From Flaccisagitta enflata (Eukaryota), in contig OZ231126.1 in assembly GCA_965153355.1 (NCBI GenBank), forward strand, positions 21,514,001 through 21,578,000: a stretch of 64,000 bases of DNA. The letters are read 5' to 3'. Each line of letters starts with the position of its first letter. Within the stretch, counting starts at the first letter, position 1. The notes beneath the pieces were generated by a model. That model was not told where the DNA came from, ran no database searches, and saw nothing but the letters and a program-made list of their open reading frames with translations. A program made the position numbers and the translations under genes. Below, piece after piece: positions 1 to 64,000 of the stretch.

Positions 1-643
1 GATTTGATGGACTGTGTAGGTGGGGTTGAGGGGATAAAGAGGCGTTAGGTGGTTTTTTCCCATCAGGGTGATTTGATGGACTGTGAGGTGGGGTTGAGTG
101 GGAGAAGAGGGCAGTTAGGTGGTTTTTCCCATCAGGGTGGGATTTGATGGACTGGTAGGTTGAGTGGGATAAAGAGGCGTTAGGTGGTTTTTTCCCATCA
201 GGGTGGGATTTGATGGACTGTAGGTGGGATGGGGATAAAGAGGCGTTAGGTGGTTTTTTCCCATCAGGGTGGGATTTGATGGACTGTGTAGGTGGGTTGA
301 GTGGGATAAAGAGGCGTTAGGTGGTTTTTTCCCATCAGGGTGGGATTTGATGGACTGTGTAGGTGGGTTGAGTGGGATAAAGAGGCGTTAGGTGGTTTTT
401 TTCCCATCAGGGTGGGATTTGATGGACTGTGTAGGTGGGTTGAGTGGGATAAAGAGGCGTTAGGTGGTTTTTTCCCATCAGGGTGGGATTTGATGGACTG
501 TGTAGGTGGGTTGAGTGGGATAAAGAGGCGTTAGGTGGTTTTTTCCCATCAGGGTGGGATTTGATGGACTGTGTAGGTGGGTTGAGTGGGATAAAGAGGC
601 GTTAGGTGGTTTTTTCCCATCAGGGTGGGATTTGATGGACTGT
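1..643. repeat. Tandem satellite, ~71-72 bp G-rich unit, ~9 copies, truncated by window start
   Basis: Unit TGGGATTTGATGGACTGTGTAGGTGGGTTGAGTGGGATAAAGAGGCGTTAGGTGGTTTTTTCCCATCAGGG recurs (e.g. at 341 and 413); the first ~240 bp carry small indels. Confidence 0.95.
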
Positions 644-750
644 GAAGCGGCCTTATTGCTCAATGTAATCCTCAACGAGAAGCCAACCGACGAGTTCTTA
701 TTGGCGTTTTTCGTTTCCCAGCAAACAAATTGAAATAGCCAAACATTAGA

Positions 751-881
<131 letters not shown>

Positions 882-1781
882 AGAAGAAAGCTAGCAAGTA
901 GAGCGCGCCAAAGAGAAGGCTGGCTAAAGCAGAGGTTCGGGATGAGTGAAGGAGCAAGCGAGCGAAAGAGGTTAAAGGCCATCGAGTCGCGCGTATGTTT
1001 ACCCTCCATGCACGAAGACCTTGCTCCGCTCTGCTCCTCCTCTTTGCTCCTCCTCCTTGTACATCCATCTCCCCTTTTCTCGCGTGGTTACTCCTCCATC
1101 CTTTTCTTATTTTGGCCTCATTTCATACCCTCCCTAAGCCATATTTACCACCGTAATTTCACCCACCCTTTCCTCCATTACACGTTGATTTTCCACTGTT
1201 ATTGCTACAGTTTCTCTCACCCTTTTCTCCATTACACTTTAATTTTCCTCCTTTCACCAATTCATGTCCTCTCCTTTTAGCACCTTTTAGCACTTTTCCT
1301 CACCATTCCCCTTACCATGTCTTTTTCCGGGCTTATCCCCTATCATGCACAAATCAATACAATAGATCAATACATCCCGTCTCAGTACTCAGTTCTTTTT
1401 TTACAATTCCTTTATTATATTTACAACCTTTCCATAATGCAGACAACTATTTTCATTTTTTGTTAATCCTCATTTACCTCATTCCCCCCCCCTTCCTCAC
1501 ACCCCTAACTGCTTCATTCATGAAATTCTTCATTCTTATTCGCTGCTTCCTTGCCTCCTATTTTATCAGTATATTTTGTACACGCTCTTTATCCACCGTC
1601 TTCAATACCCCCGGTCCAGTATATTCTCTCCTTAACACTCTGTTTACCCCGTCTTGGATACCGTCTTTAACACCCTCGGCATCCCATTTCCTCCAGAACT
1701 TGGTCTCGGTTCTCGAATTCGGTTCTTCCTCTATTTCGTAATAGTCAGTTGAAATCGCTTTCCTTCCTCCATCACTTATTC

Positions 1782-1945
<164 letters not shown>

Positions 1946-2354
1946 AAAGTTGTTTGTCGTACAAAATCGCCCAATTCGTCGTCGTTGTCATCACAGTCGT
2001 GTTTATCGTCGTCATCGTCGTCGGTTTGACATTTTGGTCACCATAACTACTTTCGTCTTCAATTTCGTCTTCATTCTAGTCGTCGTCGTCGTCGTCGGTA
2101 TCATCACCTCCATTGTCGTCGTCTTCGACGTCGTCATCAACATCATCTCTCAGACTTTTTGGCTCATCGTTTGCAACGTTGTGATTGTGAAGTCGCCCTC
2201 GTTTGCCATCGTCATCATCGTTTTAATGGGCATTTATGTCAACTTCATATGTCAACCATATGCCGCAATCATTTCTTCATCACGCTGAGAGTGATAGAGC
2301 GAGGGAGCTTGACTTTATGTTTTCACTCCGTTTACGCAGTGATTCTCAGTTTTT

Positions 2355-2820
2355 CTTTTCTTCCTTCCTTCCTTCCTTCCTTCCTTCCTTCCCTCCTTCC
2401 TTCCTTCCTTCCTTCCTTCCTTCCTTCCTTCCTTCCTTCCTTCTTTCCTTCCTTCCTTCCTTCCTACCTTCCTTCTTTCCTTCCTTCCTTCCTTCCTCCC
2501 TTGCTCCTTTCATTCCTTGCTTCCTTCATTCCTTGCTCTCTTGTTTTCTTTATTTTCTTCCTTCCTTCCTTCCATCCTTCCTTCCTTCCTTCCTTCCTTC
2601 CTTCCTTCCTTCCTTCCTTCATTCCTTGCTTTCTTGTTTCCTTCCTCCCTTCCCTCTCTTCTTCCTTCATTTTTTCCCTCTTTGTTTCCTTGTTTCCTTT
2701 CTTTCCTCCTTTCTTCCTTCTTCTGCTCATTCATTCCTCCCTTCCTTTCAACTATCCTTCCATCCGTCCATACATCCATCCATCCATCCATCCATCCATC
2801 CATCCATCCATTCATCCAAC
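2355..2820. repeat. (TTCC)n followed by (CATC)n simple repeats
   Basis: Directly visible; they explain the SFLP/HPSI pseudo-ORFs. Confidence 0.95.
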
Positions 2821-3404
2821 CATCTTTCTATTCGTCCAATCTCTCTTGTTTACGTTCTTTTTTTCTCTCTTTCTCCTTAACTTCTTATTATTTTTCCCCT
2901 CATTTCCTTCCTTTCTCTTTCCAGTCCTCCATTTCTTGATTCTCTCTTCAAAACCTTCCAATGCTACTGCAAATACAGTAAGTCTCAGTCTGTTTTTCTA
3001 CCTTTTCGGTTCATCCGTCTTTGCGTTCGTCTGTTTATCTATCTGATTATCTGACTCCGCCTTACTTTTCTTCCCTTTTCTTTTTCTCTCTCCCTTTTCT
3101 TTTTTCTCTTTTCTTTTCATTCTTTTCTTCTTTTTTCTCTTTCTTTTCTCTCTTTTCTTCTTTTTTCTGTTTTCTTTTCTTCTCTCTTTCCTCTTTAAAG
3201 GTCTTTCCCATCCGATCGTAAAAAGAAAATGATGGCTATTGCAACCTTCAAAACCTCTTTGCTCTCTTTCTCTTCAAGAAGGTGACTTTGAGTCAGAGGA
3301 GTCATTCTTTTCTCTTAGTCATTACATATGCGGTAATTCATTAGTCAGGTCTCTTTCACTCTCTGTCTCTGTCTCAATATGTCTGTCCGTCTAACTGTCT
3401 TGCT

Positions 3405-3510
<106 letters not shown>

Positions 3511-4437
3511 CAGAGACAGAGAGACAGACAGAGACAGACAGACAGACAGAGAAAGCTAGAGCGAGACTATGTCACACAAGGGACTCTCACTCCCACGCAA
3601 GTTACGACGCGGAACCGTGAGCCAACAGCGCAATTTGTACCCTCCGTCTTTCTCGCTGTGAGAGACCGGCTACACCACTTCTACTTAGTTTCCATTCATT
3701 TCCCCATTTCTACCCTTAATATCCATTCTCGTCCTTTTCCTATTTTTGTGTCGCAAAAATAGAAAAAGGTCATGTCTGTCAATCCGTCCGTCTGTTGGGT
3801 TAAAATCGGTGGCGCTCTTCAATGGAACCGTCAAGAAAAAGACGTCTTACTTCATGCTTGCGATGCCCAAAGAGAATGGATGTTGTTGTTGTGTTCTTGT
3901 CAATAATTCTCAACATAATTACAAATTTTATGACACCAATACCCAAACTCGAGCTCAACCTCACATCAAAAGGGCCAACACCCAGGGTCATCCTGAAATC
4001 GCCAGTTTTAACAGTTTTAAGCATCCCAAACCCATCAACAAGTGCTAACACCGCAACCTCATCCTAAAAGCACAAGAATCACACCCCCAAGCCCATCCGC
4101 TTGACAAAAATACCAACACCCCAAGCTCATCCGATTTTGTGATTATTCTGATTCACTCTCGTGTTCTTTGAGAGTGCGAGCCTTGATTCCTTTCCACCTC
4201 CGTGAGTAAAGCTCCACGAGGGAATTTCCAGATTTCAGTTTTGTTCCAATCTAACTAGAATAGAAGAGACGCGCGAGCATTGTTGTTAGTGGACGCACTC
4301 AGCCGAAGTGGGTCCCTCTGATCCTGTCTGTCCCTGACTTTTTGTCTGTCTCTTTCACTGTTTTTCTGACTCTCTTTCATCTACTTGTCATGCTCTCTGT
4401 ATATCTGACCCGGTTTTTTTCGGGGGTATGTCTGTCA

Positions 4438-4552
<115 letters not shown>

Positions 4553-4989
4553 GGTCTCATCCTTCTTTGAATCTCTGAATCAATCGAGGTGCGAGAGACA
4601 CTACATGCAGGGAACACACACAACACACATAAACGTGCACCTACTCGCACACACAACACGCGCGCGTTCGTTCGCGTCCACGTTTTTTTTCGCGACAACG
4701 CGCATCTTTCTCTCTTTCTCTGAACGTCGTTTCTCTCTCTCAGCCTCGAGCCCACTTTTGAACTCTCTCAGTCACTCGAGCGAAGGCGCGCGCGCGCGAT
4801 GTGGACCATGATTAAGCCGAGTTGTTGACAAAATGATTAATTCCGAGAGAGAGAAAAAATCCTCGCCATTCGTGTTTTTCCGTCGTGATTCTCTTTTTTG
4901 GTTTGGATACTTTTTCATCCGAAATCACGAATTTACTCGCAACTCCGTGTTACAGAATATCATCATTTGCCGCCGCCATTTGATGCATC

Positions 4990-5390
4990 TCGTTCCCTCG
5001 TCTTCCGGGGTTTTGAACACGTACATGGAGCAACTTGGATATTGGGTGTTACCGAAACGAAACGTCGTGTTTATTTCTCACCTTTTGGGGGGGTTCTTCA
5101 ATGCCGAATTTGCCTGCTGCTACTCGGATATTGGAAAATACCAGAACATCAATCGTCATTCTTTCACTTTTGGATACTAAATCCTTCGCTGTTTGTTACA
5201 TGGAATTACTCAGTTATTGAATAATGCCGGAACAACGTACTTCATACTCTCCTCTCTATTGTTTTATATGATGCCAAATTTTCATGGTGCCACTCGGATA
5301 TTGAAAAATTCGTCATTCTTTCGCTTTGGATACTTCATATTACGCTGTTTGTTACATGGAATAACTCGGATAATGGATAATACACCTCAT
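4990..5390. repeat. Degenerate tandem repeat with core TGTTACATGGAA(T/A)TACTCGGATA
   Basis: Motif variants recur near 5020, 5120, 5195, 5290 and 5350. Confidence 0.55.
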
Positions 5391-6189
5391 TGTCGCAATT
5401 GACATAATTGCATTTCTCCTCTGTGCTCATCGTTACATCGAAGCTGCATTTTACACGGAAATGTGCACGAATAAAAATGTTCAAATCATTTCTCAATTCA
5501 CATCGTTGACTCTTTCAGCGTCGACAATCATCAATAATTTGAATCGTTTCTTTCCGTATGAAGTACAACTTTTTCCGTCTCTCAAATGGATTCAGTAAAT
5601 TTTCTTTTTTCCGTTTTAGCTTTTGAAACGCGGATCACTTTTTAAAGCGGACTTCGCGCGATGAACTGGACAAAATGATCAATAATTTAGTTCCTTTCCA
5701 TTCATCGATTCGGACTACTACTACCGTATCACTACTACGTCACTATGTACTTCTTGCGCCCTGTCTTAACTTAGTTTCCGTCCGACATCTTCGCGCTAGC
5801 GTTGCTAAAAGGCTCGTATCTCGTGAATGGAAATAAAGAAACAAGGCAGCATATACGGCTACCTAAGTGGCGTGTGGGTGGGAAGGGGCAGTGCGAAAAA
5901 GGCAAACCAAATATCTGGGCAGGAGCTGTAATGTAAAAACCGACCATAAACGCTGAAAAGGCAAAGCGTTACCGATAGATCAACTGACTGACATCTAGCG
6001 GGTTACAGAGTTGATGAAAAGCACAAAAATTCAAAGAAAGAAATTGTGTGTCAATACCATGACGATGATTTCGTGAAAATAACCCAGAGCCGACAAATGA
6101 AGAAACCAAGAACTCTTAGGATATTAGTTATCCATGTCACAGACCTACCTTCCTATCCACCTACCTACCTACTGCAATGGGCACAATAT

Positions 6190-6490
6190 GGGCACTCAAA
6201 AGAAAAATGATTTCCATGCACTTTCCATGTTCCATTTGCATAACCAAAGCCCAATCTACTTGGAAAATCGATTTGGACTTGATCTAGACACTTCTTAATC
6301 AATGCTATTGTTGTGTAGAATAACAAGAATTTTTTCCCAAAGCTACAGCAATCAATCCTATACATTAACAGCATTGATTACGGAGTGCCTAGATCAAATT
6401 TAAATCAATATTCCATCTAGACCGGGCTCCAATTATGCAAGTGGAACATGAAAAGTGCTTAGAAATGTATTTCTATTCGAATGTCCACCT
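6190..6490. mobile_element. Old palindromic MITE-like element (~135 bp imperfect arms)
   Basis: GCACTTTCCATGTTCCATTTGCATAA...TTGATCTAGACAC...TAATCAATGCT is the approximate reverse complement of AGCATTGATTA...GTGCCTAGATCAA...TTATGCAAGTGGAACATGAAAAGTGC; ends approximate. Confidence 0.7.
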
Positions 6491-6811
6491 AAGTACTTAC
6501 CCACCTCTCTCTTCTTGAGTTGAGACGCGAGGATGCATCTGCAATATACGCGTGCCCATTTCGTTCTCAAAAGAATGAAACAAATCAAAATTAAACCCTA
6601 TTGCTTGTTATAGGAGACGACCTTTCCTATCGAGTATCGATTTGTTCTCCTCTTGAACGCGCGCCAATTCCATTACGTAGCTTTCAAAAGCAATCCTCGC
6701 ATCTTCCGCTTGTCCAAAGATTGCGTGCGTCCTTCTCCATCCACTTTTCTCTCTTTCTCTCTCTTTGCCTTGTCAATCAATTTTACTGCCGCGATCACGC
6801 GCCGAACCACT

Positions 6812-6889
<78 letters not shown>

Positions 6890-7081
6890 CCTCCTCCACC
6901 TCTTCCCTTGTCTTCACGCCTGTCTCCTCTCTCTTTCCTTTCTCACAGCTCTTCACCCTCGCCCCCTCCCCCGTCCCTCGCCTCGGCCGCGTGTCCGTCA
7001 CGCAACAACTCATATGGCATTTGATAGAAAAAATGTTTTCATTCCGATAAAGTGATAAAAAAACGAATTGTGAGAAAAAAG

Positions 7082-7179
<98 letters not shown>

Positions 7180-7644
7180 ACAGACACAGAGAGAGACAGA
7201 CTGACAGACAGACAGACAGACAGACAGGCAGAGACTCATACAAAAACAGGCCAGCACAAAAAGAGGAGGACACAAAGAGAGCCAAGAAGAAATAGAAAGT
7301 CTTGCAGTGCCGCAGTCTGACAGAAAAAGAACAAAATAGGGACAGAGACCCATAAATGAGGAGATAAAAAAGAAAAAAGGGGAAAATGGTGAGTGACATT
7401 CTTGAAAAGTGTCGAGCGCATATCAGAGTTGCGCAGAACAATTTCAAAGCTAATTCCTCAGCAAATTATTTGATCCAACGGAATTCAAGTTGCCATTAGC
7501 CAGAGCTAAGAGAGGTGTCAAAGCTAAAGTGGTTTAATGGGAATTTAGAAGCGACACCGCCTGTCTCTCACTTTCAGTTGTGCGAGGGCGCGCTGGTTGA
7601 GTAGACCGTGAAGATCTGTCGTGGAGGAAAGAGAGAATGTGAGA

Positions 7645-7735
<91 letters not shown>

Positions 7736-8089
7736 TGTACACTGGCTCGTTTGCATTCTATACTCGTAAATATACCAATCACACTGCAACAAAGCTGAAA
7801 GAATACATTTTTCTTCCCATATACGAACAAACTTGCCTGCACTTGTGCGGGTGGTCATTGGGGCGGTCAGTTGGTCGGTACGGTCGGTGCGGGCGGTCGT
7901 CCTTTTATTGTTGGCCTCAGGAAAAAAAAAACACGTGAAGAAAGACGAATTGTTGAGGGGAAATCAATGGAAGAAAAAAAGAAGACGAAAAGATAAAGGA
8001 AAAAAAAAGAGAGAAAGGAAAAGGGAAAAACCGAATGGCGAGAGCATAGAGAGCCATATCACAAACAACGACGAGAAAGCTAAGACGCG

Positions 8090-8158
<69 letters not shown>

Positions 8159-8908
8159 GAAAAAAAGGAAGAACCGAAAGACGAAGCAAAAAACCAATTT
8201 AACAAACCAATGCCCAGGCGTTCTCCCTTCATTGCTTCCAATAGACAGAGGATAATCACTTTGAGTGGCCGAACTAAAAAAAGGAAAGGCAAGAGAAAAA
8301 AATTGAAAGGACCTCTCGCTCTTCGTTTTCTCCCTCTTGTATATGATAGATGTGGTTTCTCTGTGCATATGTCACTAAAACTTGAATCTATCGTCTGTTG
8401 AACAAAAAGTAAAGGAAGAAAGAGAACTGAATTAGTAAAACCATACAAAAGTAAAAACGATGAGAAAAAAGAGATACTAAGTGAACTATGGTTTAAAAAA
8501 AGAAAGGAAGATGGAAATGGATAAAAAGAAAGAAACAAAGAAAGGAAAAAACAAAGAAAGAAAGACAGATAAAAGAAAATGGGAAAGAAAGAAAGAAAGA
8601 AAGAAAGGCAAACAAAGACAGAAAGTGAAAAAAAAAGTATGAAAATAAAAATAGATGCAAGAGAGGAGGAAAACGAAAAAGAAAAAACAAAAACAAAAGA
8701 AATTAAGCAAAAAAAAAAAAAAACAAAATGGAATGAATTGAAAAAACCAAAAGGGAATAAAGTGAAAAAACAAGAAGGCGGATGAATAAAAGAAAGACGA
8801 AAAACAGATAAAAGGAAGCCATATCACAAACAAGCGGAAGATGCGTTCGTGAGTTAATGAAATGTTATTGGGTCAAAAGGTTTCCATCCATTTACAAATG
8901 GAAGACAC

Positions 8909-8992
<84 letters not shown>

Positions 8993-9116
8993 CGAGAGAG
9001 AGAGAGAGAACGAAAAAGAGAAACAGAAACAGAAAGAGAAAGAGAAAGAGAAAGGTAGAGGCAAAAACAGACAGACACAGAGGCAAACAAAAACAGACAG
9101 AGAGACACTCGTGCAG

Positions 9117-11065
9117 TAGGACAGGGGTTCTGACACAGATTTTGGCAGATCCTTCTTGTTAACGGCACTTTGGCTCAAAATCAATGTAGTATTAATGTTC
9201 TGCCTTCAAAAGTCGCATTGGGTATCAGGAAATTGTGACCACCACCCCCCACCCCCATTCAGAAGGTGGTGACCTCTAAAGATTAAGCAATTCGCCTTCT
9301 TTTGCTAATGAATTCTAAATGGATCATTCAAAAAGCCTGGTGATGGTCTCATTTGAAAGGTATTTACGTGGAGAACATGAAAGATTACTGATATGAAAGA
9401 GGAGGAGGGACCTTAAGGGTCCCTAAAGTGATTGAAGAAGGCCCCAAAGCATCAATACATGAAAATGTGCAGTGATTTGTTAAAAGAACTAGGTAATGGT
9501 GTCATTTAAAATGTTTCTCCCATAGAGTATGAAATTATTGATATGGAAGAGGGGGCTCAAAGGGCCTAAGAAAAAGGTTAAAGGGGCCTTGAAGGATCGA
9601 TAACCATGAAAATGTAGATTAAACTGTTTGATAAATCTGATTGTGGTGTTTTTGGAAGGTATCTACATGGAGAACATGAAATGTTATTGACATGGATGAT
9701 GGGGTCCCTAGGTGGCCGCTTAGGGCCCCCAAAGGGATTGAAGAGGACCTTAAAGGATCTAAAGTCTTGAAAATTTAAAATGAATTGTTCAAAAAATCTG
9801 GAAGTGGTCTCATTTAGAAGATACTTACATAAAAAACATAAAACGTTACTGATATGGAAAATTTGGTTTCCAGGGGGCCCCAAAGGAGCCGCTAAGGATT
9901 GAAAGAGGGCCCCAATGAATCCAAAATCATGAAAATCTTGAATTGTCTTAGTTTTCTCTAAAAGACGGACCAAAATAAACAAACTTAGGTATACAGACAG
10001 ACACACAAAAAGACAGACAGACAAATGTGTCAAGATTTTCCCTTAATCTTGACACATAGGATTTGACATCCATAACTGATTGCCCAGCTAAACTCAACTG
10101 AACTCCACACTCTGCACTCTCACTCTTTGTTTATCCGCCCATTTGTTTGTCTGTCTTATTGTCCGTCTTTCTGTCTGTATACCTATCTGTTTGTATATTT
10201 TGGTCTGTCTTTTAAAGAAAACTATGACAACTCAAGATTTTCATGTTTTTGGATTTATTGGGGCCCTTTACTCCTTAGCTAGCGGCTCCTTTGGGACCAA
10301 ATTTTCCATATCAGTAACGCTTTTTATGTTTTTATGTAAATGCCTTCCAAATGAGACCACTACCAGATTTGATCAATTCATTTTAAATTTTCAAGACTTT
10401 AGATCCTTTTGGGTCCTCTTCAATCCCTTTTGGGGCCCTAAGCGGCCACCTAGGGACCCTATCATCCATGTCAATAACATTTCATGTTCTCCACATAGAT
10501 ACCTTCCATAAACACCACAATCAGATTTATCAAAGAGTCCAATCTACATTTTCATGGTTATAGATCCTTTAAGGGACCCTTTTACCCCTTTGGGGTTCTT
10601 TATGGGCCCCTTTGGAGCCCCTCTTCCATAACAGTAATTTTTCATATTCTATGGGTAAAAACATTTTAAATGACACCATTACCTAGTTTTTTAAAAAATC
10701 ATTGCACATTTTCATGTATTGGATGCTTTGGGGGCCCCTTCAATCACTTTAGGGGCCCCTTAAGGGCCCCCCTTGAGACCCCTCTTTCATGTCAGTAATT
10801 TTTCATGTTCTCCACGTAAATGCCTTTCAAATGAGACCATCACCAGGCTTTTTGAATGATCCATTTAGAATTTATTAGCAAAAGAAGGCGAATTGCTTAA
10901 TCTTTAGAGGTCACCACCTTCTGAGGGGGGTAGGGGGTGGCGGTCACAATTTCCTGATACCCAATGCGACTTTTGAAGGCAGAACATTGATACTACATTG
11001 ATTTTGAGCCAAAGCGCCGTTAACAAGAAGGATCTACCAAAATTTGTGTCAGAACCCCTGTCCTA
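9117..11065. mobile_element. Foldback-type non-autonomous DNA transposon with ~0.9 kb inverted arms and 8-bp TSD (hAT/P-like)
   Basis: Starts TAGGACAGGGGTTCTGACACA and ends TGTGTCAGAACCCCTGTCCTA; TCGTGCAG duplicated at 9109-9116 and 11066-11073; inverted similarity runs to ~10028 / ~10140. Confidence 0.93.
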
Positions 11066-11342
11066 TCGTGCAGTTCTACTGAAAACATGGCTGACTAATA
11101 AACAGAATATCGGAAAGACATACATATAGAAAGACAAACAAATAAAGATAACAAACAGGTGAGCGGGAGAAAGCAAGGCCAAGTAGGCCAAGTAGTTGCG
11201 TCGAGTGGATTGTCAAACGTTTGCGTTACCGACCGACCAACCGACCATCCAACCAACCAACCAGCCAACCACCTAAAAATGTAAAGAATGGGAATGTCGG
11301 AGAGAAGAGAAAGAAAAGGAGAGAAAGGCAAAATGGAACCGG

Positions 11343-11413
<71 letters not shown>

Positions 11414-12339
11414 ACTGAATGTGAAAGAGAGACAGAGAGATATTAAGACAGAGAGACAGAGACAACAGAGACAGAGACAACAGAGACGGAGACTAAAACC
11501 GACAGACTAAGACAGATAGACAGTGAGAGACTGAGAGAGACAGAGACAGAGACAGAGACTAAGAAAGAGAGGACGGAGAGTGCGCGCGCGTCTGCTTGGC
11601 AGCTGACGATAATGAGATTTTAGTGAGGAGTCAACGTGGAGCGCCGTAGAGGGCAATGGGGCTAGCAGGAAGGATTTTATGGGCAGAATGGCATTAATAG
11701 AGTTTGTGACCTCGGTGACAATAACGCCGATGCATCTGGAATGGATTGCTTTCATTTTCCCCTTCTTTTTTTCGCACTTTGCTCTCCTGAGAATTTTTGA
11801 GTCTTCAAGATCCACGGTTTTCGGAATTTGTTGATAGGAATATATAGTCAAATGTCCATTTTTGCATATGGAAAGAACGTCTATACGACTTACGAGGTCA
11901 TGTCTGTCAGTCTTTGGTTATCTGTTGCTTGTTTGGATAGAAGATGTACGCTCCAAAACCACTTTTTAGTCGCGTACAATGTATATGCTACTCAAATTAC
12001 TCACTGTATATCGATGCGTCAACCTGTGGTGTATTGGATAGGCGAGGCGGTTGGTTGGTTCCCGGTCTGCATTTGGGGAGTATAGGGGCCACGGTGAATC
12101 GATATGGCATTTAGTCTTTTTTAATGGTTTTGTCACTGACCCTGACAGACCCTTCATACCGACATGCTGCTAGGAGTGTCGCACTCAAGCATAACAGATA
12201 AAAGCGTAATCTTACCCCCGTTCGTGGCATACCAAGCATTTTCCTCTCTGTTCCTGCCGCCGGTTTGTCTCTCTATCTCCACTGAGTTTTGATCCATTCG
12301 ATAACACTGCGAGGTGAAGAGAGGTCGACCGGGAGGTTA

Positions 12340-12392
<53 letters not shown>

Positions 12393-12920
12393 GCGAAAAA
12401 AAATCACTCTTTCACCATCCCCTTGCGGAAGCCCGGTCGCGATCATGAAGGTGAGCGTGGGAGAGCAAGACTGGGAAGACCATGATCTAGTGAATTTCAG
12501 CTGTTAAGAAGAAAAGAAACAAAGCTGGCTGCACGCCCCCCCCCCTGTTTAGTAAAGCAAAGTCAGTTGTTCAATCCACCGCAATCCGCTTACCAACCAA
12601 AAAATGTTATGGCCGGACAAAAGGTTGAATCAGTCTATGGATGGATGGACGGACGGACGGACGGATTGACAGAGCCAAGTCCGTGACCGCGACAAATACA
12701 AAAAAGAGGAAGCAGAAAATTAAGATGAAAAAAAAGAAGGATTTTTCTAAAAAAAAAGGTCTTCAAAAACCGAGACAACGAAGGTCGTTGGGCATGGTTG
12801 GGCAGTTACGCAAAAACAACCTTCAATTCAATTATGTTTTCCAGGGGCCGACCAACCGATTGACTAGGGGAAGAGCTACAACTTAAAATTTCTAAGGCTG
12901 AAAGCGCATCTTGTTTTGAA

Positions 12921-13131
12921 AACAAGGCCGGATACACGGCTACCCCAGTCGCGTGCGGGTGGGCAGGGGCCATAATTGAGGTCACTCCATCATTTGGGCA
13001 GGAGCAGTGAGGCCAAAAACCGCAAAAACCCGAAAAAAGGAAAGTGTGACGGACGGACGGACGGACGGACCGACGGACGGACCGACGGACCGACAAAGCG
13101 GGGTGTAGAGTCGCGTAGCACGCGACTAAAA
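12921..13131 (-). mobile_element. HINE/DINE-1-like Helentron-associated element, family 1
   Basis: On + strand: AACAAGGCCGGATACACGGC hairpin end, sub-TIR AGTCGCGTGC, (GGAC)n microsatellite, terminal hairpin AGTCGCGTAGCACGCGACT-AAAA. Confidence 0.85.
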
Positions 13132-13185
13132 ACTCGCCCCTTGAAGTGTTGGGAGTCATTGAAGGCGCAAATCACCACTGATCTA

Positions 13186-14091
13186 GGCGTTCTTGGTTTT
13201 GTTCAACGGAGATTTGTTCAACGGCGATTCGATTTCTCTTGCCGTCAGCTTTAACTAAACATTATCATTTTCTTCTTAGGGGCCCCTAAGGGCCCCCCAA
13301 AAAAGCCCTTATTGAGAATTTTTTTTTGAAAATAAAGTGGGGTGCAATCAATAGAAAATTGTTTGATTTGCCTAGATCCAAAATCCTGTATTTTCATTTT
13401 TTTTCAAAAAACTTGAAAAATTTTTTTGTCGCGCGTCAGGGACTAAGAAAAAAAATGACAAAATATTTTTTTCAAAAAATGATTTTCAAAAGTGGGGTGC
13501 AATCAATAGGAAATTGTTTGATTTGCCTAGATCCAAAATCCTGTATTTTCATTTTTTTTCAAAAAACTTTGAAATTTTTTGTATCGCGCGTCAGGGACTT
13601 AAAAAAAAAATCACAAAATATTTTTTTTGTAAAATGGTTTTCAAAAGTGGGGTGCTATCAATAGGAAATTGTTTGATTTGCCTAGATCCAAAATCTTGTA
13701 TTTTCATATTTTTTGCAAAAAACTTTGAAATTTTTTGTATCGCGCATCAGGGACTAAAAAAAAATCACAAAATATTTTTTTGAAAAATGGTTTTCAAAAG
13801 TGGGGTGCAATCGATAGGAAATTGTTTTATTCGCCTAGATCCAAAATCCTGTAACCTTAATACTTTTTCAGAAAAATGTAAAAATTTGATTGGGGGCGAG
13901 TTCAAAGAAAAAACGAAAAAAAAGAACGTCGGTTTTCTCTTTTACTTTTTAAGTATGAAAAAGGCCGTAACTTCTAAACTATTGATGCGATTGTCCTGAA
14001 ATTTGAAATACTAGCTGACATCATGCTTCTTGACGGACGAGGCAAAAATCTCGATTGTGAACCGTTGTAAAGTTGGACAAACTTCTTTGCC
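13186..14091. mobile_element. Putative non-autonomous DNA transposon with ~170 bp internal tandem repeats
   Basis: Ends ATCTA-GGC...GCC-TAGAT with imperfect inverted similarity (TTTGTTCAAC / GTTGGACAAA); internal unit AAAGTGGGGTGCAATCAATAGGAAATTGTTTGATTTGCCTAGATCCAAAATC occurs 4 times (13334-13850). Confidence 0.6.
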
Positions 14092-14722
14092 TAGATTGAC
14101 ATAGTGACGTAAGTATAGAGCCACGTGCACGCAACTGAAAAATGAAAGGATGGGATAGGCTTAAAAGTTTCTCTATGACATTCTTGATGAGGAGATAAGT
14201 AAATTTGTGAAAATAAGATGGATAAAAAATCGTTCAAGTTGGGGCGATGGTTGCATTTCGAGAGCCGGCAATTCGGCACTTATCACATAATGCAGAATCA
14301 CAGTCAACACTGTAGACTGTAGACTCTACAGATTCGCAAAGCATCACCCACACACAGCATCTGCACGTCGGAAATTATCGTCGTTGAGGCGCTTGCGCGC
14401 GATTTATTCCCATCATGCTTTTACTATTCCCTTTTGCCATATCAAAACGCGTTACTTGTGAGTTCCCATCCATCTCGCTCTTATATGGATTCAAATTTCC
14501 ATCTCTACAAATTATTGCTTGCACTTGTTTGTTTGTCTGTCTGTCTATATGCTTGCCTGTTTGTCTGTCAGTCCGTATGTCTTACCGTCCGTCTCTCTGC
14601 CTCTATCAGTTTCTCGACCTGTCTGTCTGTCTATCTGTCTGTCTGTCTGATTTTCTGTCTGTCTGTCTGTCTGTCTGCATAGCAGCCTACCTGTTAGCTT
14701 AACATTGGTCTCCTCAGCCTTC

Positions 14723-14788
<66 letters not shown>

Positions 14789-15113
14789 GGCGCGCGAGTA
14801 AGATCGAGAGAGTGTAAGCTCGCGAACACTTATTTCTGCTTGATTACTCGGACCATAACTTCCACTCTTTGACTGCGAATGTAGATTCCTTTCTACCTAG
14901 AATCAGCTTCCGTGCACATAAAAACTGCTAATAATGCTAGAATTTTTTCGCACAAGCTTTCACAAACTAAATGCTTAAATATCTAGTATGGAAAAATAAT
15001 AGGATAAGGAAATCAAAAGAAAAAAGCTAAGTCGGCTGTGAACGTGAACTGCAAGTGTAAGTCGACATGTCCTGAGTGACCGACGAACCGGCAAACGGAG
15101 TTGATACAAAGAG

Positions 15114-16060
15114 ATGAATAGCAGCAACGTTGATAGAAATGACAAATACGGTGAACGGAGAGACGGATCGATAAACGAATGGATCGACATTGTGGAGTAT
15201 GGAAACGAAACTGAAAATGTGAATGACATAATTGATGCACGAGATGATCATACAGCAAGTACACTGCGAGCGTCATCTGCCATAATTGCCCCCGAGCATC
15301 ACAGAGTTTTCTCTGACAGGGTGGAATGGCTCCCCCACCTCTCAAAAATACCCCCGGAAGGTAATCCGGAAGGGTGCTCACGGCGACAAAACGCGTTTTT
15401 CATCGATAACGATTGCCTCAATCAAGGCATCTTGAGGCTTTTCTCATTTCATGAACTGGGAAACATGCCACTGCAAAAATATATTTCGCCTTTTTTTTCG
15501 TTTGATCCTTCGGTAGAAATCCTAAGGAGCTCTTGGCAAGTATGTAGAAATTCGTTTTGTACTGGACAAATAATGAGTAGCTCGTTCACTTTTTTGTCTA
15601 GTCGATTGAGCGCAGGTTTTTGTTACAACTACTTTATGCAAATTAGGTCAAAGTCGGGCATTCCAGGTTGAGCACGTTAAGGAATTATCGGTTTTTCTAT
15701 TTCTTTTTCGTCGATCTGTCGGCAGGAAGCAGGGATGGTCGCAAACATCTTTGCTTGTTGCGCATATGCAACAAGATAATCTCGTAAAAATGCGTCTGAA
15801 AGCATCTCCCGCAAACGAGAAATCTTATGAAGCAAGGAGTGCCAGGTAGCAACGAACGCGAGCGCCAAGACGCAATGAATGTCATGGAGCTAGGAATCAA
15901 TGCGTGCCAAAAAGCAGAGTACCATATAGCATGGCACACCATGGAACAAAGGAGTGCAACATGAAGCACAGATCACCTTGATTCAAGGAGCGATATATGA
16001 GTTGGACAATATTACTTTGTACCGAGCGTCGGGGAGCAAGAGACGCGCACTTGACATCTA
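15114..16060 (+). pseudogene. Possible degraded Crypton/DUF3504-type (tyrosine recombinase-related) coding fossil
   Basis: Complex coding-like sequence. Translations CYNYFMQIRSKSG, NIF, and (other frame) LMKQGVPG..RQDAM resemble by eye the order of motifs in Crypton N-terminal regions; stops and frameshifts present. Confidence 0.3.
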
Positions 16061-16099
16061 AATGTAAATCTCTGCGACTTCATAAACGGATCACGAAGA

Positions 16100-16199
<100 letters not shown>

Positions 16200-16752
16200 A
16201 AAATTGAACATTGTTCGGAGTACGGCGTTTGGAGCGCAAAAAGAAGAGAAGAAAAGTGTATTCTATAAACAACAAAACAGGACAAAAGTCGCGGACGGGT
16301 GAGCAGAGGCAGAACTACAGTACTACAAAACGACAGTACAACAGTACATATTGATATACCTTACCTACAACACTAAAAAAAAGACAAGAAACGACTGTAT
16401 TTCGGGATTGTAATGGACGGACGGACCGACTGACAAAGCGAGGTGTAGAGTCAGGTGTCCGCGACTAAAATGCGATATGTCGAGGTATTACTTGAAGAGA
16501 AAAAGAACGGAAAAAAGAAAAAAATCAGGAATGGTAAAAAGAAAAAAGAAAATAAGAGATAAGAAAAGAAAAGAAAATGAGAAGGGAATGAGAGAGAAAC
16601 AATAAGAAGGAGAAGATGAAGAAATGAAGAAGAAAAAGAAGAAGAAGAAGTAAGAGAGGAAGGAGAAAAAAAAAACGTAATCCTTCTTGAGACTCAAGAT
16701 TCCAGTGAATGAATTTCCGCGGAATATTTTTTCGCTTATCTTTTCGCTTTGG

Positions 16753-17195
16753 CGGGTTTCCTTGCCTGCAGGTGAGGCGGCGCATGACTGACGCGTATTA
16801 CCGTGAGAACAAGATACTCCCTAACTCAGTCTCCCTCAGTCTTTCTGTCTCTATCTGTCTCTTTGTCTTACTGTCTCTACCGGGTTTCCTTGCCTGCAGG
16901 TGAGGCGGCGCATGACTGACGCGTATTACCGTGAGAACAAGATACTCCCTAACTCAGTCTCCCTCAGTCTTTCTGTCTCTATCTGTCTCTTTGTCTTACT
17001 GTCTCTACCGGGTTTCCTTGCCTGCAGGTGAGGCGGCGCATGACTGACGCGTATTACCGTGAGAACAAGATACTCCCTAACTCAGTCTCCCTCAGTCTCT
17101 CTGTCTCTATCTGTCTCTGTGTCTTACTGTCCCTGCCAAGTTTCCTTGCCTGCAGGTGAGGCGGCGCATGACTGACGCGTATCACTGTGAGAAGT
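16753..17195. repeat. 128-bp tandem repeat, ~3.5 near-identical copies; degenerate copies continue at ~18175-19020
   Basis: CGGGTTTCCTTGCCTGCAGGTGAGGCGGCGCATGACTGACGCGTATTACCGTGAGAACAAG begins at 16753, 16881, 17009 and (variant) ~17137. Confidence 0.95.
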
Positions 17196-17196
17196 C

Positions 17197-17934
17197 CAGA
17201 TGTGTAGATTATTCTTTCCTGCCGAGTAGCAAAAATTTTCCCCTGTAATCTGCCGACAAGTCTTACTTCCCTAATTTAGTTAAAAACACCAAGAAAAAAA
17301 CAAAAACACTGATAAAAAAAACAAAGTTTAGCTAAAAACAATACATTTTACTCAAAGATTAAACAGGCAACAGGCAGCCTACAAACATAAACTTGAAGAT
17401 GCATGAAGAGGCTTAATGATATGTATGATGAGCTCACACATGCACATAAAAACAAAAAGGGGCATACCTACACACAAACACACATTAAAAGCATTTACAG
17501 TTGCATACTACGTTATCATTTTCCCAGAATGCGACGACGCATATTATAATAATTGATTTGTCAAGTATGAGACATTGCATTCATATCATATTTAACTGCC
17601 GAGCCTATCGCTAATGGCAATGCCGACTGAAATAGACTGCAAAATCTGAATCGATAAGGCAGAGAGAATAGCAACTTGCACGCTCATTTTTCCAGCAAAT
17701 TGAATCACCAATAGTGTAAAGTGGAACAGTTGTAGTGAAGTTGTTATTATAACTGATAGTTTGATAATCTGATTTTGACCAATGAGGTGAGATTTTGACA
17801 AATCTGATGATCAAATTGACAAATCATATCAAATCTAAGATTCACGCCAGGAGATCAAGACGCTCTTTACAATCTGTCGGCAGATTAGGATGCGAGACGA
17901 CCATATGATCTCTGCCTGTTTTTCTGTTTGTTTT

Positions 17935-18019
<85 letters not shown>

Positions 18020-18174
18020 TCATTTTCTTTTTCTTTTTCTCTGTTTTTTTTTCTTCCCCTTCGTTTTCTTTTTTTTCTCTCCTCTTTTTTTTCTCCATCT
18101 ACCGATAGCTTCCGACAGGCCCTCTGTCTTGCCGAGTAGCGGCGCTACTCGCTACTCCATAATCTACAGTGCTG
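17197..18174. mobile_element. hAT-like non-autonomous element interrupting the 128-bp array
   Basis: Imperfect TIRs CAGATGTGTAGATTAT / ATAATCTACAGTGCTG; internal TGCCGA motifs; the array resumes (AGAACAAGATACTCCC) right after it; TSD degenerate. Confidence 0.6.
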
Positions 18175-18279
18175 AGAACAAGATACTCCCTAATATAACT
18201 CAGTCTCCCTCAGTCTCTCGGTCTCTATCTGTCTCTGTGTCTTACTGTCTCTGACGCGTATCACCGTGAGAACAAGAAA

Positions 18280-18441
18280 CAGTTGAACCCCGCTCTAACG
18301 GAATTCCGCCTATAATAGATGCAAATTCACGGTCCCATCAAGTTGATTTCTTTTATTTCCTCTGTTGGCAATAACAGAAGTCCGCCTATAACAGAAGAAA
18401 ATTGTTGGTCCCCTGAAATTGGTTAAAGCGGGGTTCAACTG
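18280..18441. mobile_element. pogo/Tigger-like MITE inserted at the TA of a repeat unit
   Basis: TIRs CAGTTGAACCCCGCT / AGCGGGGTTCAACTG; splits unit sequence GAACAAGA-TA-CTCCCTAAC (left TA now reads AA). Confidence 0.85.
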
Positions 18442-19116
18442 TACTCCCTAACTCAATCTCTCTCAGTCTTTCTGTCTCTATCTGTCTGTTTGTCTTACTG
18501 TCTCTGCCGGGTTTCCTTGACTGCAGGTGAGGCTGCGCATGACTGACGCGTATTACCGTGAGAACAAGATACTCCCTAACTCAGTCTTCCTCAGTCTCTC
18601 TGTTCCTGTCTGTCTCCATCTCTGACGTGTTTCCTCGCTTGAAGGTGAGGCGGCGCATGACAAGATACTCAGGTTCTCTCAGTCTGTCTGTCTCTTTGTG
18701 TCTCTGTGTTTTACTGTCCCTGTTTGCCTCTATGTCTTGCCGCCTCTGTCATGTAATGGCTCTGTGTCTCACTGTCTCCGATTCTGTTGGGTTTCCTTGC
18801 TTACAGGTGAGGCAGGCGCATGACTGATGCGTATTACCGTGAGAACAAGATACTCCCTAACTCAGTCTCGCTGTCGCTGTTTGTCTCTGTGTGTCTCTGT
18901 AAGTTTCTGTCTCTGTCAGATTTCCTTGTTTGCTCGTGACGCGGCGCATGAATGACACGAACTCAGTCTTTCTCAGTCTCTCAGTCTCTCCGTCTCGGTC
19001 TGTCTCTGTGTCTTACAGTCTCAAAAATACCTCAGTTTTGATGAAGATGCGTTTATCTTTTGTGACGTACTGGGTGGAAAACTGTATTGTAAGGAAAAAG
19101 AAAGGAATAGCAACTA

Positions 19117-19292
19117 CAGTGGGACCCCGCAATAACGGACCCGCTTTTAAAGGTTCCCCATCAATAGAGGTTAACATTTTGAGGTCCCAAATGACGGTTT
19201 CTAATGTGATTTCACCTCCCTTTTAAGGTGAACCTGAGATAAAGGTGAAAAATCTTCAGTCCCATTGGGACCAATGAGGCGGGGTCCTATTG
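19117..19292. mobile_element. pogo/Tigger-like MITE, TA TSD
   Basis: TA-CAGTGGGACCCCGC ... GCGGGGTCCTATTG-TA. Confidence 0.85.
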
Positions 19293-19742
19293 TATTACAT
19301 TTCATCTTCGCATTTCTCAAAGAGGTTCTCAGCTCTTCGATAAATCCTATTCGTCTTTTTGCCTTCAACAAATACGCTATTACAAAATAGCACCGTTATT
19401 TATTAAGAAAACTAACGAAATGGTTCAACAGCTGCACATTTACATCGACGTATCGCCTCTAATATTCTGAGGGTGTATGGAGTGAAGCGCGTCTTATTCT
19501 TTCAACGCCTCAGCTATTTTCTCTTCCCTTTTCTTCATCTATCTTTTAAATCATCTATTTTCATGGTTTTCCGATGTTCTTTTTTCTCCGATGCTATCAC
19601 AGCAGCTCTCCATATCGCATTCTTTATTTATGACTTCTCTCCATCTGTTGAGGCATCTCAAATACTCTTTCTTCTCCACGCCTAACATTTTTTTATTCTT
19701 CTTTTTCTTCTCTCCGTTGTTTATCTTTCGCTTTTATATCTT

Positions 19743-19940
19743 TTTAGTTGCGGACACGCAACTGTATAAGAGGCTTTGTTTGTCCGTCGGTCCGTGGTAA
19801 TCCTGACAAACAATAGAAAAACGAGCGTTTTAGATACTTTTTGTGAAAGTTTGTGTGTAGGGGGGGTTTGGGGTGTGAATGGGAGTTGGACGCCCCTGCC
19901 CACTCGTCCGCAACGATATTGTGACCCTACGTCACTTGTT
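19743..19940 (+). mobile_element. HINE-like element with a variant 3' hairpin
   Basis: TTTAGTTGCGGACACGCAACT 5' hairpin, sub-TIR GTCCGCAAC, 3' hairpin GTGAC-CCTAC-GTCAC then TTGTT. Confidence 0.75.
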
Positions 19941-20037
19941 TCCTATTAGCTTACTTGCTCACAACGTTTATGAGTCGCGTTTTTGCCTCACAAACATTTT
20001 AAACATTTCAACTTTCAAACTCACAGACACACAGACG

Positions 20038-20128
<91 letters not shown>

Positions 20129-20969
20129 ATAGTCAACAATACACACACTGAAGATAGGGACAATATGTGACGCACGGTCACAACATCGTTGCGGACGGGT
20201 GGGCAGGGGCATTAAACCTCCATCCACACGGCATCACAGATTTATTGGGTCGGAAATTTCAAAAATCTTTTTTTCATTTTATGCTGAATGGAAAAGTATG
20301 CTGAGCATAATCAATGCTACTAAAATTTTTTTAGGTTACTAAATCAAAAGGCAGCGATGAAAATCAGTTTAACGCCCGATAAGACATTGTTACCACAACT
20401 TTTTCCAGCTATCTTAGTTCGTATGATCATGGGCCATTATATCTAGCAAGTTGACCATGATTGTAGGGGAATTGATTCCATGAGCGCAAATTGTTGAAAA
20501 AATCACTTCAGTCAAAGTCACTCTTTACCCCTCGGAGTTCACGGGAAAGATACCTTGGCAAAATCCATAACAACATTGTAGTTATTTCCTTGATATGTTG
20601 CCGCAAAATTGAAGCCCGACGAATTTGCTTTTTGCTAGTTCCTTTTATATTTTTTTGGAACAAAGATAAATTCCTGAGCATTTCGCAACTGATTTTGGTT
20701 TCACTGTATGCTACTTCAGAAACAGACTCTTGTATGAGATATGCCCCAACCCACCCCTCACACTCAAACATACACAAAAAGTATCTAAAAGTAAAACACT
20801 CATTTTCCCACTTTTCAACTTGATAACCCCGGACGGACCAACGGACCAACGTACTGAGTCAGTACTACTGACGGACGGACAAAGCCTCTTATAGAGTTGC
20901 TTGTCTGCAACTAAAAAGGCATTACTATCTTGCTAATAGATATATCACCATCTCAAAACTTTTGAGTCA

Positions 20970-21130
20970 AAAGAAGCATCAACTTTGGAAAAGTGTTGCT
21001 CCTAAATGATTAAAGCTATTATAACCAGATTGGTCTCATTTTGAATATTTATTATAACTCGTTAAATTGCGACCAATCTGGTAATTGTAATTATATAGGA
21101 GCACCACTCTTCCAAAGTTAAGGTTTCTTT
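20970..21130. mobile_element. Short palindromic MITE; related copy at ~43899-44049
   Basis: AAGAAGCATCAACTTTGGAAAAGTGTTGCTCCTA ... TAGGAGCACCACTCTTCCAAAGTTAAGGTTTCTT; a similar end AAGAAGTATCAACTTTGGAA lies at ~43900. Confidence 0.7.
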
Positions 21131-21368
21131 CTAGATGTTAATATGATAATTAGCAAGAAAGTAGCACTGGGAATCTAATCGGTGGCTCATCACGTGGCCA
21201 CCACCCGGGCCGATTGCTATATTTCTGTACGTGTTTATAAACGTTTCGTCGTCTTTAGCGTCGTCACCGTCGTCGTTGACGTCGTCAGCTTCTTCCATTG
21301 AGCCGTTTGAATGTTTTAAAGAGCAAATCAAAATCATACGCGCTGAGAGTAAATCACGATATAATATA

Positions 21369-22652
21369 GGGGGGGTGGGGTAATGTGGGCCATTTGCGAA
21401 CATTTTTTCAGATTTTTTTTCATACACTTTATAATTGAATTTCTGAACTGTGCTTGGGATATAGCATTTGTGCATGGCTATTAGCCTACCTAGAAAGAAA
21501 TTTTGTGAGGGGCCCCTAGGGGCCCCTTTTTTAAAAAAGGGAGGTGGCCCACATTGGCCCACCAAGTGGGGTAATGTGGGCCACCCTCGTTTTTTAAAAT
21601 AATGGAGCCTGTAAGCCCCCATAATCAATTTGCCAAGGGTCAAAACAACACGTTCCAGTACAATATTTGATAAATGGTATCTGCTGAAGTAGTACACATT
21701 AATATGGTTATGTTAATATGTACCTGTATAACTATATCTGTCATGCTAGGGAAAGTCATTGAGTAGCATCATAACGGGTGTTCAAATAAAAAGTGAAGGT
21801 ATTTTCTAAATATTAAACATTTAAAAATGTTTTTAAGAAATAATAACGTAATAATTATTGCTTTGAAATATTTCATAACATAGTAAAATGATTTAATTTT
21901 AATTATTTAGTAGAATTGAATCAATTAAATTCAAAACATTCTTATTAATAACATATTATAATATCTACACTAAAAGACAGACTTTCCTAATTATAACTGT
22001 CACTGTATCTTTAAGAAAATTTTTTTTATAAGAAATCAATTTAATCACAACATAATACTAAAAAAATATTTGTATATTTTACACCATATTGAAACTAATT
22101 TTTATTAGAACACCCGTTATGTAACTTTCAGATAAAAAAAAAAGAAATTGGGCAAGTTTGATATCCAGAATGATTTATAGATAACATCAGGTGTCCCTGA
22201 TGCCAAAGTAGAGTCTCCTGTGTCATTGCCAGTCAAAAGTCAACGGTGGCCCACATTGCCACCTAGGTTCAAGTCGTAATTTGTATGCATAAATCATAGA
22301 TGGGTGCACCCATATTCCTACAGCTACTTCTTTTATGATTCTATTTTCCATTCTAAGAAAAAATTTTTTTGCGAAATCAATATTTTTGCAGTTATAAAAA
22401 GTTTTGTCGAACAAGTAAAAATTTCACTTCACAAAACAGCAAAAATGATCCTGCGTTCAGCTGCCCAGCGCCTGCGGCGGCTGCAGCAGCTGCAGCGTAT
22501 TGTTACTATAGCAACTTCTTTACCCACTGTAACTAGCAGGATCATTGGTAATGTTGAACTATTGACAGTCAGTTGATGAGCATGTCGCATAGTTGATGAT
22601 GTCGATCAAGTGGCCCACATTGCCCCTGGCCCACATTGCCCCACCCCCCCCC
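21369..22652. mobile_element. TA-TSD DNA transposon derivative (Tc1/mariner/pogo-like), copy-A specific
   Basis: TIR GGGGGGGTGGGGTAATGTGGGCC / GGCCCACATTGCCCCACCCCCCCCC with TA on both sides; empty site GATATAATATACTTCC at ~47578-47593; internal GGCCCACATTG repeats. Confidence 0.92.
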
Positions 22653-22699
22653 TACTTCCAACTCGACGTTCCGCGGTCGCGTCAGCACCACCATCAGCG

Positions 22700-22895
22700 T
22701 CAACGCAAGCGCCACCGTCAGCGCCACCGTCAGCGCCGCCGTCAGCGCCACCGTCACCCTTTACGTCTCCGCCAGCGTTACTTTCAGTGCCACCGTCAGC
22801 GCTACCGTCAGCGCCACCGTCAGCGACACCGTCAGCGCCACCGTCAGCGCCACCATCAGCACCACCGTCAGCGCCACCGTCAGCGCCACCGTCGG
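22700..22895. repeat. 12-bp GC-rich minisatellite (GCGCCACCGTCA)n; homolog at ~47640-47835
   Basis: Directly visible. Confidence 0.9.
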
Positions 22896-22975
22896 CCCAG
22901 CGCACCTGAAATCGCAACCGCATGTTTCTCTACGTTTTTCAACTTAAAAGCCTCATTTCGATTGACTGAAAGGTC

Positions 22976-23015
<40 letters not shown>

Positions 23016-23368
23016 AGCACCGTCATTTCTACTTTTAACTGACATTTCCGCCATTTGACTCAATGGGGGAGTGTGGTGGGCGAGATTTCGACGTACTTGC
23101 GAAATTAAATCGCTAAATATGGCCATTCCTTCAAAATCAATCGGTATAATAGCTCACGAAATGGAAAATCGCAAAAATAATCTAAAATATCTGCTATTCT
23201 CTTGATAAAAACCAATACAATAAATCTTTTTCGTTGCCCTCTAATGATCACAGATCGAAGCGGATGATCTGAACAGCCTATTTCCATTTTGTTGCTTCAG
23301 TTTCCACTGCTTCAATATGCAGATGAATCTTCAATGTTGAAATTTCCTTAAATCTGATTTTTCTTTGC

Positions 23369-23440
<72 letters not shown>

Positions 23441-24483
23441 GTCAGTCAGTCTTTGACTTGGGTCGCGAATTATGAACAGAATCGTATCATGAAACGACCT
23501 CATCATCCTTCTCGAAGCAACTGAGAGGAAAAATGCAACAGCCGAAAAATTCTTTAGATATCACACGAGGAAAAGAGACTGAATGTTAGTGAATTCTTTT
23601 ATAGTGTGCAAGCGACTCCACATAGTCGGTCGTACGGTCGGTCAGTCTATTCGTCCAAAAGCTCGTCATACATCGCATTTTCATTTGAATGTGATTTTAC
23701 CTCAATGTCCCTACCTTAATGCTTACATGACTCACCGATATCGTTTTCATGGTCCATCCGCACGCGATTGAAGAATCAAGAAGCCGTTTATCCAGTCTTG
23801 TTTTCTTTTTCTCATGTTGATACTGTATGTGCGCTAGTTGGATGATATCCGGACGAGAGGGTATCTCCGCAAGGGCGTGAAGCCCATAATATAACAGAAT
23901 AGAAGCGTTGGCAAGAGCGACCGAGCGTCTGGGGGTCTCGCGTAACGACCCTCGTAAAGAAACAAACTCGTTTTTGGGGATCCCTGAAAATGTATCTTTT
24001 CAAATTCAAGACGGGCTTAACACTTCTTTGTACTCGCCTTCGCTGATGAGCCCGACTTGAGATTCGGGATGAGGATTAAGAGTTTTAGGGACGACCACCA
24101 GGCCTACCACAGTACCACATGTGCCCCTCCATCCTTCTAAGACTCTTTCCGTTCATCCCTTCACTTGTTATCGCCTCTTTGGCTATTCTTCATTCTATTA
24201 ACAAGATTTTTTTACTTTTTTTACAGATTTGGACGCTTCGTAAAAATCGACAAAGGAAAAAAAGTGTGAATAGAATCTTCGCTTCGCCCGGACGAGAGAT
24301 TCTGCGCCGAGTCCGACCCACGAATAAAAAAAACACCGATGGATTTGATTATGTCGCGTCGTCTAATATTTTCTTCAACTTCATCAACATATTCATAAAA
24401 GTATCTGATGCTCGTGAGCAACTACGTCCAGCGAAAGCCAACATAATCAACATCGATGAGGATTGGAAGTAACGTGGAAAGAA

Positions 24484-24665
24484 AACAAGGCCGGATACAC
24501 GGCCCCCAGTTGCGTACGGGTGGGCAGGGGCGGAAATGCGCGTTTTCCCACTTTTCGACTCGATCATTACGGACCAACGGACGGACCGATGGACGGACCG
24601 ACGGACGGACGGACGGACGGACGGACGGACAAAGCCTCTCATAGAGTTGCGTGTCCGCAACTAAA
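24484..24665 (-). mobile_element. HINE family 1, copy-A specific
   Basis: Same architecture as 12921; absent at the homologous A-rich site ~50580. Confidence 0.88.
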
Positions 24666-25950
24666 AAGAATCGTCATCAGCAATGAAATGTGATCGTGCC
24701 AAATGAACGTTTTTTGCTTGGGCTATGTTATGCCGATTCGCGTCCGCTCCGTTACGGAGTGAAGCAATTACAAAAAGTCACAATTCGGCTTACATTGTGA
24801 TCGACCGTCGTTGGTATCGAGTTCGTTGATATCATGATACCATGTGATACCATGTGACATGTGATACCATGTGATAGTGTTAGTCCGTCACTTGTCGCAA
24901 CATCCGTAATCTAATCACTAATCAACGATACAATCACGTCACCTGTTAATCGAACAACGATCTATAATCGCGTGCTTCATTTGTATCGATCAACCAGTTT
25001 GGCGGCCACCGATATATGTGCGCATCGTAATTGCGAAACGTGATATGGCTTCGCCCGCTTCCTGGCCAACGATACAATCTCTCGTGTCTCACTCTCGTCG
25101 TCTAGCAATACATTGTCGCTGACAACCATCCCCGACCAAAGTGCATCGTCAAACGCGTCATGATCAATTCGAATCGATCGACGAGAAAAAACGCCTCTGA
25201 CGACCGCTTGGGTAAGAATCACTCTTTGGATTACTTTACGCACGGCTTAGAACACGGCTTAAAACACACTCATCTACTCGAGCAAACGTCGATCGACGGT
25301 CAACAAAATTGCAAAACGTCATTCGAAATCGACGAGGCAGCTTCCTCTTCCTCGACAACGTCGTCGTTGTCGTATGGATAAACGACGACCGAATTTACAC
25401 TATCTCTTCCATACTTCACCGCCAGCTCACTGCTCAGTAGGTAAGTTAGGTTGGGAAAGTGGGTGAATGGGGGGGGGGGGGAGGGGAAGGGGAGTTAGGA
25501 ACAAGACAAAATCATAGCAGTCCCTTGTTCTGGATTTTTAATTGCAACTAAAAGATCTATCGTATTCTTTCATTGTGTCGTATATGTGATCCTCAATGTT
25601 GCAAAAGTGTAGGTATTTTGTCGATTTCAGTTCCCTGTTCGTCCAAAAATCAGCCAATCTCCATCCACTCCGTCATTTAGACCAACGAGCATTTAGGAAT
25701 GTGAGACGCAGCAGTTTCCTTCAATCTATTCTCGAACAAGTTGTGTTGTATTTAGAACCAAAAGGAAAAAAAAAAACAAAATAAAAAAGAAAAGAAAAAC
25801 TGTGGTGGTCCTCCACTTTTTTCTGTCTGATTTTTTCTCTCTAGATATTTTTAAGGGCTTTTGTTTTTCTTCTCTCTGTCGAATTTGCGTCTGTTGAGGC
25901 GGAAAAAAGGAAGCTTGTCAAACAATGCCTGTCGTGCTGACTGTCGATTT

Positions 25951-26091
<141 letters not shown>

Positions 26092-26175
26092 TTAGTGGTT
26101 GTGGTGGTGGTGGTGGTGGTGGTGGTGTTGGTGGTGGTGGTGGTAGTGGTGGTGGTGGTGATGGTGGTGGTGATA

Positions 26176-26779
26176 AATATGGCAAAAATAAGAATGACAG
26201 TAATTTTCAAAGTGGCACTACAAGCCCATTTTTTGGAAAAACTTCAAATCCTTTTAGGTGGTAGTAGTATGCCAAATTTGTGACTCAGCAAAAAAATCAG
26301 AACTCAAAAAAGTTGATTTTTGTGGCTGTAGCGACAATTTTTGACTAATTTGTCAAATGATGATTTGCCAATGGCGTATGATTTTCACTTGACATAAAAT
26401 TGTAACTGCAAGCTTTTTTTTTTAAGCAGCCTCAAAAATCTTCTCAGGCGTTCATAGTATGTTGATTTTGTGACTCAGCAAAAAAAATCAGAACTCTTAA
26501 AAGTTCATTTTTGTACCTGTAGCATAATTTTTTGTAAAAGTTGTCAAAATGAATTTTCTAAAAGTTGTAAATATGGAGTTTTTTCCCTTCTTTACTTTCT
26601 GATGTTTTTTCACAAAAAATGATGCTACGGGCTCAAAAATTAACTTTTTTGGGTTCTGATTTTTTTGCTGAGTAGGTAATTTGATTAATTATTACTCCCT
26701 AAGAGGATTTTAAGCAGATGAAAAAGATAAGCGCGTAGGAGTATATTGAAATTACTTTCTTTTTTTTCTTTGCCATGGT
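26176..26779. mobile_element. TA-TSD MITE, copy-A specific
   Basis: TA-AATATGGCAAAA...TTTGCCATGGT-TA with imperfect ~33 bp TIRs; empty site GATGATAGTGGTGG at ~52015-52028. Confidence 0.85.
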
Positions 26780-27015
26780 TAGTGGTGGTGAGGGGAAGGA
26801 TGTTGTTGGTGGTGAAGATGGTGACTGGTGTTGATGGTGGTGGTGTTGATGTTGTGGTTGCAACTGATGTGATTGCGCCCGATAACAACGCTTTCTCATC
26901 GCTTTATCTTTGCTTCGTTTACAAGCTTCATTGCTCCCAACTAAATCCCTCCACTCAATCTCCGTTCAACTCTCCAAGGGCTTTGCTTCTATTTGCATTC
27001 CCTTTTTTTCTTCTT

Positions 27016-27176
27016 TTTAGTCGCGGACACGCGACTCTACACCTTGCCGTGTCGGTCGGTAGGTCCGTCCGTCGGTCCGTCCGTCCGTCCGTCACATTTT
27101 TGAATTTCGAGCGGTTTTCGCACTACTGCTCCTGCCCAACCGTCCGCGACTGGATTGCCGTGTATCCGGCCTTGTT
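27016..27176 (+). mobile_element. HINE family 1, copy-A specific
   Basis: TTTAGTCGCGGACACGCGACT...(GTCC)n...GTCCGCGACT...GCCGTGTATCCGGCCTTGTT; the empty site is a T-run at ~52254-52261. Confidence 0.9.
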
Positions 27177-27667
27177 TTTATTGTGTTAGTCGAACAGTCG
27201 GTCGGAAAGTACATTGACGTTTTCTTCAAGTATTTCTACATCATTGTAAATTTCTATTCATTTTTTCCTCTTCTTCTTCTTCTTCTTCTTCTTCTTCTTC
27301 TTCTTCTTCTTCTTCTTCTTCTGCTTCTTCTTCCTCTACTGCTTCTTCTTCTTCTCCTTCTTCCTCTACATCACAATCACATATCTTTTATTTCTCAGGT
27401 TTATTTCTCAGGTTTATTTCTTAATTTTTTATAATTTTATTTCCATTCTTGGACGAAAATAACAGATAACAGATTCCAACATTTTGATCTTTATCAGTCT
27501 GTTTTTGCCTCTCGATTGAATTTGATCTTTTTTTTTCTTCGCACAATTCGTTTTTCTGCTTCGTCTCTCTTCTCTTGTTTTTCCGTCTCAGTCTCAAGCG
27601 TGTTTTGAATCGTGTTATGATGGATTGATGAAGTGACAAAGGGACCCAAGGAAACTAGGCACAAAGA

Positions 27668-27762
<95 letters not shown>

Positions 27763-28698
27763 TGCGATTGTTTGGGATGATATGTGATTTAGTTCTGGAA
27801 AATTTAAATGTACAATTAAAATGGGCGAGTTACTTTCGGCTGCAAGTTGCAACGCATTGCAAAAGTCCATCAAGTCAAGTACGAAAGATGGACAGAGGGA
27901 TGGACCCATGGACCAACGGACCAACGGACCATCGAACAAATGGATAATGCCTCTCACACTGAACGCATCCAAAAAAATCCCAATCAGTTTGTTCCCCTGA
28001 GACGCTGAGGGATTTTGAACCGCGTTTCCAGAAGGGGGAATTTGATAGATGACGGATGGGAATTGTTTCCCTTTTCCTACGCAACGAAAATTGACAGTTA
28101 ATTTGAAATTTACAGTTTTTTTTGTATCATTTGAACACACTATCTTTTATTATAAATCGATACAAAACATAACAATTTATGGTATTCAATGCAATACAGT
28201 CTTCTATAGCGCACCCGCTAATAAGGTATCCCTGAATAAAAGGCATGATTTTTTTTTCATTTCATGGTAAGGTTCACTTTGTATCCACAGCAAACTCGAC
28301 CTGCACACTGCAACCTGACACAAATAAGTCGTTTAAAACACCATACTTTAACAACGCACATCCCCTACGCAGTTATCTAATGTCTTAGAACTCTATCTGA
28401 CTTACATGCCGATCGAAACTGACAGCTGCACCAGAGAACACATCAACACAAAAACATGAGATCGAGATACTAGATACTCAACGCATGTCATAACCGCAGA
28501 GAAAAAATAAGGAAGAAAAGAAAGGAGGAATTCCCAACTGGATTTATACTTTATATATACAAAGTGACTTCGGCGCGGTCGAGGTTGATGGAATTTGATT
28601 CCGTTGGGGAAAGGAAGGGAAAAATAGAGAAGGAGAAGAAGAAGAAGTAGATGAAGAAGAAGAAGAAGAAGAAGAAGAAGAAAAAGAAAAAGAAAAAG

Positions 28699-29200
28699 AA
28701 CAAGTCATCCAAGGATCGCACATGGTCAGCGGTACCCGATGCCCTGCTTGGAGTGATTAGCTGAAGAATTGGAGTGAGAGCAGGGCAGCGGCCCCAAAGG
28801 GCCAATGTCCTGTAGGACACAGGGGTGAATTTCCAGACGTCCTGAGAGGGCATATTTGAGGCCTTGGTAGCAACTTTCCATGTTATTCAATAGGAATTTT
28901 GCATTTTTTTCAATTTGTCATCAATTTACCATGTTATTCAATGGGAATTTTACATTTCTCTCCATTTTCATTAATTTTCTATGTTATTCAATGGGAATCA
29001 TGCAATTTTTCACTTTTTTGTAAATTTTCTATATTATTCAATGGGAAGCTTATATTTTGTCAATTTCCCATGTTATTCAATGAGAATTTGAAGCTTGAGA
29101 AGCTTCGGGCAGGGGGGGACGTACGGACGTACGTACGGACGTCTGGAAATTCACCCCTGTGTCCTACAGGACATCGGCCCTTTGGGGCCGCTGCCCAAAA
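28699..29200 (-). mobile_element. HINE-like family 2, copy-A specific
   Basis: AACAAGTCATCC start; sub-TIRs GGGCAGCGGCCCCAAAGGG / CCCTTTGGGGCCGCTGCCC-AAAA; inserted in a (GAAAAA)n tract; absent in copy B (~54120). Confidence 0.82.
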
Positions 29201-29699
29201 AGAAAAAGAAAAAGAAAAAGAAAAAGAAAAAGAAGAAGAAGAAGAAGAAGAAGAAGAAGAAGAAGAAGAAGAAGAAGAAGAAAAAGAAAAAGAAAAAGGG
29301 AAAGAAAAAGTAAAAGAAAAAGAAAAAAGAAAAAGAAAAAGAAGAAGAAGATGTAGAAGAAGCAGAAGCAGAAGAGGTTGAGGAAAAGGAAGAGGGAGAA
29401 GGAGAAGGAAAAGGAGAAGGAGAAGGAGAAGATGCAGAAGAAGATGTAGAAGAAGCAGAAGCAGAAGCAGAAGAAGAAGAAAAAGAAGAAAAAGAAGAAG
29501 AAGAAGAAGAAGGAGAAGAAGAAGAAGAAGAAGAAGAAGAAGAAGAAGAAGAAGAAGAAGAAGAAGAAGAAGAAGAAGAAGATGCAGAAGATGCAGAAGA
29601 AGAAGCAGCTGCAGAGGGAAGCCAAGTTGATGATGAAAGCACGGCCAACAAACAACAGAGTTGAGCTTCCGACGTCGACGCCTTCGAAGCCGTCAGCGC

Positions 29700-30235
29700 C
29701 ACCGCCGCCGATTCTGTTACCACCATCGCTTCTGTTGTCACCACTGCCTCTGTTGCCACCACTGCCACTGTTACAACCACTGCCTCTGTTTTCACCACTG
29801 TCTCTGTTGCCACCAGTGCCTCTCTTGCCACCACTGCCTCTGTTGCCATCCTCGCCAGCGCCGCCGCCGCCTAGGCCTCCGCCTCGGCCAACGTCCAGGA
29901 GTCCCAAGTATCATTTTTGAGCTATTACCATCCAAACTCAAAAGCCACCGTCACCTCTGTTGCCGTCTCTGTGCCCACTGACGCCACCGCCGCCCCTTCT
30001 CCCCCTTTGCCCAGGAGTCCCAAGCATCATTTTGGAGCTGTTACCATCCAAACTCCAAAGCCACCGCTACCTCTGTTGCCTCTGCCTGTACTATCTCGAT
30101 TGCCGTCTCTGTGGCCACCGCCGCCACCACCACCGCCGCCACCGCCGCCGCCCCTTCTCCGCCTTCCCCCAGGAGTCCCAAGCATCATTTTCGAACAGTT
30201 ACCATCCAAACTCCAAAGCCACGTGCAAAATCCAC
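29700..30235. repeat. 18-bp (CCACTGCCTCTGTTGCCA)n array plus three spaced copies of AGGAGTCCCAAGCATCATTTTCGAGCTGTTACCATCCAAACTC; homolog at ~54540-55100
   Basis: Directly visible in both segment copies. Confidence 0.85.
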
Positions 30236-30474
30236 GTTAGTGGGAGCGGAAGATTAAGAGAGGAAAAGAGAGACAGTGACGCCCTTTTTACGGTCCCTTT
30301 CTTCGCTTTACATCCTTCCGTTTGTTAAAGTGGACATTTTCATGGAAGATAAGGAAAAATATTTTCTTTCTTTCCAATTTGATGAACCGGGTTTTCACAC
30401 CATCATTCAAGATTGTTTTGATTAGTTTGATGTTTGCCTAATCGACAAGGGATTTGATAAGTAAGATGACCAGT

Positions 30475-30825
30475 TACGCCGATTGCATCCCGGGACTTTG
30501 CTGAATCGCTCCTGTGTGCCCCCTTCGCAATGTGACACTCACGATTTTATTTCAAACAAGCCAATGCGCAGCTTTTTACCTTGATGGGAACCTTTTTTAG
30601 GCTCAATTTGAAACTAACAAAGAAAATAAAAGGATTTTCTTAAGGGGATTCTTAAGGGGATTTTTTCCCATTGATTTCAATGTAAACTTCAAACGGGCCC
30701 TTAAAAAGGTTCCCATCAAGCTAGAAAGCTGCGCATTGGCTCGTTTGAAATAAAATTGCAAGTGTCATTTTATGAAGGGGGCACATAAGAGCGATTCAGC
30801 AAAGTCCCGGGAAACAATCGGCGTA
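30475..30825. mobile_element. Almost fully palindromic MITE with 8-bp TSD; shared with copy B (56021-56362)
   Basis: TACGCCGATTGCATCCCGGGACTTTGCTGAATCGCTC ... GAGCGATTCAGCAAAGTCCCGGGAAACAATCGGCGTA; ATGACCAG on both sides. Confidence 0.9.
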
Positions 30826-31137
30826 ATGACCAGATGGACTCATCAATGCTCCTAAAAGGTTTTGGGCGCATCAATCGGTCGTTAGCTCTTATACCATCCT
30901 CTATTTTTGTCTTACCTTTCTTGTCTTCTCCTTGTCTTTTCCTTGTGTTTTTCTTGTCTTTTCCTTGTCTTTTCCTTGTGTTTTCTTTGTCTTTTTCCCC
31001 CTGCTAGTCTTCGTCTGCTCTCATCTCTCTCGCTTCCGGTGGTGACTTTAAGTTTAACGACATTCTAAATCTTTTCTCCACTCTTCATTGCCCGAGTTTA
31101 TCTACCGCTACTCACTTTGCACTTGCACTCTCTCCTT

Positions 31138-31203
<66 letters not shown>

Positions 31204-31245
31204 TCTCTCTCTCTCTCATCTTAATCTTCGCAAAGGGAGCTGAGA

Positions 31246-31318
<73 letters not shown>

Positions 31319-31664
31319 AGAGAGAGGAAGCGACAGTATAGTGATGAAAGAAGTGAGAGTAGAAAAGCTCACCTTTCCTTTCGCTTTTCGTCTGACAATT
31401 TTTTCCTCTCGTCTCTTCTTGGCTCTTTTTTTCCTTTCCTTATTTTGCTCTTCACTGTTGCTAGAAACGATGTTTTTTTTTTTGCCTAACATTAGCTTGC
31501 CAATATTAGCTCAAGTTTCTTTTCCCGTGATTTGTTCCGTCCTTTTCCCGTCTATTCCGCCTTCCTCTGGCTTCTTCTTTTTTTTTGCGTGCAAGGTCGA
31601 GAGTTGAGTCAAGCGTGCTTTCTTGCGCGCCTTTGATGCGAGCTTTGAATGAAAGAGAAACCGC

Positions 31665-32040
31665 GACCGACCTTCGTGCAAGAAATGGGCGACCTTCGTG
31701 TGCCTGAGCCAGACTAGGGCGACCTTCATGTGCCTTAGCCTGACTAGGGCGACCTTCGTTTGCCTTAGCCTAACTAGGGCGACCTTCGTTTGCCGGAGCC
31801 GGACTAGGGCGACCTTCATGCCTATGGCTATGCCTGACTAGGGTGATCTACATGTTTGACTGTGGCGACATTCAGAAATGGATGACCATTGTGTGCCTGA
31901 GCCAGACTAGGGCGATCTTCTTGTGCCAGAGCCTGACTAGGACGACCCTCGTGTGCCTTAGCCTGACTACGGCGACCTTTGTTTGCCTAAGCTTGATTAC
32001 GGCGACCTTCATGCCTATGCCTGACTCGGGCGACCTACGT
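31665..32040. repeat. 30-bp minisatellite GACTAGGGCGACCTTCGTGTGCCTGAGCCT; longer array in copy B (~57225-57765)
   Basis: Head-to-tail units without spacers. Confidence 0.93.
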
Positions 32041-32117
32041 GTTTTACTGGGACGACATTCATAAAGGCCTTCGGGCCTTAAAATACGAGTTTGCCTGATA
32101 TGACCTATACACTTGCT

Positions 32118-32869
32118 CAGCGGCGTAGGAGACCTGGATTTTTTGGGACTTCCACCCTCCAACTAGTGTCCGACAAATTTGGTGTCCCAACAGAAAAATG
32201 ACATAGTTTTTGCTTTGAAATAGCAAGAAATAGTTATTAGTATGATACTCTTGTTTTGTTTGAGATCTTAGATAAGTGGGATTGAGCCTGATTACACCTG
32301 GTAAGGGAGAACATAACTTTTTTTACTCTTAGCTAGTCCACAGCTTGATATCTGTTTTTTTTTCTTTTACCCAATTTGCTCCCCTACATCCCTCTTCTTA
32401 GGCAATTAAAGCCTGAAAACCACTGAATTTTGATTGCTTTATAAATTGTATTTTTATCTTTAGACCTTTTATGATAATTATAGCATTGACTGAAATATGT
32501 AAAAAAGAAGATTGGTTCTTGCACCTTTGATTTTGACTGTATGAGTATAGGTAATCAGAATTTGGAGAATGCAAATACATAACCTTGGTGAGTATCTCAT
32601 GACATGTCAATTTCTACCATACATGTAAATATACTATTCAGTGTGTCTTCTTTTTTACTTTCTTTCTTTCTTTCTTTCTTCTTTTTGCTGTCTGTCTCAG
32701 TCTGTCTGTCCGTTTGTCTGTCTGTCTCTTCCTCTCTCTGACTGTCTCTCTTTGTCTCTCTCTCTCTCTCTCTCTTTCTTTTTCCTTTCTTTTTCTTCCT
32801 TTCTTCCTTGGTGTCCCGACAACAGGGACTTCCATGGAAGTCCCGGAAGTCCCTCCTCCTACGCCGCTG
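32118..32869. mobile_element. hAT-type non-autonomous element, copy-A specific
   Basis: TIR CAGCGGCGTAGGAG / CTCCTACGCCGCTG; 8-bp TSD CACTTGCT; single target (TACTTGCC) at ~57933. Confidence 0.93.
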
Positions 32870-33297
32870 CACTTGCTAATGACGACCTTTGGGCTTGACT
32901 ATGTTTATGGCAGCTATTGTAGCTGACTTGGCCGTGACCGACATTTCTGAAATTTCTTCGGGATTCAGCAAGCAGTGAATCAAATTTCTTCGGAATGATA
33001 AATGTACTTCATAGCAGAAATTTCTTTTTATTACAAAACAGTTTTCTGCTGTGGACTCAAAAGTAAGTCCTAATGTAGAATGGGAGATAATTCATCTTAA
33101 ATTTTATGTCTCATAAACTTCGAAATTTAATCTTTTATATTTTCAATGGATCAACTAAATCTAGATCTAACCAATATCCAACCTATATTTCAAAGTTTCC
33201 TCTTCCATCTAACACCTGAGGCAAAAGATAGGCAGAAGAGAGAATCAAGCGGAATGATTGAAGAGCCGCCAAACTGCTTTTCCTCCCTTTTCATATA

Positions 33298-33656
33298 CCG
33301 TATTTTCTCTAATTAGCGCCCCGGGCGCTTTTGAAATTGAAAAATGACATTGTCATTTTACCCTCCAATTAGCACCCCCTTTTGATATAAACATACATTG
33401 TTATCTAACATTTTTTACCATGAATACTACTTGAAATATCAGAATTATAAGATCAAGTACAATGAAGTGATATTGAGATGATTTTTTTTGCCTATTTTCA
33501 ATGAAAGCACTGAAAAAGCACTGAAAAAGCATTGAAAAAAATCAAAATCTTTGACAATTTGCCTTTTCTTCTTCCCATTTATCAACAATCTAGAGAAGAA
33601 AAAAGAGGGGGGGGGGGCGTTAATTGGAGGGGGGGCGATAAATGGAGAAAATACGG
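33298..33656. mobile_element. pogo-like MITE, TA TSD, copy-A specific
   Basis: TA-CCGTATTTTCTC ... GAGAAAATACGG-TA; empty site TTCATATAACAAAT at ~58353. Confidence 0.92.
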
Positions 33657-33734
33657 TAACAAATAGAGAGAGAATGAGAGAGAGAATGTCTCCGTTAGAG
33701 ACTGTGGTGGGAATATGTGTGAAAAAGTGTGAGA

Positions 33735-33837
<103 letters not shown>

Positions 33838-33848
33838 AGTGAGTGTGT

Positions 33849-33984
<136 letters not shown>

Positions 33985-34018
33985 TGAATGAATGACAGCA
34001 ACGAACAGGGAAGAGATG

Positions 34019-34660
34019 GGGGAACCATTTTAGGCCGAATGTTGGACTAGTTAAAGCTGAAACCACTTTAGTCAGAATTCAAACTTGAGTGGAATGAAGC
34101 AGGATATCCCTCATTTTTATTTTTAAATAGAATGTTTTTTCTGGGGGATTTTTAAAGACTGGATTATCTTATTTATAAAAAAAGTTGATTCATTATTTGT
34201 TTACACTGTTTAGCTTCATCATCATTTGGACACCATTTTCTATCAATTCTATAGAAAAAATTATTGAAATTCTTTTTAAGGATATTAAAATCTATTAAGA
34301 AAAATAGTCTAGAATTTAAAAAAAAATCTATATCTTTAATTTCCTGCTTTGATATTTCTAGAAATTAAACAAAATAAATGATTATTTGAAAAAACTCAAA
34401 GATATAAATTTTTGCAATTTTGATCATAAGATTTACAAAAATTGACAATGATAAATTGTTTTAAAAGATAATATGAAAAAAAATGAAAAATGATGCAAAT
34501 AAAATATCAATCAGGGCCCAAGAAAACTTTGTTTTTGAAGTTCACTCAAAAACCACCTTAATTACAATGAGCAGTGAAATTTGCAACCACTCTAGTCCGA
34601 TTCTGCTTTGAGTGGTTGGGAGCATTTTCAGATGAGGATTCGGCCTTGAGTGTCCTCCTC
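34019..34660. mobile_element. Mutator/MULE-like non-autonomous element, 9-bp TSD, copy-A specific
   Basis: GAAGAGATG duplicated (34010-34018, 34661-34669); imperfect G-start TIRs sharing AGGCCGAAT/ATTCGGCCT; single target at ~58786. Confidence 0.85.
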
Positions 34661-34829
34661 GAAGAGATGTAGTGATGGAGAGACAGAGGTCGATTAAGAG
34701 AGACAGAGACAGAAAAAGAAAAAGAACGGGAAAAGAAGCGCAGTGGACTCGAAGAAAAATGGAATGGAGAAGCAAATCAACGCAAAGGTTGACCGAGAAA
34801 AGCAGATGATGGCGGAAGACTGGTTAGAT

Positions 34830-35045
34830 GATGGTGGAGGATGGGGCAAGTGATGGTGGAGGATGGGGCAAGTGAGGGTGGAGGATGGGGCAAGTGAGGG
34901 TGGAGGATGGGGCAAGTAATGGTGGAGGATGGGGCAAGTGATGATGGAGGATCGGGCAGGTGAGGGAGGAAGATGGGACAAGTGATGGTGGAGGATGGGG
35001 CAGGTGACGGTTGAAGTTGGGGCAGGTGAGGGTGGAGGATGGGGG
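34830..35045. repeat. ~22-bp G-rich minisatellite (GATGGTGGAGGATGGGGCAAGT)n; homolog at ~58955-59110
   Basis: Directly visible. Confidence 0.9.
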
Positions 35046-35850
35046 GGAAAATGGGAAAATATTATTGGTGGTGGAAAGGGACAAAATAAAGTAATGAACA
35101 AAAATCAGAAAAGAAAATTGTTTGACACTTAGGTTAAGCTTTTAAGCGGCCTTACCATGTAAAGCCTTATGAAGTTGAAGGGTTACATTCGAAATAACTA
35201 ACCAGGCTGATTATTATCTTTCTTTTTTTCTTTTTTTTTAAGCATCATTCAAGTTGTGAATTGCGTTATCGGCGTAAATTGTGTTGCAATAGGAAGGTGA
35301 GGGACGGTTTTGTAGTTTTCAAATTGAATTAAAGAAAAAAATGAATCTCATCTGGAGTGAAGGCCATTATCGTTCTATCTAGTTATGAATTTGACATGTA
35401 TTCAGGCGTTCAAACATCAATCTTCTTGATACATGAAGGTGAGTGAAAAGGAAAAAATATTGTATTTGTCGAAATGAGTTGGAGCGAAAAACAAATGTCT
35501 TTGGATAAGATAGTTAGGTATTCAAACTAACGCTATTTCATGCAATATGTTATAATGCACGTCATGAGCGCTACAATGAAGTTCAAGGACGATTTTGAAA
35601 AGTAATCAACAGAGTGAGCTTTGAATGCAAATTGAAAAAATTCACCCATGAGATTGACAAGGGCGCTCGAATCGCGTTGCATAGAATCATTTTGATTGAT
35701 AAGAGTTGTTTATAGATTTTCATTTTTTAGTCAATAATTTCCTCAAAAAAGATATTAGTTTTACAACATAACACGTAATCTTCAAGTTGAACGGAAGTTG
35801 AGGTGAGGAGGATGCTAAAGACGACGGTCAAAAGATGACGATAGACTAAA

Positions 35851-36055
35851 GGTCTGAGAGATGAGGCATCATTCCACATGCTGGCCATTGACCGAGATCG
35901 CCTCCTGCTCTTCCTCTCCCTCCTCTTCCTCCTCCTCTCCCTCCTCCCCCTGCTTAGTGCTCACTCTCTATTTATGAGTCTACTGCGGGTGACCGGAACT
36001 CCCTGTCGCCGCCATTTTACCATCACTCCTTCTGTTTACTCACTTTGACTCTCTC
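35851..36055. promoter_or_regulatory. Candidate conserved cis-regulatory element
   Basis: Appears identical to 59975-60178 by eye while flanks diverge; contains CGCCATTTT (YY1/Pho-type), CCGGAA (ETS-type) and TTTATGA (posterior Hox/Cdx-type), next to a (CT)n tract. Confidence 0.35.
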
Positions 36056-36067
36056 TCTCTCTCTCTC

Positions 36068-36108
<41 letters not shown>

Positions 36109-36259
36109 CTTCAGCCATTCTAACGGCGAGCCTTGTTTTGACGCGAATTTACTTTATTCTCCCCTTCTTCACCTCATCAATCCTCATGCTCTTTTATTCG
36201 TATATTCCTTCTCTGCTTTTCTTCTTTCCTTTCTTCTTCTCTTCCTTCCTTTCTTCTTT

Positions 36260-36447
36260 TTTAGTCGCGTGCACGCGACTCTACAACCCGCTTTGTCCGT
36301 CCGTCGGTTGGTCGGTTTGTCACACTTTACTTTTTTCATGATTTTATTTCTTTGACCTCACTGCTCCTGCCCAAATGGTCTGGTGACCTCAAATATGGCC
36401 CCTGGCTACCTGCACATGACTTCGGTAGCTGTGTATCCGGCCTTGTT
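36260..36447 (+). mobile_element. HINE family 1, shared with copy B (60451-60642)
   Basis: TTTAGTCGCGTGCACGCGACT...GTGTATCCGGCCTTGTT in both copies. Confidence 0.88.
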
Positions 36448-36592
36448 TTTTCTCTTTCCATATGTTCCTCCTAAACTTCCGCCTCTTTCTTTTTTCTTTT
36501 ATCTTTTTCATGTGTTGACCTCCTCCATCATTTCCACCCCCGCTTTGACATTTATGTAGTCGGTTGTTGATGTTGTTGTTGTTGTTGTTATT

Positions 36593-36677
<85 letters not shown>

Positions 36678-37104
36678 TTGTTGTCCGTCATCTCCGTAAC
36701 ACATCAATAAATAAAAAATCCTACTCTTTTTGTCCTTCCATCCTTTTTTCCATTTTCCTCTCATTTCCCTTTTTTTTTCTTTAGTCTAATTTTCTATCTG
36801 GTTCATTCATATTTCATCAGATTTAGATATTCTGAATATTCTGAATATATTTGGACTGATAATTAACTTGATAATTTCGTCCGAATTTTGCTATTTCAAT
36901 TTCAAGTTTAGAGATGCAAATCATGTAATAGCTGTTGATGACACAAAAGACTGATGCAAAACGAGCTCTAATCCATGCTACACATTTTCACAAAATGTTG
37001 CACAGTTAAACAAACAACGAACAAAAAACAATACAAGGTATCATCATTATTGCGTCAATTTTCGTCAAAATATGATGCGACAATAAGAATATTAGGTCTT
37101 TCTT

Positions 37105-37464
37105 TTTAGTCGCGTGCACGCGACTTAACAACCCACTTTGTCAGTCCGTCGGTCCGTTGGTCCATTGGTCCGTCTGTTGGTCCGTCCGTCCGTCACACTT
37201 TACTTTTCTATTATACTTTTTTCTAGTCATTCTAAGTCATTCTAAGTCATTCTAAGTCATTTTAAGTCATTCTTAGTCATTCTAAGTCATTGTAAGCCAT
37301 TCTAAGTCATTCTAAGTTATTCTGAGTCACTTAAGTCAAATAGGTCTAAGAAGTCATTTCAGTCATTTTATGTCGTCTTAAGTCATTTTAAGTCATCTTG
37401 AGTCAATAAAAGTCATCTTAAGTTATCTATGTACCGCACGCGACTTAAAGGCGTTGGCCTTGTT
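37105..37464 (+). mobile_element. HINE with internal 10-bp (AGTCATTCTA)n array, copy-A specific
   Basis: 5' hairpin AGTCGCGTGCACGCGACT, sub-TIR GCACGCGACT, GGCCTTGTT end; the empty site is a T-run at ~62019-62026. Confidence 0.87.
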
Positions 37465-37736
37465 TTTTAAATCAGGGTTCAAAATTTTCTTTTCATGTTT
37501 GTTGGGAGAAGTTTACGAGTAACTCTGTAGCTAGATTGCTCTTACGTACGCCAATTTTTTTTTCCAGGTCGATTGAATAGAGTTCTTTGTCCCCTTTTCT
37601 CATTGCATTGGCTATCTCTTGGCTCCCATCCCTTGGACAGGTTCCTCCCATTAAGCGTGAACAGATTTGCATCACAAACAACCCAATGACGTCGGTCAGT
37701 CACGATTTTTCGATTCTCTGGCTCCATGAATGCATC

Positions 37737-37837
<101 letters not shown>

Positions 37838-38574
37838 CAGAGAGTGAGACAGACAGACAGACAGACAGAGACACAGACAGAGAGACTTTTTCTATCAGAC
37901 ACTCATTATAAATACACATTTAAACACGAGTCGAAAATATGTAAACGTGTCCTTTCTATCATTTTATACATTATTTTCTCGAACAATTGCATCTTCCCCA
38001 TCATAGAAATTACCATGCAATCTGTTTAGTCGCCGCCTGCGCAATATTGTAGGCGCCATTTTCTATTTCATATTCATTCCACCGTTGCCACCCTTTTTAG
38101 TCGCGTGCTATGCGACTTTGTCGGTTCGTCCGTCCATCCTCCAGCCCGTCCGGCCATCGCATCGGTCGTTTTAACAAATATTAATTTCCTTGCTATTGTC
38201 ATTTTGGGGGTCCTTTGAGTCAATTTCATGGTCCTGTGTAACTATTTATCTTTTGTCTATTTCCTTGCTAGTCTTTTTTTGTATTTAAGATCTGACGCAC
38301 GCGACGTCGTTCTAATGAATTCGTTCTCGCCCGATTTAAATGATCTTTTTTTTTTCCTGTTTCTCTCTTTCCTCTCTTTGTCATAGTTGTGGCGACAATA
38401 TAATTATGAGATTGATGCAATGCTGCCACATGTGACCAACCACGCCAATCCGCTTTGATGGATCCATTCTCCATCATCGTCGATTAGCGTTTATATGCAA
38501 TCGTCCTCCATAACGTTATATAAAACGGAGCCAGATACTAATTAATTACAGATACTAATTAATACAGGGTCACA

Positions 38575-38776
<202 letters not shown>

Positions 38777-39628
38777 TTGAACCTAAAGCACGTGCTGTAC
38801 TTTTCATACGGGTATTTCGTGAATAATTTTTCTTATTTTATCTTCCTCTTAATACGATCATCAAATCAAAATTTGAATTTTTAGCTTTGTGAGTAGCTTC
38901 AGGTATTTGCTCGTGAGAAAATGGACATTTACGTACTTGAGTTTGTTTGTTTGTTTGTTTGTTTGTTTTTCTTTTTTTTTTTTGTACGAAATCAGCTCTT
39001 CCTCTTCTGTTTCTAGTAGCTGTCTTCCTTCCCTCTCAGTACACGTGTGTCTGGCGGAACTCGCTAAGAATGGTTTCTACTGATGGACTGAGGGAGGAAA
39101 TAACTTATCTAGCGTCTGCGTCACCACCTATCCCCCCTCCGCTCCTATCTAACTTTACCGTTGCCGTTGTGCCTATAAACTTCATCCCCCATCGGGGATA
39201 TTCATCAAAAAGCCCGTATAAACCTTGTGCAAACGAAGGTTGATAGTCTTTTTTTAAAAAGGGTCTTTAAGGAAGAAGACGAGAGGACGCCGACCAGACC
39301 TTATTCAATATTCATGCGTCTTGTCGTCTCGATCTTTGCTTGGTTAGTTGGTTCTAGGTACAAAAAGAAAAAGAGTGAAATAATGTTGTGAAGTATTTTT
39401 AAAAAAAGAATTCTTCGTACACGTAGGCACGTTGTTATGAAGTAACGTGATACATGAGAGGTGAGGTATGAAATGACTTTTTTGTTCTCCAGCGCTAAAC
39501 AACCCTCAGCGTAAGATGATAATTAGCTCTCTCGACCCAACTTTCCTCCTTTAGTATTCTCCCTTTAATCTTTTCAACGTCGTGGGTACTCAGTTTTGCT
39601 TTTTTTTTTTTCAAAATTGCCTCTTTAA

Positions 39629-39703
<75 letters not shown>

Positions 39704-39932
39704 GGCTTTTTCTCGCCTTTTCTTCTTGTAATAGCGTTAGCGTTCGCTCATTTATGAAAATGGGTTTTTAAAAAAGTCACAGCAACGTAAATCAGAGCTG
39801 TTTTTTTCTCAAACTTCCTCTTCATTTTCACCCATCGGCACTCCTCAGCTTTTGTTTCTAACTTTCTCTCTCTCATTCACTTCCTCTGGGCGAGAATGCA
39901 TGTTCATGAAAGTTGAAGCACATATGAGAGTG

Positions 39933-40029
<97 letters not shown>

Positions 40030-40644
40030 TTAGTGTGACTCCGATCCGCGCGTTCGTTTAAGAAAAAAAAATGACAAATGGAAAAAAAAAGGAAAATTGT
40101 CTGCAGATAAGGGAAGCCAACGAAGTTGAAGGTGAGGTGAGGTTCTACGCCAGATGGACGCGGGGGACCAAACAGAACTTCAATGGACACAGTCCGTACA
40201 AATGGATGTAGAGAGGGGAGAGAACATGGGCTAATAGGAGAGGAGGGGAGGAATTGATTCTTAAGGCCTCTAAAACCCAATGGCTAGATAGAACAGAGTC
40301 TAACAATGTTTGTGACTTGGATTTTGCTCTTCTAGCTGAAAAAGTGACGTGGGTTTACAATATCGTTGCGGACCTCCATCCACACACCACCTCCCCCCTC
40401 CCCAGTTCCCCCCCCCCCCCACACAAACACATAAAGAAAAAAAATATCTAAAACGCTAGTTCTTCAATTTTTCGACTTGTGCTAATGGATGAATGGACCG
40501 ACGGTTGGAACGCCAAACCAACAGACGGACAAAGCCTCTTGGAGAGATGCGTGTCCGCGACTAAAGATAACTTCGTTTTACGGTTATTACGGATATTAAG
40601 AATATAATCAAATTCGAAGATTCTCGTGGCCGAGCATCTGTTTT

Positions 40645-40810
40645 AACAAGGCCGGATACACGGCCAATACCAGTTGCGGACGGATGGGCAGGGGCGGAAA
40701 TGCGCGTTTTCACACTTTCAAGCTCGATCATCACGGACCGATGGACCAACGGACGGACCGACGGACGGACAGACAAAACCTCCTATAGAGTCGCTTGTCC
40801 GCGACAAAAA
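40645..40810 (-). mobile_element. HINE family 1
   Basis: AACAAGGCCGGATACACGGC...(GGAC)n...GTCGCTTGTCCGCGAC-AAAAA. Confidence 0.85.
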
Positions 40811-41007
40811 ACATCTTTGAATTCGTAGCAAGCTAGGATGTTATCGAATTCTAAAAATAACGTGCCTCAGTAAAGTTCCTGGATTGCGAAAGTGAAAGTA
40901 AGAAAGGACTGTGAAAATTACTCATCGTCGCAATGCTCAGCTGAAAACCAAACTCCCATTTTTTTTATGTTCGCAAAAGAACTCTTGGGTCAAGTTTGAT
41001 TCAAATA

Positions 41008-41429
41008 CACTCTTTTTTTTTATAAGAACGTCATTTTTTTTCAAAGGCTTGATGTTCTTATTTTCAAGGCCAAATAAAGCCTTCAACGTTTTTAAAGTGT
41101 TCTTAATTTTCAATACTATATAAACTACAGGAAACCTTATATTATACTATTATTCAATTACACTAAATACAATTCTATTAAATACTGTTAAAAAACACCA
41201 ATTATTAAAGTCTGAGGATATTTTCATGATGTTTATTTAAAAATTATAAAATGTCATCTTAGTTACACTAAAATTCAAGTATTTTCCTAATGTTCATCAA
41301 ATAATATTGTAAGCAGAATTTTTTTCTCAAGATTTGAAGCCTTTGTATGTTCTTAAGATGTTCTTAATTTTGGGGCCATATGAAGCCTTGATGTTCTTAT
41401 AAACTAGGTTCTTATAAAAAAAAAGAGTG
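41008..41429. mobile_element. TA-TSD MITE
   Basis: TA-CACTCTTTTTTTTTATAAGAAC ... GTTCTTATAAAAAAAAAGAGTG-TA. Confidence 0.9.
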
Positions 41430-41484
41430 TATTATTTCCAAAGGGATCATTTGTTTAGAGCGTGCCGAAACCATCACCGTAAAA

Positions 41485-42039
41485 ATGTGTTGCCGACAAT
41501 GCCACGGCCCTTTCCCGAGTCTTAAGGCCGGACAGGTCATCATGAACGGCCTCATTCAACTTTTCTCAACTCTCATCGCCGTCATCTGTATCGTCGTCAT
41601 CCTGAGTTGCTTTACCTTCCCACCTCTTCAAGTCATGGGCTTGTCCTTTATCACCGTCGGCTTCAGCGTCTCGTTTTTCATCGGCGGCATTCTGATGGTG
41701 TTGGCCGGTGCCAAAGGGAGTTATTGCTGCGCCGTCGCCGCCCTCGTCTTCGCCGTCTTTAACTTTTTCTTTGCCGTTTACAACTTCTTTTTCTTCTTTT
41801 GGGCTATGCGGACGCTTCCTTTAGACGAAGACTGCTCCGAATCCGGTTACGCGAAGTTGGTGTTTCTGGTCGCCGTGGTGAACTTGGCGACTTTGGCGCA
41901 GCTACTCTCCGTAGTTTGGGCTTTACCGCTCGTTTCTAGAGCCATTTACTCCAGATATCGCGGTGATGGTCGGGACGGTGACGAAGAAACCCATCGTGAT
42001 GTTCACTCACGTGACAAATGGCTCCTCCGATACTTTTGA
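41485..42039 (+). CDS. Four-transmembrane protein, MS4A/CD20-like (184 aa to first stop)
   Basis: AAAA-ATG start and complex coding-like composition; four hydrophobic segments (GLIQLFSTLIAVICIVVIL; VGFSVSFFIGGILMVLAG; CAVAALVFAVFNFFFAVY; LVFLVAVVNLATLAQLLSVVW) with the G-x-I-Q TM1 pattern, short TM2-TM3 loop and loop Cys reminiscent of MS4A proteins. Family call is by eye. Confidence 0.65.
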   Translation: MCCRQCHGPFPSLKAGQVIMNGLIQLFSTLIAVICIVVILSCFTFPPLQVMGLSFITVGFSVSFFIGGILMVLAGAKGSYCCAVAALVFAVFNFFFAVYNFFFFFWAMRTLPLDEDCSESGYAKLVFLVAVVNLATLAQLLSVVWALPLVSRAIYSRYRGDGRDGDEETHRDVHSRDKWLLRYF

Positions 42040-43108
42040 ATGCTTCAATTAGCAACGACGATCGTGTCCATTGTCAGTAACATCGTAATCCTCTTTATCG
42101 TCGAAGAGGGAGTTCGTAGTGGACTTAACGATCGAGGCGATCTCCATAAACACAAAATTGGAGACGTAATTAAACAAAGAAATAAAGAAACAAAGAAACA
42201 AAAAACAAAAAACGAAGAAACATAGAAACAAAGAAAAAAAAACAAAGAAAAAAAAAAAGAATCAAAGAATTACAGAATTAAAGAAATACGGAGGGGGTAA
42301 CAGAACCAAAGAGAATCAGAATTTATGAAAACTAAAGTATGAAAAGATATCCTGCGCGCATCCAATTGGGAAAGTAAGAGCACCATTAAATGTATAATTT
42401 GTATATCTTTAGTATGATTCGGTATCAAGAAATGTCTTAATTTACGCCCAGCGGTGCTGAGAAAAAAAAGAGCAATACTTAGTATTCTCTGTTCTTCCGA
42501 CCTTTCCTTGCCATACTAGTTACCTCGGATTCCGCGCGTCGAAATTCGGCGAAAATTCGTCTCTTATTTCCTTTTCGCTTCTCAACACGCTCCAACTTGT
42601 TTTGACTCCGTGGAAAATCGCCGATTCTGCCGTGGCCATCAACGATCGGTACTCCATGGCCGTGATGGATTTAATCGTTAAGTCACCTTTTGAACACATC
42701 TACTAACTCGCCAAACACGGGTGCCGCTTCGAACCGGCGTTGGTCATCTTCCGCTCATTCATCATCGTCACCGCCGTCATTCATTTCCTCGCCAAAATTT
42801 GGGGAATCGCCGCCTCCATCATCGTCATTCATCGCGACAACGCCTGCAATTACGGACGAGGATGTTGCTGTTACGGCGATGCTTGCTGCTGCAATCCAGT
42901 TTGTTGTTGCGGCGTTGGCTAGTGCTGCAGTTGTGTTGAGGAAGAGGGAGAGGAGGAAAGACGACGAGGACGTGGACGAGGACGCTTTGATGATGACGCC
43001 GATGTTCGATTTTTCGTCGTGAAGGCGGCGACGGCATCGGGGGAAGTGGTTGAATTGATCCCGGCAGACAAAAATGATTTGGTATCTAACTTTATCCCCG
43101 CCTATTAA
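42040..43108 (+). pseudogene. Second 4-TM MS4A-like domain in frame with the upstream CDS; inferred intron 42166-42451; in-frame stops at 42458, 42704 and 42920
   Basis: MLQLATTIVSIVSNIVIL resembles TM1. After a GTAATT...CCCAG splice the frame reads QYLVFSVL..SYLGFRASK..SLISFSLLNTLQLVL..GCRFEPALVIFRSFIIVTAVIHFLAKIWGIAASIIVI..CCCYGDACCCNPVCCC..FIPAY-stop. Confidence 0.55.
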
Positions 43109-43213
43109 GAGTCGCTGCCAGCAAGGGTGTAGCAATGAATTTGCTTGAGTACTCGAAAGGTATTCGACATGTGTCTAAAATTGACCAGAAATGAGGTTCG
43201 CTGAATCGTTTTT

Positions 43214-43377
43214 TTTAGTCGCGGACGAGCGACTCTATAAGAGGCTTTGTCCGTCCGTCCGTCCGTCCGTCCGTCGGTTGGTCCGTTGATGAGCGCGAGT
43301 CGAAAAGTGGAAAAACCAGCGTTTCCGCTCCTGCCCACCCTTCCGCGACTGGTATTGGCCGTGTATCCGGCCTTGTT
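43214..43377 (+). mobile_element. HINE family 1
   Basis: TTTAGTCGCGGACGAGCGACT...(GTCC)n...GGCCGTGTATCCGGCCTTGTT. Confidence 0.87.
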
Positions 43378-44085
43378 TACTAGCCTGTGACATGTAAATC
43401 GTGCTTTGCCGCGTTTTTCTCGCAAAAACATGGTCAGCAGGCCGCTGTTATGTGTCAATTTTTAGCTAAGTGTCATCAGTCAATATGTTTGAATAAAACA
43501 TTGTTTTTATATGAGCTCACTCGATTTTCGTTTTCTGAAATTATGAGACTGAAACAAGAAGCCATATTTACTAATTTTTGACCAATTGGACCAGTCCGCA
43601 TTTCTGATTTCTCAGATCAAAAGCATGACTAAAGAAAAGTCTAACCGGCGAGTCGCATGCCTATGAACGACTGGTCGTTGTTTTCTAACTTCCTCAACTC
43701 ATAGACCACTCCCAAATTGTATATCGTCATTCTCTCTCGTCTGAGATTCAAAGAAAGAGAATGGAATTGAACCTTGTCAATGTCATGTTTTCCAAGCCTC
43801 AAAGACGGCGATGGATCAGGATATCATAAATGATAAGGTCAAACTTGATCTGCGTCCTTTTCTTTCATTTTGGCGGCCTCTATACCATCGAACACAAGAA
43901 AAGAAGTATCAACTTTGGAATGGTGCTGCACCTAAACAAATTTGGTCTTTTTAGAGGAGTTATTAAAATGCTTTCAACTGTGAACAATCTGAGTTCAGTA
44001 GCTCAATTTCTTTAGGCGGAACACGTTCTTTAAAGTTGATGCTTTTTTTAGGTATTCGTATATTCATGAGCTAGATAGTAAAATA

Positions 44086-44205
<120 letters not shown>

Positions 44206-44610
44206 AGAGAATAAATGTTTTCTTTTTCTTTTTTCCTCCCTCTTTTCTTTTCCCCTTTTGTATTCGTTTGATCGTCCTGGTTTCTCCTTCCCTTTTCTTT
44301 CTTCCCATTTCTCTTTCCTTTTGTCTTCTTTTGTGTGTGTATGTGTGTTTTCCTTGGTCATGGATTTGGTTGCTCACTTCCTGTCGTGTCGCAGTTGCCG
44401 GATCTTCTTCCTTCTCTGTCCTTCTTTTCTTCTTTACTTCGTTCTCTCTTTCATCATCATTTTTTTTCTTCCTTCCCCTCTTCATTTCATGTGTCCTTTC
44501 CTTCTTTTCTTGTTTTCCTATATTCCTGTTTCCGTGTCACCCGTTTTCCTTCCTTCTTTCTTTCTTTCTTTCCTTCTTTCCTTCTTTCCTTCTTTCTTTC
44601 TTTCTTTCCT

Positions 44611-44641
<31 letters not shown>

Positions 44642-44643
44642 GT

Positions 44644-44682
<39 letters not shown>

Positions 44683-45630
44683 TCTTTCTTTCTAAAACTT
44701 TAACACAAACGACTCACAAGCTGCATTTAACACCACACTCTAACCTTTTCGCTTCCATCCTGCTCAAGTCGTCTCACCTGTCTCTGCTTTCACTCTCTCT
44801 TTCAGTCTTTCGTCGCCATCACGCTTCGGCTTTATCTTCTCTTAAAATGCTGTGAACTTTTTTCCCTTTTTTGGGTCAATCTCTTCCAATCTTTTTCCCC
44901 CCTTCAGTCTTTCTCTTTCTCTTTCTCTTTCTCTTCCTCTTTCTCTTTCTCTTTCTCTTTCTCTTCCTCTTTCAACATCCTTGAAGTAAAGCCGTGAAAT
45001 TAGCTTTCGACGGTCTCAGGATCGTTTTCTCTGGTGCAACCGACTGTACGAATTGCTTGAGCGGTTTGTCGGTATTTTGGACTGTCATTCGGTCAATCAG
45101 ACTCTCTCCTTCTTTACTCGGCTTCATGTAGCGTTCTCGACCTTACTAGTTACCCCGCGCATCACTCCTTGTTTCTCATGTAGCAAATCGATCTTATTGC
45201 ATTACTGCCCCTGCCAAATGAGCAAAACAGCATCTGAATGAATAACCCTGCCCATCCAGACGTTAACTACACCTGGAATTAAGCCTGTCCTTTATCCGGC
45301 CTTGTTCCTGTTTTCCTACTCCGCTCATCTTTCTCTCTCCTACCATTCCTGAAGCCATTAGATCGCTCTTCCCATTAACCGATTGGGTGACAGATAGGAA
45401 TCATTTCCTTCTTTTTCTTCCTTTTTTTTCCTTTTGAAAATGAAGTCAACTTGTCTCATCTTTTCTAATTGTGTGTCGGTTGGTGTGGCTCTCAATGGTT
45501 ATCTGGAGGACAAATCTCGATCACGTCTGTAAAGTCCCTTTTAATTTAACAAGAGTGTCAATCAGTTTTAATCTCTTTTAAAGATGACTTCCTCTCCTCG
45601 AGTTAAAAGTGGGGAAATCATTAAAAACTC

Positions 45631-45727
<97 letters not shown>

Positions 45728-45734
45728 ATTGATC

Positions 45735-45744
45735 NNNNNNNNNN
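45735..45744. other. Assembly gap (10 N)
   Basis: N run directly preceded by GATC. Confidence 1.
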
Positions 45745-47485
45745 GTGTCTGCTGGTCCAATCCCCACATTAGTAGAAGGTGCGTGCTAGACATTTATAGA
45801 GTCAGTAAAGCGCTAAGTACTAGGTGTCTGCTGGATCCATCCCCAACACATAGTAATGGAGGTGTCTGCTGGGTGTCTGCTGGTCCAATCCCACATGGTA
45901 AAGGTGCTGCTAATTTGTTCATAGTCAATCCTAACGTTAAGTATTTAGTGTCTGCTGGGTATCTGCTGGACCCATCCCCAAATTAGTGGTAGGTGTCTGC
46001 TATGGTGTACCACTCAAGCCAATCCCCAAATTAGTAGAAGGTGCCTGCTAGATATTCATAGTCCGTACACGTTAACTATTTGGTGTCTGCTGGTGTCTGG
46101 ATCCATCCCAACTTAATGAGTAGGTGTCTGCTGGGTGTCTGCTGGATGCATCCCCCAACAATGGCTGAAGTGTCACTGGGTGTCTGCTGGTACAATCCCC
46201 ATTGGTATAAGAAGGTGCCTGCTAGACATTTATAGAGTCAGTACAGCGCTAAGTACTAGGTGTCTGATGGGTGTCTGCTGGATCCATCATAGTAGTAGGT
46301 GTCTGCTGGGTGTCTGCTGGTCCAATCCCCACATTAGTAGAAGGTGCCTGCCTAGACATTGCGTCATAGTCAGTACAACGTTAAGTATTTGGTGTCTGCT
46401 GGGTGTCTGTTGGACCCATCCCCAAATTAGTAGTAGGTGTCTGCTGGAGCTCTGCTGGACCCATCCCCAAATTAGTAGAGAAGGGTGCCTGCTGAACATT
46501 CCATAGTCAGTACTAACGTTAAGTATTTGGTGTCTGCTGGGTGTCTGCTGGATCCATCCCCAGCAAAGTAGTAGGTGTCTGCTGGGTGTCTGCTGATCCA
46601 ATCCCCACATTAGTAGTAGGTGTCTGCTAGGTGTCTGCTGGTCCAATCCCCACATTAGTAGAAGGTGCCTGCTAGACATTATTGAAGTCCCAGTACTGGC
46701 GCTAAATTACTAAATTGTCTGCTCAGGTGTCTGCTGGATCTGTCTACAATATAGTAGTAGGTGTCTGCTAGGTGTCTGCAGATTTAATCCCCACATTAGT
46801 AGAAGGTGCCTGCTAGACATTCATAGTCAGTACAACGTTAAGTATTTGGTGTCACTGGGTGTCTGCTGGACCCATCCCCAACTTAGCAGTAAGTGTCTGC
46901 TGGGTGTCTGCTGAGTCCATCCCCAACTTAGTAGAAGGTGCTGCTAGACATTCATAATCAAAAGTCCAGTACAACGTTAAGTATTTGGTGTCTGCTGAGT
47001 TCTCTGCTGGATCCATCCCCAACTTAGTAGTAGGTGTCTGCTGGGTGTCTGCTGGATCCATCCCCAACTTAGTAGTAGGTGTCTGCTGGTTGTCTGCTGG
47101 TCCAATCCCCACATTAGTAGAAGGTGCCTGCTAGACATTTATAGAGTCAGTACAGCGCTAAGTACTAGGTGTCTGATGGGTGTCTGCTTGATCCATCCCC
47201 AACATAGTAGTAGGTGTCTGCTGGGTGTCTGCTAGTCCATTCCCCACATTAGTAGAAGGTGCCTGCTAGACATTCATAGTCAGTACAACGTTAAGTATTT
47301 GGTGTCTGCTGGGTGCCTGCTGGATCCATCCCCAACTTAGTCGTAGGTGTCTGCTAGGTGTCTGCTGGATTCATCCCCATGGCTCTTATTTTTGGTGTCT
47401 GCTGAGGTGCCTGCTAGATCCATCCCCAAAAGAAGGAAAATTTTAGTGGAGGTGTCTGATGAGTCCAAGTGTCTGCTAGATCACA
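45745..47485. repeat. Composite higher-order satellite built on GGTGTCTGCTG, with ~43-bp and ~85-90-bp subunits
   Basis: AGTAGTAGGTGTCTGCTGGGTGTCTGCTGGATCCATCCCCAAC subunits alternate with AGTAGAAGGTGCCTGCTAGACATT..AGTCAGTACA.CG.TAAGTA subunits. Confidence 0.95.
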
Positions 47486-47918
47486 GGTACCGTCGTTAAC
47501 GTCGTCAGCTTCTTCTATTGAGCCGGCTGAATGTTTTAAAGAGCAAATCAAAATCATACGCGCTGAGAGTAAATCACGATATAATATACTTCCAACTCGA
47601 CGTTCCGCGGTCGCGTCAGCACCACCATCAGCGTCAACGCAAGCGCAACCGTCAGCGCCGCCGTCAGCGCCGCCGTCACCCTTTACGTCCCCGCCAGCGT
47701 TACCTTCAGTGCCACCGTCAGCGCCACCGTCAGCGCCGCCGTCAGCGCCACCGTCACCCTTTACGTCCCCGCCAGCGTTACTTTCAGTGCCACCGTCAGC
47801 GCCACCGTCAGCGCCACCGTCAGCGCCACCGTCGGCCCAGCGCACCTGAAATCGCAACCGCATGTTTCTCTAGGTTCTTCAACTTAAAAGCCTCATATCG
47901 ATTGACTGAAAGGTCACG

Positions 47919-48008
<90 letters not shown>

Positions 48009-48216
48009 AGCATCGTCATTTCTACTCTAGGCTGATATTTCTGCCATTTGACTCATTGCCGACGCGGCGTCTAGGTGGAATATGGTGGGCGAGATTTCGA
48101 TAGTACCTGCAAAATTAAATCGTTAAAGATCGCCATTCCATCAAAATCTATCGGTGTAATAGCTCACGAAATGGGAAGTCGCAAAATGATCTAAAATATC
48201 TGCCATTCTCTCCATA

Positions 48217-48402
48217 ACAAGGCCGGATACACGGCCATACCAGTTGCGGACGGGTGCGCAGGGGCGGAAATGCGCGGTTTTACACTTTTCAACTCGTGCA
48301 CACCGACGGACGGACGGACGGACCGACGGACAGACGGACGGACGGACGGACCGACGGACGGATGGACAAAGGCTCTTACAGAGTTGCGTGTCCGCAACTA
48401 AA
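48217..48402 (-). mobile_element. HINE family 1, copy-B specific
   Basis: Absent at the A-run of copy A (~23207); sub-TIR AGTTGCGGAC and terminal AGTTGCGTGTCCGCAACT. Confidence 0.9.
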
Positions 48403-48562
48403 AACAAATACAATGAATCTTTTTCGTTGCACTCTAATGATCACATGCGCATATCGAAGCGGATGATTTGAACAACCTATTTCCATTTTGTTTCTACTGC
48501 TTCAATATGCAAATGAATCTTAAATGTTAAAATTTCTTTCTTAAAATCTGAGTTTTCTTTGC

Positions 48563-48662
<100 letters not shown>

Positions 48663-48788
48663 GTCAGTCAGTCTTTGTTTTGGGTAGCGAATTATGAACA
48701 AAATAGTATCATGATCATGAAACGACCTCATCATCCTTCTCGAAGCAACCGAGAGGAAAAATGCAACAGCCGGAAAATTCTTTAGATA

Positions 48789-49635
48789 CCAGTAATGGCG
48801 GCTGTCGCCGTGAGGAAAAAAGTCGTATGCGTTGTTCACTTTTCACTAAACTTTTTTTTTCAGTCATTGCAACTTTTTATTTGTTAGATCAAATTAAGAG
48901 CAATTGTATATAGTGGTTGCACTGAAAATCAGAGAAAAATAGGACTGAGCCAAATGAGCTGGATGAGCTAAAATATTCAGAATCACTAAACTGCACAACC
49001 AGCTATGCTTACTGAGATGTTTTTTTGTATTTGCATGCTTAAATCAAAACATTTATTTGTTTATCGGTTTTGAAATCAGAAAAAAAATGCAAGCTAAATG
49101 AGCTAAATAAGCTAGAATATTTAAAAACACCCTCACAGATGAGCAGCTCTGCTCACTGACATGCTTTCTTGTATTTTCTTGCTTAAACATCTATCAATAT
49201 ATTTGCTTATTTCTTGCATTTGAAATCAGAGAAAAAAAGACTGAGCTAAGTGAGCTAAATGAGCTAAAAGGCTCAAAATCACCCTCACACATGAGCAGCT
49301 ATGCTCATAAATATGTTCTTTTGTATTTGCATGCTTAACCAAACTTAGATACACTCCTTTATTGATCCTACACAAAATCATAAAAAATCTAAAAAAATTC
49401 AATTTGAATTTTTCGTAAATAAATCTTTAAAAATTCATAACGCAAAAAATATTTGTCCCAGAGACTTCTGCTTAGCGCCAAATGAAAGAGAATTATCAAA
49501 TTTACTCACCCTATCAATTTCATTGGAGGCCTCAATCGCCCTAAAGAGTTCCGAAACTTTCTCATAAGAAAATGAAAACCCTGTTTCTCTCGAATATGTC
49601 AAAAAGTCGAAGACTGACTTCGACTTTTTTCCCGA
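48789..49635 (-). mobile_element. Non-autonomous Helitron (5'-TC ... hairpin-CTGG-3'), copy-B specific
   Basis: Minus strand begins TCGGGAAAAAAGTCG and ends GGCGACAGCCGCC-ATTA-CTGG; inserted between A and T with no TSD; empty site TTTAGATA/TCACACGAGG at ~23553-23570. Confidence 0.9.
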
Positions 49636-52460
49636 TCACACGAGGAAAAAAAATTGAATGTGAGTGAATTCTTTTATAGTGTGTATGCGACTCCACATAG
49701 TCGGTCGTGCGGTCGGTCAGTCTGATCGTTTATGGGCTTGTCACACATTGTATTTTCATTGGAGTGTGATTTTACCTCAATGTCCCTGCCTAAATGCTAA
49801 CATGACTAACCAACATCGTTTTCATGGTCGCTCTGCTCGCGATTGGAGAATGAAGAAGCCGTTTATCCGGTCTTGTTTTCTTTTTCTCATGTTGATACTG
49901 TATGTGCGCGTGTTGGATGATATCCGGACGAGAGGGTATCTCCGCAAGGGCATGAAGCCCATAATATAACAGAATAGAAGCGTTGGCAAGAGCGACCGAG
50001 CGTCTGGGGGTCTCGCGTAACGACCCTCGTAAAGAAACAAACTCTTTTTGGGGGATCCCTGAAAATGTATCTTTTCAAATTCAAGACGGGCTCAACACTT
50101 CTTTGTACTCGCGGACGCTGATGAGCCCGACTTGAGATTTGGGATGAGGATTAAGAGTTTTAGGGACGACCACCAGGCCTACCACAGTACCACATGTATC
50201 CCTCTATCCTTTTAAGACCTAACTCTTTCCGTTCATCCCTTCACTCGTTATCGCCTCTTTTGCTATTCTTCATTCTATTAACAAGATTTTTTTTACTTTT
50301 TTTTTACTTGTTGCAGATTTGAACGCTTCGTAAAAATCGACAAAGGAAAAAGAGTGTGAATAAAATCTTCGCTTCGCCCGGACGAGAGTTTCTGCGCCGA
50401 GACCGACCCACGAAAAAAAAAAAAAAAAAACACCGATGGATTTGATTACGTCGCGTCGTTTTATTCTATTTTCTTCAACTTCATCAACATATTCATAAAA
50501 GTATCTGATACTCGTGTACAACTACGTCCAGTGAAATCCAACATAATCAACATCGATGAGGATTGGAAGTTACGTGTAAAGAAAAGAAGAAATGTCATCA
50601 GCAATGAAATGTGATTGTGCCAGATTAACGTTTTTTGCTTGGGCTGTGTTATGCCGATTCACGTCCGCTCCGTTACGGAGTTAAGCAATTACAAAATGTC
50701 ACTTAGAATTCGGCTTACATTGTGATCGACCGTCGTTGCAATCGAGTTCGTTGATATCATGATACCATGTGATACCATGTGACATGTGATACCATGTGAT
50801 AGTGTTTGTCCGTCACTTGTCGACCAACGGTTCATTCGCAACATCCGTAATCTAATCACTAATCAACGATACAATTACATCACCTGTAAATGGAACAACG
50901 ATCTTTGATCGCTTGCTGCTATTTTATCGATCAAACAGTTTGGCGGCCACCGACATATGTGCTTCGCCCGCTTCCTGACCAACGATACAATCTCTCGCGT
51001 CTCCCTCTCGTCGTCTAACAATACATTGTCATTGACAACCATCCCCGACCAAAGTGCATCGTCAAGTTTACACCTCATGATCAATTCGAATCGACCGACG
51101 AGAGAAAACGCCTCAATCGACCGCATGGGGAACAATCACTCTTTGGATTACTTTACGCACTCATCTACTCAAGCAAACGCCGATCGACTGTCAACAAAAT
51201 TGCAAAACGTCATTCGAAATCAACGAGGCAGCTTCCTATTCCTCGATAACGTCGTCGTTGTCGTATGGATCAATGACGAACGAATTTACACGATCTCTTC
51301 CTCGCTTCATCGCCTGCTCACTGCTCAGTAGGTACGTTAGGTTGGGAAAGTGGGTGAATGGGGGGGGGGGGCAGGGGAAGGGGAGGGGGAACAAGGCAAG
51401 ATCAGAAAATGATAGCAGTCCCTTGTTCTGGATTTTTAATTGCAACTAAAAGATCTATCGTATTCTTTCATCGAGTCGTATATGTGAGCCTCGATGTTGC
51501 AAAAGTGTAGGTATTTTATCGATTTCAGTTCCCTGTCCGTCCACGAATCAGCCAATCTCCATCCACTCCGTCATTTAAACCAACGAGCATTTAGGAATGT
51601 GAGACGCAGCAGTTTCCTTCAGTCTATTCTCGAAAAAGTTGTGTTGTATTTAGAACCAAAAGAAAAAAAAGAAAGAAATAAAAAAGAAGAGAAAAACTGT
51701 GGTGGTCCTCCACTTTTTTCTGTCTGATTTTTTTTTCTCTCTGGACATTTTTAAGGTCTTTTGTTTTTCTTCTCTCTGTCGAATTTGCGTCTGTTGAGGC
51801 GGAAAAAAGGAAGCTTGTCAAACAATGCCTGTCGTGTTGACTGTCGATTTTTGTTGTTGTTGTTGTTGCCGTTGTTGTTGTTGTTGTTGTTGTTGTTTTT
51901 AGTGGTTGTGGTGGTGGTGGCGGTGGTGGTGGTGGTGGTGGTGGTGGTGGTGGTGGTGGTGGTGGTGGTGGTGGTGATGGTGGTGGTGGTGGTGGTGGTG
52001 GTGGTGGTGGTGGTGATGATAGTGGTGGTGAGGGGAAGGATGTTGTTGGTGGTGAAGATGGTGACTGGTGTTGATGGTGGTGGTGTTGATGTTGTGGTCG
52101 CAACTGATGTGATTGCGCCCGATAACAACGCTTTCTCATCGCTTTATCTTTGCTTCGTTTACAAGCTTCATTGCTCCCAACTAAATCCCTCCACTCAATC
52201 TCCGTTCAACTCTCCAAGGGCTTTGCTTCTATTTGCATACACTTTTTTTCTTCTTTTTTTTATTGTGTTAGTCGAATAGTCGGTCGGAAAGTACATTGAC
52301 GTTTTCTTCAAGTATTTCTAAATCATTGCATTGTAACTTTCTATTCATTTTTTCCTCTTCTTCAATTATTTCTACATCATTGTAACTTTCTATTCATTTT
52401 TCCTCTTCTTCTTCTTCTTCTTCTTCTTCTTCTTCTTCTTCTTCTTCTTCTTCTTCTTCT

Positions 52461-52494
<34 letters not shown>

Positions 52495-52856
52495 TTTCTT
52501 CTTCTTCTTCTTCTTCCTGTATTGCTTCTTCTTCTTCTCCTTCTTCCTCTACATCACAATCACATATCTTTTATTTCTCAGGTTTATTTCTACGGTTTAT
52601 TTCTTTATCTTTTTAGATTTTATTTCCATTCTTTGACGAAAATAACAGATAACAGATTCCAACATTTTGATTTTTATCAGTCTGTTTTTGCCTCTCGATT
52701 GAATTTGATCTTTTTTTTTCCTTCGCACAATTCGTTTTTCTGCTTCCTCTCTCTTCTCTTGTTTTTCCGTCTTAGTCTCAAGCGTGTTTTGAATCGTGTT
52801 ATGATGGATTGATGAAGTGACAAAGGGACTCCAGGAAACTAGGCACAAAGAATAGG

Positions 52857-52916
<60 letters not shown>

Positions 52917-53172
52917 CAGAAAGATAGAGAGACCGACTGCGATTGTTTGGGATGATATGTGATATAGTTCTGGAAAATTTAAATGGACATCTAAAATGGG
53001 CGAGTTACTTTCGGCTGCAAGTTGCAGTGCAACGCATTGCAAATGTCCAACATGTCAAGTACGTCTCTAAATCTTATTTTTCGAAAGATGGACAGAGGGA
53101 TGGACCCATGGACCAACGGACCAACGGACCGTCGCACAAATGGATAATGCCTCTCACACTGAACGCATCCAA

Positions 53173-53350
53173 AACAAGGCCAGATACACGGCTACCCCAG
53201 TCGCGTGCGGTTGGGCAGGAGCTTTTTTTGAGGTCACCCTATCATTTGGGCAGGAGCAGTGGGGCCAAGTATCGCGAAAAAAAGTGTGACGGACGGACGA
53301 ACCGACGGACCGACAAAGCGGGGTGTAGCGTCGCGTAGCATGCGACTAAA
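53173..53350 (-). mobile_element. HINE family 1, copy-B specific
   Basis: Empty site is the A-run in GCATCCAAAAAAATCCC at ~27965-27980. Confidence 0.9.
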
Positions 53351-54350
53351 AATCCCAATCAGTTTGTTCCCCTGAGACGCTGAGGGATTTTGAACCGCGT
53401 TTCCAGAAGGGGGAATTTGATAGATGACGGATGGGAATTGTTTCCCTTTTGTTACGCAACGAAAATTGACAGTTGATTTGAAATTTACAGGTTTTTTTAG
53501 TATTATTTGAACACACAATCTTTTATCATAAATCGATTGAAAATATAACAATTTATGGTATTCTATGCAATACAGTCTTCTATAGCGCACCCGCTAATAA
53601 GGTATCCCTGAATAAAAGGAATGATTTCTTTTTTTTTTTTGTTTCATGGTGAGGTTCACTTGTATCCACAGCAAACTCGACATGCATACTGCAACCTGAC
53701 ACAAATCAGTCGTTTGAAACACGATACTTTAACAACGCACATCCCATACGCAGTTATCTAATGTTATACTATTACTTATACGCTGCGCAATGTCTTAGAA
53801 CTCCATCTAACTTACAGGCCGATCGAAACTGACAGCTGTACCAGAGAACGCATCAACACAAAAACATGAGACAAGATACTCAACGCATGTCATAACCGCG
53901 GAGAAAAAAAAAAGGAAGAAAAGAAAGGGAGAATTCCCAACTGGATTTATACTTTATATATACAAAGTGACTTCGGCGCGGTCGAGGTTGATGGAATTTG
54001 ATTCCGTTGGGGAAAGGAAGGGAAAAATAGAGAAGAAGAAGAAGGAGAAGAAGAAGAAGAAGAAGAAGAAGAAGAAGAAGAAGAAGAAGAAGAAGAAGAA
54101 GAAGAAGAAGAAGAAGAAAAAGAAAAAGAAAAAGAAAAAGAAAAAGAAAAAGAAAAAGAAAAAGAAGAAGATGTAGAAGAAGCAGAAGCAGAAGAGGTTG
54201 AGGAAAAGGAAGAGGGAGAAGGAGAAGGAAAAGGAGAAGGAGAAGGAGAAGATGCAGAAGAAGATGTAGAAGAAGCAGAAGCAGAAGCAGAAGAAGAAGA
54301 AAAAGAAGAGGAAGAAAAAGAAGAAGAAGAAGAAGAAGAAGAAGAAGAAG

Positions 54351-54382
<32 letters not shown>

Positions 54383-55130
54383 GAAGAAGAAGAAGAAGAA
54401 GAAGAAGAAGAAGAAGAAGAAGAAGAAGAAGATGCAGAAGAAGAAGCAGCTGCAGAGGGAAGCCAAGTTGATGATGAAAGTACGGCCAACAAACAACAGA
54501 GTTGAGCTGCCGACGCCGACGCCTTCGAGGCCGTCAGCGCCACCGCCGCCGATTCTGTTGCCACCATCGCTTCTGTTGTCACCACTGCCTCTGTTGCCAC
54601 CACTGCCACTGTTGCAACCACTGCTTCTGTTTTCACCACTGCCTCTGTTTTCACCACTGCCTCTGTTGCCACCAGTGCCTCTGTTGCCATCGTCGCCAGT
54701 GCCGCCACCGCCTCAGCCTCCGCCTCGGCCAATGTCCAGGAGTCCCAAGTATCATTTTCGAGCTTTTACCATCCAAACTCAAAAGCCACCGTCACCTCTG
54801 TTGCCGCCTCTGTGGCCACTGACGTCACCGCCGCCCCTTCTCCGCCTTCATCCAAGAGTCCCAAGCATCATTTTCGAGTTGTTACCATCCAACTCCTAAG
54901 TCACCGCCACCTCTGTTGCCTCTGCCTGTACTATCTTGGTTTCCGTCTCTGTGGCCACCGCCACCACCACCAACACCATCACCGCCACCGCCACCGCCGC
55001 CACCGCCGCCACCAACGCCCCTCCTCCGCCCTCGCCCAGGAGTCCCAAGCATCATTTTCGAGCTGTTACCATCCAAACTCCAAAGCCACGTGCAAAATCC
55101 ACGTTAGCGAGAGCGGAAGATTAAGAGAGG

Positions 55131-55810
55131 AACCAGTCGCCCAAGGGCAATATGTGGTCAGCGATACCCGTTGCCCTGCAATTCGTGTCGGTGATCGTTG
55201 GTGATGAGTAGCAGGGCAGCGGCCCCAAAGAGGACGATGTCCTGAAGAACACAGGGGGACTTTCGTTCGTTCGTCCGTCCGTCTGTGTGTCTGTGCAGAT
55301 TTGAGTCTTGAGGCTGGGATTTGAACCTTGAGGCTGGGATTTGAGCCTTGAGGTGAGCCTTGAGGCTGGGATTTGAGCCTCGAGGCTGGGCTTTGAGCCT
55401 CGAGGCTGGGATTTGAGCCTCGAGGCTGGGATTTGAGCCTCGAGGCTGGGATTTGAGCCTCGAGGCTGGGATTTGAGCCACGAGGCTGGGATTTGAGCCT
55501 TGAGGCTGGAGTTTGAGCTTGGAGGCTGGGATTTGAGCCTGGAGGCTGGGATTTGAGCCTGGAGGCTGAGATTTGAGCCTGGAGGCTGAGATTTGAGCCT
55601 GGAGGCTGGGATTTGAGCCTGGAGGCTAGGATTTGAGCCTCTAGGTTGGGATTTGAGCCTCCAGGTTGGGATTTGAGCATCCAGGTTGGGATTTGAGCCT
55701 TGAAGCTGAGATTTGAGTCTCAAGGCGGGAGGGGGGGACGCACGCACGAACGAACAAAAGTCCCCCTGTGTTCGATAGGACATCGTCCCCTTCGGGGCCG
55801 CTGCCCAAAA
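55131..55810 (-). mobile_element. HINE-like family 2 with an internal 20-bp minisatellite, copy-B specific
   Basis: Shares GGTCAGCG.TACCCG.TGCCCTGC and the GGGCAGCGGCCCC sub-TIR with 28699-29200; (GAGGCTGGGATTTGAGCCTC)n at ~55297-55722; absent at ~30263. Confidence 0.87.
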
Positions 55811-56020
55811 AAGAGACAGTGACGCCCTTTTTACGGTCCCTTTCTTCTCTTTACGTCCTTCCGTTTGTTAAAGTGGACATTTTCATGGAAGATAAGAAAA
55901 AATATTTTCTTACTTTCCAATTTGATGAACCGGCTTTTCTTTCACACCATCATTCAAGATTGTTTTGATTAGTTTCATGGTTGCCTAATCGACAAGGGAT
56001 TTGATAAGTAAGTTGAGCAG

Positions 56021-56362
56021 TACGCCGATTGCATCCCGTGACTTTGCTGAATCGCTCCAGTGCGCCCCCTTCATAATGTGACACTCACGATTTTATTTCA
56101 AACAAGCCAATGCGCAGCTTTCTACCTTGATGGGAACCTTTTTAAAGCTCAATTTGAAATTAACAAAGAAAATAAAAGGATTTTCTTATGGGGATTCTTA
56201 AGGGGATTTTTTCCCTTTGATTTCAATGTAAACTTTAAACGGGCCCTTAAAAAGGTTCCCATCAAGCTAGAAAGCTGCGCATTTAGCTCGTTTGAAATAA
56301 AATCGTGAGTGAAGGGAGCACATAAGAGCGATTTAACAAAGTGCCGGGATGCAATCGGCGTA
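56021..56362. mobile_element. Palindromic MITE, homolog of 30475-30825
   Basis: TACGCCGATTGCATCCCG...CGGGATGCAATCGGCGTA; flanks TTGAGCAG / ATGACCAG. Confidence 0.88.
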
Positions 56363-56661
56363 ATGACCAGATGGACTCATTAACGCTCCTATAAGGTTTT
56401 GGGCGCATCGATCGGTCGTTAGCTCTTGTACCATCCTCTATCTATATCTTACCTTTCTTGTCTTCTCCTTGTCTTTTCCTTGTGTTTTCTGTGTCTTTTC
56501 CTTGTGTTTTCTTTGTCTTTCTCCCCCTGCTAGTCGTCGTCTGCTCTCATCTCTCGCTTCCGGTGGTGACTTTAAGTTTAACGACATTCTAAATCTTTTC
56601 TCCTCTCTTCATTGCCCGAGTTTATCTACCGCTACTCACTTTGCACTTGCACTCTCTCCTT

Positions 56662-56759
<98 letters not shown>

Positions 56760-56837
56760 TCTCTGCTCCCTTCCGTGTAATCAAATCTATCTTGATGCCA
56801 TCCCATACATCTTAATCTTCGCAAAGGGAGCTGAGAG

Positions 56838-56890
<53 letters not shown>

Positions 56891-58436
56891 GCGACAGTAT
56901 AGTGATGAAAGAAGTGAGAGTAGAAAAGCTCACCTTTTCCTATCGCTTTTCGTCTGACAATTTTTTCTTCTCGTCGCTTCTTGGCTCTTTTTTTCCTTTC
57001 CCTATTTTGCTCTTCACTGTTGCTAGAAATGATGTTTTTTTTTTGCCTAACCTTAGCTTGCCGATATTAGCTCAAGTTTCTTTTCCCGTGATTTGTTCCG
57101 TCCTTTTCCCGTCTATTCCGCCTTCCTCTCGCTTCTTCGTTTTTTTTTGCGTGCAAGGTCGAGAGTTGAGTCAAGCGTGCTTTCTTGCGCACCTTTGATG
57201 CGAGCTTTGAATGAAAGAGAAACCGCGGCCGACCTTCGTGCAAGAAATGGGCGACCTTCGTGTGCCTGAGCCAGACTAGGGCGACCTTCATGTGCCTTAG
57301 CCTGACTATGGCGACCTTCATGTGCCTTAACCTGACTAGGGCGACCTTCGTTTGCCTGAGCCTGACTAGGGCAACCTTCGTTTGCCTGAGCCTAACTAGG
57401 GCGACCTTTGTGTGCCTGAGCCAGACTAGGGTGACATTTGTGTGCCTTAGCCTGACTAGGGCGACCTTTGTCTGCCTGAGCCTGACTAGGGCGACCCTCG
57501 TGAGCCTGAGCCTGACTGGGGCTACCTTCATGCCTATGCCTGACTAGGGTGATCTACATGTTTGACTGGGATGACATTCAGAAATGGGCGACCTTCGTGT
57601 GCCTGAGCCAGACTAGGGCAATGTTCTTGTGCCAGAGCCTGACTAGGGCGACCCTCGTGTGCCTTAGCCTGACTAGGGTGACCTTTGTGTGCCTTAGCTT
57701 GATTAGGGCGACCTTCATGTCTATGCCTGACTAGGGCGACCTACGTGTGCCTTAGCCTGACTAACATCTGTCTCATAATTATCGTCACACACATATGTTT
57801 TCACCAATTTGGGGTTGATATCAACAGTGCTGATAGATGTTTTGCAGTTTTATCTACGAGTTTGACTGGGACGACATTCATAAAGGGCGGCCTTCGGGCC
57901 TTTATATACGAGTTTGCCTGATATGACCTATATACTTGCCAATGACGACCTTCGGGTTTGACTATGTTTCTGGCAGCTTTTGTAGCTGACTAGGCCGTGA
58001 CAAACATTTCTGAAATTTCTTCGGGATTCAGCAAGCAGTGAATCAAGTTTCTTCGGAATGACAAATGTACTTCATAGGAGAAATTTCTTTTTATTTCAAA
58101 ACAGTTTTCAGCTGTGGACTCAAAAGTAAGTCTTAATGTAAAATTGGAGATATTTCATCTTGAATTTTATGTCTCATAAACTTCGAAATTTAATCTTTTA
58201 TATTTTCAATGGATCAACTAAATCTAAATCTAACCAATATCCAACCTATATTTCAAAGTTTCCTCTTCCATCTAACACCTGAGGCAAAAGATAGGCAGAA
58301 GAGAGAATCAAGCGGAATGATTGAAGAGCCGCCAAACTGCTTTTCCTCCCTTTTCATATAACAAATAGAGAGAGAATGAGAGAGAGAATGTCTCCGTTAG
58401 AAACTGAGGTGGGAAAGTGTGTGAAAAAGTGTGAGA

Positions 58437-58532
<96 letters not shown>

Positions 58533-58643
58533 GTGCGTGTGTGTGGGGGGGAAAGGTGAGGGGAAAGGAGACTAGAAAAGGTGAGAAAGTTAAGGAAGGA
58601 CAAATGTCCGATGAATCAAAGGCCTCCCCAGGGAGAGGAAAGA

Positions 58644-58679
<36 letters not shown>

Positions 58680-59493
58680 CAGACAGAGACAAAGACAGAC
58701 AGCAAACAGGTACAGTTTTGAGCCACATTGAATGAATGAATGAATGAATGAATGAATGAATGAATGAATGACAGCAAAGAACAGGGAAGAGATGTAGTGA
58801 TGGAGAGACAGAGGTCGATGAAGAGAGACAGAGACAGAAAAAGAAAAAGAACGGGAAAAGAAGCGCAGTGGACTCGAAGAAAAATGGAATGGAGAAGCAA
58901 ATCAACGCAAAGGTTGACCGAGAAATGCAGATGATGGCGGAAGACTGGTTAGAGGATGGTGGAGGATGGGGCAAGTGAGGGTTGAGGATGGGGCAAGTGA
59001 GGGTTGAAGATGGGGCAAGTGATGATGGAGGATGGGGCAAGTGATGTTGGAGGATGGGGCAGGTGAGGGTGGAGGATGGGGCAAGTGATGGTGGAGGATG
59101 GGGCAGGTGGATGAGGCATCTGGGGGGAAAATGGGAAAATATTATTGGTGGTGGAAAGGGACAAAATAAAGTAATGAACAATAATCAGAAAAGAAAATCA
59201 TTTGACACTTAGGTTAAGCGGCCTTACCATATAAAACCTTTTGAAGTTGAAGGGCGACATTCGAAATAACTAATAAGGCTGATTATCATCTTTCTTTGTT
59301 TCTTTTTTTCTTTACCATCATTCAAGTTGTGAATTGGGTTATCGGCGTAAATTGTGTTGCAATAGGAAGGTGAGGGACGGTTTTGTAGTTTTCAAATCAA
59401 ATTATAGAAAAAAATGAATCTAGTTATGAATTTGACATGTATTCAGGCGTTCAAACGTTAATCTTCTTGATACATGAAGGTGAGTGAAAAGGA

Positions 59494-59935
59494 AACAAGC
59501 CCAAGAGGGCAAAAGTCGCATGCATCTGGAAATGACAAACAAAAGAGCAAAAACAGGTCAAAATGTTAAAAATGTTGAATAATGTTGAAAAATGTTGAAA
59601 AATGTTAAAAAATGTTAAAAAATGTTAAAGAATGTTAAAAAATGTTAAAAAAGGTTAAATGTCAAAAAATGCTAAAAGATGTTAAACAAGGCCGGATACA
59701 CGGCCAATACCAGTCGCGGACGGGTGGGCAGGGGCAGAAATGCGCCTTTTTCGCACTCTCTCAACTCGATCACCATGGACCAACCAACCAACCGGCCGAC
59801 CGACGGACGGATGATCTGAGCTTTGACATACAAAAACCGTCACATGTCACCAATATTCACTGAAAATTTCATGACTTTTTTCCAAATGATTTAGGAGCTA
59901 TAAAGGTTTTGCATTTCGCAGTCCGATCTTAAGAC
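59494..59935 (-). mobile_element. Nested, truncated HINE-like insertions replacing ~360 bp of copy-A sequence
   Basis: AACAAGCCCAAGAGGGC hairpin end, (AAAATGTTAA)n array, nested AACAAGGCCGGATACACGGC at 59685; homology to A resumes at TAAAGACGACGGTCAA. Confidence 0.65.
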
Positions 59936-60172
59936 GGTGTAAAGACGACGGTCAACAGATGACGATGGAGGAAAGGTCTGAGAGATGAGGCATCATTCCA
60001 CATGCTGGCCATTGACCGAGATCGCCTCCTGCTCTTCCTCTCCCTCCTCTTCCTCCTCCTCTCCCTCCTCCCCCTGCTTAGTGCTCACTCTCTATTTATG
60101 AGTCTACTGCGGGTGACCGGAACTCCCTGTCGCCGCCATTTTACCATCACTCCTTCTGTTTACTCACTTTGA

Positions 60173-60289
<117 letters not shown>

Positions 60290-60769
60290 ATGCCATTCTA
60301 ACGGCGAGCCTTGTTTTGACGCGAATTTACTTTATTCTCCCCTTCTTCACCTCATCAATCCTCATGCTCTTTTATTCGTATATTCCTTCTTTCCGAGTCT
60401 CGTCTGCTTTTCTTCTTTCCTTTCTTCGTTTATTCTTTCCTTTCTTCTTTTTTAGTCGCGTGCACGCGACTCTTCAACCCGCTTTGTCCGTCTGTCCGTC
60501 GGTTGGTCGGTTGGTCACACTTTACTTTTTTTATGATTTTATTTCTTTGCCCTCACTGCTCCTGCCCAAATGGTCTGGTGACCTCAAATATGGCCCCTGC
60601 CCACCGGCATGTGACTTCGGTAGCCGTGTATCCGGCCTTGTTTTGTTCTCTTTCCATATTTTCCTCCTAAACTTCCGCCTCTTTCTTTTTTCTTTACTCT
60701 TTTTCATGTGTTGACCTCCTCTATCATTTCCACCCCCGCTCTGACATTTATGTAGTCGGTGTTGTTGTT

Positions 60770-60830
<61 letters not shown>

Positions 60831-60963
60831 GACATCTCCGTAACACATTATCCAACTTTTTTCTTCTTCCACTCTTTTTTTCATTTTCCTCTTTTCCTCT
60901 CATTTCCCTATTTTTTCTTTAGTCTAATTTTCTATCTGGTTCATTCATATTTCATCAGATTTA

Positions 60964-61739
60964 CAGGGTGTCCCAGGTGAGTTGTAACATAAAGAATCGA
61001 CATATCTCTGCTTCTAAATCATCAAATCAATTCTGAAAAAAGATCTAAAAAGATCTTGGTCTGCACTTTTTGCATGCAAAATTTCATGACAATCGGAGCA
61101 TTTGTCTAGGGTCCACATTTCTTTGAAATACACAAGTGATTTCTGACCATGTCTTTGCTTGGTTTTTTACTTTTTACTGTACTTGGAAGTAGCTGTCTTT
61201 AACTGCTTCGCATTTTTTAACCAATTGAGCTAAAACCCTGCGATTGGTTTCAAATGGCAGATAATTTGTCAGAGATTTTAGATTACCAAAAAGATTTAAA
61301 AGTTTCTTAAAATTTTGTGAGATTTTCATTAATTTCTTTCAGATTATCCCTTTTGATTTTGACAATCTTTGACTAAAATCATCAATAAAGTCATTAATTA
61401 TCAAAATTTCCCAAAATTTCAAAGCAGATGTACAAACTATGTATAAACATCTTTCAATTGAGACCAATCCCAGATTTTTATATCAATTTGTCAAAGAATG
61501 GTAGACGGTTAAAGTCAGCTACTTCCAAATACAGCTATAAAAAAGATAATTTTCCACTAAATGTTACCACTCATTTGATATTGTTCTGACCGGCAACTAT
61601 CCAAAAATTCAAGTTGAAGTTTGGTTTAACAAAAAGTGCAAATCTAGATCTCCATAGATTTATTTTCAAAATTTTTTTTGAGGACTTAGAAGCAGAGATA
61701 TATCGATTCTTTATGTTACAACTGACTTGGGACACCCTG
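60964..61739. mobile_element. Tc1/mariner-type MITE, TA TSD, copy-B specific
   Basis: TA-CAGGGTGTCCCA...GTTGTAACATAAAGAATCGA / TCGATTCTTTATGTTACAAC...TGGGACACCCTG-TA; empty site CAGATTTAGATATTC at ~36818-36832. Confidence 0.93.
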
Positions 61740-62962
61740 TAGATATTCTGAATATTCTGAATATATTTGGACTGATAATTAACTTGATAACTTCGTCCGA
61801 ATTTTACTATTTCAATTTCAAGTTTAGAGATGCAAATCATGTATTAGCTGTTGATGACACAAAAGACTGACGCAAAACGAGCACCAATCCATGCTACACA
61901 TTTTCACAAAATGTTGCACAGTTAAACAAGCAACGAACAAAAAACAATACAAGGTATCATCATTATAACGTTTATTTTCGTCAAAATATGATGCGGCAAT
62001 AAGAATATTAGGTCTTTCTTTTTTTTCAAATCAGGGTTCGAGACTTTCTTTTCATGTTTGTTGGGAGAAGTTAACGAGTAACTCTGTACATCTGTCTTAA
62101 TGGCCTGTAATTCCCCTTTCGACTCTTCTCCTTGGCAACCCCATAAAATGGGTCTTACTGTTCTCCGTCTAAAATCATCAAAAATATTCTAAGTCCGGGA
62201 TTTTCTGACTAGCTATCTGTCTCTCTGAATTGATCTCTGACTTACCAGCAACTGTCACGGTTTAATTTCCTATCATTAGTCTGTCGATAGCCTCTTTTGA
62301 CATGAAAACACCCCAGCCTTCCCACGAATGTCTCAGCATCCCCATACCACACCACGGAAACTGGAGGCTAAAATAAATTCCTTTTTTAATGAAACAAGAT
62401 ATTTTTTGTACGATTGAGATTTTATTCAATAAACAGGAAGATGAACTTTAACAAAAGCAATGCGCGGTATGCAATGGCACAATTTTCTCCATTTGTCGGT
62501 CTTTCTTGGTTCGTCTGTCTCTCTCTCTGCCCTGCCCACTCACACGCTACTGGGATAGCCGTGTATCCGGCCTTGATACCTATCCAATTTAACGCCTCAT
62601 GTTAAATCAATATCTATACTACTTACTAGGTTTAAGGATAATGAAGTTTAATGGCGATTGGAATGTTAAAGCCATCCCTTGCTTAAAAGAGCATCTCCAC
62701 AAATGACCTGTACGGAATACTGGGTTAAGAAATATTAGGACCTGTAATGCTGTTTGAGATGATGTTGAGAGGATGTTTCAGTGAAGTCCATTGTCCAATC
62801 AAGGTCCCAGAGAAGAAATCGCCATGTTTTCTCCAGCCGTTGTTTCTCTGTGTTAGAAAAAAAGATTGATCATGTTTTTGTCTGTCTGTCTTTCTCTCTC
62901 TGTCTCTCTCTGTCTCTCTCTGTCTCTCTCTGTCTCTCTCTCTGTCTTTCTCTCTGTCTCTC

Positions 62963-63075
<113 letters not shown>

Positions 63076-63173
63076 CGCTCTCTCGCTCTCTCGCTCTCTC
63101 GCTCTCTCGCTCTCTCGCTCTCTCGCTCTCTCGCTCTCTCGCTCTCTCTCTCGGCGTGATTCTAGTGAAAATA

Positions 63174-63300
63174 AACAAGGCCAAGTAGGCCAATAAGGTG
63201 CGACGTGTGGATCGTCGAATGAATGCGTTACCAACCGACAGACCGACCGACACGCCGACGGACATAGCCAGTTATAGAGGTGCTTTGTCGCACCTAAAAA
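63174..63300 (-). mobile_element. HINE-like family 3 (related degenerate copy at ~11170-11280)
   Basis: AACAAGGCCAAGTAGGCC hairpin end, sub-TIR AGGTGCGAC, terminal AGGTGCTTTGTCGCACCT-AAAAA. Confidence 0.8.
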
Positions 63301-63534
63301 CGCGTTTCTTCCCGTTGAACGCGTTTACAGCATGAACACATACTTTTCAATTTCACTGTCCCAAGAGGGAGTGAGTAAAATGAGTGAGTGAGCCCGTGAA
63401 CGGAGCAAGATAAGCGAGCTGAGCAAAGCGAAGCGCTGCATAGTGAGTGAGCGCTGCATAGTGAGTGAGCGTTGCGAGCGAATGAACGTAACAAGCGGCC
63501 AATTTCAAACGCGATTGTCTCTGACTAGAAATTT

Positions 63535-63662
<128 letters not shown>

Positions 63663-64000
63663 TCTCTCTCTTTTTTTTTGTCACACAAACCTCGTCAGAA
63701 CTCGTCAATGCTCGCAAGCGTTTTCTGCCGCTTTTCCAAAACTGAAAATCAGCGGTTTTGCATTGCCGTTGCGTTTTTTGTCTCGTTGTTCATGATGAAG
63801 ATGCAGCCATGAACGTAGACGTTATTAAAGCTGTCATTAGCTGGAATAAAACATAATATCTTTGATCATTTTTCACTGCGAGTTACACGTGTACGCGTCT
63901 ACGCATTCCTCTCATGTGCATAAGCGAACCAACTGACAGAAAAAACGATGGAAGGCCAGATGGTTCGACATAGCAGGGTGCAGAGTTGTGTAGCACGGAA

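What the first reader, a model, noticed from the sequence alone, without database searches (positions are those of the whole stretch)
41485..43108. Tandem double-tetraspan (8-TM) MS4A-like gene whose second half has four in-frame stops but no frameshift
Seen: the TGA ending the 184-aa ORF (42037-39) is followed directly by ATG. It sits where the first domain has Gly (NGLIQLFSTLIAVICIVVIL vs F*MLQLATTIVSIVSNIVIL), so GGA>TGA is plausible. Removing a GT..AG segment (42166-42451) joins phase 0 to a frame encoding TM2-TM4, a Cys-cluster tail (CCCYGDACCCNPVCCC) and a PAY C-terminus. That frame is broken only by TGA 42458, TAA 42704 and TAG 42920. Known: MS4A/CD20 proteins normally have a single 4-TM domain and oligomerise. 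Inference: either an ancestral fused dimer reverting to a single-domain gene, or a stop-restart (TGAATG) or readthrough arrangement. Decay is the simplest reading, but several nonsense changes with no frameshift is notable. The ORF track misses this architecture.
Basis: partly seen in the sequence, partly recalled or inferred. Interest (0 to 1): 0.7.

Follow-up and report, generated by a model that had tools for sequence, protein, structure and literature searches.

The report
Broken copy of double CD20-like gene
This is a disabled copy of a gene from an unnamed marine family whose proteins carry two CD20/MS4A-like four-helix membrane domains in one chain; only the first domain can still be translated, so it is mostly an ordinary young pseudogene.

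Summary
A search of 1.84 billion proteins found unnamed relatives of 366-512 aa that carry both halves in one open frame. A profile of ten relatives matches the window through TGA 42037 (144.9 bits) and again through TAA 42704 (96 bits).

- **Architecture:** the double four-helix architecture is real. The two halves of the family match each other (hhalign E 1.6e-5). The link to CD20/MS4A is remote but consistent.
- **TGA 42037:** it replaces a Trp invariant in 10 of 10 relatives, so the change was TGG>TGA, not GGA>TGA. A second version in the same organism's DNA has TGG there but carries its own TAG at codon 158.
- **Other lesions:** TAA 42704 is seen in independent DNA; TAG 42920 was not itemised. 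TGA 42458 is probably intronic. The best-scoring model uses acceptor 42483 and a 1-nt deletion, so "no frameshift" is not secure.
- **Expression:** no poly-A RNA reads lie on the gene.

Verdict: young pseudogene or domain loss in progress, not readthrough or stop-restart. First-domain differences are 9 synonymous to 1 non-synonymous, against 7:13 downstream.

The parts
41485..42036 (+). Open reading frame for the first CD20-like four-helix domain (184 codons; start MCC... as in relatives)
   Evidence: ORF. Four hydrophobic helices. phmmer hits down to E 3.1e-13. AlphaFold2 model pLDDT 79, pTM 0.69, four long helices. Foldseek top hits are Fc-epsilon-RI chain B and CD20.
42037..42039 (+). TGA nonsense codon at the position of an invariant Trp (W176 of P0001) that opens helix 1 of the second domain
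   Evidence: Alignment. An X1 DNA contig identical to the window covers it. The other contig has A>G at 42039, giving TGG, at depth 84.3 of 162.8.
42040..42165 (+). Rest of exon 1: helix 1 of the second domain and the following loop, in the same frame as ORF1
   Evidence: The profile alignment runs through the stop to profile position 221. tblastn with P0003 reaches 42156.
42166..42482 (+). Putative GT..AG intron holding an A-rich simple repeat. The acceptor is uncertain: 42451|42452 (reader), 42472|42473 or 42482|42483. TGA 42458-60 lies inside it under the last two.
   Evidence: Only 4 GT donors lie in 42100-42240, and 42165|42166 is the only one that fits the relatives. Model scores are 258.0, 249.8 and 243.1 bits. 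No RNA read covers it.
42483..42520 (+). Probable start of helix 2 of the second domain in frame 0 (YSLFFRPFLAIL), followed by a probable 1-nt deletion that shifts to frame 2
   Evidence: Best of 5388 models. It keeps invariant L217 and P221 with the right spacing. X1 contig 42482-42745 shows no indel here, so the lesion, if real, is also in that DNA. Favoured, not proven.
42521..43105 (+). Frame 2: YLGFRASKFGENSSLISF motif, helix 3', loop, helix 4', Cys-rich tail and C-terminus; broken by TAA 42704-06 and TAG 42920-22
   Evidence: Profile match 96.0 bits, E 3.6e-31. 13 of 13 invariant residues from G230 to L255 are kept. The tail after the TAG is only weakly similar to relatives (4-13 of 300 shuffles reach the score).
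42704..42706 (+). TAA nonsense codon in the variable loop between helices 3' and 4'
   Evidence: X1 contig 42482-42745 differs from the window only at 42641 and 42695, so the TAA is present in independent DNA.
42920..42922 (+). TAG nonsense codon in the Cys-rich tail
   Evidence: Not independently itemised: 35 difference rows were not shown, and the variant contig 42830-43013 has 15 unlisted differences.
43106..43108 (+). Natural stop codon TAA of the ancestral two-domain frame
41004..41433 (.). MITE-like element with 33-nt terminal inverted repeats, ending 52 nt upstream of the start codon
   Evidence: Arms 41004-41036 and 41401-41433 are 91% complementary. Word depth at 41364-41427 in X1 is about 1,975,000 against about 160 on the gene.
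40645..40811 (-). Copy of a dispersed SINE-like repeat of about 170 nt flanking the gene upstream
   Evidence: 83% identical to 43212-43377 in inverted orientation. Further copies at 24480, 27011, 48215, 59682 and elsewhere in the window.
43212..43377 (+). Copy of the same dispersed repeat about 100 nt downstream of the gene

Best explanation
The locus is a recently disabled copy of a gene from an unnamed family of a marine eukaryote, probably an animal. Family members are single chains with two tandem CD20/MS4A-like four-helix domains and a Cys-rich cytoplasmic tail.

In this copy a TGG>TGA change at the invariant Trp opening the second domain ends translation after 184 codons. Downstream, the second domain is an untranslated relic. 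It has since picked up TAA 42704, TAG 42920 and one further lesion at the start of helix 2'.

The TGA-ATG junction is ancestral W-M coding sequence, not a restart signal.

Shown: the homology of both halves, the positions of the stops, and the TGG variant. Inferred: the order of events, the splice sites, and the frameshift.

Whether the surviving first-domain ORF still makes a working four-helix protein is open. My odds are about 1 in 3 that it does and 2 in 3 that the whole locus is dead.
For: - Ten relatives of 366-512 aa are intact across both halves under the standard code.
- The family profile reads through the TGA (144.9 bits) and through the TAA (96.0 bits).
- The TGA aligns with a Trp invariant in 10 of 10 relatives.
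- DNA contigs of the same organism (run X1) hold two versions at depths 78.5 and 84.3. One is identical to the window. The other has TGG at 42037-39 but TAT>TAG at codon 158.
- TGA 42037, TGA 42458 and TAA 42704 all recur in X1 contigs, so they are not errors of this assembly.
- The second half keeps 15 of 17 family-invariant residues. Its profile score (118-131 bits) lies within or just under the family's leave-one-out range (120.7-202), so the inactivation is young.
- Differences between the two versions downstream of codon 157 are 7 synonymous to 13 non-synonymous, which looks neutral.
- No reads from a poly-A RNA run of the organism lie on 41492-43200, with about 6% of that run read.
Against: - In the first domain the two versions differ by 9 synonymous and 1 non-synonymous change. 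The ratio is about 0.04, and the binomial p against neutrality is 6e-5. Both versions keep the first 157 codons open. This fits continued selection on a stand-alone first domain rather than a fully dead locus.
- All lesions falling in the second half is only weak evidence either way. By my own estimate the chance is about 0.1-0.2 if lesions fall uniformly.
- TAG 42920 was not itemised in independent DNA.
- The state of the second version beyond 42111 is known only in part, because 35 difference rows were not shown.
- The frameshift rests on an 8-bit advantage among many more models tried.
- Absence of RNA reads in 6% of one run is weak evidence.
Confidence: 0.75

Rival explanations
1. Domain loss in progress. 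The second domain became dispensable, and the first domain survives as a working stand-alone four-helix CD20-like protein that would pair with itself, as CD20 does. The stops at codon 185 (window version) and codon 158 (other version) are independent, tolerated truncations.
For: - 9 synonymous to 1 non-synonymous difference in 41847-41957 against 7:13 downstream (Fisher p 0.0067). With the fixed differences included the counts are 10:2 against 7:17 (p 0.0039).
- Two different stops both lie behind helix 4.
- The ORF1 model is confident: pLDDT 79, pTM 0.69.
- The start codon and the N-terminal MCC are conserved with relatives.
Against: - The counts come from one 265-nt contig.
- The two versions are identical over 41446-41846 and then about 8% different. 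This mosaic suggests recombination or gene conversion, so the synonymous excess may predate the inactivation.
- 4 of 15 invariant residues of the first domain are replaced: R70G, A128T, V140P, I141L.
- Its profile score of 93.4 bits is below all ten relatives, which score 96.5-180.
- No poly-A RNA reads.
- No complete single-domain relative was found. The short hits are fragments, and the P0002 cluster ends in unrelated sequence.
Confidence: 0.3
2. The gene is intact and makes the eight-helix protein. On this reading the stops are assembly or sequencing errors, or belong to one null allele while the other allele is whole.
For: One version in X1 has TGG in place of the TGA.
Against: - That same contig has its own TAG at codon 158.
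- TGA 42037, TGA 42458 and TAA 42704 recur in independent contigs at depths 78-118.
- A marine metagenome contig is identical to the window over 41723-41975.
Confidence: 0.05
3. The stops are decoded. This could be programmed readthrough, termination-reinitiation at TGA-ATG, or a nuclear code in which stop codons also serve as sense codons (TGA as Trp).
For: - The TGA sits exactly at an invariant Trp.
- All three stop codons occur in a second half that is otherwise well preserved, with 15 of 17 invariants kept.
Against: - TGG>TGA and TAT>TAG are the expected one-step nonsense changes.
- Relatives are open under the standard code.
- ORF1 uses TGG for its three Trp residues and has no internal stop.
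- Reinitiation at 42040 would meet further stops.
- Downstream differences look neutral.
- No RNA was seen.
Confidence: 0.03

Closest known systems
CD20-like family (Pfam PF04103): MS4A1/CD20, MS4A2/Fc-epsilon-RI beta, TMEM176
   Same: - Four-helix membrane domain with a short first loop and a longer loop between helices 3 and 4.
- Relatives reach or approach the Pfam cut-off over the whole profile: P0009 34.8, P0019 27.0 and P0017 26.1 bits against 27.9.
- Foldseek's first five PDB hits for the ORF1 model are Fc-epsilon-RI chain B (4 entries) and CD20. That chain B is the beta, MS4A2, subunit is my recall, not a tool result.
   Different: - The window's own ORF1 gives no Pfam CD20 hit at E up to 10.
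- A profile of the family finds no MS4A chain among PDB sequences.
- Fold E-values are weak (0.015-0.5), and helical bundles match many things.
- The family has two domains per chain, a GFRxWRFGENSSL motif and a Cys-rich tail.
[quoted passage not shown] 2010, PMC2826416; abstract and passages read)
   Same: Two or more MS4A-like four-helix units are encoded in one polypeptide. The authors read this as support for dimers being the working unit.
   Different: - Those are vertebrate MS4A genes predicted from genomic clones.
- This family is only remotely related and is seen in unnamed marine sequence data.
- The same paper concluded that invertebrates lack MS4A-like genes.
Ordinary unprocessed pseudogene with premature stops
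   Same: An intron is retained. There are nonsense changes at one-step codons, a probable 1-nt deletion and neutral-looking substitutions downstream.
   Different: All visible lesions lie behind the first domain, which shows a synonymous excess between two versions.
Placozoan triple-tetraspan membrane proteins
   Same: Several CD20/sarcospan-like four-helix bundles fused in one chain in a non-vertebrate.
   Different: Different genome, with three modules and no sequence tie to CD20 reported. I did not compare the sequences.

Membership tests
CD20-like family (Pfam PF04103 / MS4A) | The protein itself scores at or above Pfam's gathering score (27.9 bits) | tested here: not met
   ORF1 and four pieces of the second half give no CD20 hit at E up to 10.
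CD20-like family (Pfam PF04103 / MS4A) | Homology by a chain of significant matches (window to relative to Pfam CD20) | tested here: met
   ORF1 matches P0009 at E 5.9e-05 in a 1.84-billion-protein search. P0009 scores 34.8 bits, E 2.2e-08, above the cut-off. P0019 scores 27.0, P0017 26.1, P0003 22.8 and P0018 14.8 bits, all below it. 11 of the 16 relatives scanned give no hit.
CD20-like family (Pfam PF04103 / MS4A) | Four transmembrane helices with a longer loop between helices 3 and 4 | tested here: met
   Hydropathy peaks at 22-40, 55-73, 80-98 and 126-144. AlphaFold2 helices at 15-42, 47-77, 80-110 and 119-160.
CD20-like family (Pfam PF04103 / MS4A) | Fold matches solved MS4A structures better than other four-helix membrane proteins | tested here: inconclusive
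   Foldseek ranks 1-5 are 8k7t_B, 8y81_B, 8yvu_B, 8ywa_B and 8vgn_G (CD20), but at E 0.015-0.32 and TM 0.47-0.61. On the 404-aa relative, VIA-align gives Z 13.0-14.0 to Fc-epsilon-RI chain B for both halves, amid generic helical bundles at Z 14-15.
Unnamed tandem double CD20-like family (alignment A2, 10 proteins) | First domain homologous | tested here: met
   phmmer E 3.1e-13 to 3.4e-06 against five full-length members. Profile score 144.9 bits. 11 of 15 invariant residues kept.
Unnamed tandem double CD20-like family (alignment A2, 10 proteins) | Second domain with N-W-x-x-Q, LWxxPVYLL, GFRxWRFGENSSL and HFxxSIWG motifs | tested here: met
   Profile score 96.0 bits, E 3.6e-31. 15 of 17 invariant residues kept. 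The Trp of N-W is a stop, and the Trp of GFRxW is Ser.
Unnamed tandem double CD20-like family (alignment A2, 10 proteins) | One uninterrupted reading frame across both domains | tested here: not met
   Stops at 42037, 42704 and 42920, plus either TGA 42458 or a probable frameshift.
Unnamed tandem double CD20-like family (alignment A2, 10 proteins) | The two halves are duplicates of one four-helix unit | tested here: met
   hhalign of the N-half against the C-half alignment gives probability 79%, E 1.6e-05 and 139 collinear columns. Within the window alone the similarity is not significant.
Programmed readthrough or termination-reinitiation | A single bypassed stop followed by an otherwise open, conserved frame | tested here: not met
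   At least two further stops lie downstream. Substitutions downstream look neutral.
Variant nuclear genetic code with stop codons as sense | In-frame stops at conserved sense positions in many genes of the organism | not testable with these tools
   No genome is held, and no other clear protein-coding ORF is in the window.

The most novel reading that the evidence does not exclude
A fused CD20-like pseudo-dimer caught reverting to a single four-helix gene. Two versions in one species are truncated independently, at codon 158 and codon 185. The first domain stays under strong purifying selection (ratio about 0.04), while the second domain, still 15 of 17 invariant residues intact, drifts. If true, this would be a natural experiment on whether a covalently fused MS4A-type dimer can be replaced by self-association of one half.
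Probability: 0.3. Interest if true: 0.55.

Novelty: new variant of a known kind. Interest (0 to 1): 0.35.

Why it matters
- **A new family.** The work exposes a family of two-domain CD20/MS4A-like membrane proteins that carries no name in any source searched. All 23 related sequences come from unnamed ENA or JGI records. It lies outside vertebrates, where a 2010 survey concluded such genes are absent (PMC2826416, passages read).
- **Support for dimers.** A covalent double domain supports the idea that dimers are the working unit of this fold.
- **The window's copy.** Taken alone it is an ordinary young pseudogene. It is only of wider interest if the first domain proves to be maintained alone.
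- **For annotation.** The 184-aa ORF should not be called an intact gene without noting that it is the front half of a broken two-domain gene.

Tried and rejected
- **Word-indexed protein search with ORF1:** no hit. The exhaustive search was needed.
- **Own genome:** not held, so no search for paralogues or code test was possible.
- **Earlier notes of this scan:** nothing by place or sequence.
- **JGI metagenome contigs:** the family profile found 216 pattern matches, none confirmed. A 20-nt exact stretch found 0 matches.
- **PDB sequences with the family profile:** only a chance hit at E 3.1.
- **Shorter relatives:** 3 hits, all fragments of the second half or tail, so there is no evidence for natural single-domain members.
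- **Self-pairing of ORF1 (complex prediction, 2 copies):** no answer, score 0.00, controls not run. This is not evidence either way.
- **Rfam and tRNA scans of the window:** nothing. The dispersed repeat is therefore not shown to be tRNA-derived.
- **Metatranscriptome contig ending at 42165 (run X8):** rejected as splice evidence, because the tool masks the repeat 42166-42269 and cuts alignments there.
- **Flanking inverted repeats as transposon ends for the gene:** rejected. They are copies of a dispersed repeat found at least 8 times in the window.
- **Literature:** three searches found no description of this family or of a broken tandem CD20-like gene. Only listings were seen, apart from the two papers read in passages.
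Full report
**Observation.**
- The ORF 41485-42039 encodes 184 aa.
- TGA 42037-39 abuts ATG 42040-42.
- GT lies at 42166 and AG at 42450-51, and that join is in phase.
- Frame 2 then carries TGA 42458, TAA 42704 and TAG 42920, the Cys cluster, and ...IPAY before TAA 43106.

The window is eukaryote-like. It is full of microsatellites and dispersed repeats, and this is its only clean protein-coding ORF. No genome is held for it.

**Is the second half real coding sequence?** Within the window alone the case is weak.
- ORF1 and the reconstructed second half share only an 18-aa helix match, which 26-35 of 500 shuffles reach.
- Pfam finds nothing in any piece.
- Hydropathy shows only two clear helices in the second half.
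- Region 42690-43022 is open in all three forward frames.

Relatives settle the question. The word-indexed search found nothing. An exhaustive phmmer search of 1.84 billion proteins gave 10 hits. Five of them (P0001 and P0003-P0006, 366-512 aa) carry an ORF1-like domain followed by a second part. That part holds the motifs N-W-x-x-Q..ST, LWCAPVYLL, GFRxWRFGENSSLISF and HFxxSIWG, plus a Cys-rich tail, and all of them recur in the window's second half. A profile search added five more full-length members.

All relatives come from unnamed ENA or JGI records on contigs of 1.2-2.8 kb. I take these to be transcripts; that is an inference.

A profile of the ten (alignment A2) matches the window in two pieces.
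- In frame 1 it matches from 41485 through the TGA into helix 1' (profile positions 2-221, 144.9 bits, E 5e-46).
- In frame 2 it matches about 42515-42895 through the TAA (positions 237-341, 96.0 bits, E 3.6e-31).

tblastn with the single proteins gives the same picture.

**Architecture and family.** The N halves and C halves of the family align collinearly with each other: hhalign probability 79%, E 1.6e-5, 139 columns. AlphaFold2 on P0001 gives eight long helices in two sets of four, at modest confidence (pLDDT 63.3, pTM 0.56). The double four-helix reading is therefore right.

The tie to CD20/MS4A is remote but consistent.
- Pfam CD20 scores P0009 at 34.8 bits, above the 27.9 cut-off. P0019 scores 27.0, P0017 26.1, P0003 22.8 and P0018 14.8 bits. 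The other 11 of 16 relatives scanned give no hit.
- The window's own ORF1 folds with pLDDT 79 and pTM 0.69 into four long helices.
- Foldseek's first five PDB hits for that model are four Fc-epsilon-RI chain B entries and CD20, at weak E-values of 0.015-0.32.
- VIA-align gives Z 13-14 to the same chains for both halves of P0001, but generic helical bundles score as high.
- ESM Atlas neighbours are CD20 clusters of echinoderms, chordates and cnidarians at 0.88. This is a lead only.

Tandem MS4A units in one gene are already in print for chicken, opossum and platypus (PMC2826416, passages read).

**The lesions.**
- **TGA 42037.** It aligns with a Trp that is invariant in 10 of 10 relatives. The following ATG matches the M, I or V after that Trp; P0003 reads N-W-M. 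The TGA-ATG junction is therefore ancestral coding sequence.
- **TAA 42704.** It lies in the variable loop between helices 3' and 4'.
- **TAG 42920.** It lies in the Cys-rich tail. Similarity to relatives beyond it is weak: 4, 10 and 13 of 300 shuffles reach the three best scores among nine relatives compared.
- **Start of helix 2'.** Profile positions 222-236 are missing from frame 2. I scored 5388 splice and frameshift models.
  - Best: donor 42165, acceptor 42483 and a 1-nt deletion somewhere in 42502-42520, at 258.0 bits. This model gives YSLFFRPFLAIL and keeps invariant L217 and P221 with the right spacing.
  - Best frameshift-free model: acceptor 42473, at 249.8 bits.
  - Far more frameshift models were tried, so an 8-bit lead is suggestive only. 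By eye, acceptor 42452 has the best pyrimidine tract.

In sum there are three firm stops and one model-dependent lesion. "No frameshift" cannot be claimed.

**Independent reads.** Four runs were laid.

*RNA.* In a poly-A RNA run of the same organism (about 6% of it read), 258 reads were laid. All lie only partly on the stretch, on the high-copy repeat at 41364-41431, and none on 41492-43200.

*DNA of the organism (run X1).*
- TGA 42037 is confirmed by a contig identical to the window, at depth 78.5.
- TGA 42458 is confirmed by the contig covering 42270-42511.
- TAA 42704 is confirmed by the contig covering 42482-42745, which has two differences elsewhere and no indel.
- A second version at depth 84.3 differs at 20 of 265 positions over 41847-42111.

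*The second version, translated.*
- It has TGG at 42037-39 but TAT>TAG at codon 158.
- Its differences in 41877-41952 are 9 synonymous to 1 non-synonymous.
- From 41958 to 42052 they are 2 synonymous to 4 non-synonymous, plus the two stop changes.
- A variant stretch at 42746-42825 shows 5 synonymous to 7 non-synonymous.

*Statistics with Nei-Gojobori site counts.*
- The ratios are about 0.04, 0.89 and 0.45 for the three regions.
- The synonymous excess in the first domain has binomial p 6e-5 against neutrality.
- First domain against everything downstream gives Fisher p 0.0067.

*Caveats.*
- The counts come from short contigs.
- 35 difference rows were not shown.
- The two versions are identical over 41446-41846. 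This mosaic suggests recombination or gene conversion, so the synonymous excess may predate the inactivation.

**How decayed is each half?**
- Against leave-one-out profiles, family members score 96.5-180 bits for the N domain and 120.7-202 bits for the C domain, with a C/N ratio of 0.82-1.54.
- The window scores 93.4 bits (N) and 117.9-131.3 bits (C), a ratio of 1.26-1.41.
- Invariant residues kept are 11 of 15 (N), 0 of 3 (linker) and 15 of 17 (C).

The second half is thus no more eroded than the first on the family's time-scale, so the inactivation is young. Three nonsense changes imply on the order of 10% neutral change (my estimate). That agrees with the roughly 10% difference between the two versions there.

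**Verdict.** The best reading (0.75) is a young pseudogenised copy of a two-domain CD20-like gene. Translation ends at a TGG>TGA change, and the second domain is an untranslated relic.

Whether the first-domain ORF still works alone is open.
- **For:** the synonymous excess and the two independent truncations behind helix 4.
- **Against:** no RNA, four lost invariant residues, the lowest N-domain score in the family, a MITE-like insertion 52 nt upstream of the ATG, and the mosaic pattern.
- **My odds:** about 0.3 that it works alone.

An intact eight-helix gene (0.05) and decoding of the stops (0.03) are unlikely.

Noticed in passing
window 41004-41433: MITE-like element with 33-nt terminal inverted repeats (91% complementary), ending 52 nt before the gene's ATG. 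Its right arm has word depth of about 2 million in the organism's DNA run against about 160 on the gene, so it is present in thousands of copies. RNA reads from other copies land on it.
   Followed up: partly
window 40645-40811 (-), 43212-43377 (+), also near 12906, 19741, 20839, 24480, 27011, 48215, 53172, 59682: Dispersed repeat of about 170 nt with a GTCC-repeat core; at least 8 copies in the window at 69-85% identity. No Rfam or tRNA match, so its class is unknown.
   Followed up: partly
window 22653-36641 and 47587-60830: Direct segmental duplication of about 13-14 kb at 82-95% identity. The gene lies in the 11-kb spacer between the two copies.
   Followed up: partly
window 9117-10027 and 10140-11065: Inverted duplication of about 0.9 kb at 88% identity.
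   Followed up: no
window 45735-45744 and 45745-47428: A run of 10 N (assembly gap), followed by about 1.7 kb of self-similar tandem repeats at 76-85% identity between shifted copies.
   Followed up: no
window 42997-43137 (run X3, marine metagenome): One low-depth contig (3.33) joins 42997 to 43137, skipping 139 bases that include the end of the frame and its natural stop. This is a possible deletion variant in the wild population.
   Followed up: no
proteins P0002, P0011-P0013 (unnamed ENA records): A cluster of 198-199-aa relatives has the first domain and then leaves the family sequence right after ...RSRTPNVD for an unrelated hydrophobic tail. This may be a retained intron in the linker of another species rather than a true single-domain form.
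   Followed up: partly
window 42690-43022: This stretch is open in all three forward frames and in one reverse frame (ORFs of 110, 72, 60 and 126 aa). It is a compositional effect that makes ORF-based frame calls unreliable here.
   Followed up: yes
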